A stretch of DNA of 57,037 bases from a virus (lineage: Duplodnaviria; Caudoviricetes). Below the pieces are notes generated by a model. It ran no database searches and was not told the origin of the DNA. It saw nothing but the letters and a program-made list of their open reading frames with translations. The stretch is taken from positions 1 to 57,037 of IMG/VR virus record IMGVR_UViG_3300027801_000026, one strand, 5' to 3'. Positions 1 to 57,037 of the stretch are shown here, one piece after another. Made by a program: the position numbers and the translations under genes. Position 1 is the stretch's first letter; every line of letters begins with the position of its first letter.

Positions 1-1140
1 ATATGGATTACCTACAAATTTATTTGAGCTCCATGATGGAGTAGATGTTTCTGTTAATCCACTAATGATTGCTCTAAATACAAGTGGTTTTGCAGCTCCA
101 ATTTTTTTAAACCACAATGGAATAAAATCTTTATATGTTTCTCCTTCAAATTTCATGAAAGCATTATCTTCCATTGTAAAATCATCTACTGGTGATACTA
201 TATTTAATCCATCACCTGTTCCCAAATGATATTCTGTCTTCATTGGGATATCTTTCTTTTTTGTAAATCTGGTATCATCTGTTTCAGGAGAATATCTACT
301 ATTCCCAAGTGAGTTCATTCCGTATTCACGACCGGCTCTATCTCCTTCTTTTCGATTTATACCATATATAGGTGATACTGTTTTTAGTTTTATTCCCGCA
401 TTTTTTATTGTCCCATCTTTCTTTTTCTGTATGCCTCCTAGTTTCGAATTTTTTTCTAATTCCTCTAATGTGGTGGCTATTCTATCAGATTCCTTTGATT
501 TAGAATATGTATTTTCGTTAGAAGTAGATTCTACTGCATAACTTAAATTAGCTTGATTACTTCTCTCCTGTGCACCTTCACCAAATAAAGCACCTCTTAT
601 AATATCCTTAGCTACACCCAATCCTTTTCCAAGAGCTTGTTTACCAATTGTTTTTGGGTTTCCACCACCAGTTTGTTTTAAAAATTTACCAAATTCAGTT
701 CCAGAACCACCATATGCATCTAATGTAACAGGATCAGTAGATTTTAAATCTGTAAATCCCTTATCACCTATTAGTCGAGTCGGTATTGCGTTTGTAGGAA
801 TTCCTAATTTAGAATTTACCTTATCTCTTACATCTTTTATTGATTTTACCTTACCACCAGTTAATTTATCTAATCCTTTTCCTATTAAACCACCATCAGT
901 ACCACTACCCCCAATAGAAGTTGTCATTTCCTCAACATCTGATGTTGAACGATTTGCAATACGTGTGGCTTCGTTACCATAGATAAGTGGGTTGTTTAAC
1001 TCAACAAGTGATTTAATACGAATTCCACTTGTTTCTTGTTCTATTAAAGTTTCAGATTCTTTTTTTACTGCACCTTCTGCTGAACTTCCACCTGGAAATA
1101 ACAATTCTTTATTTTTAAATAATTCTATTATACTTGGCAT
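1..1140 (-). CDS. Partial baseplate / tail-tube-initiator-like protein (runs off the left edge)
   Basis: Not in the ORF track. ATG at 1140 (MPSIIELFKNK...) is in frame with ...FRAIISGLTETSTPSWSSNKFVGNPY at the window edge. Lies directly after the tape measure gene. Confidence 0.6.
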   Translation of the reverse strand, partial: MPSIIELFKNKELLFPGGSSAEGAVKKESETLIEQETSGIRIKSLVELNNPLIYGNEATRIANRSTSDVEEMTTSIGGSGTDGGLIGKGLDKLTGGKVKSIKDVRDKVNSKLGIPTNAIPTRLIGDKGFTDLKSTDPVTLDAYGGSGTEFGKFLKQTGGGNPKTIGKQALGKGLGVAKDIIRGALFGEGAQERSNQANLSYAVESTSNENTYSKSKESDRIATTLEELEKNSKLGGIQKKKDGTIKNAGIKLKTVSPIYGINRKEGDRAGREYGMNSLGNSRYSPETDDTRFTKKKDIPMKTEYHLGTGDGLNIVSPVDDFTMEDNAFMKFEGETYKDFIPLWFKKIGAAKPLVFRAIISGLTETSTPSWSSNKFVGNPY

Positions 1141-1145
1141 AATGA

Positions 1146-4100
1146 TTAGGCTCTATTTAATTTAAACTTGTTTACAGCACTTCGTTCTCCTCTATCCATA
1201 ACTATATTGGTAACCTTATCTTTATCTAAGTAAATATCTCGTTGTGATGTTGTTGCTTGTATTAATTGGTCCAATTTGTCCAACATATTGGTTTCGTATT
1301 CACTCACCGAACCTTCTTCTAATGATGATGTTTCAGAATCTCCAACACTTCCAATTACTCCTAATTCTGCTAATTTTATTAAAGGTGCTGATATTGCTGC
1401 AATTGCGGTCAACATTAATAATCCAGGCAAACCTGCAATTCCCATAAAGGCCATTGATAATCCTAATCCCATTAGTGCACCTGATAATCCTAATAGTGCA
1501 AGTGATAACATAGTTACTGGTCCAATAATTCCAATTAAACCACCCAATGATGTCATTATACTAGATAATCCCAAACCTACTGATTGCATACCCGTTCCTA
1601 ATACATTAAATGCAACACCTAACAACATAGTCGCGAATCCAATACCCATCATAACAGGTACTGCAACTAAACCACTTATTCCTAACATTACCAAACTACC
1701 AGATAATCCAATAAATGCCAATGCCAATGAAGCAATTGCTGCTACTTTTTCTAAAGTTATAACTTCTAAAACAGAAGATAATCCAGATGCAAATGTACCC
1801 ATACTTTCACTCATTGTTGAAACTGCGGATCCAATTGTTCCAAGTGCAGTTCCTGCTAAACTCATTCCTGTTCCCAACAACATCATTGCAAATCCTAATC
1901 CCATTAACGAAGGTAATGCAAATAAACTTGCAATTCCTAATGAGAACAACGATGTGGCTAAACCTAAGAATGAGTAAGCCAATACTCCCATCGCAATTGC
2001 CTTTTCTAAAGTTACAACTCCCAACATTCCTATTAATCCACCAGCCACTGCCGTAACGATGGATGCGATACCTTCAAATGCTCCTTTTATTATATCACCA
2101 AATGCAGATATTGCTGGTGCGGCTAACCCAAGAGCATATGCTAATGGAATCATTGCTGCACCAAATCCTGCTAGTACTAATAAACCTATTCCAATTTGTG
2201 GTAATGCTTTTGTAACTGTTTTTCCAAATGCAGCTAATCCCTTTCCTAATCCTCTTAAACCAACACCGGTTGCAACTCCCATTAGAGATAATGCTAACAT
2301 ACCTGGTATTGCTGCTATCATTGCAACCATACCCAATGCGGTTGGTATTAAATTAAGTGCACCGAAAAGAACTTTTGCATTACCCATTGCTTTTAATCCA
2401 CTAGCAAGACTCTTTAATGATTTACCAGCTCCTCCACCTTTTGTTGCTGCCTTTGTATCTGGAACTTTTACTTTATCAGCTATACTAGATGTTGCTTTAG
2501 ATGTTACCGCAGATGCAGCTTTTCCTCCGAAGAATCCTGCTACTTTCTGAGCTCCTGCTTTAACTATATTTTTCAACCATGCTGCAGATGATTTTACCAT
2601 ACCACCCATATCAAGTCCAAGTGATTTGAATCCCATTCCTAATTGACCTGAAGCAGTAACCATACCACCCAATCCTTTAAGTCCAGTACCAAGGTATTTG
2701 TTTAATCCCATGTTTATGGCCTCACCTGCAGCTGAAAACTTTTCATTGATTACACTACCCAATTGACCAGCATTTTCCATTTTGGTGTTCATCTTCTGTA
2801 GTTCTGCAACAGATATACCTAATAAATCAGCAGTTTGTTTCTTTTGGTAGTAATCCATTTTATTGAATGCATCAATACCACCTAATTGTTTAAGTGTTTC
2901 TTTTACTGCTCCTTCTATATCATCACTATATGCAAGTTCTCTTGCTTTGTTAAGATTAATGTTTTTACCTAACATTGCACCTAATTCTAATTCTTTAGTA
3001 ATAGATGATTCGAAATCAAGTAATCCATCTGCAATTCCACTAAGTGTACTCATATTAACACCAAGTTTAGCAGCATATCCTGCAGCTCTTAGAATATTTT
3101 CACCGCCATCTTTACCGAATAATGCAAATTCTTCAGTTGAATTTGCCAAATCTCCCATCAATTGAGCTGGGATTATTCCATTTTGTTTTGCAAACTCTTG
3201 TGTGGTTTTTGACATATCCAATGACATATCAGTTGAATTTCCATTCAACATTGAGAAGGAATTTATTAATTTAACTGCCTCACCACCACTAATACCCATA
3301 TTGGCAGACATTAAACCTACATTTGCTTGTAATGCAAATGTTGCTTTGTTTGTATCACCAAGTGCTGCACTTAAATCTTTTGCATTAGATACTGCATCAC
3401 CAAATACTAATGATAATACACCAGCCTTTCTTGCAACACCATCTGTTTGGAACATTGAAGTTCCTAATTCAGTATTTGCTTCTCCTATCTTACCAACAAC
3501 TACACCAAGACCTGATATTAAACCACCTACAGCTCCTGTTATGTTACCATATAGAGTTTTAACGGTCATTAATGTACCTTGAATAGTTTTCTTTACACCT
3601 TCAAGTACATCATGTTGGGATTGTATTAAATCTTTTTGTTCAGAACTCATGTTAGCATAATTCTGTGCTAAACTATTCTGTTCTTTTAGGTTTGTTTTTA
3701 TATCCTTCTGTGCTTTAAACCGACCATCTAGTGATTTCATCTGAGTATTGTACTCGTTTGTAAGAGCCTTTCTACCTTCAATATCATCTGCTCCCAATTG
3801 TGAAATACTTCTGTTGATTTCTTGTATCTTAGTTATAGTTCCAAGTTGTTCTTTACTTAGTTTAGTTGCATCACCAAAAGATCCAGTATTTTTTGCAGCT
3901 ATTGATAAACCCTCCTTTTGTAGGTCGTTTAAATTACCATACATAGAACCCATTGACTTGATAGAGCTTTCTTCACCTTTCAATGCATCTAACTTTTCTT
4001 GTCTAAGTTCTGATATTTCTTTTCTAAGTTCTTTTTGTTTTGAAATGAGAGATTCTAACTGCTTTTGCTCTTCTTTAGTTAGCGCAATAGATTTCTTCTG

Positions 4101-4166
4101 AAGTTCAATCTTTTCAGCTTGTACCTTCTTAGCTTCTTTTAATATCTCAGCATCATTTCTTGCCAT
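1146..4166 (-). CDS. Tail tape measure protein
   Basis: 1006 aa, with an N-terminal coiled coil, an Ala/Gly-rich helical middle and many hydrophobic segments. Follows tube and chaperone genes. Confidence 0.85.
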   Translation of the reverse strand: MARNDAEILKEAKKVQAEKIELQKKSIALTKEEQKQLESLISKQKELRKEISELRQEKLDALKGEESSIKSMGSMYGNLNDLQKEGLSIAAKNTGSFGDATKLSKEQLGTITKIQEINRSISQLGADDIEGRKALTNEYNTQMKSLDGRFKAQKDIKTNLKEQNSLAQNYANMSSEQKDLIQSQHDVLEGVKKTIQGTLMTVKTLYGNITGAVGGLISGLGVVVGKIGEANTELGTSMFQTDGVARKAGVLSLVFGDAVSNAKDLSAALGDTNKATFALQANVGLMSANMGISGGEAVKLINSFSMLNGNSTDMSLDMSKTTQEFAKQNGIIPAQLMGDLANSTEEFALFGKDGGENILRAAGYAAKLGVNMSTLSGIADGLLDFESSITKELELGAMLGKNINLNKARELAYSDDIEGAVKETLKQLGGIDAFNKMDYYQKKQTADLLGISVAELQKMNTKMENAGQLGSVINEKFSAAGEAINMGLNKYLGTGLKGLGGMVTASGQLGMGFKSLGLDMGGMVKSSAAWLKNIVKAGAQKVAGFFGGKAASAVTSKATSSIADKVKVPDTKAATKGGGAGKSLKSLASGLKAMGNAKVLFGALNLIPTALGMVAMIAAIPGMLALSLMGVATGVGLRGLGKGLAAFGKTVTKALPQIGIGLLVLAGFGAAMIPLAYALGLAAPAISAFGDIIKGAFEGIASIVTAVAGGLIGMLGVVTLEKAIAMGVLAYSFLGLATSLFSLGIASLFALPSLMGLGFAMMLLGTGMSLAGTALGTIGSAVSTMSESMGTFASGLSSVLEVITLEKVAAIASLALAFIGLSGSLVMLGISGLVAVPVMMGIGFATMLLGVAFNVLGTGMQSVGLGLSSIMTSLGGLIGIIGPVTMLSLALLGLSGALMGLGLSMAFMGIAGLPGLLMLTAIAAISAPLIKLAELGVIGSVGDSETSSLEEGSVSEYETNMLDKLDQLIQATTSQRDIYLDKDKVTNIVMDRGERSAVNKFKLNRA

Positions 4167-4188
4167 TATAGTCTATTCCTAAGTTATA

Positions 4189-4392
4189 TTATTTACTATA
4201 ATCTGCGAAAAGCTTATCCAACTCACGCTTTTCTTTTTCGATTTGTTTCATCTTATCGATTACTACTTTAGGCATACCAGCTTTCTTAGCTTTATCTAAA
4301 TGTCTCCTTGTAGTATTGGTTTTAACACCATCAAAGAAATCTCCGATAAACTTGCTAATACCCAATCCCTCGTTTATGTTTTTTTTAGCCAT
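4189..4392 (-). CDS. Small hypothetical protein (MAKKNINE-G leader)
   Basis: 67 aa ORF preceded by the promoter motif at 4419-4427. Confidence 0.7.
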   Translation of the reverse strand: MAKKNINEGLGISKFIGDFFDGVKTNTTRRHLDKAKKAGMPKVVIDKMKQIEKEKRELDKLFADYSK

Positions 4393-4432
4393 GTGTGAAT
4401 CCTATATATTTGTTCTTATATAAATATAAGAC

Positions 4433-4464
4433 AAAAAAAAAGTGAAGAATTTTACTTCTTCACT
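4433..4464 (-). terminator. Rho-independent terminator
   Basis: Minus strand AGTGAAGAA-GTAAAA-TTCTTCACT followed by a T run, overlapping the stop of 4452..4718. Confidence 0.8.
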
Positions 4465-4682
4465 CTTACATTTGGACTTCGTCCTCCTTTTTTCTTAGAG
4501 GCCTTGTCGTGTTCTTCTTTTTCTTTTTTCTTTGATTCTAATAACTTCTTGAAATAGAAATTTCTCCAATGGATTGGCATGAAGTAAACTTCTGACCAAG
4601 TAAATCCGTTACCATAGTTAACCATTTCCCAAATCTGAGAATGTAGTTGGATACTATAATCATTCGGAAGGGTAAAAAAACC
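4452..4682 (-). CDS. gp51-like / chaperone C-terminal extension, probably reached by frameshift from 4660..5424
   Basis: FTWSEVYFMPIHWRNFY resembles T4-like gp51 / TAC extension motifs. Only a weak GTG start (4718) or an internal Met. Overlaps the upstream gene at GGG TTT TTT T. Confidence 0.65.
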   Translation of the reverse strand, partial: GFFTLPNDYSIQLHSQIWEMVNYGNGFTWSEVYFMPIHWRNFYFKKLLESKKKEKEEHDKASKKKGGRSPNVRVKK

Positions 4683-5424
4683 CAATCCCAAATGGGATGT
4701 CAAGTGCCTCCTGCTCACCGGTTACATCTGATGTGAAGTTGAATGTTAAATCCAAATCAGGTGTAAACTCTTGTATGTACTTCCTAAGAGCTCTCGAATC
4801 TCTAGCAAGTAAACTGTTTTTTACATAATTGTTAATATATCCTCTATCTTCGTTACCATCTACATCTTGAATCATATATCTTAGTCGAGTTGTAACATCC
4901 TGTGATACATTCTCACCTTTAGTTAATCGATTAAGTGCTTGTATTTCAGCATTAATATCAATTTCATCTTTATGTGTTAGTAATCTAAATATAATTTTTT
5001 TCTTACCAAGTGGTAAATCAAACTCATATCTGTTTTCTGAATTTAGATTTTCTTCAGATACTTCCTTAACTTGGACCTTAGAAAGGTCTATGTTAACTTT
5101 TTGTTTTTCTCCTGATGTTGGGTCTGTCATCTCCACTTGATAATCTTTACCATATCCTAAGATACGTGTTGCTAATAAAATAGCATTCTTATCACCAATG
5201 AATATATCACCTACATCAACTCCTGGAGATACAACTACGGATTCGAATAATTTATCAAGTACCACTCCTTTTTTAATAAGATTCTGTGATGCTAAGATAT
5301 CCTCCTCTTTGGCAGTCATATACTTTATTTCAACTGTACCCTTTGATAGTGGGTTTGATTCGGGATAAAGTTTACCCTTAGATGGAAGGTCTATTACCTC
5401 CGTTGGAAAATCATATTTTGCCAT
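4660..5424 (-). CDS. gp26-like baseplate hub / tail assembly chaperone
   Basis: PTEVIDLPSKG...YMTAKEEDIL motif, ends in GFF. Located between tube and tape measure. Confidence 0.75.
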   Translation of the reverse strand: MAKYDFPTEVIDLPSKGKLYPESNPLSKGTVEIKYMTAKEEDILASQNLIKKGVVLDKLFESVVVSPGVDVGDIFIGDKNAILLATRILGYGKDYQVEMTDPTSGEKQKVNIDLSKVQVKEVSEENLNSENRYEFDLPLGKKKIIFRLLTHKDEIDINAEIQALNRLTKGENVSQDVTTRLRYMIQDVDGNEDRGYINNYVKNSLLARDSRALRKYIQEFTPDLDLTFNFTSDVTGEQEALDIPFGIGFFYPSE

Positions 5425-5474
5425 AACTTTGTTTATTTTGTTCGTATATAAATATATAACTTTTAAAAAACGAT

Positions 5475-5504
5475 AAAAAAAAGGCTCTCACTAAGAGAAC
5501 CTTT
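5475..5504 (-). terminator. Rho-independent terminator after the tail tube gene
   Basis: Minus strand AAAGGTTCTC-TTAGT-GAGAGCCTTT followed by a T run. Confidence 0.8.
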
Positions 5505-5529
5505 AATCATTTATATATTGTAATCTTTC

Positions 5530-6018
5530 TTAGAATTCTAAGATTGCGTAATCATACGATAATGTAAGAGTAACTTCTGCTGGGTCATTTGAACTCCAAT
5601 CTAAATCATTAAATACAGCATTGTTTATAAATGCTCCTTTAAGAGTCCATTGTTCAATCTTATCACCAACTGGTCCTAATAGATATATTTGTACATCTTT
5701 CTTATAGAAATCTGCATATCCATCTCTACCTGTAATAGATTCATGTGATGTTCTCACCCATTCCATTACTGATTGAGCTCCACTTGGAACGATTGGGTCA
5801 AATAATGTAATTTCTACATCTTGCCATTCTCCCTTACCTTTTAATTTACGTTTAACGTTAATGTGGTCTAGGGTAATAGTTTCAAACTGAATTGAAGGTC
5901 TATTTGCTGTTTTTATTAAATATGAAGGGATACCATCGATTTCCATGATGAATCTATTCTTCATCTTTGGTTCGAAATTGGTATAAAACATATCGTTAAA
6001 TTCTAATACTTCTGCCAT
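5530..6018 (-). CDS. Tail tube protein (gp19-like)
   Basis: FEPKMKNRF, W..VEITLFDPI, EQWTLKGAF and TLSYDYA motifs. Follows the sheath gene. AAGGAG SD. Confidence 0.9.
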   Translation of the reverse strand: MAEVLEFNDMFYTNFEPKMKNRFIMEIDGIPSYLIKTANRPSIQFETITLDHINVKRKLKGKGEWQDVEITLFDPIVPSGAQSVMEWVRTSHESITGRDGYADFYKKDVQIYLLGPVGDKIEQWTLKGAFINNAVFNDLDWSSNDPAEVTLTLSYDYAILEF

Positions 6019-6072
6019 GTTGTTTATCTCCTTTTATATTAATAAATATAAGGTTTTTTTATTTTTAATTAA

Positions 6073-8439
6073 TTATGCCGTAAAAGATGCCCCAGTCGGT
6101 AAGATGTTGAAATCTAACACGATGAATTCGGCAGTTTTAGTTGGTTGTAAGAAAATCTGTCCAGCCAATATGTTTCTGTCGATTACATCTGGTGTGTTAT
6201 TACTCTCATCCATTACCACCCTAAATGCATACAATCCTTGTCTTTGTTGTATTCCTTCTAAATAAGGATTCACAGTATTTAAGAATTTACCTCTTGTTGT
6301 AGAAGTATTTTGTTCAAATACTAAGTATCTTGATGTAGAAGCTATATACTTCTTAACTTTAATCATCAATCTTCTAACATTGATTCTATCAAGTGCCGAT
6401 GCTTTATCTTGAAGTGTCTTTTGTCCAAATGCTACGATACCTTCTCCAGGGAACTGAGCGATTGGATTAATTTTTCCTTCATATAATTCATCTCTTTCAG
6501 CGTGTGTTAATCTGTTTAGTACAGATATAGCACCTACTATACCACCTCTATTTAAACCTGCTGGTGCAAACCATTCGGCTGCAACTGCATCGTTAGAAGC
6601 ATATATCCCAGGCATCAATACTGATGGTGGAACTGAAATAAGTTTATTTGTTCTTGAATCAATTGTTTTAACCCATGGGTAGTATGTACCTACGTAGTTA
6701 GAATCAATTGCTGCACCTTGTTCGATTGCTTGTGATATAGTATCAGAAGTTGTTTGTGATGTTCCACTATTATAAGTTACACCCACAACGTCTCCGATGA
6801 AGAATGCATCTTCTCTAGCTTCACACATATCAACAACTTTATCAAATACATAAGAATGATGTCTTCTTACGATTCCAGGTACAGATACTAAATTAATATC
6901 AAAATCATCTGGGTTAGATACTGAGTTGATTGCTTTTACATATGCAACAGAACCAACAGAGGTTGAAGTGGATAAATCAAATCCTTGTGAGTTTCCACTA
7001 CCAAAGTTTGCAGATGAACCAGCCAACGCGATTTCAGTAGTTGGAGATATACCATCGAATCCATTTTGGAATCCAACAACAAATTGTCTTTTGTTTATAT
7101 CTTTTGATAAAGAACCAGTCAATTCATATCCAAAGGCTTTAGTACCACCTTTTATAGTTACAGTTCCATCAAAAGCAAATACAGTATTACTACCTTGTGT
7201 TGCTGATGCAGGAATTACAGATAAGTAATTGTTATTATCTATCTTAACTTGTACAGTTTCTAAATCAATACCACTATAAGCAACTGCTTTAGAAGCGTTG
7301 TTTACATCAGAACCAGTAGAGAATATTACTGCAGGTACATCAGATTCAGATAAACTACCACCCATATAAATTGGATTGTAATATTTAGCGTGTGCAAATG
7401 GTCCAGCAACAAGAGGGAATGAACCTTCAGCTGAAGTTTCAACTCTTATATACTTAGAACGATTTGGATAATCACCATTTTCTGTTTGTTTACCGTTTGC
7501 ATCAATTACTAAGTTTCTATCACCAATTACTTTTTTGATGTAGTTAGGAGATGCAGGGTCTAAGTTAACATTGTTATATGTTTCTAATACAGTTTTTCTT
7601 TTATCAGTATCTTTATACTCTCTAATAGCTACTGCGAAAGTTGCGTAATCAGTAGAGTTGTTAGAACCAGCTGGTTTAACGTTAAAGATAGATACTTTAT
7701 ATTCTTTATTATAGTTAGAACCATCACCAAGAGTATGTATCTTGAATAGGTTATGTCTTTCTCCTGAAATCAATTGAGATTGAATCCATGGAGTTGAAGC
7801 GTTTTTAATATCTTGAGTAATGTCTTGATTAGCTAATTCAACTACTTCAAGTCCATCAAATCCTGCAGTAACTTGAGTTGCTGCTTCACTTTCAAAATAA
7901 TTATATACATAAGAACTTTTAATACCTCTTGGGTTTGTTCCGAATACATCACCTAAATCATTTCCCTTAGTAGGGTCAATAGATGAAGATATTACAGAAG
8001 AACCACTTACTGTGATATTAAATTCCGATGAACTTACTGGTCCTTGTGTTAAAGTAGAACTAGCTAAACCACCTACTCCTAAGTGGGTTTCAAATAATGT
8101 TCCTATTACAGTTCCATGTTTTGTTGAATCTGAGCTACTAATTGCTATAGCTACAGGTACTGTTTGTGTGTAACCACCTGTTTGACCGACACGAACAATA
8201 GTTACTGTTCCTGCTTCTCTTAGGTAGTTTTGTACGGTATATCCTGTATAGTAAGAACCATCAGGTGTACCGAAAATCTGTTCGAATTCCGATTGGGTGT
8301 TTACAACGGTTGGTACGAAGGCTGGGCCCTTTTTGAAAGGTCCTATTACAGCTGCTCCTATTTCTCCAATACCTTGTGATAAGAAAGAAAGGTCATTTTC
8401 TCTCGTAAATACTCCAGGTGATACAATTTTTTCTGCCAT
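6073..8439 (-). CDS. Contractile tail sheath protein (gp18-like)
   Basis: SPGVFTRENDLS N-terminus; WFAPAGLNRG, GQKTLQ, DRINVRRL and PTKTAEFI motifs. Confidence 0.95.
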   Translation of the reverse strand: MAEKIVSPGVFTRENDLSFLSQGIGEIGAAVIGPFKKGPAFVPTVVNTQSEFEQIFGTPDGSYYTGYTVQNYLREAGTVTIVRVGQTGGYTQTVPVAIAISSSDSTKHGTVIGTLFETHLGVGGLASSTLTQGPVSSSEFNITVSGSSVISSSIDPTKGNDLGDVFGTNPRGIKSSYVYNYFESEAATQVTAGFDGLEVVELANQDITQDIKNASTPWIQSQLISGERHNLFKIHTLGDGSNYNKEYKVSIFNVKPAGSNNSTDYATFAVAIREYKDTDKRKTVLETYNNVNLDPASPNYIKKVIGDRNLVIDANGKQTENGDYPNRSKYIRVETSAEGSFPLVAGPFAHAKYYNPIYMGGSLSESDVPAVIFSTGSDVNNASKAVAYSGIDLETVQVKIDNNNYLSVIPASATQGSNTVFAFDGTVTIKGGTKAFGYELTGSLSKDINKRQFVVGFQNGFDGISPTTEIALAGSSANFGSGNSQGFDLSTSTSVGSVAYVKAINSVSNPDDFDINLVSVPGIVRRHHSYVFDKVVDMCEAREDAFFIGDVVGVTYNSGTSQTTSDTISQAIEQGAAIDSNYVGTYYPWVKTIDSRTNKLISVPPSVLMPGIYASNDAVAAEWFAPAGLNRGGIVGAISVLNRLTHAERDELYEGKINPIAQFPGEGIVAFGQKTLQDKASALDRINVRRLMIKVKKYIASTSRYLVFEQNTSTTRGKFLNTVNPYLEGIQQRQGLYAFRVVMDESNNTPDVIDRNILAGQIFLQPTKTAEFIVLDFNILPTGASFTA

Positions 8440-8516
8440 TTTATTTTACTCCTTAGTTAATGTGTTGAATATTCATACTCGTATATAAGTATAAATAACT
8501 TTTTCTAAAATATGAT

Positions 8517-8825
8517 TTATACTTCAGATGTTGTTAAAATTTCTTCTTTTTTTTCTTTTTCTTCTGTTGGAGTGAATATGTTAGTAGCTGGATCATAATT
8601 ACCATCACCATATTTGCCATTCAATCCCTTAAACATTGTTTGTTCTTTTTCGACTAAACCTGAATGTTGAGATATTAAATCTTTTTCAACTTGTTCGAGT
8701 TCATCTAGTCTTCTTTTCTTTTCTATTTGAAGTTGTCCTAATCTTGTAAAAAGATTTGCAACATCTTGTCTTAGTTGTTGTACTTCTTGTACTTCTTCTT
8801 TTGTAAACTTAATTGTTTTCGCCAT
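8517..8825 (-). CDS. Small coiled-coil hypothetical protein (possible fibre chaperone)
   Basis: 102 aa with a heptad pattern and a KYGDGNYDP tail. Has its own promoter motif at 8858-8866. Confidence 0.7.
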   Translation of the reverse strand: MAKTIKFTKEEVQEVQQLRQDVANLFTRLGQLQIEKKRRLDELEQVEKDLISQHSGLVEKEQTMFKGLNGKYGDGNYDPATNIFTPTEEKEKKEEILTTSEV

Positions 8826-8896
8826 TTTGATATATTTTTGTTTTTGTCAAGTGTATATATAAATATATAGTTTTTTAATAAACGTTAAATTATTAT

Positions 8897-10207
8897 TTAA
8901 CTAACCGTAAATGTTAAAGTTGCAGAGTATGCACTTACCAAACCATTTGTTGAATATTGTCTTACTCTTGCATATCGTGTACCCGTTCCTATATCAAAAG
9001 TACCACTATCTGTTGTTGTTACAACTGAAGTTGCTGACCATAGTGTTTGACTAACTAATGTTGATGAGAAATCTGAATTATTATCTATCTGTACATCATA
9101 TACATCATTTGTACCATCTCCTGACCAAGAAAGTGTAAGAGTACCATTCGTCCAAGCTAATGAAGTTGGTACAGCACCTGCAGTTTCATCAGTATGTGAA
9201 TTACCACCTTTATTGTGAGTTATATATCCATTAACTAAATAAGTATCATTTGTTTCAACATCAATAGATACTATCTCTGATGTTTGATTTATAATATCAA
9301 TAGATATTACATCAATTTCAGTAATAACACCAGAAACTTCTTTAATTAATTTATCGTTTGTAGTAATGTTAAACATTTCTTTGAATCTATATTCTCCATC
9401 ATTACCATCTTTAACTAACATTGGGTGTTCTGCAGTTGCAGTTATTTCACCATCATTAATATCATAATGTCTACCTGAAAAAGAATATACTAAATTTACA
9501 ACTTCCACATCTTGTGCAGTTGTTGTTAATGAATCGGTTGACCAATCTAAGAAACCACTTTCTTCAGTTCCTAATCCTCCAATTGAAAATCCTCTCAATA
9601 CATCTCCTTCTTCTAAATCACCAACTTCTACAATAGTACCATCTGATAATGTTACAGGTGAATCTATTGTTAAACATAATGCGGTTGAGTTACCATCATA
9701 TGAATCTACAGCATAAACAGTTTTTGTTCTAGCTGAATTGTAATTTGTGGCATGATCATTAAAACCATCTGCAAAAGTTCCACTAAGTGTATGTGATTGT
9801 GCACCTAATAAAGTTGTTTGGTCACTTGCTCCTTGTGGATTTACTCCACCAACTGTAATTACAGCGGATACATCTTGATTTGCAGCAATACTTAAAAAAC
9901 CAGCAGTAGATGCTGAAGAGTTGTAAGTAGGAGTAACTGACCATGTGAAATTTTGATATCTAGATGAAATTGATCCAAACTTAGAACCAGCTACGGTAAA
10001 ACCAAGTGTATAAGTTTCATTTGTAGCTTCAACTGCATAAGTATATCCATCAATTGAACCAACGGTATCGATTCCATAATCATCTAATTTTACAATAGTT
10101 CCTGCTGAACTATTTATTGCGTTTAATGATACATTTGCACCTTGTGTAATACCGGTTGCTCCTGCTAAATTATTTAAACTAAGTGTATCTCCTGAGACTC
10201 TTGCCAT
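8897..10207 (-). CDS. Virion-associated protein with an internal Hint (intein-like) domain and a C-terminal FN3-like domain
   Basis: C178-LTIDSPV..DG block A, TAEHP block B and YLVNGYITHN block G. About 100 aa of beta-rich C-terminus (LSWS...YDVQ...YARVR). Confidence 0.8.
   Translation of the reverse strand: MARVSGDTLSLNNLAGATGITQGANVSLNAINSSAGTIVKLDDYGIDTVGSIDGYTYAVEATNETYTLGFTVAGSKFGSISSRYQNFTWSVTPTYNSSASTAGFLSIAANQDVSAVITVGGVNPQGASDQTTLLGAQSHTLSGTFADGFNDHATNYNSARTKTVYAVDSYDGNSTALCLTIDSPVTLSDGTIVEVGDLEEGDVLRGFSIGGLGTEESGFLDWSTDSLTTTAQDVEVVNLVYSFSGRHYDINDGEITATAEHPMLVKDGNDGEYRFKEMFNITTNDKLIKEVSGVITEIDVISIDIINQTSEIVSIDVETNDTYLVNGYITHNKGGNSHTDETAGAVPTSLAWTNGTLTLSWSGDGTNDVYDVQIDNNSDFSSTLVSQTLWSATSVVTTTDSGTFDIGTGTRYARVRQYSTNGLVSAYSATLTFTVS
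9212..9676 (-). other. Hint domain, 155 aa, Cys...His-Asn followed by Lys (BIL-like, no endonuclease)
   Basis: TGT codon at 9676-9674; CAC AAT at 9217-9212; next codon AAA. Confidence 0.8.
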
Positions 10208-10219
10208 TGTATATCTTTC

Positions 10220-11218
10220 CTATATATTATAAATATAAACTAATTCGGTTATCCACCCATCCTTATCTGTGAAATTTTCTTTCATAAATGATTTTAAAGA
10301 TAAAAACCATTGATTTTTTTCTTCGTAAGGAGTATTGATTAACTGAGTATAAATATCACTAAATTCTTTTTTAGATGAAGCTCTGTAAGGATATTTAAAA
10401 TCTTTACACCAAGTTTTGTGTAAAATTGGTAATTTACCATAATCTACTGCCTCAAATATACCATATCCAAATGGTTCATTATTAAAACATGAATGAGATA
10501 TACCCCAATCCATATTATAGAATACATCTCTATATTCGGATTTATAATGATACATTTTCATTTTACGAGTATCCATTTTTAATCCATTTTTCCAAAGAGT
10601 ATTAAACTCACTTGAATTAGTAAATACATATGATGGTAACCCATCCAAGTAACGAGGATTCTTTCTACCCTCGGTTCTTGCTGCAAATCCTATTCTCTTA
10701 GAATCAGTTAATGGTAAGTTTTGTTTAAATTCGTAAAAATTAGGTATATTTTTATTTTTTATCAATATATCAAATAAACCGACCCATATAGAATGAGTTG
10801 ATATATCATTTATTTCAGTTTCCCACTTTGAATCCATATATGGGTGTTGTACAAATGAACTATCATTTCCCATTGATGATTTTAATATATGATCTACTGA
10901 ATTATGTAATATGTTTGAATGTATTTTGTGTTTGTTCTCTTCTATTACCTTCATTGGAGTATAATGTCCATGTAATATGTTGATTCTTCTTGCACCATTA
11001 CACAATTCTTCAAATTTATCAATATCATCACCGTGCCAATGGGCTTCTATTGGAAATTCGTAATCTTCATGTCCTTTTGGTTTGTTTCTATGTAAAAGAA
11101 GTATAGGTTTTACATCTAATTTGGGTGCAATTAACTCTAACCATAAATTTACCCAAGTATCAGTACCAGCATTTACCCAAGGTCCTCCACCAGTAGTATA
11201 ATATACATCATACATCAT
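10220..11218 (-). CDS. GT-B fold glycosyltransferase (GT4-like)
   Basis: EPFGYGIFEAVDYGKLPI (E-x7-E) motif, R....K donor-binding motif (ARTEGRKN), Gly-rich N-terminal loop. Confidence 0.8.
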   Translation of the reverse strand: MMYDVYYTTGGGPWVNAGTDTWVNLWLELIAPKLDVKPILLLHRNKPKGHEDYEFPIEAHWHGDDIDKFEELCNGARRINILHGHYTPMKVIEENKHKIHSNILHNSVDHILKSSMGNDSSFVQHPYMDSKWETEINDISTHSIWVGLFDILIKNKNIPNFYEFKQNLPLTDSKRIGFAARTEGRKNPRYLDGLPSYVFTNSSEFNTLWKNGLKMDTRKMKMYHYKSEYRDVFYNMDWGISHSCFNNEPFGYGIFEAVDYGKLPILHKTWCKDFKYPYRASSKKEFSDIYTQLINTPYEEKNQWFLSLKSFMKENFTDKDGWITELVYIYNI

Positions 11219-11221
11219 AAA

Positions 11222-12589
11222 TTACTTTTTAATAATTACTTTTCCTGCAAAAGTTGTAGAAAATACAACAGTTACTTGATTTACTGAGTTTGTTGTTATT
11301 GAATTTGGTATTTCTTGTTGAGATGTAACTGTATTCCAACATTGTACTATTGGATATTGTTCGTTTAGATTATGAGATATTACATAAGAAGTTGCACCAG
11401 TTATAGTTTGTTTATATGTGGTTAAATCTGTTACTTGAGATGATCCACTTATAATTCCACTTGGAACATCTGTAAAATTATCATAATCTAAGTAATATAT
11501 TCCATCTTCACCATCTAATAGATTTGCATCAGATGCAGTTCCTTGTACAACGTGTCCACCCTTAGCTACAACGATTCTTCCACTTTCAGTACTTGCAAAT
11601 GTTACGGTTACTGTATTTGTATTGGTTGTTATGATTGAACTTGGTAAAAAGTAACTATCGTTATCATCATATACACTAACTATTACATTTTTTGTACCAA
11701 AGTTGTGAGTTACTGCTTTAGAAGTTGCATTAGTAAACGTATCTGTTACGGTTGCAACTTGGTCTACTGATAATCCTGTTAAACTACTACCATCTCCTTG
11801 AAACGAACCACTAAATGAACCACTAACGGTCATACTACTTAAAGTACTACCATTTATTTGTCCTGAACCACTTATTACAGAATCTCCTAATTTTGATAAA
11901 AATGTTGATGTTAATTGTGAAGAACCAGATACAATACTTGTTCCACCAGTTATTTGAGCTAATGTTATTGAATTACCAAGTGGAGTTGATATACCAGCAA
12001 TGGTTATTGTAGAATTAGTAAGTGAAGCGTTAGCTAAATTTTCAATGGTATTATTATCACCATCAATTGATTTGTTTGTGAGAGTTTGTGTACTACTTAA
12101 ATCTACTATTGCTATTTCAGAACCACTTATACCGGCCGTCCATACATCGTTTGTAGAATTCCATAGTAATGAACCACTTACGGTAGAACTACCAGTTGCG
12201 TCCTTTATATAGATACCACCTGTTGTGGATGAACCACCATAGTTAAGTTCTATGATATTATCACCTATATTAAGTGATGTGGTGTCAATAGTTGTTGTAG
12301 TACCCTCTACTGAGAGGTCACCTGATATTATTACGTTGTTTGAAAATGTTTTGTTACCTGCAATGGTTTCATTGCCAGTTAGGTTAACGTATCTAGAGTC
12401 ATATGATGAAGTAAAAAAGTCAAAAGAATCTTGTGTTGCTAGTTCAAGAATAGATGGTGTACCACTATCCTTTTCAAAATACAACTTTCCATCATACGTA
12501 TTAATGGCCAATTCACCGAGAGCGATGTTGGATGTTGTTGGTACTCTACCTGGTACCGATGTTCTTTTAAGTTTAACTACCTGGGCCAT
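11222..12589 (-). CDS. Tail fibre/appendage protein with Mtd-N-like N-terminus and two HN(F/L) beta domains
   Basis: MAQVVKLKRTSVPGRVP...GELAINTYDGKLY; VTHNFG and ISHNLN domains. Confidence 0.75.
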   Translation of the reverse strand: MAQVVKLKRTSVPGRVPTTSNIALGELAINTYDGKLYFEKDSGTPSILELATQDSFDFFTSSYDSRYVNLTGNETIAGNKTFSNNVIISGDLSVEGTTTTIDTTSLNIGDNIIELNYGGSSTTGGIYIKDATGSSTVSGSLLWNSTNDVWTAGISGSEIAIVDLSSTQTLTNKSIDGDNNTIENLANASLTNSTITIAGISTPLGNSITLAQITGGTSIVSGSSQLTSTFLSKLGDSVISGSGQINGSTLSSMTVSGSFSGSFQGDGSSLTGLSVDQVATVTDTFTNATSKAVTHNFGTKNVIVSVYDDNDSYFLPSSIITTNTNTVTVTFASTESGRIVVAKGGHVVQGTASDANLLDGEDGIYYLDYDNFTDVPSGIISGSSQVTDLTTYKQTITGATSYVISHNLNEQYPIVQCWNTVTSQQEIPNSITTNSVNQVTVVFSTTFAGKVIIKK

Positions 12590-12738
12590 ATATATGACAA
12601 TCTTTTTCTAATTAATAAAATTACAATACTTCTCACAGAATACATGACCTTTATATAAAGATATATATGTATTTTACAAGTTTATTATCAAATTTCCTAA
12701 CTATACTGAATAACCTTATATAAGATTAACCGATATTG

Positions 12739-15700
12739 TTAAGATATTTTACTTTTCAATTCCTCTATTTGTATTTGTTGTTCTTTAATAGCTTCTATAA
12801 GTAATCCAGTAAGTTTGGCGTAATCTACACCCTTAAATCCATTATCTCTATCAATTACCAACTGAGGAAGTACTTTTTCTACATCTTGTGCAATTACACC
12901 AACATTTGGTAATGTTTGTTGTAATATATCAGCGTTTGAATTCCAATCCCAAGTTACACCTTTTAATTGTTGTACTTTTTCTATTGGGTTTGAAATTAAT
13001 TCAATGTTATCTTTTAATCTTTCATCTGAAGATGCATATGCTACAATATCTCCACCTACGTTCAATGCTCCACTTATACCAACTCCACCAGTCACTATAA
13101 CTGCTCCGGTTGTTTTAGTTGTAGAAGCGGTTGTGTTAGAGAATGTTTTAGCTCCACTTAATGTTTGTGTTCCACTTAAGTGTGCCGTATTTGTTGATAA
13201 GTATGCATCTGCGATAACACTACCTTGCCATACACCACTTGAAATTGTTCCAACTTCTGTGATATCTAAAGCATTTATATCAGCTTTTGTTTGGTCAGCA
13301 GTTGCAGAAGTTTCAATACCATCTAATTTAGTATTATCGGCTGAAGTAAAGTTTATCTGTGTTAATCCACCATCTCCTACTGAATATGTAGTGTTGGTAT
13401 TAGTAGTATATGAAGGTAAACCAAATGAACCATCGTGTTTTAGGAAATGTCCTGCAGTTCCTGCTGATGGAACGAAATTACTATTTCCAGTTCCAACAAG
13501 AGTTCTTATTTGAGCTGCTGTTTGGTCAGCGGTTGCTGATGCTTCAATAGCATCTAATTTAGATTTTAGAGTAGTTGTAAAGTTTTGTTGTGTTAAACCA
13601 CCCGCACCAACAGTAGCTAATTGAGAAGTTAATGCAACTGTTCCTGTTGTATCTGGTAATGTTATTGTTCTATCAGCTGTTACACTTCCTGCAAGTAATG
13701 TTACTTCATATGCATCTGCCGCGTTTCCTTCAAATATCACACCGTTACTTGTTGATACAGTTGCTACATTATTTGTAGTTGTTGTACCGGTTACGGTTAT
13801 ACTACCAGGGAATGTGATTGTATCAGATGAATCACCGATTGTAGCGGCACCACCTAAAGAAGCGTTTAATGCAGATTTAACATCGGCCGTTGTTGTAGTA
13901 TTTGTGTTGGCCGTCATATCATCTGCAACTAAATCAATAGTTCCATCTCCATCTACATATGTAGCAGATATTCTTGTTTCGGTGTTTCCACTAAACATAG
14001 CACCTACTATATCTTGTACTGCTTCAGTTGATAACTGAGTATTTGTATCCGTATTAGTAGTATATGAAGGTAAACCAAATGAACCATCGTGTTTTAAGAA
14101 ATGTCCTACTGTTCCAGCTACTGGTACGAAATTACTATTTCCAGTTCCTACTAAACTTCTTATTTCAGCTGCTGATTGGTCAGCGGTTGCTGAGGTTTCA
14201 ATTCCACTTAATTTAGTGTTTAAAGCTGAAGTGAAGTTAACATCCGATTGTGTTGCTACTACGAAATCAATATCACCAGTTGTATCTTGATAAGTTACAG
14301 TTATTCCTGTCTCAGTTCCACCTAACATTCCACCAACGAAATCTTCAACTTGTTCTTGTGATAGTTGAGTGTTTGTATCCGTATTAGTAGTGTATGAAGG
14401 TAAACCAAAAGTACCATCGTGTTTTAGGAAATGTCCTACTGTACCAGCTACCGGTACAAAGTTACTATTTCCAGTTCCTACTAAAGTTCTTATTTCAGCT
14501 GCTGATTGGTCAGCCGTTGCTGATGCTTCAATAGCATCTAATTTAGATTTTAGAGTAGTTGTAAAGTTTTGTTGTGTTAAACCACCCGCACCAACTGAGT
14601 ACGTTGTGTTTGTATCCGTAGAAGCAATTGTACCTCCAGCAGAAATAGTAACATTTGTACCAGCGGTTAAAGCAGCAACTACATTAGTTGAATCCGTTAC
14701 ATCTGCTGATGCTTCGATTGCATTTAGTTTTGAATGGTCAGCATCTGTAAATGTATTTGAATCTGTACCAGCTTCAACGGCTGCTACAATTTCTGCATTT
14801 GATTGATCTGCCGTAGCACTTGCTTCAATTGCATTTAGTTTTGAATGGTCAGCATCTGTAAAGTCATTGGTAGTTAATCCACCATCACCAACTGAATATG
14901 TTGTATTGGTATTGGTAGTATATGAAGGTATTCCGAATGTTCCGTCATGTTTTAAGAAATGTCCTGCTGTTCCTGCTGATGGAACGAAATTACTATTTCC
15001 AGTTCCTACTAAAGTTCTAATCTCTGCTGCTGTTTGGTCAGCCGTTGCAGAAGTTTCAATACCATCTAATTTAGTATTATCTGCCGATGTAAAGTTAATT
15101 TGAGTTAATCCCCCATCACCAACAGTAGCTAATTGAGAAGTTAATGCAACTGTTCCTGTTGTATCTGGTAATGTATAAACTCTATCAGCAGTTAATCCAC
15201 CGGCCTTTAATGTTCCTTCGAAATCATCAGCAACTGTTCCTTCAAATATAATTCCATTAGAAGTACTAAGTGTTTCAATGTTTTCTGTTGTTGTTGTTCC
15301 AGTTACTACTAAATTACCAGCAACTGTAATTGTATCAGATGAATCACCGAATGTTGCAGTTCCACCTAAAGAAGCGTTTAATGCAGATTTAACATTTGCT
15401 GTATCCGTTACATCTGCTGATGCTTCGATTGCATCTAATTTAGATTTTAGAGTAGTTGTAAAGTTTTGTTGTGTTAAACCACCAGCTCCTACTGAGTACG
15501 TTGTATTTGTATCCGTATAATTTCCACTATGTAAATTAGTAGCACCTTGGTCTGTTGTCCAATCAATATGTTCGTTTCCTACAAAACCAGTTGTACTATC
15601 ATGTGTTATTTGTACTGAACCACTAACAGTTCCACCAGGTAATGAAGTTAATACATTTGCTGCATCTGTTACATCTGCTGATGCTTCAATAGCATCTAAT

Positions 15701-17490
15701 TTCGATTTTAGAGTAGTTGTAAAGTTTTGTTGTGTTAAACCACCCGCACCAACTGAATAAGTCGTGTTTGTATCCGTAGAAGCAATTGTACCTCCAGCAG
15801 AAATAGTAACATTTGTACCAGCGGTTAAAGCAGCAACTACATTAGTTGAATCCGTTACGTCTGCTGATGCTTCGATTGCATCTAATTTAGTATTATCGGC
15901 TGATGTAAAGTTAATTTGTGATAACTCTCCATCTTGAATAGAATATGTTGTATTCGTATTTGTTGTATAAGAAGGTAAACCAAATGTACCATCGTGTTTT
16001 AAGAAATGTCCTGCTGTTCCTCCAGCAATTCCTAAATTTGTTCTTGCAGTTCCAGCATTTGATAAATCAGATAAGTTACTTGCTTTTGCTAATTTTGTTC
16101 CTACTGTTGTTGTTAATGCAACTACATCAGAATCTCCGTTTGCAATACTTGCAGAAATTTCTAATAATGTATCATAAGCTGCAGGTGCTCCACCTAGTAA
16201 ATCAGATACTTCTCTTTGTACATAAGCAGTTGTTGCTATTTTAGTAGAGTTATCATTATCAGCTTGTGTTGGTGCAACTGGATTACCAGTTAATGTTGGT
16301 GAAGCTAAATTAGCTTTTAAATCCAATGCAGTTTGACCAGCAGTTGAAACTGGTTTTAAAGCATCTGTTGTATTATCTACATTACCTAATCCAATATCAC
16401 CCTTTGTTAATTCTCTTGTTGCAACAGTTCCGTTTGCATCTGTTACAAGTCCACTCGTGTTCGTTGTTATATTAATATCTAAATCTGATATTATAGTTGC
16501 CCCTGTCAATGCAGTTGTATCGATATCTACAGCATCACCAGCTAAGTTAGTTGGTAAGGTATAATTTACTGTTCCTGCAGCATCAACTCCGATTGTAGTT
16601 CTAACACCACCAGCAGTTGTATCATCTAAAATAGTTTGTGCGAATGTTGAAGCAACTTGGTCTGAACCTGATACTACTCCTGCTGGAAGAGAAGTTAATA
16701 CATTTGCTGCATCTGTTACATCGGCACCTGCTTCAACTCCTGTGGTTGCACCAACTGTTAAACTTGCTGCTGTTCCACTAATATTTGTACCAACTAATGC
16801 TGATGGTGTTCCTAAAGCTGGTGTTACCAATGTTGGTGAACTTGATAATACTACATTTCCTGTTCCTGTTTTAGTTGTTACTCCTGTTCCACCTTGATTA
16901 ACAGCTATCGTAGTTCCTTGCCAAGTACCAGTTCCAATTGTTCCAACTGATGTAATTTGTGTTTGAGCTGCATCTACACTTAAACTGTGAGTTGTACCTT
17001 CACCACTTGTTGCGGCGGTTGAAGTTATTCCAGTTCCACCAGTAATTGTTCCTACATAATCACCAGTTGTGTCGGTTGTTAATACTACTGAATTTGCTTG
17101 TATGGTTGCAACTCCCCCAGCTGCTATTACTACATCTCCACTTATATTTCCAAATACACTATCTTCTAAATTAGAAAAAGTTACTTTCTTTTCTGTTCCA
17201 GCATCACTTATAACTAAATTATCTCCTTGTGCAATCGTAGCTCCACCAAGAGAAGATAGTGCATCTATATTAATTGCCGATACTCCAGTTAAACTTGAAC
17301 CATCTCCTACAAATGAACCAGTAAATGATCCAGAATAATTTACCGCTGGTTGAATAGATTGGTCAACTCCACTTGAATTTAAGGTTTTTGTTTCAAGAGT
17401 ACCGTTTTCTACGGTTAAGCTTATTAAATTTCCATTCTCATCAGATGGAAATTGAAGTGAGCCTGAAATTTTGGGGTTATGTATAATCAT
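12739..17490 (-). CDS. Long tail fibre with C-terminal intramolecular chaperone (peptidase S74-like)
   Basis: 1583 aa repeat mosaic; SSDERLKDNI...GVIAQDVE...VDYAKL...EAIKE C-terminus. Confidence 0.85.
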   Translation of the reverse strand: MIIHNPKISGSLQFPSDENGNLISLTVENGTLETKTLNSSGVDQSIQPAVNYSGSFTGSFVGDGSSLTGVSAINIDALSSLGGATIAQGDNLVISDAGTEKKVTFSNLEDSVFGNISGDVVIAAGGVATIQANSVVLTTDTTGDYVGTITGGTGITSTAATSGEGTTHSLSVDAAQTQITSVGTIGTGTWQGTTIAVNQGGTGVTTKTGTGNVVLSSSPTLVTPALGTPSALVGTNISGTAASLTVGATTGVEAGADVTDAANVLTSLPAGVVSGSDQVASTFAQTILDDTTAGGVRTTIGVDAAGTVNYTLPTNLAGDAVDIDTTALTGATIISDLDINITTNTSGLVTDANGTVATRELTKGDIGLGNVDNTTDALKPVSTAGQTALDLKANLASPTLTGNPVAPTQADNDNSTKIATTAYVQREVSDLLGGAPAAYDTLLEISASIANGDSDVVALTTTVGTKLAKASNLSDLSNAGTARTNLGIAGGTAGHFLKHDGTFGLPSYTTNTNTTYSIQDGELSQINFTSADNTKLDAIEASADVTDSTNVVAALTAGTNVTISAGGTIASTDTNTTYSVGAGGLTQQNFTTTLKSKLDAIEASADVTDAANVLTSLPGGTVSGSVQITHDSTTGFVGNEHIDWTTDQGATNLHSGNYTDTNTTYSVGAGGLTQQNFTTTLKSKLDAIEASADVTDTANVKSALNASLGGTATFGDSSDTITVAGNLVVTGTTTTENIETLSTSNGIIFEGTVADDFEGTLKAGGLTADRVYTLPDTTGTVALTSQLATVGDGGLTQINFTSADNTKLDGIETSATADQTAAEIRTLVGTGNSNFVPSAGTAGHFLKHDGTFGIPSYTTNTNTTYSVGDGGLTTNDFTDADHSKLNAIEASATADQSNAEIVAAVEAGTDSNTFTDADHSKLNAIEASADVTDSTNVVAALTAGTNVTISAGGTIASTDTNTTYSVGAGGLTQQNFTTTLKSKLDAIEASATADQSAAEIRTLVGTGNSNFVPVAGTVGHFLKHDGTFGLPSYTTNTDTNTQLSQEQVEDFVGGMLGGTETGITVTYQDTTGDIDFVVATQSDVNFTSALNTKLSGIETSATADQSAAEIRSLVGTGNSNFVPVAGTVGHFLKHDGSFGLPSYTTNTDTNTQLSTEAVQDIVGAMFSGNTETRISATYVDGDGTIDLVADDMTANTNTTTTADVKSALNASLGGAATIGDSSDTITFPGSITVTGTTTTNNVATVSTSNGVIFEGNAADAYEVTLLAGSVTADRTITLPDTTGTVALTSQLATVGAGGLTQQNFTTTLKSKLDAIEASATADQTAAQIRTLVGTGNSNFVPSAGTAGHFLKHDGSFGLPSYTTNTNTTYSVGDGGLTQINFTSADNTKLDGIETSATADQTKADINALDITEVGTISSGVWQGSVIADAYLSTNTAHLSGTQTLSGAKTFSNTTASTTKTTGAVIVTGGVGISGALNVGGDIVAYASSDERLKDNIELISNPIEKVQQLKGVTWDWNSNADILQQTLPNVGVIAQDVEKVLPQLVIDRDNGFKGVDYAKLTGLLIEAIKEQQIQIEELKSKIS
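13290..16030. repeat. Mosaic of near-identical in-frame coding repeats inside the 1583-aa fibre
   Basis: GHFLKHDG(T/S)FG(L/I)PSYTTNT x5, GGLTQQNFTTTLKSKLDAIEASA x4 and DSTNVVAALTAGTNVTISAGGTIAST x2, with near-identical DNA. Confidence 0.9.
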
Positions 17491-17539
17491 CTTTTTTTTA
17501 TTCCTATTTTATTTACTTATTATAAATATGTTTTTTTAA

Positions 17540-18193
17540 TTAAAAAGTTTCTCCATCAACAGTTCCTATAACAGTAGCTGCAGCTGTTCCAGTTACATCT
17601 CCACTTAAGGATACTTGAGCCGAACCACTAAATACTGCTCTGTCATTAATTGAGTTTAAAACTGTTGCACTAAGTCCTGCAATATTTTCAACATCTACCG
17701 AACCACTAACTATCTGACCACCTCTTGCAACAACCGCGTATCCACTTTGTATAGTTGGAAAAGTTGCTCTTACATTATCATCATCAATTATCTGTAATGT
17801 TGCAGGAATCATTTGAAAATCATTTGCATCATATACTTGAACAATTGCATTTGGAGTAGATAAGTTATGTTCTACACTCCATGTATCAGCATTTGTAAAA
17901 GATTGTTTTACAGTTGCATTTTGAGATACTGAAATACCTGTTAAAGCAGAACCATCACCTTGAAAAGCTGAAGCTGAAACTATACCTACTATACTTACTG
18001 AACCACTTAGAGTACCTTCATGATCAAGTGTAACAATTTCTTTAATATTATCACCCTCACCAGCAGAACCACTTTTACGAAGGAAAACTTTTCCATCGTG
18101 AACGTTCATTGCTAACTCACCAATTGATAAATCAGATGTAGTTGGTTTATTACCAGCAGCAATATTTCTTTTTAATTTAATTATTTGAGCCAT
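17540..18193 (-). CDS. Short fibre/adaptor protein (Mtd-N-like + HNL domain)
   Basis: MAQIIKLKRN...GELAMN; VEHNLS domain; ends VDGETF. Confidence 0.75.
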   Translation of the reverse strand: MAQIIKLKRNIAAGNKPTTSDLSIGELAMNVHDGKVFLRKSGSAGEGDNIKEIVTLDHEGTLSGSVSIVGIVSASAFQGDGSALTGISVSQNATVKQSFTNADTWSVEHNLSTPNAIVQVYDANDFQMIPATLQIIDDDNVRATFPTIQSGYAVVARGGQIVSGSVDVENIAGLSATVLNSINDRAVFSGSAQVSLSGDVTGTAAATVIGTVDGETF

Positions 18194-18209
18194 AGTTGTG
18201 TATCCTATA

Positions 18210-21200
18210 TTATTTTTCTATTTTTCTTTTCAATTCATCAACTTCTTTCGATAAATCCTTAATACCCTCAATTAATAATGAAACCAATTTATCATATTTA
18301 ACTGCTTTATATCCATCTTCACGAGTTTGTACTAATTCTGGTAAGATTTTTTCAATTTCTTGAGCAATTACACCATAATCTTTACCTTTATAAATATGTT
18401 GTTTTTCAGTATTCCAATCAAAAGAATACCCTCCAATTTTATTTATTTTTTCAAGTGGGCTGGTAATTGGTAAAATATTGTTTTTTAACTCTCTATCTGA
18501 TGATGAAAATGCAATAATATCATCGGTTGCTTTTATAGTTCCAGTTACATGAATATCATCTGATATATTAAATCGTGTATTTGCATGATTCCAAGTAATT
18601 GATTCATTAGCTCCTGCTATTTCGATACCTGCACCATCGGCGGTTGCTGAATCTGTTGAACCACTTGCAACTGTTATTAATTTATCTTCTATCTTAAGGT
18701 CTGAAACATTTATTGCAACAGAATCACCAAGTACAGTTAAGTTTCCACTAATTACAACATTACTTAATGAAGCACTTGCGAAAGTTACATCTGAAGTTGT
18801 TGTTATTCCTTGATTAGAAGCTCCTAAGTATCCCCATTGTGTTGCTGAGATTGTGTTTGTACCAATAGCTGCTATTTGAGTAGCCTCACCACTTGTTAAT
18901 GCAACTCCTTGTACACTTCCAACAGTTAATGAATCAACATTACCACTTAAATCACCACCTGCTGCTATTTGAACAGAACCACTAAAGATTCCTCCTTTAA
19001 TATTTGCAGTTATATTATTTGTAGTTCTTATTAAATCAATATTTGCAGTATCACCGAACGTTAATACATTTTCATGAGTATCACCTTCTAAAGTATCTAT
19101 TCTATCATCAAGTGATGTACTTACAGCAGAGAATCCAGTAACTGAATTTATTTGTACTTGAGATGAACCACTTACTGTTCCTGCTGGAAGTACTAATTCA
19201 ACTCCTTCTTGGAAGTGTACTGAACCAGTATCTAATGATAAACTTCTATTTGTATCAATAGTACCACCACCACTTAAACCTTTACCACTGCCAAGAGTAA
19301 TTGATGAGTGGTCAATATGTTCGTTTGCTACAAAGTTTGTAGTTGAATCATGGTCTACTTGAGAAGAACCACTAATTACACCACCTTTTAAGTTTGCAGT
19401 TAATGTATCTCCAGTTAAAATCATATCAACATTAGTTGTATCAGATACTGCTAAATTTGTTCCACTTGAAATATCAATTGTTCCAGTTAAGAATGAACCA
19501 CTTACAGATTCAATTGCAGTTAATCTTTGGTCTTGTACTCCTTGTTCAGTTGATATAGAACCTGTTTCAGTTGATAAGAAACCTAATCTTGAATCTTGTA
19601 CTGCAGTTGCAGTAATTGCAGATGCACTATAAGAGTTTAATGATTCGTTAGATACTGTTGAGTTTGCTAATTGAGCTGAACTACTAACAGTACCAGTTGG
19701 TAAATGGTCAATTACTTGTTGAGAACCTGAAACTGTTCCTGAAGGTGCACCAGCTGCTGAAACTCCATTTACAAAGTGAGCTGAACCAGTATCAATTGCA
19801 ATAACTATATTACCAGTATTACCATATGCACCAGCATCACTTGTTCCTTCTTCTGTGTGTATTAAACCTGTCGTAGTTGGTGATATTGTTGTTGTAGAGT
19901 TTACTGCTGTAATATCTCCAGCACCTGCGGCAACTAAAGCATCATTTACAGCTTTTGTTGTTGGTACAGAGTTAGGGTCATCTGCAATAGAAGCAGATAC
20001 TGCATAAAATGCTGATGTTCCTAGTGTTCTTTTCTTAAATAATCCTCCTACGTTAAATAATGCATCGTAATCAGATGAACCACCCGATGCAACACTTGAA
20101 AGTGTTAATGTAGTGAATGTTGGTGAGTCACCAGTTTGTAAACCAGTATCAACATCAGTATTTGCTCCATTAATTGTAGCTCGTACAGTACCTTGTGTTG
20201 GTGAACTAAATGTAGAACCACTAATTATTCCTCTCTTATCTAAAGAAGAACTAAATCTTGTTTCTGAATAGTATAAATTAGTACCTTCTGTTAAATCACT
20301 TGTAGTTGATGTTCCTAAGAAAGAACCACTATGTACATTATCTGCATCAGTTTTTAATTTTACCAATGCATCTGTATATCCAACCTTTGATGTGTTGGCT
20401 ATAATAGCAGATGCTTGTCCACCAGTTATAGTTGTTGGTATTCCTGTAATACTTGAATAAGTTACTTGAGATGAACCACTAATTACTGTTTCAGCATCTA
20501 ATTTTGTTTTTACTCTTGCATCTGTATAATAAAGGTTTGTATTTTCGGATAAGTTTGCGGTAGTTGATGTTCCTAAGAATGAACCACTATGTACCGCATC
20601 TGCATCTAATTTTGTTTTTACATTACTATCGAAATTAGTTATTGTATTTGCATTTACTTGTACAGAACCTGATATTAATCCTACATTATCTATTTGTTTT
20701 CTTACATCAGCTATCCAACCAGTTGTTTGGTCAGCATCTACTTGAGATGAACCACTAACTATTCCATTACCAATTGATTCATATCTTGAATCTAAATCAC
20801 CAGTAACTTGAGATGAACCACTAATTACTGTTTCGGCATCTAATTTTGTTTTTACTCTAGCATCTGTATAATAAAGGTTACCAGCTTCGGTAACTTGGTC
20901 GGTATCAATACCTGTTAGTTCCCCACCTTCTCCTTTAAATCCTACTGATGAACTTACTTTTGCATCTAATACGAAGGAAGTTGTATTGTGATCCCATTGT
21001 AATGATTTACCAGCACCATCTATCTCGATACCAGCACCATCAGCAGCTGCTGAATCGGCTGAACCACTTGCAACCGTTATTAATTTATCTTCAATTCGTA
21101 ATTCTGTTGTTGAGATTTCTGTTGCATCTCCTAAAACAGTTAAATCTCCTGTCACCGTAACATTACCAGTAAACGAACCAGTATTAAATGTTACATCTGA

Positions 21201-22562
21201 TGTTGTTGATAAATTTTGATTTATATTATCAAGTTGAGTTTTGTTTGAATGTGAATGAGATACATTACTTAGTAAATCTAATCTACTATCTATTGATGTA
21301 GAAAGTGGCCCTTCTATTGTATCTAATCGAGTATCAACTGAAGATGAAAATGTGGTAAAAGTTTCGTTTGATGATGAAAGAATTGTACTTCCACCTAATA
21401 TTTGTATTGAACCACTTACTACACCTCCTTTTAAGTTTGCGGATATACTACCATCATTGATAATTATATCAACTTGATTAGTATCAGTTGATGCAGAAAC
21501 TATATCGTTATTTATTCCACTAAGTGATGAATAATTTACTTGAGATGAACCACTAACTATTCCGTTACCAATTGATTCGTAAGTGGAATTTAGAGAAGAG
21601 GTTATTACTTCTACTTGGTCTAATCTACTATCTAAAGATGATGTTACTGTTTCTAAAATTACACTTTTTGCTTCTTCTATATCTAATCTACTATCAAGTG
21701 AAGAAGTTACTGTTTCTAAAATTACACTTTTTGCTTCTTCTATATCTAATCTACTATCGTGAGATGCTGATGTTAGTTCTAAGTTATCTAATCTACCATC
21801 TTGTGAACCAGTATCAGTTTCTAATTGACCAACTCTACTATCAAGTGATGAAGTAGTTGATTCTAAGTTATCTAATCTATTATCTTGTGAACCAGTATCA
21901 GTTTCTAATTGACCAATTCTACTATCTAAAGATGATGTTACTGTTTCTAAAATTACACTTTTTGCTTCTTCAACATCTAATCTACTATCTAAAGATGATG
22001 TTACTGTTTCTAAAATTACACTTTTTACTTCTTCTATATCTAATCTACTATCTACTGATTGTGAGTAATTAGTAAAATTTGTTACTGAGGATGAAAGTAT
22101 TGTACTACCAGGAAGTGATATAGATTCAATTGAAGCACTTACTACTCTTATATCTAAATATCTTTTTGATGGAGTACCTAAAGTAAATACTGCATCTGCA
22201 GTTGGGAGGAACGAACCACTAAATGATGAATTAATACTAACATTATCGGATGAATTATCTCCATCTCCTAAGAAAATATTACCGGCCAATACAATGTTTC
22301 CACCGATGGTTGCATCTCCTGTTGTTTCTATACTCGATGCATAGATATCTCCACTTGCCGATATATGTGAACCTGTAATATCTGACAATAAATGAAGTGA
22401 ACCACTATTTGATTCATTTAGTTTTACAAGTATCTTAGAGCTCGTGTTTGAGCCACTACCATCACCAATAACAATAGTTTCAAGTGATGTATTATAGAAC
22501 AATTCAGATTCCTGAAGTGATGTGAATGAAGTTCCTCTTCTTAATTTTAGTATTGCAGCCAT
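18210..22562 (-). CDS. Long tail fibre with coiled-coil repeats and C-terminal S74-like chaperone
   Basis: MAAILKLRRG start; NLYYTDARV repeats; SSDRELKNNI...GVIAQEIE...VKYDKL C-terminus. Confidence 0.85.
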   Translation of the reverse strand: MAAILKLRRGTSFTSLQESELFYNTSLETIVIGDGSGSNTSSKILVKLNESNSGSLHLLSDITGSHISASGDIYASSIETTGDATIGGNIVLAGNIFLGDGDNSSDNVSINSSFSGSFLPTADAVFTLGTPSKRYLDIRVVSASIESISLPGSTILSSSVTNFTNYSQSVDSRLDIEEVKSVILETVTSSLDSRLDVEEAKSVILETVTSSLDSRIGQLETDTGSQDNRLDNLESTTSSLDSRVGQLETDTGSQDGRLDNLELTSASHDSRLDIEEAKSVILETVTSSLDSRLDIEEAKSVILETVTSSLDSRLDQVEVITSSLNSTYESIGNGIVSGSSQVNYSSLSGINNDIVSASTDTNQVDIIINDGSISANLKGGVVSGSIQILGGSTILSSSNETFTTFSSSVDTRLDTIEGPLSTSIDSRLDLLSNVSHSHSNKTQLDNINQNLSTTSDVTFNTGSFTGNVTVTGDLTVLGDATEISTTELRIEDKLITVASGSADSAAADGAGIEIDGAGKSLQWDHNTTSFVLDAKVSSSVGFKGEGGELTGIDTDQVTEAGNLYYTDARVKTKLDAETVISGSSQVTGDLDSRYESIGNGIVSGSSQVDADQTTGWIADVRKQIDNVGLISGSVQVNANTITNFDSNVKTKLDADAVHSGSFLGTSTTANLSENTNLYYTDARVKTKLDAETVISGSSQVTYSSITGIPTTITGGQASAIIANTSKVGYTDALVKLKTDADNVHSGSFLGTSTTSDLTEGTNLYYSETRFSSSLDKRGIISGSTFSSPTQGTVRATINGANTDVDTGLQTGDSPTFTTLTLSSVASGGSSDYDALFNVGGLFKKRTLGTSAFYAVSASIADDPNSVPTTKAVNDALVAAGAGDITAVNSTTTISPTTTGLIHTEEGTSDAGAYGNTGNIVIAIDTGSAHFVNGVSAAGAPSGTVSGSQQVIDHLPTGTVSSSAQLANSTVSNESLNSYSASAITATAVQDSRLGFLSTETGSISTEQGVQDQRLTAIESVSGSFLTGTIDISSGTNLAVSDTTNVDMILTGDTLTANLKGGVISGSSQVDHDSTTNFVANEHIDHSSITLGSGKGLSGGGTIDTNRSLSLDTGSVHFQEGVELVLPAGTVSGSSQVQINSVTGFSAVSTSLDDRIDTLEGDTHENVLTFGDTANIDLIRTTNNITANIKGGIFSGSVQIAAGGDLSGNVDSLTVGSVQGVALTSGEATQIAAIGTNTISATQWGYLGASNQGITTTSDVTFASASLSNVVISGNLTVLGDSVAINVSDLKIEDKLITVASGSTDSATADGAGIEIAGANESITWNHANTRFNISDDIHVTGTIKATDDIIAFSSSDRELKNNILPITSPLEKINKIGGYSFDWNTEKQHIYKGKDYGVIAQEIEKILPELVQTREDGYKAVKYDKLVSLLIEGIKDLSKEVDELKRKIEK
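21600..22055. repeat. Tandem coiled-coil coding repeats (63-bp unit SSLDSRLDIEEAKSVILETVT and a QLETDTGSQD unit)
   Basis: Four copies of the KSVILETVTSSLDSR unit and two of GQLETDTGSQDxRLDNLE. Confidence 0.9.
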
Positions 22563-22668
22563 TTATCTGATAATTCCTGTTTGTTGTATATAAATATCAC
22601 TCCTTTATAAAATTGGAGTTTTCTGTGACTTTATCCCACGTATATAAGTATAGAAAAAATAAAAGTAT

Positions 22669-22699
22669 AAAAAAATCCCCCAACTTTCGAGGGGGGATT
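22669..22699 (-). terminator. Rho-independent terminator
   Basis: AATCCCCC/GGGGGATT stem followed by a T run on the minus strand, downstream of 22721..25627. Confidence 0.8.
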
Positions 22700-22720
22700 C
22701 GTTTTTTAAGTATATTCCGA

Positions 22721-25627
22721 TTAGAATGTACCACCATCTATTGAGTTACTCGCAACAAATGAAGAACCATTCCATTGAATTACATCACCAGCAGTTGAAG
22801 CATCAACAGCTTGTAACTTTTCGTTAGCATCAGTATATAAGAAAGCTCCGTTTGCACCGGCGGCTAAACCAGTTACAGTAATATCACCACTAAACGTTGC
22901 ATCAGTACCATCATCTGAAAGTACAGAATCAACTAATAATCCACTAGCGTTTGCTTTTAGAACTGTATTAGAAGTAGGAGAAGCGTTTAATGTTGCAATT
23001 TCCTTTTCACTTCCAAGTTTTCCAGCCATCCAATAATCAGTTGAAGCATCCCATAGTAATGAACCACTTGTTGTAGAACCACCATCTATATCACTAACTA
23101 AAAGTCCAGCATCTCCCGTACCTCCAGCGTAATTAAGTTCAATAATTCTATCACCGATGTTTACCGTTGTAGAATCAATAGTTGTAGTTGTACCTTCAAC
23201 ACTTAGATTACCAGTTACAGTTACATTACCAGTTAAAGTTGGATTTGTTACAATACCAACAGTTATAGTTTGTCCTGATACAGAAGTTTCAATTTCATTG
23301 GATGTACCAACAATACTTAAATCTTGTGTTTTAAGAGCAATTGAACCGTTTCCAGAAGAACCACTAATATCAAGAGTACTTGCAACACCTGTTAATGATG
23401 AACCATCACCAACAAATGAACCTGTTATAGTTGAAGTTCCTGCAACATCACCAATGGATGCTCCACTTATTCTACCACTTCCAAAATCAGTTGCCTGATT
23501 AGAAAGAGATGAAACAACTTGTGATGAACCACTTATTACTCCACCTGTTAGGTTAGCTGATATTGTATCACCAGTTAGTATCATATCAACGTTAGTTGTA
23601 TCTGATACCGCTAAGTTAGTATTAGCAGAGATATCAATTGCACTCAATAATGCAATAGAACCCAATCCTAAAGTTGTTCTTGCAGTTGATGCATCTGCAT
23701 CATCTACAAGTGTTGCTCCAAAGGTTGAAATTGTTGTACTTGCCGGTAATGTTAGTGTTTTGATATCTGCATCTACTTCACTATCCATTAATGCACCTGC
23801 TGCAGTTACATTGGCCGTATCGGTTACATCTGCACTTGCCTCAATCGCATTTAATTTCGAATGGTCAGCATCTGTAAATGTATTTGAATCTGTACCAGCT
23901 TCAACGGCTGCTACAATTTCTGCGTTACTTTGGTCGGCTGTTGCACCAGCTTCTACATTTAATGCAGTTAGAACTTCAGCTGAGGTTAAACCTTCTACTT
24001 CTGTTCCATTAATTCTAAGAAAATCATTATCTGCTACTACATCATTAGCTGTTAAAACATTTCCATCTGAAATACCTTTAGCTAAAGCTTTTACAAATGC
24101 TAGATTTGTTACTTCTGAATCCATTAATGCACCTGCTGAAGTTACATTAGCCGTATCTGTTACATCGGCACCTGCTTCAACTCCTGTGGTTGCACCAACT
24201 GTTAAACCAGCTGCTGTTCCTGTTAGGTTTGTTGCTACACCACTTGCTGGTGTACCTAATGCGGGTGTTACTAAGACTGGACTTGTTAAAGTTTTATTAG
24301 TAAAAGTTTGTGCTCCACTAATTTGAGCTATTTCAATTTCTGAAGATTTTACACCAGCTTTCCATACATCATTAGTTGTATCATATATAATAGAACCAGT
24401 TGTAGTTGTTGCTCCTGTTGCATCTTTAATCCAAAGTCCACCATTCGTTGCACCACTACCATTCAATTCTAATATATTATCAGATATTTGAACGACTGTA
24501 GAATCAACAGTTGTAGTTGTACCAGCAACTTGAAAATCACCAGTTACAGTTAAGTTTCTACTGATTGTTACATCTTGTGGTAAACCAATTGTTACTGTGT
24601 TATTAGTTATTGCGGTATCTACTTCGTTTGAAGTTCCTGCGAAAGTTAAATGATCAGTTAATAAAGCAACTGAATCATTTCCAGATCCGCCAGATATTAT
24701 TAAATCAGTTCCAAGTCCTGTAAGAGATGCTCCACTACCAACAAATGAACCTGTTATAGTTGAAGTTCCTGCTAAATCACCAATCAATTCACCACTTATT
24801 CTACCACTTCCAAAATCAGTTGCCTGATTAGAAAGAGATGAAACAACTTGAGCTGAACCACTTATTACTCCACCTTTTAAGTTTGCAGTTAAAGTGTCTC
24901 CAGTTAGTATCATATCAACGTTAGTTGTATCACCAACAGCTAAGTTAGTATCATCAGATATATCAATTTCTCCAAGAGTTAATGCTTGACTTGATAGTGT
25001 TACATAATCTCTCCCTGCAGCAATTGTTACAGCAGTTGAATTATCAGTTCCAGCAGCATCTACACCTATTGTAGTTCTAACTGCTCCTGCGTTTGCATCA
25101 TCTAAAATAGTTTGTGCGAATGTTGTAGCAATTTGATCCGAACCAGTAACTACTGTTCCGATTGCCAATGCTATTGTATTAGCAGTAATTGTCCCTCCTA
25201 ATGAAGTATCAGCTCCAGCGATAGTAATACCATCGTTGGCTAACATTGCATTAGTTACTTCTGTAGATCCGATTTGGGCTGAACCAGACATTATTCCAGT
25301 TCCACCAGTTTGAGGAGTTGCTTTAACCTCGATGTTTCCACCTTTGTTAAGTATGTATAGTTTTTGATCATCAGTATCGAAGAACGGAATACCATCAATA
25401 TATGTATTATATGATGCTCCTGTTAAATCTGGTACGGTTGTTCCTTGTAAAATTTTATTTACTGGACTGGCCGTTGAACCATCAATACCAACAAATACTA
25501 AGTCTGCCCCATTCGCGATAGTCCCTAAGCCACTCGAACCAGTAACAACTAACAGTTCACCTGCTCGTGTTGTTGCTGAAGCCAGTCCTTCAAGATTACC
25601 TCTCCTGTGTTTAATTATTTGTGCCAT
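22721..25627 (-). CDS. Tail fibre-like protein
   Basis: MAQIIKHRRG start; internal duplication; segments shared with the other fibres; ends IDGGTF. Confidence 0.8.
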   Translation of the reverse strand: MAQIIKHRRGNLEGLASATTRAGELLVVTGSSGLGTIANGADLVFVGIDGSTASPVNKILQGTTVPDLTGASYNTYIDGIPFFDTDDQKLYILNKGGNIEVKATPQTGGTGIMSGSAQIGSTEVTNAMLANDGITIAGADTSLGGTITANTIALAIGTVVTGSDQIATTFAQTILDDANAGAVRTTIGVDAAGTDNSTAVTIAAGRDYVTLSSQALTLGEIDISDDTNLAVGDTTNVDMILTGDTLTANLKGGVISGSAQVVSSLSNQATDFGSGRISGELIGDLAGTSTITGSFVGSGASLTGLGTDLIISGGSGNDSVALLTDHLTFAGTSNEVDTAITNNTVTIGLPQDVTISRNLTVTGDFQVAGTTTTVDSTVVQISDNILELNGSGATNGGLWIKDATGATTTTGSIIYDTTNDVWKAGVKSSEIEIAQISGAQTFTNKTLTSPVLVTPALGTPASGVATNLTGTAAGLTVGATTGVEAGADVTDTANVTSAGALMDSEVTNLAFVKALAKGISDGNVLTANDVVADNDFLRINGTEVEGLTSAEVLTALNVEAGATADQSNAEIVAAVEAGTDSNTFTDADHSKLNAIEASADVTDTANVTAAGALMDSEVDADIKTLTLPASTTISTFGATLVDDADASTARTTLGLGSIALLSAIDISANTNLAVSDTTNVDMILTGDTISANLTGGVISGSSQVVSSLSNQATDFGSGRISGASIGDVAGTSTITGSFVGDGSSLTGVASTLDISGSSGNGSIALKTQDLSIVGTSNEIETSVSGQTITVGIVTNPTLTGNVTVTGNLSVEGTTTTIDSTTVNIGDRIIELNYAGGTGDAGLLVSDIDGGSTTSGSLLWDASTDYWMAGKLGSEKEIATLNASPTSNTVLKANASGLLVDSVLSDDGTDATFSGDITVTGLAAGANGAFLYTDANEKLQAVDASTAGDVIQWNGSSFVASNSIDGGTF

Positions 25628-25806
25628 TTTGTTTTTTCCTTTTTAAATTTGTTTTGTTATTTTTTCTGAAAACCTTTATTTAGTTTTTAAATAATTATGT
25701 AACCAATTGTTCAACGGGACATTTGCCCTTAAAAAACCCTATATAGGATGTTTATCTATTATAAATATGAATAATAAGATTATTCACATCGATAAAATTA
25801 ATTTTT

Positions 25807-26505
25807 TTATATTTCTCCACCATCAATTACAAGTTTACTAACTCCATCGGTAAAATGAACGGAACCTGTATTGACATTTACACCGTTGGAATTTAATACA
25901 ATTCCATCTCCTGCATTAACATCAAGTGATAAAGAACCTTGAGTTCCACCACCACTTAAACCATCTCCAGCAAATACTGCTGAAATATCTCCTGTACCTG
26001 ATACATTTGTTGGTTGCCATTGTGCAGCTGAGGCGTTCCATGCAAGAACATCTCCATCATCTAAGGAAGCAGTAGATACATCTAATAATTGTCCCATCCA
26101 AGAAGTTGAACCACCACCACCAGCAGAACCAGTTAGTGCAGATAAATCGATTGACATTGATATTTGGTCTGAACCTTGTAGATTTTGTCCGAATAATGTT
26201 AATGTATTAACACCATCGAATGAACCACTCATAAATGAACCACTATTGAATGAGAATTCAGAAAAAGCTACGGTATCACTAAAAGTACTTACATAATCTG
26301 CTAATGTTACGGTTGCTCTATATAATGAACCACTATCTTCAACAAATACTATCTGTCCATCAGAAAAGTAATTTACTGAAGTAGAATTCAATACAGTAGA
26401 AGTATAGACCTTAAATGCACCCTTTATCCTTTGAATATCGGCTAGGGCCGTATTCGCGGATATCGCTGCGGAGGTTAACTGTAATTTTGAACTTATACTT
26501 GGCAT
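25807..26505 (-). CDS. Structural/fibre adaptor protein
   Basis: DGDVLAWN...W and GDISAVFAGDGLSGGG fibre motifs; ends IDGGEI. Confidence 0.7.
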   Translation of the reverse strand: MPSISSKLQLTSAAISANTALADIQRIKGAFKVYTSTVLNSTSVNYFSDGQIVFVEDSGSLYRATVTLADYVSTFSDTVAFSEFSFNSGSFMSGSFDGVNTLTLFGQNLQGSDQISMSIDLSALTGSAGGGGSTSWMGQLLDVSTASLDDGDVLAWNASAAQWQPTNVSGTGDISAVFAGDGLSGGGTQGSLSLDVNAGDGIVLNSNGVNVNTGSVHFTDGVSKLVIDGGEI

Positions 26506-26551
26506 TTATTTTTTCTTTTATTCCTTATTCTATTATATAAATATTTTGTTA

Positions 26552-29500
26552 TTAAAAAGCTCCTAATGAACCAGAAACTGCTAATACTTTTAATCTCATT
26601 GTTGATGCTGAGTTTTGTGCCTTGGCACCTAATACGAACCACTCTGCAAATCCATCTTTTGCTGAATCCAATATAATTGAATGTAACATTGAATCAGTAG
26701 CTCCTAAAGGTGCACTTGTTCCATCAGCGTATTCTACTAAAACATATTGACCAGTTGTACTTCCACCAAAACCATCTATCATAGATGATGGAATCCCTCC
26801 CATATCAGAACCACTTGGAAATAATATTAATGATTGTACTCCACTTGCCCAACTCATTGCTGCTGCCGAAGCAGATATTGCGGTATTTAAGTTTGAACCA
26901 CTAATTGTAGCGGCCAATGTTGCATTTTTACCACCAGCTAAACTAATACTTGTACTTCCTATATCACCGGCCTTAAATTTATAATAAGGGGATGATGTAT
27001 TTTCGGTATAAGCAGTAACTTGTGGTGGAACATCACTATTTAAAGTATCCGCTCCCATTAATCCATTATAATTTGAGCTAAATCCTGCATCCGAACCATA
27101 ATTCGAATAATAAACATATATTGTTCCATATACTGCTGATGTAGTTACCGTCATTGTTTGATTTGATAATGTTATTGATTCTGAATAACTATCTGTTACA
27201 GTTATGTTAATTGAATAAGTTCCAGCTGCTAATGAACCTGTTGGTTGTATTTCAAATGGTGAACTTGTACCACTTACATCAAATTTACTACCATCTGTGC
27301 CAGCAAGTGTTACCACAAATGGGTTATCACTTTCTGTATCAGATACAGTTAATGCTCCTGCATCAGAACCACTTGTTGAGTTATCCGTTTCATAATTTGA
27401 AGTTGCGGTAAACGAAGCTGCTGGTGAAGCGTTTCCAAATACTGTTGATGTTATAGATTGATTACCAACATTTCCATATTGGTCTGTATATGTTATTATA
27501 CTTGATATTGTATCTCCACTTTGTGTTACAGAACCACTAATAGTTACACCTAAAGTTAAATTACCACTATTATCTACTGCAATTGCTGGGTTTTGGGAGC
27601 TAAAAGTTTGTACTGTCTGTGAACCATAGTTTGGAGAATAGGTTACTCCTATTTGTGCAAGGTTTCCATTTTCATATCCTGTTGCATCTCTAAATGGGGC
27701 TCCACTACCAGTAGATTCGATAATATACATTGTTGTATCTCCAGTTAAACTACCGGTATCTGATTGTGCAATACTTATTGTGTGTCCTTCTGTATTTGTT
27801 CTAAATGAATGTATATCATCTACCGAAGCACTAAACGTATAACTTGATGCACTTAACTGTGAGTTAGTGGTTAGTAACCAAGTATTAGAACTTTGGGTTA
27901 AAGTTAACTGGCCAGATGAATCTGTGAACGATACATTATCATAATCAATAGAATCTGATTCAGTATCACTAAATGTTAAGGTAACTAATGTTCCACTTGA
28001 ACCGGTTGCTTGATTTGTGTTTAATATTGATGAATTACTGAATACAATATCAGGTGCATTGTTAGTTGTTACATTAACACTTATACTTCCACTACCAACA
28101 TTTCCATATTGGTCAGAAAATGTTATATTTGAGTTAATAGTATCTCCACTTGTCTCACTACTTCCACTTATATTACTACCAACTGTTAAATTACCACTTG
28201 AATTAACTGCAATTAATGCGTTTGAAGAAGTAAATTCTTGTACAACTTGTGAACCATAGTTAGGTGAGTAAGAAACTGATAAATCTCCTTGTGTTCCTGT
28301 TCTACCATCTGAATTTAATCGTATTGTGTTACCACTTGTTGCTGATTCTATTATATAGAACGTACCATTAGTACTCAATGTACCTGTATCTGATTGTGAT
28401 ATTATTAAACTTCTATCATATGAGTTACTTTTACCAAAATTATCAAATGTGTTAAATGTATATGAGTATTCATTAGATAACAAATCTCCTGATGATTGAA
28501 TATCAACTGATGATGAGTTTGAATTGTTATATTGTAATTGGAAAGAGGATGCATCTGTTCCACTTAACGATGCAGAGTATGGAGTATCTCCTTCTGTATC
28601 AGTTATTGTTACATTTACCAAGTCAACACTAGCGGTTGCTTCGTTTGTATTCATATCACCAGTAATATCACTAAATGATGCACTTGGGTGATGATTTGCA
28701 AATACATTTATAGTAACTGAAGTTGTATCAGAGTTGTTATACTGGTCTGTAAATGTTATATTTGAACTAATAGTATCTCCACTACCTGTTCCTGAACCTT
28801 TTAGATTTCTACCTATGGTTAAATTACCACTATTATCTACTAAAATAGCAGGATTAAGTGAACTGTACGTGGAAACGACTTGTGAACCATAGTCTGGTGA
28901 GTAAGATACACTTAACTGTGATGTGTTACCTGCTCCGAAACCACTTGCATCTCTAATTGAATCATTAATGTTAGCAGATTCTATAATATATGATGTTGTA
29001 TCTCCACCCAAAGTACCATCATCTGCTTGTGCAACTGTGATTGTTCTACTACTATATACTGTTGATTTATCAAATGTGTCGAATACAGAAACATCATATG
29101 TATAAGTTCCTGCTGATAAATTACTTCCTGCATGAATACCAATTGAACTTGAAGCTGCATTACTGTAAACTAAATCAAATGATGAACCATTTGAGCCTCC
29201 TAATGAAGCTGAAAATGGTGAGTTACTTTCTGAATCAGAAACACTCATACTAACCATTGTTTTACCATTTGTTGATAAGTTTGAATTAAAGTTACCAGTA
29301 TTATTTGTAAAAGTTGCGGTTGGTGCTTGATTTATAACATATCTAGAATCATACGATGATGTAAGTTGTGAAGAACCACTAATAGTTCCAACAGGTGTTT
29401 GTGTTAAATATGATGAAGTTGATGCACTTATACCATCTACTTCAGTTTGTATTGAAGAAGTAAATATATTTAAGTTACCAATTGGATGAGAACCACTTAA

Positions 29501-31237
29501 TATATCAGTTCCTCCTAATACTTGAACCGAACTTGAAATCAATCCACCTGGAATTGATGTTATATCTGTATAATCAACCGAACCACTTGATGTTAAATAA
29601 GATGAAGTTGTTGATGAAATTGCATCTACTTCAGTTTGAATTGAAGATGTAAATGTGTTTAATGATGTATTATCACTATGAGATAGTGAATCAATTCTTG
29701 AATCAATTGATGATGATAGTGATGTTACACTAACATCAGTTGCATATGTTGCATCTAATGAACCTGTAAAGGATTCTAATGAATCAATTCGTTGATCTTG
29801 AGAACCACTATCAGTTTCTAATTGAGTTATTCTTAAATCAGTTGAAGCTGTATATGTATTTAATTCTGTAATTGGATGAGAACCACTAAGTAATCCTTTA
29901 CCACCAGTTAGAACATCGTAATCTACTTGAGATGAACCACTAATTGTTCCGGCTGGAGCCTGAGTTAAATAAGAGGATGTTGTTGCAGAAATTGCATCAA
30001 CTTCTGTTTGTATTGAACTTGTGAAAGTGTTTAGATTGGCTACATCCGAATGAGATGAAGAAATAAATCCTAAATCAGTTATTTGTTTAGAGCCACTTAT
30101 AGTTCCTGATGGTAATTCCGAACCTGTTGGGATAGTTACAGTATTACCACTTGTTATTGTTAATTGATCTCCACTTACAGAAAGTGTTTGAGAATCGGTT
30201 TCACTTGTTAAATAAGATGATGTTGATGCAGATAATGCATCTACTTCAGTTTGTATAGATGAAGTGAATGTATTTATCGATGTAGTTGAATCTGATGAGG
30301 AAATGAATCCTAAACCAGTAATTTGTTCTGAACCACTTACTGTTCCACCATCAATTGATGTTAAGTAAGAAGAAGTTGCTGATGAGATTCCATCAACTCT
30401 TGTTTCTATTGAAGAGGTGAATGTATTTAGTGAACCTACATCTGAATGTGAACCGCTTAATATTCCTGTTCCACCTAATATTTGAACTGAACTTGAAATT
30501 ATTCCACTTGGAAGTTGTTCCGAACCACTTATTGTACCAGCTGGAGTTTGGGTTAAATAAGAGGATGTTGTTGATGAAATTGCATCTACTTCAGTTTGAA
30601 TTGAAGAAGTGAATGTGTTAAGATGTGTTATATCTCCACCTCCACCACCAGAACCACTTAATGCATATCTTAAATCATAAGATGAAGTTAATTGAGAACT
30701 TCCACTAATTAATGAAGGTACATTTGTAAGATTTGAATAATCTATTGAACCTGTAAGTGAAGTTGCTTCTAAAGAACCTGTTATTTTAAAATCAGAAGAT
30801 ACATAATACCATGCAGAACCGGTTGACCATATAGATGAACCTCCTCCTCCTCCACCACCAAGTGAAGATAAATCAACAGAGTTTCCTTCTGAAATAGTTA
30901 ATACTTTAGATACCGAGTTAAAAGAAACTATTTGGTCATCAGTATCAACTGTACTAAGTGATGTTGCAATAGATGAACTGAATGCAGTAAAACCATCTGT
31001 CTGAGTTATATCAACTTGAGATGAACCACTAAAAAGAGTTGGTAAGTTTGTAAGGTTACTATATGATATTCCAATTAAAGATGAACCATCTCCTTGAAAT
31101 GAACCAGTAAATGAACCAGAAACACTTGAAGCTAAAGAAAAATCTACTGCTCCAGCACCCTCTACGGTAAAATCACCTTGGATTACCGAAGCGGTTACTA
31201 CACCCTGTATCTGTTTACTCGAAATTAACGTTGCCAT
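26552..31237 (-). CDS. Large Ser/Thr-rich appendage protein: coiled-coil repeats then tandem cadherin/Ig-like domains
   Basis: LNTFTSSIQTEVDAIS repeats (about 29400-30630); tandem ~205-aa units with N..P, D.E.D, YIIES, YSPNYGSQ and DQYGN (about 27130-29330). Confidence 0.75.
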   Translation of the reverse strand: MATLISSKQIQGVVTASVIQGDFTVEGAGAVDFSLASSVSGSFTGSFQGDGSSLIGISYSNLTNLPTLFSGSSQVDITQTDGFTAFSSSIATSLSTVDTDDQIVSFNSVSKVLTISEGNSVDLSSLGGGGGGGSSIWSTGSAWYYVSSDFKITGSLEATSLTGSIDYSNLTNVPSLISGSSQLTSSYDLRYALSGSGGGGGDITHLNTFTSSIQTEVDAISSTTSSYLTQTPAGTISGSEQLPSGIISSSVQILGGTGILSGSHSDVGSLNTFTSSIETRVDGISSATSSYLTSIDGGTVSGSEQITGLGFISSSDSTTSINTFTSSIQTEVDALSASTSSYLTSETDSQTLSVSGDQLTITSGNTVTIPTGSELPSGTISGSKQITDLGFISSSHSDVANLNTFTSSIQTEVDAISATTSSYLTQAPAGTISGSSQVDYDVLTGGKGLLSGSHPITELNTYTASTDLRITQLETDSGSQDQRIDSLESFTGSLDATYATDVSVTSLSSSIDSRIDSLSHSDNTSLNTFTSSIQTEVDAISSTTSSYLTSSGSVDYTDITSIPGGLISSSVQVLGGTDILSGSHPIGNLNIFTSSIQTEVDGISASTSSYLTQTPVGTISGSSQLTSSYDSRYVINQAPTATFTNNTGNFNSNLSTNGKTMVSMSVSDSESNSPFSASLGGSNGSSFDLVYSNAASSSIGIHAGSNLSAGTYTYDVSVFDTFDKSTVYSSRTITVAQADDGTLGGDTTSYIIESANINDSIRDASGFGAGNTSQLSVSYSPDYGSQVVSTYSSLNPAILVDNSGNLTIGRNLKGSGTGSGDTISSNITFTDQYNNSDTTSVTINVFANHHPSASFSDITGDMNTNEATASVDLVNVTITDTEGDTPYSASLSGTDASSFQLQYNNSNSSSVDIQSSGDLLSNEYSYTFNTFDNFGKSNSYDRSLIISQSDTGTLSTNGTFYIIESATSGNTIRLNSDGRTGTQGDLSVSYSPNYGSQVVQEFTSSNALIAVNSSGNLTVGSNISGSSETSGDTINSNITFSDQYGNVGSGSISVNVTTNNAPDIVFSNSSILNTNQATGSSGTLVTLTFSDTESDSIDYDNVSFTDSSGQLTLTQSSNTWLLTTNSQLSASSYTFSASVDDIHSFRTNTEGHTISIAQSDTGSLTGDTTMYIIESTGSGAPFRDATGYENGNLAQIGVTYSPNYGSQTVQTFSSQNPAIAVDNSGNLTLGVTISGSVTQSGDTISSIITYTDQYGNVGNQSITSTVFGNASPAASFTATSNYETDNSTSGSDAGALTVSDTESDNPFVVTLAGTDGSKFDVSGTSSPFEIQPTGSLAAGTYSINITVTDSYSESITLSNQTMTVTTSAVYGTIYVYYSNYGSDAGFSSNYNGLMGADTLNSDVPPQVTAYTENTSSPYYKFKAGDIGSTSISLAGGKNATLAATISGSNLNTAISASAAAMSWASGVQSLILFPSGSDMGGIPSSMIDGFGGSTTGQYVLVEYADGTSAPLGATDSMLHSIILDSAKDGFAEWFVLGAKAQNSASTMRLKVLAVSGSLGAF

Positions 31238-31238
31238 A

Positions 31239-31607
31239 CTATCTACTTACTATTTTACCTTTAACCAAGAAATCAGTACTAACGATAGAGCCAGGACTCA
31301 TTGTAATGGATTGGTTTGTTTCTAATATTATATTTGTTCCGTTATCTGTAACCGAATATGTTTCTGCAGATTTTTTTACTCCCTGTAAATACAAATCAAT
31401 GTAGTCTGCTAAATTATCCACTTTCATGTCTTCAAATACAAACTTTTTATTAGAAAAAGTAAGTGTAAATAGAACACCATCTAATGAAATAGAATCTGGT
31501 ATATGAGTAAAAATGGTTGTATCATTAATTACTTCTTGAACCAACGCCTTAAATCTAGCTCTATCATTAAAAGGAGTTATAATATTTGGTTTTTGTTTTG
31601 TGCTCAT
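31239..31607 (-). CDS. Hypothetical structural protein
   Basis: 122 aa, translationally coupled; shares a beta domain with its neighbours. Confidence 0.7.
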   Translation of the reverse strand: MSTKQKPNIITPFNDRARFKALVQEVINDTTIFTHIPDSISLDGVLFTLTFSNKKFVFEDMKVDNLADYIDLYLQGVKKSAETYSVTDNGTNIILETNQSITMSPGSIVSTDFLVKGKIVSR

Positions 31608-31936
31608 TAGTATACCTGTATATCCCCTTCTATTTTGATTACATCGCTTATAGCTAACAAATAATCGAAATTTGCCTTTTTAAATTTTATCAAAATATCC
31701 CTTCCACTTGTTGAGAATAGATAATCTTGTTCTAAAACATATTGTCCGTTTATAAATATATCAAATCGTGCGTGTTCGGGTCTAAAAACGCGTAAATTTA
31801 ATTCTAAATCTTTTAATTTTGCATTTTCAAGTTTCCATATCCAATATAAGTTATGAGACATGTTTTGAACAACCAGTTGATATTCATCTGGTTCGTGAAC
31901 TTGTTGTAAAATAGTTTGTAAATCTTTTAGTGCCAT
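31607..31936 (-). CDS. Hypothetical structural protein
   Basis: 109 aa; FDIFINGQYV domain. Confidence 0.7.
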   Translation of the reverse strand: MALKDLQTILQQVHEPDEYQLVVQNMSHNLYWIWKLENAKLKDLELNLRVFRPEHARFDIFINGQYVLEQDYLFSTSGRDILIKFKKANFDYLLAISDVIKIEGDIQVY

Positions 31937-31940
31937 AATG

Positions 31941-33101
31941 TTATAATTCTATAAATTTACCTGTTATACCGATTTCATCTGAACTTGATACAATATAGCC
32001 CAATTCAGTTTGTGATGAAACTAAATCCGTTGGATATGTACCACCTTCTGATAAAGAACCTGTATTGAAATTAAAAGTAATCTCTGTTCCTACTTCTTCA
32101 TAATTATATTTTTGATGTGCAACATATACACCATTTACATATACTCTAAACCAATCATCCGTATTAAATACTCCGTTTAATTCAGGTGGTAATTTAGGCA
32201 AATCAACAGATGTTAATTTTACACTATCATCATCTACAAAAGTAGCCTGTTTTGAACCACGAATAGACATAAAATCAATTATATCAGAATATTCGTTATA
32301 CATTTTCTTTTTAACTTCAGAATTTGTTCCATTTCCACCAGATAATCCAGTTAAATCAGTTTCTAATCCCCAAACTACCTTTTTTGGAGATAGGGATTTC
32401 TTATGAGTTGTTTCGTTGTTAAATTGTTCTGGTAATAGGTAAGCATTTACCATCATAGTAAATGTAGTTCTAACTATTCGCTGAGAACCCTCACCAACTT
32501 CGGTAGTATTATCAAATGAATCAATTTTTACTCTAAACTTAAATCCACTTTTATCACCCCAATATTCATCAGTAGCATATTGAAACGCCTCTACTATCTT
32601 ATTCATATGTTCTGTAAAATCAGTCCATACTAGTACTTCATATGAAATTGTAACATAATCTGGCATTACAACATCAAATATTTCAACTGGTCTTGCCGTA
32701 CCAGTCATTGCTGAAAACTTATCGTATTTATGTTTTTTAGAATATTTTGATATTGATGGATAAGATACATGACGATTCATAGTAGATGACATTCCTTCAT
32801 CTCGTTCAATTGAATTTCTCTTAAACATTATAAGAGGAATTTGTAATTGTCCGTTTTTATCTCTTAAGTACCCATTTTTTTGAATGGCCTTCCATCTTTC
32901 AGGATTACCATACATTACAGGTACTTTTATTTTTTCTCTAAATACTTCAATAGATGGTACAACAGTATCTATCATGTGTTCGGCTATGGCCAAATCAACA
33001 TCATATAAACGAACCCCTCTTCCTTTTTCTTGGATAGGTGCTTCTATTTTTAATTGCTCTCCTCTATTTATCGGAAGATTTTTTAGTGGGTCTACTGCCA
33101 T
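31941..33101 (-). CDS. Tail completion / sheath terminator protein (gp15-like) with C-terminal extension
   Basis: VPVMYGNPERW, QIPLI and PDYVTISYE motifs. Follows the neck genes. Confidence 0.65.
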   Translation of the reverse strand: MAVDPLKNLPINRGEQLKIEAPIQEKGRGVRLYDVDLAIAEHMIDTVVPSIEVFREKIKVPVMYGNPERWKAIQKNGYLRDKNGQLQIPLIMFKRNSIERDEGMSSTMNRHVSYPSISKYSKKHKYDKFSAMTGTARPVEIFDVVMPDYVTISYEVLVWTDFTEHMNKIVEAFQYATDEYWGDKSGFKFRVKIDSFDNTTEVGEGSQRIVRTTFTMMVNAYLLPEQFNNETTHKKSLSPKKVVWGLETDLTGLSGGNGTNSEVKKKMYNEYSDIIDFMSIRGSKQATFVDDDSVKLTSVDLPKLPPELNGVFNTDDWFRVYVNGVYVAHQKYNYEEVGTEITFNFNTGSLSEGGTYPTDLVSSQTELGYIVSSSDEIGITGKFIEL

Positions 33102-33661
33102 TATATTGTTCTTTCATCTATTTGTACTTGGCTTCTTCTTACCATAATTCCTGAAGCTATTAGTTGATTACTTGCATCTGCAAACGTATTAGTTTCTTTA
33201 TCATATATTTCAGGTTGTCCACCAATCCATTGTGGTTCTCTAACATTATCTAATTCATAGTATATTCCATCAAATAAAATAACATCACCAATTTCAGGAT
33301 ATCCAACTTCTACATTTTGTATGGCTTCTGTTGGTATGAGTGTACCATTTATATCTCTAACCTTTGGAACTGCATATGAAGTTTCTCGGATTCTCTGTAT
33401 ATTAAATCTAAATTCAACCATACCCTGTCTATCTGCACCAAAACCCTCATATACAATATTTATTGGTTCTCTATCTACAATACACATTAATGTAGAAGGT
33501 GCTCTCCATACCTTACCGAGAGATTCTCCGTATAAATTTGTTTTGGTTTCACCAACTGATACTTTAAATAAAACAATTGCTTGCTCTACTACATAATCAA
33601 CTACTTCTTCTGAAATAGTTTTTATGAAATCTAAATCCTTTGCATTGAAAAACTTTGGCAT
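33101..33661 (-). CDS. Neck / head closure protein (gp14-like)
   Basis: NLYGES and PEIGDVI...YYEL motifs; synteny. Confidence 0.65.
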   Translation of the reverse strand: MPKFFNAKDLDFIKTISEEVVDYVVEQAIVLFKVSVGETKTNLYGESLGKVWRAPSTLMCIVDREPINIVYEGFGADRQGMVEFRFNIQRIRETSYAVPKVRDINGTLIPTEAIQNVEVGYPEIGDVILFDGIYYELDNVREPQWIGGQPEIYDKETNTFADASNQLIASGIMVRRSQVQIDERTI

Positions 33662-33665
33662 AATA

Positions 33666-34817
33666 TTATCCTACATAAATTGCTAATGGAACTTTATTCA
33701 TAACGGTCTGTTGTTGGTCGACCATTGCTGCTTCATTCTCCATTCGTTGTTTCTTACTTACTTCATTTAAGTTTTCTCTTAGTTGTTCTACTAAGTTATC
33801 CTTCTCTGTTTGTGCTTCGGCTCTTAAAGCCGCACCATCTAACGATACGTCTGAACCAGGAATTGGAACAGATGAATATTTTTCTCTAACTGCACCCAAT
33901 ATTTCCTTTGCCAAAGCAAGTGTATATTTTCTAATCCATTGTTTACCAACATCATTGATATTAAGGTATTTAGCAAAATTATATCCTATGTTTGAATAAT
34001 CAGATACTACATTTGGTAGAATAACAGTTGATGCTTCTCTAACCTCTTTCACAACTTGATATTCGAAATGATATAGATAGTCCTTTTCGGGTATTGGAAA
34101 AACTTGTAATTTATTATTTACTATATTAAATGTATGTGCTGATTTTCTAATCTGGTCATTGAATTCTATTTGTTGAATTCTTAATAAATCCTCGTAAATA
34201 GGCATCATAATAAATTGTGCTGCTGGTGAGAATGAACCGAATCCAAATTCATCAATTAAATTAAGAGTTCCTTGTCCACTTACCGAATAGGGGTCAAAGA
34301 ATCTTTGAATAGCAGGTGAGGCTTCGTGAAATACCTTAGTTACATCAATTCTTTCTCCACTTTCACTTACTGCACCCCATAAAGCTTGTAAATCATAGTC
34401 CTGTACTCCTTTTTTTGCATTAATAGAACCACTTTTTATATCAGCTCTACCACCTACATTTGCTTGGTTACCATATGATTCAGCAATAGTGATAATGTTT
34501 ATTAATTCAGAACCATTTACGGATTGATGTGTGTAATTCGATCCTGTTGGTTGTCCTTCAAGAGAACCAAGATTGTTTCGTATATTAAATTGATTTACTT
34601 GTGCAGAATACTCTGATACCGATTCTTCGAATACAGCAAAGAAGTTATCTGCTTGTAATTCAATATCTATGATTGGATACCCCAATCTTTTAGCACACCA
34701 TGATGCTACTTTAGGGGCATCAGTTTGAAAATTCGTATCCGAATCAAACGTTCCAAATGGTGTTGATGATCCTGATGTGAATGTTGATGAACCCGTCCAA
34801 ATTCTTGCTTGAGACAT
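33666..34817 (-). CDS. Neck / head-tail adaptor (gp13-like)
   Basis: RLGYPIIDIEL and WIRKYTLALAKEILG.VREKY...LDG motifs. Confidence 0.8.
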   Translation of the reverse strand: MSQARIWTGSSTFTSGSSTPFGTFDSDTNFQTDAPKVASWCAKRLGYPIIDIELQADNFFAVFEESVSEYSAQVNQFNIRNNLGSLEGQPTGSNYTHQSVNGSELINIITIAESYGNQANVGGRADIKSGSINAKKGVQDYDLQALWGAVSESGERIDVTKVFHEASPAIQRFFDPYSVSGQGTLNLIDEFGFGSFSPAAQFIMMPIYEDLLRIQQIEFNDQIRKSAHTFNIVNNKLQVFPIPEKDYLYHFEYQVVKEVREASTVILPNVVSDYSNIGYNFAKYLNINDVGKQWIRKYTLALAKEILGAVREKYSSVPIPGSDVSLDGAALRAEAQTEKDNLVEQLRENLNEVSKKQRMENEAAMVDQQQTVMNKVPLAIYVG

Positions 34818-34882
34818 ATTTTTTTTCCTTATTATTCAGTTATACATCTATAAATATTGGAAATTTAAATTAAAGGTGTTTA

Positions 34883-35302
34883 CTATAAAGACTGTTTAAA
34901 TAACTTCATCGCTTCATCTAATGTATCAACATATTCATTGTTTACTCTAAATTGATTTGAATCTGAATTATATATGATATGAATACAATCTTTAACAAGT
35001 AATCTGTTTTCGTTATTCTGTGTTGGGGTAACTACTCTTAGGTTTTCTAACTTATTGTTTTTTCTATCTCTATCAATGTGGTCTACATTCATTTTATTCG
35101 GTATCTCACCCTTCCATGCTTGTAATACTAATCTATGAATTAACTTAGTTGCTACAACTTTATCTTTCCTTAGATTTATTTGTACGTACCCTTTCTGATT
35201 ATATCTTGATTTAAGAATTCTATTTGTTTTCTTATTACGAACAGTTCCTTTGTTAGAAATCTCGTATCCATCATATAATGGGTGTGTTTTATATTGTTCC
35301 AT
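34883..35302 (-). CDS. Free-standing NUMOD4-HNH homing endonuclease
   Basis: YEISNKG.VRN, IHRLV and VDHIDRDRKNNKLENLR motifs. Likely start ATG 35302. Confidence 0.85.
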   Translation of the reverse strand: MEQYKTHPLYDGYEISNKGTVRNKKTNRILKSRYNQKGYVQINLRKDKVVATKLIHRLVLQAWKGEIPNKMNVDHIDRDRKNNKLENLRVVTPTQNNENRLLVKDCIHIIYNSDSNQFRVNNEYVDTLDEAMKLFKQSL

Positions 35303-35316
35303 GTATATAAGTATAG

Positions 35317-35349
35317 AAAAAAGGGGTATTAACATAAAGTGTACCCCTT
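35317..35349 (-). terminator. Second terminator-like hairpin downstream of the MCP gene
   Basis: AAGGGGTA/TACCCCTT stem followed by a T run. Confidence 0.6.
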
Positions 35350-35365
35350 AATCTAAATTATAGAC

Positions 35366-35395
35366 AAAAAAAGAGGGATAAATTAATATCCCTCT
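35366..35395 (-). terminator. Rho-independent terminator after the MCP gene
   Basis: AGAGGGATA-TTAATT-TATCCCTCT followed by T6. Confidence 0.85.
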
Positions 35396-35461
35396 AATTT
35401 GTAAATACCTAAGTATTTTACTTCAAGTAAGTTTAAAACTTAATTAACTATAATCAATCGA

Positions 35462-37060
35462 TTATAAGTTAGCTAAATCCTTTACATATACTTTTCCGTA
35501 AAATTCTGGTCTAACCATCTTCTTAGCATATCTCGTCATAACGCCACGTCTTGGTGTGAAGTTAGTTGGGTCATATACTAGAGGAGTCATGATTAAAGGT
35601 ACATATGGTGCGTAAACAGCTCCAGTTTCAAGGAAATTACTTCCTTTGAATCCTAACAAGATTTCGTTTGAAGTCATGTAAGGGTTTTTGTAAACTGTGT
35701 ATCTGTTTGCGATAGAACCAATAGTAGTTACACCGGCTGCGAAAGATGTAGCATCTTTATCAGCTGAAACTGTAAATCCTGGGATTGATTCTAAAATAGT
35801 ACATACATCTGGAGAAGCAACAACGAAGTTAGCTCCACCTCTAAGTGTCAATTGGTGAATCTTGTTTGAAACTTTATTAAGTTTCGCACCAAGAGTCTGG
35901 AACCAAGAGTTCTTAGTATAAGCAGCTGAATTAGTTCCAGCAACCCATGCAGTGTTAGCTGAATCATATTCTTCACCTAAAGTTACAGACCAGTATTCAG
36001 TTGTTAAAGCATTAGCTTTTAACATATCAAGGATTTCTAAGTCAATCTCTAAAGAGATATATTCAGATAACATTGAAGTTAATTCTGCTTCTGCATCAAT
36101 TGAATGGTATGCGTTTAAATCCTGTGCTAACTCTGGAGTCCATACAGCCTTTAGTTTTCTAGTCTTAGCAACAATTGCTTCAGACTTTAATTCTAAATCT
36201 ACTTCTGGAATTCCGATATCAGCTGGTGTTCCTGGAGTGTTATCTTCAAAATCACCTCTGTTAGCTTCTACTGGAGCTTCAGAATATTTAACTGTTAAAT
36301 CATCAGCGAATAATAATCCTGCTGTTTTCGCGAAGAAAACTGCGTTAGTACTAGATATTTTAGAGTGTGCTGGGTAAAATCCATCAGCAACTGAAAAATC
36401 AGATGCAGATATGTGGAATGAACGTACAGCATCTAAATCAGGTCTTGTTAAACCAGAATAAGCAAAAGATACTTTTGCTAATGTTCCAGCTGCTACTGAA
36501 GCTGATAATGAACTATCATAGTTCACATCTGCCCATGAAGCTGATGCTATTGTTAAGTCCGCGTTTGCGATATCCGTTGAACCGTCATTTACTGAGTATC
36601 CAAATCTACCTTCACCGTATAAACCGTTTATAGCTGAATCAGTAGAACCTACGTCCGTACCAGTACCACCGAAAAGTGATTTTCCGCTAAATCCAGGGTT
36701 ACCCGCTTGAGCTGTACCATATTTAAAATCTAGATAAAAGATTAGTCCAGATGGTAAGTTCATTGGTTGTACACTAACGAATTCTTTAGAAGCAATCTCG
36801 CCAAAGATTCTTCTTACTAATGGAAGGGCAACGCCACTCCATTCTTCATTACCAGCAGAAGTACCTGTTGCGGTAGCTTCATCTAATAATTGTTTTGCTT
36901 GGTTCTCTAAAAGAACCGAAATTTGAGATTGCTCTCTGTCTGCTAAACCTTCAAGAAGTCCAGTTTGTTCCCATTTACCTTTAAGTTCTCTAGTCTCTGC
37001 TAGCATAACTTGCTGTGGGTTCTTTCCTTCCATTAATTTAGATAAATCAAAATTTGCCAT
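35462..37060 (-). CDS. Major capsid protein (gp23-like)
   Basis: VQPMNLPSGLIFYL, KTRKLKAVWTPELAQDLNAYH and YAPYVPL...F.PRRG.MTRY motifs. Confidence 0.97.
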   Translation of the reverse strand: MANFDLSKLMEGKNPQQVMLAETRELKGKWEQTGLLEGLADREQSQISVLLENQAKQLLDEATATGTSAGNEEWSGVALPLVRRIFGEIASKEFVSVQPMNLPSGLIFYLDFKYGTAQAGNPGFSGKSLFGGTGTDVGSTDSAINGLYGEGRFGYSVNDGSTDIANADLTIASASWADVNYDSSLSASVAAGTLAKVSFAYSGLTRPDLDAVRSFHISASDFSVADGFYPAHSKISSTNAVFFAKTAGLLFADDLTVKYSEAPVEANRGDFEDNTPGTPADIGIPEVDLELKSEAIVAKTRKLKAVWTPELAQDLNAYHSIDAEAELTSMLSEYISLEIDLEILDMLKANALTTEYWSVTLGEEYDSANTAWVAGTNSAAYTKNSWFQTLGAKLNKVSNKIHQLTLRGGANFVVASPDVCTILESIPGFTVSADKDATSFAAGVTTIGSIANRYTVYKNPYMTSNEILLGFKGSNFLETGAVYAPYVPLIMTPLVYDPTNFTPRRGVMTRYAKKMVRPEFYGKVYVKDLANL

Positions 37061-37087
37061 TTTTATTTTCCTTTTTTTGGGTTAAAA

Positions 37088-38254
37088 TTATTTAATATTT
37101 GCTAGTTGTTTGAATCTATCAGCCATCGTGTTAGTTGATTCAGTAATTACTTCCTTAGAAGGAGCAGTACTTGCAACTGATTTAGATGCGAATGATTCAG
37201 TCAATTTCGCGGTTGGTTTTTGTTTTCTTGAAGTACCACCAATTTTTAGTGATTCAGCAAGAGTTGAAAATACTAATTTAACTTCTCTAACATTCTTAGT
37301 TCTGTCTAACGTTTCAACAACTTTCATTTTTTGGTCATTGCTTAAGTCATAAGAACGGAATAGTTTGTTAGTGTAAAGTAATTTAGCATTTAATAAATTT
37401 ACTTCGTTGATAGTTGATTTCAATTCCTTGATAGTACTTATTGCTTCTTCAAGCTCATTTTGTACTTCTTCAAGTTCATTAGTTTCTTCTACAACTTCCT
37501 CTTCAGATTCATCATCTTCTCCGTATCCCATTTCTTTAAGGATCTCGTCTAAGTTGATTTCTTCATCTAATTCTTCTTCAAAGTCTTCATCTTCTTCTTC
37601 AGAAACTTCTTCACCTTCAGATTCTTCATCATGATGTTCTTCTTCGATTTCTTCTGCAGGAACTTCTTCCTCTTCAGAAACTTCATCTTCGTGATGTTCT
37701 TCTTCGTGTGCTTCAACTTCGTCTGATGCGATATCGGATACTTCTTCAGATTCTTCATCATCAAGTTCTTCTTCAAGTTCTCTAATGATTGCCTCTAAAT
37801 CAAGTTCGTCTTCGTCTTCTTCAGATTCAACTTCTTCTTCTTCAGAAACTTCTTCTTCAGCTTCTTCAGCTGGAGCTTCAACTTCTTCTTCAGAAACTTC
37901 TTCTTCTTCTTCGGATTCATCTTCAGCTTCATCAGCTTCAATTTCTTCTTCTTCAGTTACAGTTTCTTCAGTTACTTCTTCACCTTCTTCAGATTCTTCT
38001 TCTTCAGTTACAGTTTCTTCAACTACATCTGATTCTTCTCCTTCTAATTCGTGTGTTTCTACTACTTCGTTTTCTTCAACTTCTTCTTTATCTTCATCCG
38101 CTTCTTCAATTTCTTGAGTTAGTTTCTGAGATAGAATAGATTGTAAACGAGGTGTGAACGCTTCTTCTAAAGCGATTTTAGCGTTTGCGATTGCAGTAGC
38201 CCTTACAGCTTTTGCATCAGCGATAGCTTCTTTTAACAAATTTGAGTTTGTCAT
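37088..38254 (-). CDS. Prohead scaffold/core protein (gp22-like)
   Basis: Extremely Glu-rich middle region; EVNLLNAKLLY motif; directly upstream of the MCP gene. Confidence 0.8.
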   Translation of the reverse strand: MTNSNLLKEAIADAKAVRATAIANAKIALEEAFTPRLQSILSQKLTQEIEEADEDKEEVEENEVVETHELEGEESDVVEETVTEEEESEEGEEVTEETVTEEEEIEADEAEDESEEEEEVSEEEVEAPAEEAEEEVSEEEEVESEEDEDELDLEAIIRELEEELDDEESEEVSDIASDEVEAHEEEHHEDEVSEEEEVPAEEIEEEHHDEESEGEEVSEEEDEDFEEELDEEINLDEILKEMGYGEDDESEEEVVEETNELEEVQNELEEAISTIKELKSTINEVNLLNAKLLYTNKLFRSYDLSNDQKMKVVETLDRTKNVREVKLVFSTLAESLKIGGTSRKQKPTAKLTESFASKSVASTAPSKEVITESTNTMADRFKQLANIK

Positions 38255-38442
38255 AATTTACCTTTCGATTTTATTTGTGTTTGTGAAAATATTGTGGATT
38301 TTCAATAGAAAATTAAAAAATCGGTTTTTTTGGGTTACCCTACATAAGAACTTCGTGGGTATTCATAAACCAATATAGTAAATCCACATTAATGGTGGAT
38401 TATTAGTAATAAGTATATAAAAATAGATTATAACGTAAGATA

Positions 38443-38748
38443 TTAATCTCTTTTATCGTTTCTTTTATCTTTTTTATCTAAATTCCTTTGTTTTTTAGGT
38501 TTTTTAGTATAAAACTTTGCTTTAGTATCACCATTGCCTTGTTTATCAAGTATGGTTTGTTTTTCTTGTTCTCTAACAGCCAATTGTTTTTCTCTTCTAC
38601 GAACAGTTGTGGGTTTTTTGTAGTATCTTCTTTCTCTTACTTCCATAAGGTGACCAGAATCCATACTTCTTCTTTTAAATATCTTAAGTGCTCTGTTGAT
38701 ATCTCCCTTTCTTACTTCAACGGAAACAATTGGTAATCTTTTACTCAT
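38443..38748 (-). CDS. rpsU: Phage-encoded ribosomal protein bS21 with basic C-terminal extension
   Basis: VEVRKGDINRALKIFKR...G.L.E.R.RRYYKKPT..RR matches the bS21 signature. Confidence 0.85.
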   Translation of the reverse strand: MSKRLPIVSVEVRKGDINRALKIFKRRSMDSGHLMEVRERRYYKKPTTVRRREKQLAVREQEKQTILDKQGNGDTKAKFYTKKPKKQRNLDKKDKRNDKRD

Positions 38749-38775
38749 TCTCCTTTTTTTAAATAACTTGGTTGA

Positions 38776-39111
38776 TTATGATATTTTTTTTACGATAAAA
38801 TCAATATCTAAAAGAATCCCATATCCAGCACCTTCGTAGTTATACATTGGTTTGAATTTTAATTTAGTTTTCTTTTCAGCGTATTTGGCCAATTGTTTAG
38901 TTATATCATCTTTTGATGTATTACCTAATTTTTCTATCTTATCCAACTCAACTGATTTTCTAGGGATGAATTGAATTATAGGCTGTCCGTTATGTGCTTT
39001 CCTACCACCGGTTACCAAGAAATCAGGAAATACCGATGGTAAATCGGATTTATTATCAGTAGATTGTAACACTACCTTTCCTTCATTAAGTATATCTGAA
39101 AGTTTTATCAT
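38776..39111 (-). CDS. Putative internal head protein (MIKLSDILNE leader)
   Basis: 111 aa; leader shared with 41526 and 42748. Confidence 0.65.
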   Translation of the reverse strand: MIKLSDILNEGKVVLQSTDNKSDLPSVFPDFLVTGGRKAHNGQPIIQFIPRKSVELDKIEKLGNTSKDDITKQLAKYAEKKTKLKFKPMYNYEGAGYGILLDIDFIVKKIS

Positions 39112-40862
39112 TATGATAATTGAAATAGTTTTTCTTCTGCAGCTGCATTGGTTCTGTAATCATAATGTTTTGAATTTACTCCAAAATCTTTTAGGGATTT
39201 TTCTAACCAAATTCTATATTTTATTTTACCATACTTTTTTTCTACTTTAGAAAGTATATCGTAAAATTTAGTTTCAGATTTACCAGATTTCTTTTTAAGT
39301 TGAGATATTTCTTTTTTATCTTCTTTAATTTCATTACGTCTCACTATCATTCCCGCACCACCATCCTTTTTAACGGATTTTAAAAACTTCTTTGCATCTG
39401 ATTCAGATTTATAAGAAGCAGTTGCTGGTTTTATACTACGGTTTGATACATCTTTTTTAACTTTAAACAATACATGAAATGGAGTTCCTTCTGTAATTGT
39501 AGATTCATCTAAATCTATCATTTTATCAAATTCAACAAATGATATAGCATCTTTGGGGTTTACTTTGAATTTCTTGGCGGCCTTTAATACAAGTTCTCTT
39601 GTGATTTTAGAGTTTGGTAATTTATCAATTAGTTTAGAAAAGTTACCATCTACCCATACCTTTGGATTCTTAGTAGTTTTTTCGTTAACTGATGATTCAT
39701 TAAATACAGTATAATTTTTGATACCTATCTTCTTTACAAGTTTATCAATTGCATGATAATCTCTATCAGGATGATTTCCATCTCCAAGTTCTATTTCAAC
39801 TTGACCTTTAGTTGGTCCGATTTTACTTACTTGTACTTTATATTTTTTATTTATCTTTTGGACTGCCTTTTTTAAAGCATCTACCTTATTAGAATTTGGT
39901 GGAGTTACCGATTCTCCAAATAATCCTACTAAATCTCCTTGGTATTTATTTCCTGGTCTACCAGAAAGTGCAGTTGCAAAATTCAATCTATCTTTTAACT
40001 TACCTTTTTTAAGAAATTTAAAAAGTTCCTTATCATTAAGGCTATAATCTTTTATAAATTTTTCTACTGCAGAACCACGAGTTCCTGTTAATCCAGCAAT
40101 ACCCATTGATAATTTACTAACTTCATTAATATTTTCTGCAAACTTAACCAAATCTCTAGCTCTTTTAACTAAAGTTTTAGAAGGGATACCATATGTATCA
40201 CTCATTACATCTTGTGTGAATTTGTTTGTTAGGAAACCTTGTAGTTCTTTTTTAGTAGCAACACCAACTCCGAATGAATCTTTTGCAACTTTATCTAATT
40301 CTTGAGCAGTTAACTTACCTTTAAAGTAATCTGTTAATGCATCTTTTTTAAAGTTGTATTTCTTTTCGTTTACTACTGATTCGAATGTTCTCTTCTTAGA
40401 TTTAGATACAATTTTTAAATCTTTTTCTTTTGCTAAGATGTATTTTTCAAATCTTCCATCTTTACCTAAGTTAACTTTGTATTCACCATTATCATATCTA
40501 ACTACATCACCAACAAACTTTTTCTTATATTTAGGGTCTATCCATTGAACTCTTGCATCGTAAAATTTTGGATTGATTTTTTCGTTTATTATAGATTCGT
40601 TTGGTGATGTTTGTACCGAACCGGTTGTTATAGTACCTGTTGATGTTCTATTACTAAATTTAACATGCTCTTCATCTAATACAGTTCCTTCGTATATAGA
40701 TTTAAGATATTTGATAAAATCAGTATCTTTACTCATACTCTTAAACTCTTTATCTGAAAAGACTTTCTTAACAAAGTCTCTAACATCTTTAGAATCTTGT
40801 CTTATTTGGTCTATTTGAGAAAACATACCTTCGTTCATAGTTGATTTGTTTTTATTATCCAT
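39111..40862 (-). CDS. Putative internal head polyprotein (about 8 small basic modules joined by ES..NE linkers)
   Basis: Likely start ATG 40862, overlapping the upstream stop. Linkers TMNE, NESIINE, ESVVNE, ENINE, NESSVNE, ESTITE, NEIKE. Confidence 0.65.
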   Translation of the reverse strand: MDNKNKSTMNEGMFSQIDQIRQDSKDVRDFVKKVFSDKEFKSMSKDTDFIKYLKSIYEGTVLDEEHVKFSNRTSTGTITTGSVQTSPNESIINEKINPKFYDARVQWIDPKYKKKFVGDVVRYDNGEYKVNLGKDGRFEKYILAKEKDLKIVSKSKKRTFESVVNEKKYNFKKDALTDYFKGKLTAQELDKVAKDSFGVGVATKKELQGFLTNKFTQDVMSDTYGIPSKTLVKRARDLVKFAENINEVSKLSMGIAGLTGTRGSAVEKFIKDYSLNDKELFKFLKKGKLKDRLNFATALSGRPGNKYQGDLVGLFGESVTPPNSNKVDALKKAVQKINKKYKVQVSKIGPTKGQVEIELGDGNHPDRDYHAIDKLVKKIGIKNYTVFNESSVNEKTTKNPKVWVDGNFSKLIDKLPNSKITRELVLKAAKKFKVNPKDAISFVEFDKMIDLDESTITEGTPFHVLFKVKKDVSNRSIKPATASYKSESDAKKFLKSVKKDGGAGMIVRRNEIKEDKKEISQLKKKSGKSETKFYDILSKVEKKYGKIKYRIWLEKSLKDFGVNSKHYDYRTNAAAEEKLFQLS

Positions 40863-41526
40863 TACAACCACCTTTAGTTATTCCACCACATCCACAACCA
40901 CAATCTGATTTAGATTCTTTTACTGATTCTTTAAGATTTAAACTTCTTTGAGCATTTACCAACCCATCGATGAATCCTTTTAACATTTTTTTAGTTCCTG
41001 CCTCATCTCTTGCTTTAATCGGTTTTTCTAAAACTTTTACATTATTTTTTATATATTTAACAATTGCATTATCAACTGCTCCCCATCTTATTTCTGCTTC
41101 GTTTACTGATTCATTAGTCATTCCCAAACGGTCTTTCATTTGGTCTTCGGTAATTTCACCCAACTTATAGTATCGAGAAAGAATGTGTCCCATATCTTCA
41201 TATAATCCAGCCATTCTTTGGTCTAATCCTTTTGCTTCAACAGCACATTTATCAAATTGCTTACCCAACTTATCCAATTCACTCATGTTTCTCTTAACAG
41301 TATGTTTATCGAACCAATCATCACCTTCATGTATTGCAAGTGTTCTTGCTGCTTCTGTGATACCACCAAGTGTTTCTGCGATTTCTTGAAGATCAGATTT
41401 TCTATCAAGTGATTCTTGATATTTGTTGTATGTAGAAACAATTTCTAAGAAGTGTTTTTTAACTTCTAAAGAAAGAGGTCTTTTTTCCTCACTTGCTTCT
41501 TTTAATAATTGAGTTAATTTAATCAT
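40855..41526 (-). CDS. Putative prohead core/internal protein (MIKLTQLLKE leader)
   Basis: 223 aa; NESVNE and KESVKE linkers; CGCGC tail; AAGGAG SD. Confidence 0.7.
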   Translation of the reverse strand: MIKLTQLLKEASEEKRPLSLEVKKHFLEIVSTYNKYQESLDRKSDLQEIAETLGGITEAARTLAIHEGDDWFDKHTVKRNMSELDKLGKQFDKCAVEAKGLDQRMAGLYEDMGHILSRYYKLGEITEDQMKDRLGMTNESVNEAEIRWGAVDNAIVKYIKNNVKVLEKPIKARDEAGTKKMLKGFIDGLVNAQRSLNLKESVKESKSDCGCGCGGITKGGCNG

Positions 41527-41536
41527 GGGATTCTCC

Positions 41537-42748
41537 TTAAAATAATTTTTTTAATTTAGTGTCTTTATAAGTATCAGCGTAATACCACTTCTTATCTTTC
41601 ATATTATATAAATATACAAATTCAGCACCATTCTTACTATCAGCAGCTTTTAGATATGATTCAACATCTTTAGAATCACCTTTTTGTGGTTGTCCACTTT
41701 TATAGTATTCAATATCCTTATCATTAAAGATTCCTCTTGCTCCACCCATCTTGATTAGTTTAAGAACATCTTTATCATTTTTCATGTGATGTTTTAAACC
41801 TTTTTTCATATTTGATGGATAACCATCGTAGTGAACATATGCAGATATAATTTTACCGTTACTACCAATCACACCAACTTGAGAACGAGTTCCTTCGTTA
41901 ATTTGAATTGATTCAGGTATCATATCTGATATAGATGTTGTTGATTCATTCTTCTCATCGAAGATTGATTGTATTTTTGCTGCTAATTTATGTGAACCAT
42001 TCATTTTCAAATCAAATGCAATTGCATCTATTGATTCTTGACCATCCCAAGATGATTCTCCAGTTGCTGAATGAGCGATATCATCAGTACCCTCACTTGA
42101 ATCACCAAATGATGAACCCCATGCCGTATCTTTTTTCCATTCATCATATTCATCTGTGAACATTTCCGGTTTGTTTGGGTCATCTGAAGGATTCTTAGCA
42201 AGTTCAGGATTATCTTCTAAAACTGCAATAAGAGCTCTTGATTCAGAGTGAAAGTTTGCATCTGTTAAAGCTTCAACAGCTGCTTGAGACATTCTTTTTT
42301 CATATTCTTCTTTACCTAACTTACTTGGTGATACTCCTAAACTTTGTGCTTTTTTACGAACAACTTTGTTTACTTGAGGATTACCAGCTCTTGGTTTAGA
42401 TGGTTCTGATGTAGGTTCATCATTCTTCTTAGGTTCTTCTTTTTCCGGTTTATCAAAGATGTTCACTTTAGGAACATCTTTACCGGCAGAAGGTTCATCA
42501 CCTCCCTTCGCTGCTTTTTGCTTGTTATGAGTCCCTGCTTTTATTGCAGAATCTCGTGATTCTTTAGATTTGAAAACAGATACCACACCACTATCTTTAT
42601 TGATAGCAGTAAATGATTCAGCTTCTTGTAAAGCTTTTTTTGCTTGATAAGCAGTTCTTACACTATCTAATGTAGGTAGTGCATCACCAATTTGTCTATT
42701 TTCGAAACCTGGTGATGATTCATTTAGTAAATCTGTTAGTTTAATCAT
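41537..42748 (-). CDS. Putative internal head polyprotein (MIKLTDLLNE leader; C-terminal GTRS...HYDGYP domain)
   Basis: Likely start ATG 42748; linkers ALQE, KNES and ESIQINE. Confidence 0.7.
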   Translation of the reverse strand: MIKLTDLLNESSPGFENRQIGDALPTLDSVRTAYQAKKALQEAESFTAINKDSGVVSVFKSKESRDSAIKAGTHNKQKAAKGGDEPSAGKDVPKVNIFDKPEKEEPKKNDEPTSEPSKPRAGNPQVNKVVRKKAQSLGVSPSKLGKEEYEKRMSQAAVEALTDANFHSESRALIAVLEDNPELAKNPSDDPNKPEMFTDEYDEWKKDTAWGSSFGDSSEGTDDIAHSATGESSWDGQESIDAIAFDLKMNGSHKLAAKIQSIFDEKNESTTSISDMIPESIQINEGTRSQVGVIGSNGKIISAYVHYDGYPSNMKKGLKHHMKNDKDVLKLIKMGGARGIFNDKDIEYYKSGQPQKGDSKDVESYLKAADSKNGAEFVYLYNMKDKKWYYADTYKDTKLKKLF

Positions 42749-42752
42749 TTTG

Positions 42753-42956
42753 TTATTTCCTTTTATTTTTTCCTTCAACGATAATTTTTTTACTTGTATA
42801 TCTATCAAGTTTGCCGTCTTTAGTAAGTTTTACTTCATAATTAGTTTTACGAATATCATTGTGGCCACCCTTATAAGGAGAGTCACCAATTGCCTTCTCA
42901 TGTTTACCTAATTCTATCTTATTATTTTTAAGATAATCTTGAATGCTAAATGCCAT
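42753..42956 (-). CDS. Small hypothetical protein
   Basis: 67 aa, tightly packed after the protease gene. Confidence 0.65.
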   Translation of the reverse strand: MAFSIQDYLKNNKIELGKHEKAIGDSPYKGGHNDIRKTNYEVKLTKDGKLDRYTSKKIIVEGKNKRK

Positions 42957-42963
42957 AATTCTT

Positions 42964-43557
42964 TTAATTTAATTCTGTTATAATTTCTCTCATCAAATCT
43001 TGTGATTTACAATACTCATTACAAACCAAAGTTTGTTTTTGTAATTGTTTGGTCACAGATTCGTTCATTGGAGTCATAAATGCACCATGAGTTGATGGAT
43101 TAGAAACGAAATCCCAACCTATCAATTCAAAATCTTCACCTACTTTAACTTTTCCTTCTCCTATATTAACAACTGAACCCATTCCTCTTGAAGATATTCC
43201 AAGAAGGATTCCTGCCTTTAATAATTCTTTTAGTATATTTCCACTTGGAGTTGGTAATATCTCAACAGTACCTACTAAATCATCATTATCCCAATGAATC
43301 TCTCTTACGTTATGAGAAACATTCTTTAAATTGATTACCGAAGAATCTGGATGGTCTAATTCACCAAGAGCTCTTCTCTCTGTAATAAGTTGTTCGTATT
43401 TTTTGGCTTCTCTTTCTAAGATTTCTCTTGGATAGACTCTACCATTTTGATTTTCTGCACCTGCTCTTTGTAAAATACCTTTAACGATAGTTCTTCCGCT
43501 ATCATCTTCTTTTACTTTACCTTCGAACAGTCTTGTTTCTATTAATAAATTATTCAT
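42964..43557 (-). CDS. Prohead protease (gp21-like)
   Basis: NQNGRVY, GELDHP, VSH, GISSRGMGS and DFVSNPS motifs. Start 43557 via a TAATG overlap. Confidence 0.95.
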   Translation of the reverse strand: MNNLLIETRLFEGKVKEDDSGRTIVKGILQRAGAENQNGRVYPREILEREAKKYEQLITERRALGELDHPDSSVINLKNVSHNVREIHWDNDDLVGTVEILPTPSGNILKELLKAGILLGISSRGMGSVVNIGEGKVKVGEDFELIGWDFVSNPSTHGAFMTPMNESVTKQLQKQTLVCNEYCKSQDLMREIITELN

Positions 43558-43733
43558 TATGCTCCCCAACTTTTACGTTTTTTAAACAAATCAAAAAAGA
43601 TTGCTGAAACTTCTGTACGAATCATTTTTCTGATTGTATCCTCATCGGATTCAGATAATTCTTCGCTGATGTTCCCTAACTTAACGTTATGGATTTCTTC
43701 ATCAATTATTTCTAACAATTCTCTTTTGGTCAT
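43557..43733 (-). CDS. 58-aa hypothetical protein missed by the ORF track
   Basis: MTKRELLEIIDEEIHNVKLGNISEELSESDEDTIRKMIRTEVSAIFFDLFKKRKSWGA; fills the gap exactly and is coupled to the protease start. Confidence 0.75.
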   Translation of the reverse strand: MTKRELLEIIDEEIHNVKLGNISEELSESDEDTIRKMIRTEVSAIFFDLFKKRKSWGA

Positions 43734-43743
43734 TATATTATTA

Positions 43744-44295
43744 TTATCCGATTTTCTTTAAAGAATGAGTATGTGTTGCAACCCAATCCTGTCCTTTTAA
43801 TCCTGCCATTGATGCAGCTTTCTTAATTGCTTCAACAGTATTTCTTGCTTTTACTTTATACTTATTCTTCTTAGATAATTTAACACCATTAAGATTCATA
43901 TCTGCGAAACTCATTTCCCACATTCCAAATCCTTCTTTGATTACTGATTCTTTAACTTCTTCTTTCGTATCATCATCTTTTTTATTTTTAGCTAACATTT
44001 TTTCAAATGCTGCCTTCTGTGCAGGTGATTGAGCTTCTTCAACTTTAACAGTTTCATCAGCAGAACCAAACGTGGGGTGTGTTCCGTTTCCTCTACCAAA
44101 TCGTTCGTTCTTTTCTCCTTTACCTTTCCAAGTTTTTTCAATATTATTAAAGAATGCCTTTTTTTCGTCATCAGACATTTTAGGAATTGATTTTCCTGCC
44201 TTATCTAACGCCTTTTTAAAGAACTCTTGATATTCGGATTCTTCTATCATAGTTTCTCTAACTATGTTTTTGAAATTTTCTCTAGTTATTTTCAT
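43744..44295 (-). CDS. Putative internal head protein
   Basis: MKITRENFKNIVRE leader; KVEE and KESVIKE linkers. Confidence 0.65.
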   Translation of the reverse strand: MKITRENFKNIVRETMIEESEYQEFFKKALDKAGKSIPKMSDDEKKAFFNNIEKTWKGKGEKNERFGRGNGTHPTFGSADETVKVEEAQSPAQKAAFEKMLAKNKKDDDTKEEVKESVIKEGFGMWEMSFADMNLNGVKLSKKNKYKVKARNTVEAIKKAASMAGLKGQDWVATHTHSLKKIG

Positions 44296-45071
44296 TTTTC
44301 TATCTCCTGTATGGTTCTGGCGATATTAATCAATCGCTCCTTTATCTTATAAATATGTTTATTTGTTCTTTTCCAATAATCTGATGAATCTAATTCATTC
44401 ATTGTTTTAATTTTGTTATACCAATTGAAAAACTTTTGAGTTTCAGCTAACTGATATTTTAGTTCTTTTAAACCCATTGCCATCTTCTTATGAGGATGTT
44501 TGGTTTCATCATTTTTTATTGCTAACCAACGATTTACTGGTCTTTTTACTTTAGCTTCGTTTACTGATTCTAATATCTTAGAGTTTTTTTCTATTGAAAG
44601 AATAACATTTTTTTCTCGTCTAATAGATATTCCTTTGAATGTCGATTTATTAAAATATTTATTCTGTCCACTTTGATAAGCCGCTAAAACATCATGGTGT
44701 GCAAATACACCACCTGGTATATTATATATGATAGTTCCTTTAGGTAATATTACATTCGTATAATCACCGATTCGTACACCCTTAACATCTCTTTTTAATT
44801 GGTACTTTCTATTATCTAAACCATATGTCCCACCACTCATAGTACCTGAGTTTGGTCTGAAAGATGCTTCGTTTACCTTACCAACTAATTTCATTCCAAG
44901 TTGAGTAGCTATTTTCTTCTTTTTATTCTTATCCTTACTACCATTATCAGAAAAAGCCTTAGGCGTAGAATAACCACTAACGTTTCCAGAAGTGGTTGAT
45001 TCATCTATCTCCTTTTCAATTTCTTGAATAAGTTCTGATATGTATTTATTTAGATTTTTGTCCATTGACAT
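44292..45071 (-). CDS. Putative prohead core protein with an inserted module
   Basis: IDE-STTSGNVSGYSTPKAF motif; VNEA...ESVNEA flank a ~100-aa insert. Confidence 0.65.
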   Translation of the reverse strand: MSMDKNLNKYISELIQEIEKEIDESTTSGNVSGYSTPKAFSDNGSKDKNKKKKIATQLGMKLVGKVNEASFRPNSGTMSGGTYGLDNRKYQLKRDVKGVRIGDYTNVILPKGTIIYNIPGGVFAHHDVLAAYQSGQNKYFNKSTFKGISIRREKNVILSIEKNSKILESVNEAKVKRPVNRWLAIKNDETKHPHKKMAMGLKELKYQLAETQKFFNWYNKIKTMNELDSSDYWKRTNKHIYKIKERLINIARTIQEIEK

Positions 45072-45918
45072 TTTTTATTTCCTTGATGAGTTCATAAGAT
45101 AACATTAATGCCGAAACTTGTTCATCTAAAATCTTCTTACCAACTTTTTGTTTTTTCAAAACATTGATGGTTTCTCTAAGTTTGATTTTAGTAATCTTAT
45201 CTTTCATTGATTGATACATCGAATGGAGTTCTGTGATGGTTTTTACTAATTCTTTAGAAAAGTATTCACCAAATTTAGAAGTGTTTGATACATTATTAAT
45301 ATATTCTCTTAACAATCCCTTTTGGTCAGAATTTAAATTAGTATATTTCTTATTAAATGATTCAGTTAGAATTTTAAAAGTAAGTAATCTTAAATCCTTT
45401 TCTTGTTTCTTATAATCTTCAATTAACCTATCTTCTTTTTCCTTTAAAGTAGTAACTTTAGTTGAGATGTGTTCTACAAGAGTAAACTTGGAATCAAATA
45501 CATCCTTTACATCAGTAACGTTTATTGCCTTTGCTTCAAATAACTTATGAATAGAAGCTAAAATCTTATAATTAGTAACAGGAGATGACATGAAATTATC
45601 AATATCTAATGTTTCCTTAATTACTTTAACAAGATTGTACTTTTCTCGTTTAAGTTTAGTATAATCCAATCGTGTGTGGGCCTCTAATATAGCATCAATA
45701 TACTTCTCCGCTTTGGCCTCCGAATTATACTTTTCATTGATCAATAGATTAAAAAGTCTTAGTTCTTTTGCCAGCTCACTTTTGCCTGCAAAGAATTCTT
45801 TTATGATTTCCTTCGATTTTTCTTCTGAACCATTTAACACTTCAAGTGTTATTTGTTTTGTTAGAAGCTCGAATAGAAACCCTGTGTTTTTAAATTTAGA
45901 GTGTCTTATTTTTTTCAT
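45046..45918 (-). CDS. Conserved head-morphogenesis hypothetical protein
   Basis: HSKFKNTGFLFELL N-terminus; helical; directly after the portal gene. Confidence 0.7.
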   Translation of the reverse strand: MKKIRHSKFKNTGFLFELLTKQITLEVLNGSEEKSKEIIKEFFAGKSELAKELRLFNLLINEKYNSEAKAEKYIDAILEAHTRLDYTKLKREKYNLVKVIKETLDIDNFMSSPVTNYKILASIHKLFEAKAINVTDVKDVFDSKFTLVEHISTKVTTLKEKEDRLIEDYKKQEKDLRLLTFKILTESFNKKYTNLNSDQKGLLREYINNVSNTSKFGEYFSKELVKTITELHSMYQSMKDKITKIKLRETINVLKKQKVGKKILDEQVSALMLSYELIKEIKNVNGQKSK

Positions 45919-45988
45919 TTGATATTATTCCAATTTTGATATGGTAAATATTATATCCTATTATAAATATAAAAATATAAAAGATAAA

Positions 45989-47722
45989 TTAATTTTCCGT
46001 ATCTTCGAGGATATTGTCCTCATTTAACATGTCTGTGTCTTCGTGTAAATACTTTCGTTTTGATGAAATTCCATTGATATATTTCAATGCCGTGTCTTCG
46101 GAAGTTCGAGTACGTTTCGATGTTCTTTCTTTATCACCAAGTGGATCTCTACCTAATGGGTGCTTATCTTTCCCATATGTACCACCTTCTCTTGGTCTTC
46201 CACCTTTATTCTTAATCTCTTGTTTTATTTTTTCAATTGATTCTTCAATATCATCTGGTTCTTCATCTTCGGTTGCAGGGTCATTACCCTCATCTTCAAT
46301 AGAACGGAAACGGAATCGATCTTTCAAATCATCTAACATTCTAACTCTCTGTACATCTTGTTCTCCACCACTTAGTTTAAATATGTTTTCATATACCCAA
46401 TCTTTGGATAACATATTCAATCCTTGTATATCTTGAGCCAATCTAACTTTCTCACTCCACAAGTTTACTTTTTCTTGTTCGTATATTGTAGATGGATTAA
46501 CTAATGATAAACTAAAGTTAGTCATTTCTGAATCTTGTATTCCTTGTGCATATAAATGAACGATTGCAATTTTAGATAATTCTGAAACTACTGTTCTCTG
46601 TATTCTTTCAATTGTTCTTGCGAATCTTACATCCTCTGCTGCTAATGTTGCTTTACCATTTACATTTTCTTCATATCCCAAATATGCTCTTGGAATTTTT
46701 AATGCTGCAAACATTTTGTTTTTTAAGTAATCAATATCTTCAATAGATGCATATTCCATTCCTGCAAGATTATCAATACTTGTACCACTATCACCACCAC
46801 GAACAGGAAGATAGAAATCTTCTGTTAGGTTTTGCATATTGTATTTTAAGTTATAGTCACCGGTATTCTTATCAACAAAAGGAACTTTCTTCATCTTGTT
46901 AATAATTCTTTGCATATAGTTATCAACTTCCGTTGGAGGAATGTTACCGATATCAATTTTGAAAACTCTCTTTTCAGGTGCTCTCATAATTCTATGGATT
47001 AACATTGCATCTTCCATAAGAGATAATTGTTTCCACAATCTTCTCCCATTTTCAATCATTGATTTTCCATATGGTAACCAGTTTGTATCTGCTAATAATC
47101 TAAAATGTGCTATTTCAAAGTTTTCGTATTCTTCTTTACCATTCGGGTCTTCGGTAATTTTAAACTTAACTGAATTTGGATTAGTAGGGTCTGTTCTTTC
47201 TAATCGTTCTGTGTTGTAAACAGAATGTGGAGTAACATTTACAATACCCTTTCCATCTGCCACTTCTAAACCTAAGAAGAAATCACCATACTTACACATA
47301 TTTCTTACCCATGGCCATAAGTTGAATTCAACATTAAGGATATCATAGAATAAGTTATCAAGAACATCTTTTACTTTTTCGTTATCCGAGTGAACCATTA
47401 AAGTATCACCGAATTCGTTTTTTAATGTAGATTCATCTGCATATATATCAAGTGCCGAAGCTAATATAGGATCATTATCCATTGCATCGTAATCTCTAAA
47501 AACTTCTCTACGAACTTGTTGGTATGCCATTGATTGGGCACCACCTGCTTGCTCGAAGAACGATTTTTGTATCTTCGTATATCTATCTCTTAGAGAGGAT
47601 AGATTTGTTTGTTGTCTTTCATCACCGTCAAAAACTTTTCTTTTACCATCTTTGTCAATCGTTACGATTGCCGTAGTACGGAAGAGTTTTGTTAGACGTC
47701 CAAAAAATGAAGTATCTGCCAT
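45989..47722 (-). CDS. Portal protein (gp20-like)
   Basis: LMEDAMLIHRIMRAPEKRVFKIDIGN and EDFYLPVRG motifs. Confidence 0.95.
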   Translation of the reverse strand: MADTSFFGRLTKLFRTTAIVTIDKDGKRKVFDGDERQQTNLSSLRDRYTKIQKSFFEQAGGAQSMAYQQVRREVFRDYDAMDNDPILASALDIYADESTLKNEFGDTLMVHSDNEKVKDVLDNLFYDILNVEFNLWPWVRNMCKYGDFFLGLEVADGKGIVNVTPHSVYNTERLERTDPTNPNSVKFKITEDPNGKEEYENFEIAHFRLLADTNWLPYGKSMIENGRRLWKQLSLMEDAMLIHRIMRAPEKRVFKIDIGNIPPTEVDNYMQRIINKMKKVPFVDKNTGDYNLKYNMQNLTEDFYLPVRGGDSGTSIDNLAGMEYASIEDIDYLKNKMFAALKIPRAYLGYEENVNGKATLAAEDVRFARTIERIQRTVVSELSKIAIVHLYAQGIQDSEMTNFSLSLVNPSTIYEQEKVNLWSEKVRLAQDIQGLNMLSKDWVYENIFKLSGGEQDVQRVRMLDDLKDRFRFRSIEDEGNDPATEDEEPDDIEESIEKIKQEIKNKGGRPREGGTYGKDKHPLGRDPLGDKERTSKRTRTSEDTALKYINGISSKRKYLHEDTDMLNEDNILEDTEN

Positions 47723-47756
47723 TTGTATTTATTTATTTAATTTATAACCTTTATTA

Positions 47757-47806
47757 TTACCATTTTCTACAAGATATTTTATCTTGATGTTTGTCAATGA
47801 TATCAT
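47757..47806 (-). pseudogene. Possible internally deleted gene remnant (MISLTNI... / ...SCRKW*)
   Basis: After the promoter motif (47825-47833), an ATG gives MISLTNI; another frame reads SCRKW-stop 50 nt on. Confidence 0.4.
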
Positions 47807-47845
47807 ACTTATTTTCTTCTATACTATAAATATAGATTTATTCAA

Positions 47846-49450
47846 TTAATCCTTTTTCTTAGTATCTAGTAACCAACTTAGGTCTTCTTCGTGTTCACCT
47901 ATTCTCATTTTCCATGGATTTTCATCCATAGAAGTGTTACCACCAAACCCACCTTCGAATCCCGCAGTTGATTGTCCTATTCCACCCAAAGTTTGTTTAG
48001 TTAAATCAATTCCTTCTTGTCTTAATCTTAATGCAGTATCACGTACCCACAATCCGATTGATAATGCCATCGTTAAATCATCATTATATCCTCTCATTGC
48101 TTCTGCCCTATTACCATGCCATATAAATGTAAACAATTCATCTATCATTCGTGTGGAACGTATAGTTACCGATTTTTCTCTGATATATTGTTCTAATTTA
48201 GATATAATAAGTGGTCTTGTTTTGGAAGTTGTTGAAAAACCAGGGACCATACCTCGTTCTTCTGCTCTGTATTTATTATGTAATTGATTTTCCACATCTA
48301 CATACTTTAAATCCTTACTCATATAGAATAAGTTCTGATATCCTCTATCAATTACTTGTTGAATTACTGCCCAACCAATATTAGCGTTTTCAATTACCAA
48401 TAATGCTTGATTATATTCAGTTGCAAGTGCTACCAAGAAATTTCCGAAATCTTTTGTATCTAACTTCCCTTTATATTCAGCAACTTGGGTTGAGGCCTCA
48501 ATATCAATCACGTGACAGGTGGAAAAATCACCCCCATCACCACGAGCAACATCAGCAACAACCATATATCCTCTATTGTAATTTGGATATTCCCATTTCC
48601 AAAGATTACCATCAAAACCAGTCTTTTCAATTGGTTCTTGACAATAAGTTTCTTTATAAAACATTAAAAGTTGTGGGTCTATTACAGTATCACCAGAAGA
48701 TACGAAATCACAATCACATTCTTGAGCCGCTCCTTTTGGTCCTAATAAAACTTCTTGTTCATCTCTCCATGCTTGATCTCTTTCAGGATGAATCGACCAA
48801 TGTAATCTGATATTATTAAATGTATTTGTTCCTTCTTCAGAACCTACCCATATTTTGTGGAAAAAGTTCCCAACACCATTTGGAGTAGAAAGAATAATTG
48901 CATTACCACCCGTTGATAAGGTAGATTGAGCCGAAACCCATATATCCTCAATTTTATCAATGAATCCCGCTTCGTCAAAGACCAAAAGTGATAGTGCTTC
49001 AGAACGCCCTGCATCCGATGCGGCTGAAGTTGCTTTAATCTGAGAACCATTTGAATATCTTAAAGATAATTTGTTATCTTCTACTGTGTTTTGTTTTAAC
49101 CACGAGGGTAAATATTGATTCATCACTCTAACCTTCGTTACAAGGTTCTTTGCAACTTCTTGCTTGGTTGCAATTACTAATACGTTAAAATCTTGGTTAA
49201 ATAACATCTTCCAAAGTGAAAATCCAGCAGTTAAGGTTGAAATACCTGTTTGTCGAGATTTTAGGATAATATTATATCTGTGTTTTGTAAATTCTTCAAC
49301 TGTTCTTTCTTGGAACTGATATAAATGGAATGGAATTTTACCACGTACAGGATGCTGTATCATACAATACTTCTTCATGAAATATGCCGGATCTGATGCA
49401 CATTTCTGATATTCAAGTTTTATTATATCCTTGAGTGATTGTTTGGCCAT
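47846..49450 (-). CDS. Terminase large subunit (gp17-like)
   Basis: KSRQTGIST Walker A, LLVFDEA Walker B, STPNG, ADVARG and DDL nuclease motifs. Confidence 0.95.
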   Translation of the reverse strand: MAKQSLKDIIKLEYQKCASDPAYFMKKYCMIQHPVRGKIPFHLYQFQERTVEEFTKHRYNIILKSRQTGISTLTAGFSLWKMLFNQDFNVLVIATKQEVAKNLVTKVRVMNQYLPSWLKQNTVEDNKLSLRYSNGSQIKATSAASDAGRSEALSLLVFDEAGFIDKIEDIWVSAQSTLSTGGNAIILSTPNGVGNFFHKIWVGSEEGTNTFNNIRLHWSIHPERDQAWRDEQEVLLGPKGAAQECDCDFVSSGDTVIDPQLLMFYKETYCQEPIEKTGFDGNLWKWEYPNYNRGYMVVADVARGDGGDFSTCHVIDIEASTQVAEYKGKLDTKDFGNFLVALATEYNQALLVIENANIGWAVIQQVIDRGYQNLFYMSKDLKYVDVENQLHNKYRAEERGMVPGFSTTSKTRPLIISKLEQYIREKSVTIRSTRMIDELFTFIWHGNRAEAMRGYNDDLTMALSIGLWVRDTALRLRQEGIDLTKQTLGGIGQSTAGFEGGFGGNTSMDENPWKMRIGEHEEDLSWLLDTKKKD

Positions 49451-49452
49451 TG

Positions 49453-50163
49453 TTACTTCTTTTTCTTCTTAAATGAAATTTTCCAATAAATAGAACCACC
49501 AATATATGGAGTTACTGTGTTGTTTACATTTAATGCACCAACATCGAGACCCCACATTTTATCTTTTTTATCTTTATATAATATACCAATTTTCGCTTGG
49601 TTTAAGAAATTGGTTTTGTCAAAAGCTGCACCGATTCCATAATAGAATTTTCGTTTAGGTAATTCTTTTACTACCGTTGTGTTGTATATTGTAGGGATTT
49701 TAAAATTCCATACAACATCTCTACTTATTATTTTGTTTTGAGTTATGGTATCTGTAATGATACCGAATCCTAAAGTTGGGTTGGGTTTTGTGCCCAATGA
49801 ATCGATAGTAATATCAGGATCAAAATCATATGTCAACTGCAATGTATCCTTTACTTTATATTTTGTAAAATAGTTTTTGATAATCTGTAATGAATCGACA
49901 TTTGCAGGAATCTCCACAATCACATTTTTTATTTTAGTAATGTACTTAGGAATATATGTAGGAACTTCAACACGTTTTTCTACGAATACCGTATCTACCG
50001 TATGTTTAATCAATTCAAATTTCTTACCATCTACTTTTACGATATCTTTATCGGCAATAGTATCTCCACCACCACAAGACCTCATTAGTAATACAACGAT
50101 TATCAATCCTACAATTAATATCTCTTTGAAATATTTTTGTAATATGTTAAATATAATGCTCAT
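49453..50163 (-). CDS. Membrane/lipoprotein, possible spanin-like lysis protein
   Basis: N-terminal hydrophobic helix ending LLMRSC; DT-rich segments; C-terminal amphipathic beta strands ending YWKISF. Confidence 0.5.
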   Translation of the reverse strand: MSIIFNILQKYFKEILIVGLIIVVLLMRSCGGGDTIADKDIVKVDGKKFELIKHTVDTVFVEKRVEVPTYIPKYITKIKNVIVEIPANVDSLQIIKNYFTKYKVKDTLQLTYDFDPDITIDSLGTKPNPTLGFGIITDTITQNKIISRDVVWNFKIPTIYNTTVVKELPKRKFYYGIGAAFDKTNFLNQAKIGILYKDKKDKMWGLDVGALNVNNTVTPYIGGSIYWKISFKKKKK

Positions 50164-50803
50164 AGTTTTTTACTCTTAATTCTTCAAAAGCGGATAATCT
50201 GTTCGTTTCCAACTCTTCTATTTCTTTCGTACCGATATCAATAAGTTCTTGTATCTCTGCCTTAACTTCATCAATTGATTTTGGTAATTTCCATTTTTCA
50301 ACAGAACCATCCTCATTAACGTACTCATATTCTTCAACTACCTCTGAGTGAGATTGTTTAAGTTCTTCTAATTTTTGTTTTCCATACACAATCATTTTTG
50401 TCCAGACCTTATAATTTTGATATGGAGCGAATAAACCTTCAACTCTAAGTAGAGTTTCTCGTTCGGATGTACAATTTAAACAAAATCCACCATTTTCAAT
50501 AAATTTTCTATCTTTATCAGATTTTTTTATTGTTTTACAGGTGACATTCTTACACTTACCCTTTTCTTCAAGGTATTTTCGTATCTTTTGAAATGCTTCG
50601 TGGTTTTTACCGGTCTTTAAGGTATATCCTTCTTTCTTTTCGAATTTGTGATTGGTATCTTCCCAAACATCACCTACTTTATGTGAGGTCTTTGCCTTAT
50701 CATAACCAATGGTTGTGTTTTTATCATACTCACCAGTTTGCACCATATCCATCAACTTTCTACGAGTTGGGTGCATATATTTTTTCTTAAATTCTTTTCC
50801 CAT
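50147..50803 (-). CDS. Hypothetical protein with Cys cluster and coiled coil
   Basis: 218 aa; CKNVTC...CLNC. Confidence 0.7.
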   Translation of the reverse strand: MGKEFKKKYMHPTRRKLMDMVQTGEYDKNTTIGYDKAKTSHKVGDVWEDTNHKFEKKEGYTLKTGKNHEAFQKIRKYLEEKGKCKNVTCKTIKKSDKDRKFIENGGFCLNCTSERETLLRVEGLFAPYQNYKVWTKMIVYGKQKLEELKQSHSEVVEEYEYVNEDGSVEKWKLPKSIDEVKAEIQELIDIGTKEIEELETNRLSAFEELRVKNYEHYI

Positions 50804-50863
50804 TATTACACATTAGGTTATATTGTTGTATATAAATATATAAAAATGAAGAAACCGTTATTT

Positions 50864-53800
50864 TTAGAAGAAAATACCTAAGATTTGATTTACACTGGCG
50901 AATGTTCCAGTTAACTTAAAGGTGTTTCCATTATATAAAAATACAATACCTTCATTTGGTACAATTTTCTTAGAACCACCGATTGATTGTAATCTCCCAA
51001 GTTCTAATTTAAGTTTTTCAATCTTTTTTGGGTCACCTGATTTCTTAACATCTTTAATTGTCTTATCAATTCGTTTTTTCATATCACGAACTGCCGCTGT
51101 GGGATTTACAGTTAATGCAGATGAAGTAAATTCTAATACTTCTGCTCCTAATCCTAAGAATATCTGTTCGAACTTCATTACGTTTGTTTTAGATATTTTA
51201 ACTTGGTCTTGTTTATCTATTTTCTTAGACCATTCTAATGTTTTCTCATCAGTAATGTTTCTCTTGTCTAATCTAAATCCCTTATCGTAGAATGCCCATC
51301 TTTTAACTAATCCCATTTTAGTTTTGTTATCTAATGAAGAAGGAGAGTTTTTATCAACCCATTGAGACCACCATGCTTGATGATAATCTGCAACTCCATC
51401 AGTATCCTTTAAACTGAATTCTTTTTGTAGTTTAGATATCTGTGAATTATATTGAGAACGTTTTTTAGCTAAGTTCTGTGATTTAGGTAACTTCATAACA
51501 GGTGGGCCCTTTATAGTATAGTTATCTTGAACATCTTTATTGATTTGTGCAATCATACCTGCTAATACTCTTGCAGCATCTACGTTTTCACCAATTGCAA
51601 TACCATCATCATTGTACTCCATAGTTCCATGGAATACCAATAATGCTTGTCCATAAGGAATAACATTAACTGATGTTGGATATATTACTTCAAGGTTCAT
51701 AAAACACGCTCCTTGTTTGAATACCTTATCTCTTTGTTTTTCAGATAATGATTTAATAGAGTCTGAAAGGTCTTTCATTGCGAAGTTATAAGCTTTTTCT
51801 AATTCACCCCTACCAGCAAACTTGGTTGCAATTCCATTGATATCCAATGCATTTTCACCTTTGTTTTTTAAATGTCCTTTATTACGAGCGGCAACCAATC
51901 TCCCATCTCTCCATGAAATTGCCAATGCTTGACCATCTGTTTTTTCTCTTGCAAATTCCAATGTACCCTCTAATGCACGATTTACTATATCTTTAAGTTG
52001 TCCAAATGTTAAATTGATATCTGTATCAAATGGATGAGACATATGGCCATACGCACCACCTTCCATTAGAAGATTAGATTCGTTTATGTTTTCTTTTATT
52101 AAACTTTCGTTTTTTCCTTGGAATTTTTCACTCAATCTAACCATAGATTCTTTACTTCTAAAATCTCGGTTTGAACCTTTGTTATTTTTAAACCCAAATG
52201 ATTTATAAAACTGAACTAATCTTGTCTTAGAACCACCGAAATCCGAGGAAGGAGTGGTGAATAGAGTTTTATTATTAGAATCTGCGTATTTAATCAAATC
52301 TTTCATTACCTTAGAACCAACACCATTACCACGTTGTTCTTTTGGAACTACAATTCTATGTAATTCTAATCTATCAGGATATTCGTAAATATCTAAGTCA
52401 ACTTTGTATTTATTTGATAAATTACTTTCAATGTTTTCTTTTATTAAACTTTCGTTTTTTCCTTGGAATTTTTCAACTTCCTTTGCTCGTAATACTGGTA
52501 AGAATCTGAATTTAGCTCTTTTTATTATTCTTCCTTTTTTTCTTACTACGTTCTTATGAACTACTTGAGTTTGTGCAATAGATAAATCAGCTTTCTTAAT
52601 ACCAGGATATAATTCTTCTGAGAATTCGGCATAAACTTGTCTATATGCCATCTTGTAAGCAATCTTCTTAAGTTTAGAAAGAGGTTTTCTACGTTTCATT
52701 GTTCTTGCTCTTCTTCTAGCAATTTCCTTACCCTTTCCTGCCATTGCTGCTTTTCTTCTTAATCTATCAGCAGGTCTCATCTTACCTCGTTCATCGAGTT
52801 CTTCATTTAAACCCATCTTTTCTTGCCATGAATCAAATGCATCGAAATCATATTCTTGTTTTTGAGAATCCCATCCACATGAATGACATAAATACTTTTC
52901 ACTATCATCAGCTTCTATTTCCCATTGATGATTACATTTTTCACATTTAACTTCCGTACCAGCTAATTCTACAATTTGTTCAAATACATTTGGAGCTTTT
53001 TTATGATATCTAAAAGTTACTACCTTCTTACCATTAATTGTTGGTAAACCATGTTCATCTTCACCAATAGTTTTAACAACTACCTTTTTGTTTTTGAATT
53101 TACCCATTAAAAGAGTATCTCCAATTTCTACTGGTAATTTAATTATTTCTTGTAATGAATTTTCAAACTCTTCTTGAGATTTTTTATCACCTTGTTGAGA
53201 ATCTAATGATTGTTCTCTTTCGTCTTTATTAGTATCCAATCCACCTACTACTGAATATCCTACTAAGGAAGCTTTTCGTGTTACGTGTTTGAACCACTTA
53301 GAATATGCATCACTTGAATAGATATCAACTTGGTTAGTTGCAGTTTGTGCACCAAGTACACCAGCTGGGAATGGAGTTACTGCTTTAACAGGTCCGTTTG
53401 GATAAGTTGGGTGTTCATAATAATCTTCCAATTCCCTAGTAGTTATCATGTTTACTATTTCGTATCCAATTTTTGCTGCTCTTTTTGCATTGATACGAGC
53501 AAATACTTCATAGTTTGGAAAAAATATATTTGGTCCATCATCTGATTGTCCTATTCCTGATTTTGATGCTTCATTTATTAACCATTCTTCTATTCGTTCT
53601 TTTGGAATAAAAATACCTTCGTTTAATTTATCAGTAATTAACTTAAAGATGGTTTTATTAAATTTAGTAAATGCAGTATCTTTAAAGAATTTCTGTTTTT
53701 GGTCCTCCGAACCATTAGTTAGTCCATGTCGTACTTGAGTACCACTTACACCACCACCACTTATAGGTGCAGCATAAACATATCCTCTATCTCTATATCC

Positions 53801-54214
53801 TTCAGTTGGTTCACCTTTATATGGTTGGAAGTATTTCCCACCTAAACGTGCTTTATCCTTTTCACCAACTACGGTTATAAATGCAGTTGTTTCTTCTTCA
53901 AACTTTTTAAGTATTTCTGTTGGTTTGTATGGATTCTTAACTAAATGTATTTTGGAACTTGGAATTCCAAACATGGTTGTCATTATCTTTACCTTTTCTT
54001 TGAAGTTAAAAGGTGATTTTAGATTATCGGTTTTATTAGAAGTTCCTATGAATACATTATCCTTACCGAACTTCTTGACAAGATGTTGGTACGTACCATA
54101 GTGTCCTTTATGGAAAGGCTGAAACCTACCCACGTAGATAACTACTGTTTTATTAATAGGATTTCCATCCTCAAGTAGTATTTGTTCTACTAAATAATTT
54201 GAAAGTTCGCTCAT
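50864..54214 (-). CDS. Multidomain protein: HxGH nucleotidyltransferase + Zn ribbon + basic domain + GNAT + ligase-like nucleotidyltransferase
   Basis: GRFQPFHKGH; CEKC..CHSC; QRGNGVGS..FYKSFGF; EKTDG..EGIVF..FKLTG. Confidence 0.75.
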   Translation of the reverse strand: MSELSNYLVEQILLEDGNPINKTVVIYVGRFQPFHKGHYGTYQHLVKKFGKDNVFIGTSNKTDNLKSPFNFKEKVKIMTTMFGIPSSKIHLVKNPYKPTEILKKFEEETTAFITVVGEKDKARLGGKYFQPYKGEPTEGYRDRGYVYAAPISGGGVSGTQVRHGLTNGSEDQKQKFFKDTAFTKFNKTIFKLITDKLNEGIFIPKERIEEWLINEASKSGIGQSDDGPNIFFPNYEVFARINAKRAAKIGYEIVNMITTRELEDYYEHPTYPNGPVKAVTPFPAGVLGAQTATNQVDIYSSDAYSKWFKHVTRKASLVGYSVVGGLDTNKDEREQSLDSQQGDKKSQEEFENSLQEIIKLPVEIGDTLLMGKFKNKKVVVKTIGEDEHGLPTINGKKVVTFRYHKKAPNVFEQIVELAGTEVKCEKCNHQWEIEADDSEKYLCHSCGWDSQKQEYDFDAFDSWQEKMGLNEELDERGKMRPADRLRRKAAMAGKGKEIARRRARTMKRRKPLSKLKKIAYKMAYRQVYAEFSEELYPGIKKADLSIAQTQVVHKNVVRKKGRIIKRAKFRFLPVLRAKEVEKFQGKNESLIKENIESNLSNKYKVDLDIYEYPDRLELHRIVVPKEQRGNGVGSKVMKDLIKYADSNNKTLFTTPSSDFGGSKTRLVQFYKSFGFKNNKGSNRDFRSKESMVRLSEKFQGKNESLIKENINESNLLMEGGAYGHMSHPFDTDINLTFGQLKDIVNRALEGTLEFAREKTDGQALAISWRDGRLVAARNKGHLKNKGENALDINGIATKFAGRGELEKAYNFAMKDLSDSIKSLSEKQRDKVFKQGACFMNLEVIYPTSVNVIPYGQALLVFHGTMEYNDDGIAIGENVDAARVLAGMIAQINKDVQDNYTIKGPPVMKLPKSQNLAKKRSQYNSQISKLQKEFSLKDTDGVADYHQAWWSQWVDKNSPSSLDNKTKMGLVKRWAFYDKGFRLDKRNITDEKTLEWSKKIDKQDQVKISKTNVMKFEQIFLGLGAEVLEFTSSALTVNPTAAVRDMKKRIDKTIKDVKKSGDPKKIEKLKLELGRLQSIGGSKKIVPNEGIVFLYNGNTFKLTGTFASVNQILGIFF
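52086..52475. repeat. 45-bp perfect direct repeat flanking the GNAT domain
   Basis: atgttttcttttattaaactttcgttttttccttggaatttttca at 52086-52130 and 52431-52475. Confidence 0.95.
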
Positions 54215-54258
54215 ATGAAATATACCGTATCAATATATAAATATAACGTATTAGATAA

Positions 54259-54375
54259 TTAGTGATTTTTGTAGATAAACGGATCTCTCTTACGGAGTTC
54301 TTCCAATTTCTTCTTGTAAAGTTTGTTTCTCTTACGATTTTTAAAGTAAGTAATAATTTTTTTGATTAGGTTCAT
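54259..54375 (-). CDS. 38-aa basic protein missed by the ORF track
   Basis: MNLIKKIITYFKNRKRNKLYKKKLEELRKRDPFIYKNH; the LRKRDPFIY ending resembles small phage proteins I recall. Confidence 0.6.
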   Translation of the reverse strand: MNLIKKIITYFKNRKRNKLYKKKLEELRKRDPFIYKNH

Positions 54376-55798
54376 TGTTTATTAGAGTATTTAGATTTTT
54401 AATATAAGTATTTCCTACTTTTTTTGCACCGTAAGAAAGTAAATTATTTCTGTTATGTATTAATATGGGTTTCAGTTCCTCATTTAATATATCCCATTCT
54501 TCATTGGTTTTATTTATAAGAGTTTTAATAACACCCAATAACTTTTGCATCCTTAACGAATTATCTTCGATATCATCATAACTTTCATCCCAATAATCTC
54601 CAAAAGTTTTGAATCCAAGAGATTTCAAGTATTTTAATACACCAGGCCTTCCAATTAAAACAAATGGATGTAAGTGTTGAAATGGTTTAAATGTTTTTTC
54701 TGATATATAATCTCCTGCTTCATAAAACAATGTTTCGGTTGTTATGGAAAAATAAGTTTCTTTATATAACTTAGCTGATTCAAATCCAAATCCCCATACA
54801 TCCCATATGTTATCATAATCAAGAACATTTTTTTCTTTTTGAACAAGAGTACGAAATCCTTTTATTATTTTATTTATAAAATCTTGGCCAGTCATATATG
54901 GCCTGTCATCAAATCCACTTCCATTAATTAAATCAAATCCAGCATCAAGTGTATATAACATTTTTATATCAAAAGAAGTATTTGTTTCATCAAATAATCC
55001 TTCATCAATCAAATAACTTATTAATATTAATCTATGTGGGGCAAGTCTTCTGTTTAAGCATAATGATTTTTTACTACGATTTGTAAGTAAATCCAAATCA
55101 GATTCTTTCATTAAACTATTTACATTTTTATTACCATTAAAATTAACAATATTATCTTGAAATAATATAGCTTCTGTGTCTTTAGATTTCGCCAATAGAG
55201 ACCATGGGTAAAAGGCAGTGTATAATAAATTTTTAGGAGGATGTGGTTGATTATCTAAATATTGTTTATAGATATCATATGTATTCATCGCTGCAGTTAT
55301 AACGATTACCTTAGATGCATTTATACCAGTTCGTTCACATGCCTTATGAATTGATTCAAATAAATTGCCATCAATACACCCCTCTGAACTATAATCAAAT
55401 ATGAAATAAAAGTTTTTTGCTTTAGAATATTCTATTGCTTTTTTAGAAATGAAATCAAAACAATGTTGTCCTTCGTGGTATGATATATCAATTCCATTTG
55501 CAATACCACTATTACCAAATGGGTGAATTGTGTAGTAAAAGTTTTCGTTTGTGTTATTTTCTATTATATTTTGAGTTGGATTGTAAACAATTTCACCTAT
55601 ATGAATATCCCTACACTCCCCTATATTTAAATTACAATCATATACAGATACTTGAGTATATACATTATTAAATTTATTTATGAAATCATGGGTTATAAAA
55701 AAATTATAATCCCACATCATATCTGTGTTATTCCAATTTATACCATTCGGAATAAATCCCCTTGGTCCTATGATATCAAATATTCTTCTAATTGACAT
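54341..55798 (-). CDS. Putative glycosyltransferase (GT10-like C-terminal motif)
   Basis: YFSITTET...YISEKTFKP...PFVLIG...L.SLGFKTF. Likely start MSIRR at 55798. Confidence 0.6.
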   Translation of the reverse strand: MSIRRIFDIIGPRGFIPNGINWNNTDMMWDYNFFITHDFINKFNNVYTQVSVYDCNLNIGECRDIHIGEIVYNPTQNIIENNTNENFYYTIHPFGNSGIANGIDISYHEGQHCFDFISKKAIEYSKAKNFYFIFDYSSEGCIDGNLFESIHKACERTGINASKVIVITAAMNTYDIYKQYLDNQPHPPKNLLYTAFYPWSLLAKSKDTEAILFQDNIVNFNGNKNVNSLMKESDLDLLTNRSKKSLCLNRRLAPHRLILISYLIDEGLFDETNTSFDIKMLYTLDAGFDLINGSGFDDRPYMTGQDFINKIIKGFRTLVQKEKNVLDYDNIWDVWGFGFESAKLYKETYFSITTETLFYEAGDYISEKTFKPFQHLHPFVLIGRPGVLKYLKSLGFKTFGDYWDESYDDIEDNSLRMQKLLGVIKTLINKTNEEWDILNEELKPILIHNRNNLLSYGAKKVGNTYIKNLNTLINNEPNQKNYYLL

Positions 55799-56336
55799 AA
55801 TACAATTCAGGATATTCAACTAATACAGTTGGTCCCCCTCTTTGCAGAGCTTCTGTATATGCTGGTAGTATTTTTTCAGCAGTATCCAACTTTATTACTG
55901 GTATATGTTTTAACATTGATGAAAATTCTTCAGTATAATCTGCTTTATGTTGATGACCAGGATCCAATGGTGTAGTTGATCCCTTTCCAACTCTAATTAA
56001 TAAAGTTGGATTCCATTCCCCATCAGACATTACATTAATCTTATCAATATGATTAACCAATTGATTTGCAGCACATATAACAAAATCCCATCGTGGATAA
56101 AATGATACAACTGATTTACCAGCCATTCCCATTCCTAATGTCATTCCCATTTGTACTTCCTCCATTACCGGAGTTTCTATCATTCTTTCTTTTGGCAATC
56201 CCTCAATTGTTTTACTCATTGGATTTCCATAATAAACAATTTGCTGTCCTATGAATATCATATTAGGGTCTTCCATGCAAAGTTTCATTGATTCTGTCAA
56301 TGCATCTAAATAGGGTGTGAATTCTGGTTCTTCCAT
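55788..56336 (-). CDS. Transketolase / E1-beta-like pyrimidine-binding domain protein
   Basis: FIGQ, RMIETPVMEE..MG...G, NQLVNH, GHQH and PTVLVE motifs. Confidence 0.8.
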   Translation of the reverse strand: MEEPEFTPYLDALTESMKLCMEDPNMIFIGQQIVYYGNPMSKTIEGLPKERMIETPVMEEVQMGMTLGMGMAGKSVVSFYPRWDFVICAANQLVNHIDKINVMSDGEWNPTLLIRVGKGSTTPLDPGHQHKADYTEEFSSMLKHIPVIKLDTAEKILPAYTEALQRGGPTVLVEYPELYYVN

Positions 56337-57037
56337 TATGGTCTTGAATTAGGATTAAATTGTTCTTTGTTGGCTTTATACCATTTTAGTGCATCTATCA
56401 ATCCACTTCTTAAATCATACTTAGGTTTCCAACCAAGTTTTAATAATTTTTCGTTTGATAATAATCTTGCTGGAATCATTGGTGCTTTGTTATTAACAAA
56501 TTCTACCGGGTTTGTGTTTCCTTCGATTTCTTTAATTAAATCAAGTACTTCCATTACAGTATGACCACTTCCATAACATACATTATAGATATCATATGTA
56601 TCAACTTTTTCTGCAACAACAATAAATCCACTTACCATATCATCAACATGAATAACATCTCTTATTTCAGTTCCATCTCCCCAAACAGGAATAGGATTTA
56701 AGTTATCTGCTACTTTTCTAATATTTGCTGGTGTAACATGACATTTTTCAAAATCATATTTATCATTCGGTCCAAATGAATTAGAAGGTCTGATAATTAT
56801 ACATTGCATTGGGTCGTGAATCTGATTAGAGAAGAACTCACATAAAGTTTCTCCATATCTTTTCATCCAACCAACTGCTTTATATGCAGGATATATGTTT
56901 GGTGTTTGTACATTCATATCTTCAGTACAATATTCTCCACCAATATCTGGATAAGTTGTGTTAGAAGAAATAAACATAAACTTACGAACTTTGTTTCTCC
57001 AACTTTGTTCCATAAGATTAGTATTCATTTCTACATT
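56336..57037 (-). CDS. NAD-dependent epimerase/reductase (GDP-fucose-synthase-like), 5' partial
   Basis: FISS..YP, RPSN.FGP.D, VWGDGTEIRD.IHVDD and LGWKP motifs. Confidence 0.85.
   Translation of the reverse strand, partial: NVEMNTNLMEQSWRNKVRKFMFISSNTTYPDIGGEYCTEDMNVQTPNIYPAYKAVGWMKRYGETLCEFFSNQIHDPMQCIIIRPSNSFGPNDKYDFEKCHVTPANIRKVADNLNPIPVWGDGTEIRDVIHVDDMVSGFIVVAEKVDTYDIYNVCYGSGHTVMEVLDLIKEIEGNTNPVEFVNNKAPMIPARLLSNEKLLKLGWKPKYDLRSGLIDALKWYKANKEQFNPNSRP

Follow-up and report, generated by a model that had tools for sequence, protein, structure and literature searches.

What does a T4-like phage gain from joining disparate domains in one long polypeptide encoded among its late and packaging genes? 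The locus that raises this question lies in a 57,037-nt stretch of viral DNA (the window), which is itself the whole source record in IMG/VR (IMGVR_UViG_3300027801_000026, 57 kb, ~28% complete by CheckV). The TerL, portal, protease and MCP of the window phage are all T4-type, and judged from these genes the phage is T4-like. The polypeptide is the product of a single open reading frame (ORF) of 1116 aa (P0001) that, with its stop codon, fills exactly the span picked out in an earlier, sequence-only reading of this DNA, which had proposed a late-expressed, packaged enzyme polyprotein released by the head protease. Running from N to C terminus, the ORF encodes a leader, an HxGH nucleotidyltransferase (NTase), a domain that we call DDGP, a small beta domain, a CxxC-CxxC ribbon, a basic domain, a GNAT domain and a ligase-like domain (C-domain), a list that retains the unknown domain, beta domain and ribbon noticed in that reading. 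The features are as follows.

54236..54243, minus strand: promoter-like box 21 nt upstream of the ATG, with the gene-strand sequence TATTTATA
50864..54214, minus strand: whole ORF P0001, 1116 aa plus stop codon (ORF call)
54170..54214, minus strand: leader, residues 1–15, MSELSNYLVE then QILLE, each ending at a candidate cleavage site; head-core-type pattern
53618..54169, minus strand: HxGH (HIGH-superfamily) nucleotidyltransferase, residues 16–199, nearest to NMNAT (Pfam and motifs)
53570..53617, minus strand: linker, residues 200–215, with LNE, IEE and INE sites; 196–201 and 215–231 predicted disordered
53147..53569, minus strand: DDGP domain, residues 216–356, present in 30/149 family representatives
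52967..53146, minus strand: small beta domain, residues 357–416, the most mobile module, differing in position among relatives
52802..52966, minus strand: CxxC-(15)-CxxC zinc-ribbon module, residues 417–471 (motif)
52475..52789, minus strand: basic helical domain, residues 476–580, pI 11.7
52431..52475, unstranded: direct repeat copy 1, perfect over 45 nt, encoding EKFQGKNESLIKENI, residues 581–595 (exact repeat)
52130..52429, minus strand: GNAT acetyltransferase cassette, residues 596–695 (Pfam)
52086..52130, unstranded: direct repeat copy 2, perfect over 45 nt, residues 696–710, 345 nt from copy 1
52061..52084, minus strand: linker NESNLLME, residues 711–718, predicted disordered
50867..52060, minus strand: RNA-ligase-like domain of covalent-nucleotidyltransferase fold, residues 719–1116 (398 aa; motifs and predicted fold)
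42964..43569, minus strand: T4 gp21-family prohead protease, which would carry out the proposed processing (Pfam and phrog match)

The setting of the gene agrees with the late expression supposed earlier. On the same strand 11 other genes, mostly structural, have the same TATTTATA box 20–52 nt upstream of their starts, and matches to the box in the window number 19 on one strand versus 2 on the other (11.6 expected in total). The head protease that had been invoked is also at hand in the window as a T4-type Glu-specific protease gene, whose product matches Pfam Peptidase_S77 (PF03420) with 98 bits against a cut-off of 27 and phrog_207 with E = 7.8e-51. As described in parts of PMC9026906, T4 gp21 cleaves after L/I-x-E, and the T4 targeting sequence comprises the first 10 residues, with positions 4 and 7 serving targeting and 8 and 10 serving processing. 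The first ten residues of P0001, MSELSNYLVE, fit the pattern M-x-x-h-x-x-h-[LI]-x-E, with hydrophobic residues at 4 and 7 and [LI]-x-E at 8–10. The string ILLE, taken earlier as the leader, is present and ends at E15 as a second candidate site, whereas the canonical 10-residue pattern ends at E10 (LVE). Across the six frames of the window the pattern occurs six times, and four of the six start long ORFs, namely the 1116-aa ORF and, in the head module, the three ORFs with starts at 42748, 41526 and 39111; for comparison, among the internal Met residues of relatives 7 of 3171 fit the pattern. The leader is found in 101 of 120 close relatives, and the strict pattern in only 18–24 of 149 distant representatives, with the NTase (16), the beta domain (3) or another module (5) directly after it.

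We compared each module with known families and folds. Pfam CTP_transf_like matches residues 26–108 with 28.7 bits against a cut-off of 21 and the NTase carries HKGH at 35–38, which bears out the HxGH nucleotidyltransferase of the earlier reading; SGTQVR at 157 supplies a second motif of a type that we take to be defining for the HxGH superfamily. PDB NMNAT chains match the NTase at E = 1e-5 over 55–70 residues, and the NMNAT equivalog (NCBIfam) was not reached (best 31 bits against cut-offs of 127–449, with matches confined to residues 24–83). The ribbon places its cysteines in CEKC at 424 and CHSC at 443. The basic domain contains 35 K+R per 105 aa and consists of long predicted helices with pLDDT > 90. 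An AF2 model of residues 196–600 (pLDDT 70, pTM 0.35) gave by VIA-align generic helical matches to the basic region alone (Z ≤ 6.4), so that the DDGP, beta and basic modules are left without a fold; the label 'core-protein-like' once given to the Arg/Lys-rich domain finds no support here, with long helices and no informative structural match. A family and fold search with DDGP gave no assignment, and an ESM Atlas search with DDGP and the beta domain gave no match ≥ 0.9. The GNAT call stands, with Pfam scores above cut-off (Acetyltransf_1, 24.9 bits against 20.7; Acetyltransf_7, 27.0 against 27) and RGNGVG at 628 fitting R/Q-x-x-G-x-G/A, the acetyl-CoA loop motif of GNATs. Its nearest relatives lie within giant virion-module proteins, one example being the 'DarB-like' protein (3764 aa) that Serratia phage Parlo encodes. 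On either side of this cassette stands one copy of a perfect 45-nt direct repeat, which occurs only in the window's own lineage and in none of the 27 relatives examined. We rejected linker-coding repeats as a general device of cassette exchange, since an exact repeat of at least 21 nt inside the gene occurs in 0/27 relatives.

The C-domain is recognisable at the level of motifs and predicted fold, and at this level only the earlier assignment to the ligase superfamily is upheld. It carries KTDG at 758 (K758-x-D-G), E842, EGIV at 1088 and K1100, and the residues K758, D760, G761, E842, E1088, G1089 and K1100 are invariant in both sets of aligned relatives (A1, 18/18; A5, 34/34); from these positions we infer motifs I, III, IV and V of covalent nucleotidyltransferases. 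Between motif IIIa and motif IV is a helical insert of ~220 aa. The AF2 model of the domain (pLDDT 88.9) has a predicted fold nearest to RNA ligases: the best eight VIA matches are all RNA ligases, at a Z of ~8 that the tool places in its common range, and include 5cot (Z 8.3, rmsd 4.1, 188 aa), 1xdn (Z 8.3, 4.5, 195), 2hvq (Z 7.9, 4.4, 180), Trl1 (Z 7.9) and T4 Rnl1 (Z 7.5), and Foldseek returned a best E-value of 7e-3. A Pfam search with residues 719–1116 gave no match, and the C-domain profile met only spurious ribosomal eS6 and TetR matches among PDB sequences. Aligned by hhalign, the profile showed no significant similarity to S-SZBM1_141, a cyanophage protein discussed below, or to T4 Rnl2 (probability 0.5%, E = 0.12); the single aligned stretch with Rnl2 pairs K758 with the Lys of EKIHG, which we take to be the Rnl2 motif I lysine. 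DUF6267 was considered as the family of this domain and rejected: it is carried by 24% of the members of the nearest ESM Atlas clusters, but 0/18 A1 members match it in Pfam (E ≤ 0.01), and a literature search found no mention of it. At E ≤ 1e-3 the C-domain matches 1757 clusters at 50% identity and represents a large, unnamed ligase-like family.

An [LI]xE motif is present at every module junction of the ORF. All the linker strings read off the bare sequence were found, at E15 (ILLE), E199 and E215 (KLNE, LINE), E356 (SLQE), E416 (QIVE), E471 and E475 (LNEELDE), E593 and E708 (NESLIKE), and E712 and E718 (INE..LLME). The total of 18 motifs against 10.6 expected from shuffles (P = 0.012) is a modest excess taken alone; 13 of the 18 fall in the leader or at junctions, with none in the NTase (16–195), none in DDGP (216–353) and 2 in the 398-aa C-domain. 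Five sites (E210, E385, E611, E825 and E876) lie within predicted folded parts or the 200–215 linker. Among the 39 ORFs of the window, enrichment at z > 2 is limited to head/neck-module ORFs and the 1116-aa ORF. Predicted models give pLDDT < 50 at residues 706–723, 196–201, 215–231, 354–356 and 402–419; only 4 of the 9 sites in the 196–600 model are in such segments. Model confidence is moderate around E471, E475 and E593 (block mean pLDDT ~62–84), with a helix modelled only at E593.

Relatives place the same motif at the joints between modules. Breaks in colinearity are no more than 5 aa from the Glu of an [LI]xE motif for 185 of 224 HSP endpoints, which are not independent events, and for 30 of 45 distinct positions, against a background of 14%. 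In a junction test covering nine unrelated modules in sequences that are related to each other, and partly circular because module starts were set after motifs in the query, the motif precedes the module start by at most 12 aa in 69–100% of distinct junction contexts (NTase 56/70, DDGP 69/71, beta 65/93, Zn ribbon 29/39, basic 45/45, GNAT 4/5, C-domain 144/173, HD 24/35, CCA 21/21) against a background of 12.9%. The CCA module occurs in two different slots and has the motif in both. At the C-domain junction, 27/131 relatives carry a P1 residue other than Glu (LxM 12, LxC 11, LxA 2, QxC 1, DxN 1) and these proteins keep [LI]xE at their other junctions, so that LLx(E)GG belongs, in part at least, to the C-domain itself. 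For the LxC and LxM variants we looked for co-variation of P1 between junctions and rejected it, the other junctions retaining Glu.

In close relatives (TerL 80–96% identical) the gene likewise lies next to that for the terminase, with lengths of ~880–1858 aa, and in IMG/VR loci an orf218 homologue follows the gene in 34/34, with TerL next in 33/34. An invariant domain set across relatives, which the sequence-only reading named, together with one uncleaved unit, as grounds against it, is not what we found: CCA-adding, HD, GNAT and DUF5661 cassettes are exchanged at Glu linkers, a P-loop (AAA_33) kinase is also among the cassettes, and module order is permuted, with the C-domain ahead of the NTase in 5 representatives. 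That reading had listed RNA repair, restoration of nucleotide cofactors and acetylation of host proteins as possible functions, and the CCA-adding, HD and P-loop kinase cassettes favour RNA-end repair over the others. The C-domain forms its own gene in 4/34 loci (L029, L030, L032 and L033), where the product starts MIRL(K/N)KLLSEVLLNE and continues GGAYGH after the Glu, a leader of the type seen in the head proteins of the window.

These data make it somewhat probable, in our judgement, that P0001 serves a T4-like phage as a payload polyprotein, expressed late, targeted to the head, cleaved and ejected. The 10–15-residue leader would direct P0001 into the prohead core, in the manner of the capsid targeting sequence of T4 internal proteins, and the gp21-family (Peptidase_S77) protease would remove the leader and cut after Glu in the [LI]-x-E linkers. 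Within the head, six to eight modules, each folded on its own, would thereby come free, to exit with the DNA at infection. The NMNAT-like HxGH nucleotidyltransferase and the new RNA-ligase-like domain would form a constant family core, and the slots between them would hold interchangeable cassettes, here GNAT and in relatives CCA-adding, HD phosphohydrolase, P-loop kinase and DUF5661 modules. Their most likely job would be a counter-defence in which the RNA ends (tRNA) of host or phage, and nucleotide cofactors, are mended ahead of phage protein synthesis. Here we infer targeting, cleavage at each linker, ejection, substrates and the packaging of the window protein: the protein is probably loaded into the head, cut and injected because its links look like head-protease cutting sites, and packaging is plausible because the leader is of head-core type and homologous NMNAT-like proteins have been detected in cyanophage virions.

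Packaging need not entail cleavage at each linker. The chain may enter the head and stay essentially in one piece, losing its leader and perhaps being cut at one or two sites, so that the domains act side by side; such behaviour has precedents in T4 Alt, which loses terminal propeptides only (parts of PMC9026906), and in the N4 virion RNA polymerase and other polyvalent proteins, which are packaged unprocessed (parts of PMC5512222). The NTase and C-domain occur together in 104/149 representatives, a co-occurrence that could reflect a need for physical linkage, and the non-Glu P1 residues before the C-domain, the sites of moderate model confidence that are not clearly disordered and the helical E593 point the same way. 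We nevertheless consider a one-piece protein unlikely, given that nine unrelated modules have [LI]xE at their N-terminal edge irrespective of what adjoins them, that module order is permuted, and that the natural split falls exactly at a linker, with the new gene gaining a head-type leader of its own.

Still less probable, in our view, is an unpackaged late RNA or nucleotide enzyme of the cytoplasm, in which Glu-rich linkers would be flexible spacers and their coding DNA would provide recombination joints. The direct repeat around the GNAT cassette does show DNA-level exchange at a linker, but repeated joints are not general because 0/27 relatives carry such a repeat. The overall motif excess is modest, but motif enrichment elsewhere is limited to head/neck-module proteins, the leader matches head-core proteins, and the split C-domain gene acquires a head-type leader. 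T4 Rnl1 and Rnl2, like other RNA-repair enzymes of phages, are ordinary cytoplasmic proteins. Homologues of the NTase module were detected in at least three independent virion proteomes. Abundant proteins can remain in preparations purified on CsCl, as the S-SCSM1 authors remark in part of PMC9602691.

Returning to the cleaved payload polyprotein, we offer tentatively, and with more doubt than conviction, a wider form of this reading in which the gene is, in T4-like phages of the environment, a hypervariable payload locus by the terminase, whose linker-bounded modules are packaged, released and injected as a tRNA and cofactor repair kit that works before translation. Because prohead-protease sites bound the modules, any enzyme placed between two linkers would be automatically packaged, released and injected, and because the kit would be active before phage translation it would escape translation-shutdown defences. 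The ligase-like family would be previously undescribed and its pairing with an NMNAT-like enzyme would be the constant core of the locus, joined in the kit by the CCA-adding, HD and kinase cassettes. If true, prohead-protease sites would constitute a general plug-in system for delivering enzymes with phage DNA and would explain why whole cassettes differ in one gene between close phages. Pre-packaged RNA-end repair would then be a translation-independent counter to tRNA-cleaving defences, and the recurrence of NMNAT-like proteins in the virion proteomes of cyanophages would have a concrete reason.

Comparison with known systems reveals shared elements in a different arrangement. The C-domain resembles the enzymes of phage tRNA repair (T4 Pnkp with Rnl1/Rnl2; jumbo-phage CCA-adding enzymes) in its KxDG, E, EG and K motifs and perhaps in its predicted ligase-like fold, and in relatives it shares one chain with CCA-adding, HD phosphoesterase and P-loop kinase modules; unlike them it matches Rnl families significantly neither by sequence nor by profile and carries the ~220-aa helical insert. 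To our knowledge, known phage tRNA repair enzymes are not described as virion cargo. The phiKZ, 201phi2-1 and SPN3US proteases are diverged gp21 homologues that also cut after Glu, with other P3 preferences. Many head-internal proteins of these phages are cut after Glu at short motifs and ejected, according to parts of PMC9026906, PMC5694885 and PMC10052503; theirs are mostly of unknown function, whereas the window protein consists of recognisable enzymes in swappable cassettes. In virions of the T4-like cyanophages S-SZBM1, S-CREM2 and S-SCSM1, LC-MS has identified NMNAT-like or 'cytidylyltransferase' proteins (parts of PMC9146016, PMC10665884 and PMC9602691). These proteins (S-SZBM1_140, S-CREM2 ORF154 and S-SCSM1 ORF91) share a homologous HxGH domain with P0001; S-SZBM1_140 is 30% identical to the window NTase over 116 aa (E = 2e-8) and its leader ends in IIE. 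At ~290–360 aa they are mostly single enzymes, unlike the polyprotein in the window, and the excerpts of the proteome papers describe no polyprotein or linker processing. In S-SZBM1 the ligase-like S-SZBM1_141 is a separate neighbouring gene that lacks a leader and is missing from the virion proteome table, whereas in the window both enzymes share one chain.

Polyvalent proteins likewise combine disparate domains, GNAT domains among them, in one chain in a late-gene context, with proposed delivery alongside DNA and evolution by domain accretion and shuffling (parts of PMC5512222). Their release is proposed to proceed through an embedded peptidase, whereas P0001 matches no peptidase family and a SprT-like domain occurs in 1/34 relatives; excerpts of the same paper mention no 'HIGH superfamily' and report that 2H domains do not turn up with RNA ligases. 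The T4 proteins IPI–III and Alt share with the window protein a gp21-family protease gene, a 10-residue leader with the same hydrophobic and [LI]-x-E positions, and an enzymatic payload adjoining head and packaging genes. In contrast to these single small proteins, the 1116-aa chain holds at least seven modules with internal candidate cleavage sites, shows no sequence similarity to them in family searches, and would be processed in a manner that we deduce from its motifs.

P0001 is a single ORF of 1116 aa that carries each of the HxGH, CxxC-CxxC, GNAT and KxDG/EGIV motifs read earlier from the sequence: HKGH at residue 35, with SGTQVR at 157, in the nucleotidyltransferase (NTase), CEKC at 424 and CHSC at 443 in the ribbon, RGNGVG at 628 in the GNAT module, and KTDG at 758 and EGIV at 1088 in the C-terminal ligase-like domain (C-domain, residues 719-1116). 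NTase residues 26-108 match Pfam CTP_transf_like (28.7 bits, cut-off 21) and phrog_395 'cytidyltransferase' (E = 1.2e-13), and NMN adenylyltransferases account for 11 of the 12 matches to PDB sequences at E <= 1 (top E = 1.2e-5). The NCBIfam NMNAT models align to residues 24-83 only, at 31 bits against cut-offs of 127 or more, and the NTase is closest to NMNAT while falling below every NCBIfam NMNAT cut-off. The GNAT module (604-694) matches Acetyltransf_1 (24.9 bits, cut-off 20.7) and phrog_10691 (E = 2.9e-23), a family search gave a weak zinc-ribbon signal at residues 417-452, and 35 of the 105 residues of the basic domain (476-580) are Lys or Arg, with a pI of 11.7.

For the window TerL (47846-49450), identity is 56.5% with the Microcystis phage Mel-JY01 protein and 53.8% with its counterpart in Flavobacterium phage immuto, and weaker matches extend to T4-like cyanophages. 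Mel-JY01 also has a P0001 homologue, 639 aa long and composed of NTase and C-domain. P0001 and the head genes that bear on its processing are as follows.

Features of the window.
50864-54214, minus strand: P0001
45989-47722: portal, matches phrog_213
42964-43569: protease, matches phrog_207 (E = 7.8e-51) and Pfam Peptidase_S77 (98 bits, cut-off 27)
35462-37060: major capsid protein (MCP), matches phrog_138
33666-34817: head/neck ORF, [LI]xE z > 2
40855-41526: head/neck ORF, [LI]xE z > 2
44292-45071: head/neck ORF, [LI]xE z > 2
45046-45918: head/neck ORF, [LI]xE z > 2
Start 42748, minus strand: head-module protein between protease and MCP, leader MIKLTDLLNE
Start 41526, minus strand: head-module protein between protease and MCP, leader MIKLTQLLKE
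Start 39111, minus strand: head-module protein between protease and MCP, leader MIKLSDILNE

The T4 prohead protease gp21 is described as cleaving C-terminal to Glu, after L/I-X-E, and has LIE near its own N-terminus; in T4, residues 1-10 of IPIII suffice for capsid targeting, with residues 4 and 7 of the targeting sequence acting in targeting and residues 8 and 10 in processing, which is reported to be blocked when residue 10 is Asp (PMC9026906). The window protease has an N-terminus reading ...NNLLIE, and P0001 residues 1-10 (MSELSNYLVE) match M-x-x-h-x-x-h-[LI]-x-E. A scan of all six frames of the window gives six matches to this leader pattern: four open long ORFs, and the other two open ORFs of 14 and 15 codons. 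It lies at the N-terminus of 101 of 120 close relatives of P0001 and only 18 of 149 distant representatives, and at 7 of 3171 internal methionines in relatives. Of the 149 representatives, 24 have a looser 15-residue leader; behind it stands the NTase in 16, beta in three and something else in five, and the leader is therefore independent of the module it precedes. Separately, the three head-core ORFs starting at 42748, 41526 and 39111 (minus strand) share the start MIKL(T/S)x(L/I)LxE. For 41537-42808 this leader comes from an ATG at 42748, and the TTG annotated as the start is probably wrong.

Candidate cleavage motifs of the [LI]xE type occur 18 times in P0001 against 10.6 expected (P = 0.012) and map to every junction, bearing out the proposal of Glu linkers at domain borders.

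[LI]xE sites in P0001.
Leader: E10, E15
NTase/DDGP domain junction: E199, E210, E215
DDGP domain/beta module junction: E356
Beta module/ribbon junction: E416
Ribbon/basic domain junction: E471, E475
Basic domain/GNAT junction: E593
GNAT/C-domain junction: E696, E708, E712, E718
Within modules: E385, E611, E825, E876

Among 39 window ORFs, [LI]xE enrichment at z > 2 is confined to P0001, the MCP, the protease and four further head/neck ORFs; for [LIVM]NE, P0001 and four head-module ORFs are the only ones with z of about 3 or higher. Structure prediction places disorder (pLDDT < 50) at residues 196-201, 215-231, 284-288, 326-328, 354-356, 402-419 and 706-723, which include E199, E215, E356, E416, E708, E712 and E718. 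Sites E471, E475 and E593 lie outside predicted disorder in moderate-confidence sequence (block mean pLDDT about 62-84); of the three, E593 alone is in a modelled helix. The LLME linker before the C-domain is present as described, although a role purely as a cleavage site did not hold, the P1 residue being Met, Cys or Ala in some representatives: the residues before GGAYGH in 131 scorable representatives are LxE in 68, IxE in 34, LxM in 12, LxC in 11, LxA in two and other in four, with 16 further representatives having no motif there and two beginning at the GGAYGH-side motif. Because the LxM and LxC proteins retain [LI]xE at their other junctions and deviate only at this last linker, LLx(E)GG is also an intrinsic, conserved part of the C-domain. 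As a separate observation, the 586-aa head-module protein at 39111-40871 (minus strand), which has no family match, contains [LIVM]NE five times where 0.4 would be expected (z = 7; NESIINE, ESVVNE, AENINE, NESSVNE and STMNE) and looks like a second linker-divided internal polyprotein.

The sequence-only reading had predicted a modular domain set, and order and content indeed vary among relatives. Of 7999 proteins scored in a word-indexed search, 2965 reached E <= 1e-3; the top 120 are 68-100% identical to P0001 and 1001-1853 aa long. In BLAST maps, breaks in colinearity concentrate at residues about 413-416, 458-498 and 586-718, and internal HSP endpoints fall no more than 5 residues from an [LI]xE Glu in 185 of 224 cases from 97 proteins (30 of 45 distinct positions; background 14%), these events being non-independent since the sequences are related. 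The slot behind the basic domain holds a CCA-adding module with HD in 41 of the 120 close relatives, HD alone in 22, GNAT alone in five, GNAT with HD in one and none of these in 51; it is vacant in some, as in the homologue P0096 (...EKFSPKNEQLIKENINETKLLQE|GG). Cassettes identified in relatives by Pfam and NCBIfam include PolyA_pol/CCA tRNA nucleotidyltransferase (NF009814, E = 1.2e-50), HD and DUF5661, and 34 long distant representatives yield CTP_transf_like 21 times, DUF5661 nine, PolyA_pol five, HD three, AAA_33 kinase three and SprT-like once. The beta module stands first, directly behind the NTase or directly ahead of the C-domain, five representatives have the C-domain ahead of the NTase, and the CCA module follows the ribbon in homologue P0012 (...GLNE|SKNFKLKVP) and precedes the C-domain in P0016 (...LGE|NTLKLKVP). 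An [LI]xE lies at most 12 aa upstream of the module in 56/70 distinct contexts for NTase, 69/71 for DDGP, 65/93 for beta, 29/39 for ribbon, 45/45 for basic, 4/5 for GNAT, 144/173 for C-domain, 24/35 for HD and 21/21 for CCA (background 12.9%), a test that is partly circular, with module starts taken from P0001 and set behind its motifs and with related rows.

Synteny is conserved around this variable gene. In 34 of 34 IMG/VR loci the homologue of orf218, the gene between P0001 and TerL, lies immediately downstream of the P0001 homologue, and TerL is present at 80-96% identity in 33, the remaining locus ending first, while the P0001-homologue gene varies in length between about 880 and 1858 codons. 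In four of these loci (L029, L030, L032 and L033) the C-domain has an ORF of its own, which overlaps the stop codon of the ORF before it and starts MIRL(K/N)KLLSEVLLNE|GGAYGH, a leader of the MI(K/R)L...LL.E type of the window's head proteins. Stand-alone C-domain proteins of other phages likewise have a short leader ending in [LI]xE immediately before GG. We regard it as the strongest single argument that the C-domain, once its own gene, gains a head-type leader exactly at the linker.

In the relative L035 (6990-7941) the polyprotein frame is broken, and the sequence resumes in another frame before a second stop, which could reflect a frameshift, a pseudogene or an assembly error. In L003 (LR756500, 7277-9238) a stand-alone C-domain gene adjoins a gene for a 653-aa protein with an N-terminal ENLDG (KxDG-like, without the Lys) and a C-terminal HxGH-type NTase (FTLGH), so that the ligase-like and NTase pair is kept as neighbouring genes. 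The 915-aa homologue of a 484-kb phage (LR756508, 5608-8355) has a ParB/sulfiredoxin-like stretch (DGHHR) between leader and NTase. In the IMG/VR relatives L024 and L034 the TerL match is divided by a gap of about 630-840 nt, and in L038 its two parts abut but differ in frame; this suggests that the terminase gene of some relatives is frameshifted or carries an inserted intron, intein or homing-endonuclease gene.

Other genes of the window include an HNH endonuclease (34883-35335, minus strand; phrog_59, E = 2.5e-28) between the MCP and a neck/adaptor gene, and an extremely acidic 388-aa protein with long E runs and the N-terminus MTNSNLLKE| (37088-38254, minus strand), probably the scaffold, with the head-core genes on one side and the MCP on the other. 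Upstream of P0001, 54341-57028 (minus strand) encodes a 492-aa ORF without family match together with transketolase-pyrimidine-binding-like and NAD-dependent epimerase/dehydratase ORFs; these are sugar-modification genes bordering the packaging module. Four tail-fibre/baseplate-like ORFs (starts 11222, 17540, 18210 and 22721, minus strand) begin MAQ(I/V)(I/V)KLKR or MAAILKLRRG, a common N-terminus that suggests one attachment module on otherwise different fibres.

The GNAT cassette (residues 596-695) is flanked by a perfect 45-nt repeat (52431-52475 and 52086-52130, 345 nt apart), both copies of which encode EKFQGKNESLIKENI. Exact repeats of at least 21 nt occur in the P0001-homologue ORFs of none of 27 relatives examined, which makes the repeat look recent in this lineage and not a general device. 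By tblastn, 41 of 44 phage records match the GNAT region only, including giant proteins annotated 'DarB-like antirestriction' or 'PLxRFG'; the Serratia phage Parlo match lies inside a 3764-aa protein adjoining a virion structural protein.

The sequence TATAAATA occurs 19 times on the plus strand and twice on the minus strand (11.6 expected in total; 0 of 100 shuffles reach 21). Read on the gene strand as TATTTATA, this box, a consensus match only, precedes 12 start codons by 20-52 nt, the assignable genes among them being head, neck, tail and fibre genes, and it is 21 nt from the P0001 start, a position that fits co-expression of P0001 with structural genes.

Virion proteomes of cyanophages contain related NTases. 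A Foldseek search of BFVD returned 'cytidyltransferase-like' proteins of uncultured phages and one of cyanophage S-PM2 (E = 3.3e-5). LC-MS of CsCl-purified S-SZBM1 particles lists 'one enzyme (cytidylyltransferase)', the 362-aa S-SZBM1_140 (2 peptides, 13.5% coverage; PMC9146016), and virion detection is also reported for S-CREM2 ORF154 'cytidylyltransferase' (3 peptides; PMC10665884) and S-SCSM1 ORF91 'NMNAT' (PMC9602691). S-SZBM1_140 begins with a short leader ending IIE, followed by FGRFNPPHAGH, and is 30% identical to P0001 residues 21-134 over 116 aa (E = 2e-8). The protein encoded next to it on the upstream side, S-SZBM1_141, carries KWDG ... EGFV ... K motifs without a leader, lacks significant similarity to the C-domain profile, and is absent from the S-SZBM1 proteome table (PMC9146016). 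Adjoining the cyanophage NTase gene, S-SZBM1_139 (L042, 4989-6362) is a virion-detected 457-aa 'hypothetical protein' whose C-terminal half is of low complexity and rich in Ala, Gly, Ser and Lys.

Searching residues 706-1116 alone against 1.84 billion representatives gave 1757 matches at E <= 1e-3, 1251 at 1e-10 and 551 at 1e-30, in which the C-domain usually forms the C-terminal end of 206-1930-aa proteins and sometimes stands alone at about 410-440 aa. Two alignments, of 18 and of 34 sequences, show no variation at K758, D760, G761, R777, E842, H862, E1088, G1089 or K1100. The AlphaFold2 model, built on the 18-row alignment, has a mean pLDDT of 88.9 and pTM of 0.84 and drops below 50 only in its first 18 residues (706-723). 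Foldseek against the PDB ranks RNA ligases at the top (best E 7.4e-3, none at E <= 1e-3), and RNA ligases fill the top eight VIA-align positions among 48,161 chains, with Naegleria ligase 5cot (Z 8.3, rmsd 4.1, 188 aa), REL1 (1xdn, Z 8.3), T4 Rnl2 (Z 7.9), fungal Trl1 (Z 7.9, 7.8 and 7.4) and T4 Rnl1 (Z 7.5) above DNA ligases (Z 5-7) and capping enzymes (about 5). Each VIA alignment covers model residues ~10 to ~405, placing catalytic strands at both ends with a helical insert of ~220 residues between. Pfam has zero family matches for the C-domain, its profile finds spurious matches only among PDB sequences, and hhalign with T4 Rnl2 gives a probability of 0.5%, the sole aligned stretch pairing K758 with the Lys of EKIHG, which we take to be the Rnl2 motif I lysine. 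The proposed membership of the ligase superfamily is therefore supported at the level of predicted fold and motif, and the domain is RNA-ligase-like outside every named ligase family, a label limited to fold and motifs because a sequence-level link to known ligases is absent.

NTase and C-domain form a constant pair, together in 104 of 149 representatives, and are joined in relatives by a CCA-adding enzyme, HD phosphohydrolase or P-loop kinase. CCA-adding, HD and kinase activities are described as accompanying RNA ligases in known RNA-repair systems; the kinase cassette is ambiguous because fusions of HIGH-superfamily NMNATs to P-loop kinases also serve phage NAD synthesis (PMC7824862). Judging from domain content, we favor a putative role in RNA-end (tRNA) repair and, secondarily, in NAD or nucleotide metabolism, and packaged repair enzymes would function despite blocked translation. 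Overall, what the sequence-only reading observed is confirmed, and its interpretation as a packaged kit released by the head protease is supported largely, though not wholly.

An enzyme chain bordered by candidate trans-protease sites, cassette exchange at such sites among near-identical phages, and an unnamed ligase-like family each appear to be new; searches of open-access text found nothing on Mel-JY01 or DUF6267 and no packaged RNA-repair polyprotein. Mechanistically, the proposal follows T4 internal proteins and Alt, as well as the ejection proteins of phiKZ-like phages. The accessible text of Iyer et al. 2017 does not contain 'HIGH superfamily' and reports RNA ligases as unassociated with the 2H domains of polyvalent proteins (PMC5512222). 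In architecture P0001 resembles these 'polyvalent proteins', for which release is proposed via embedded peptidases (PMC5512222).
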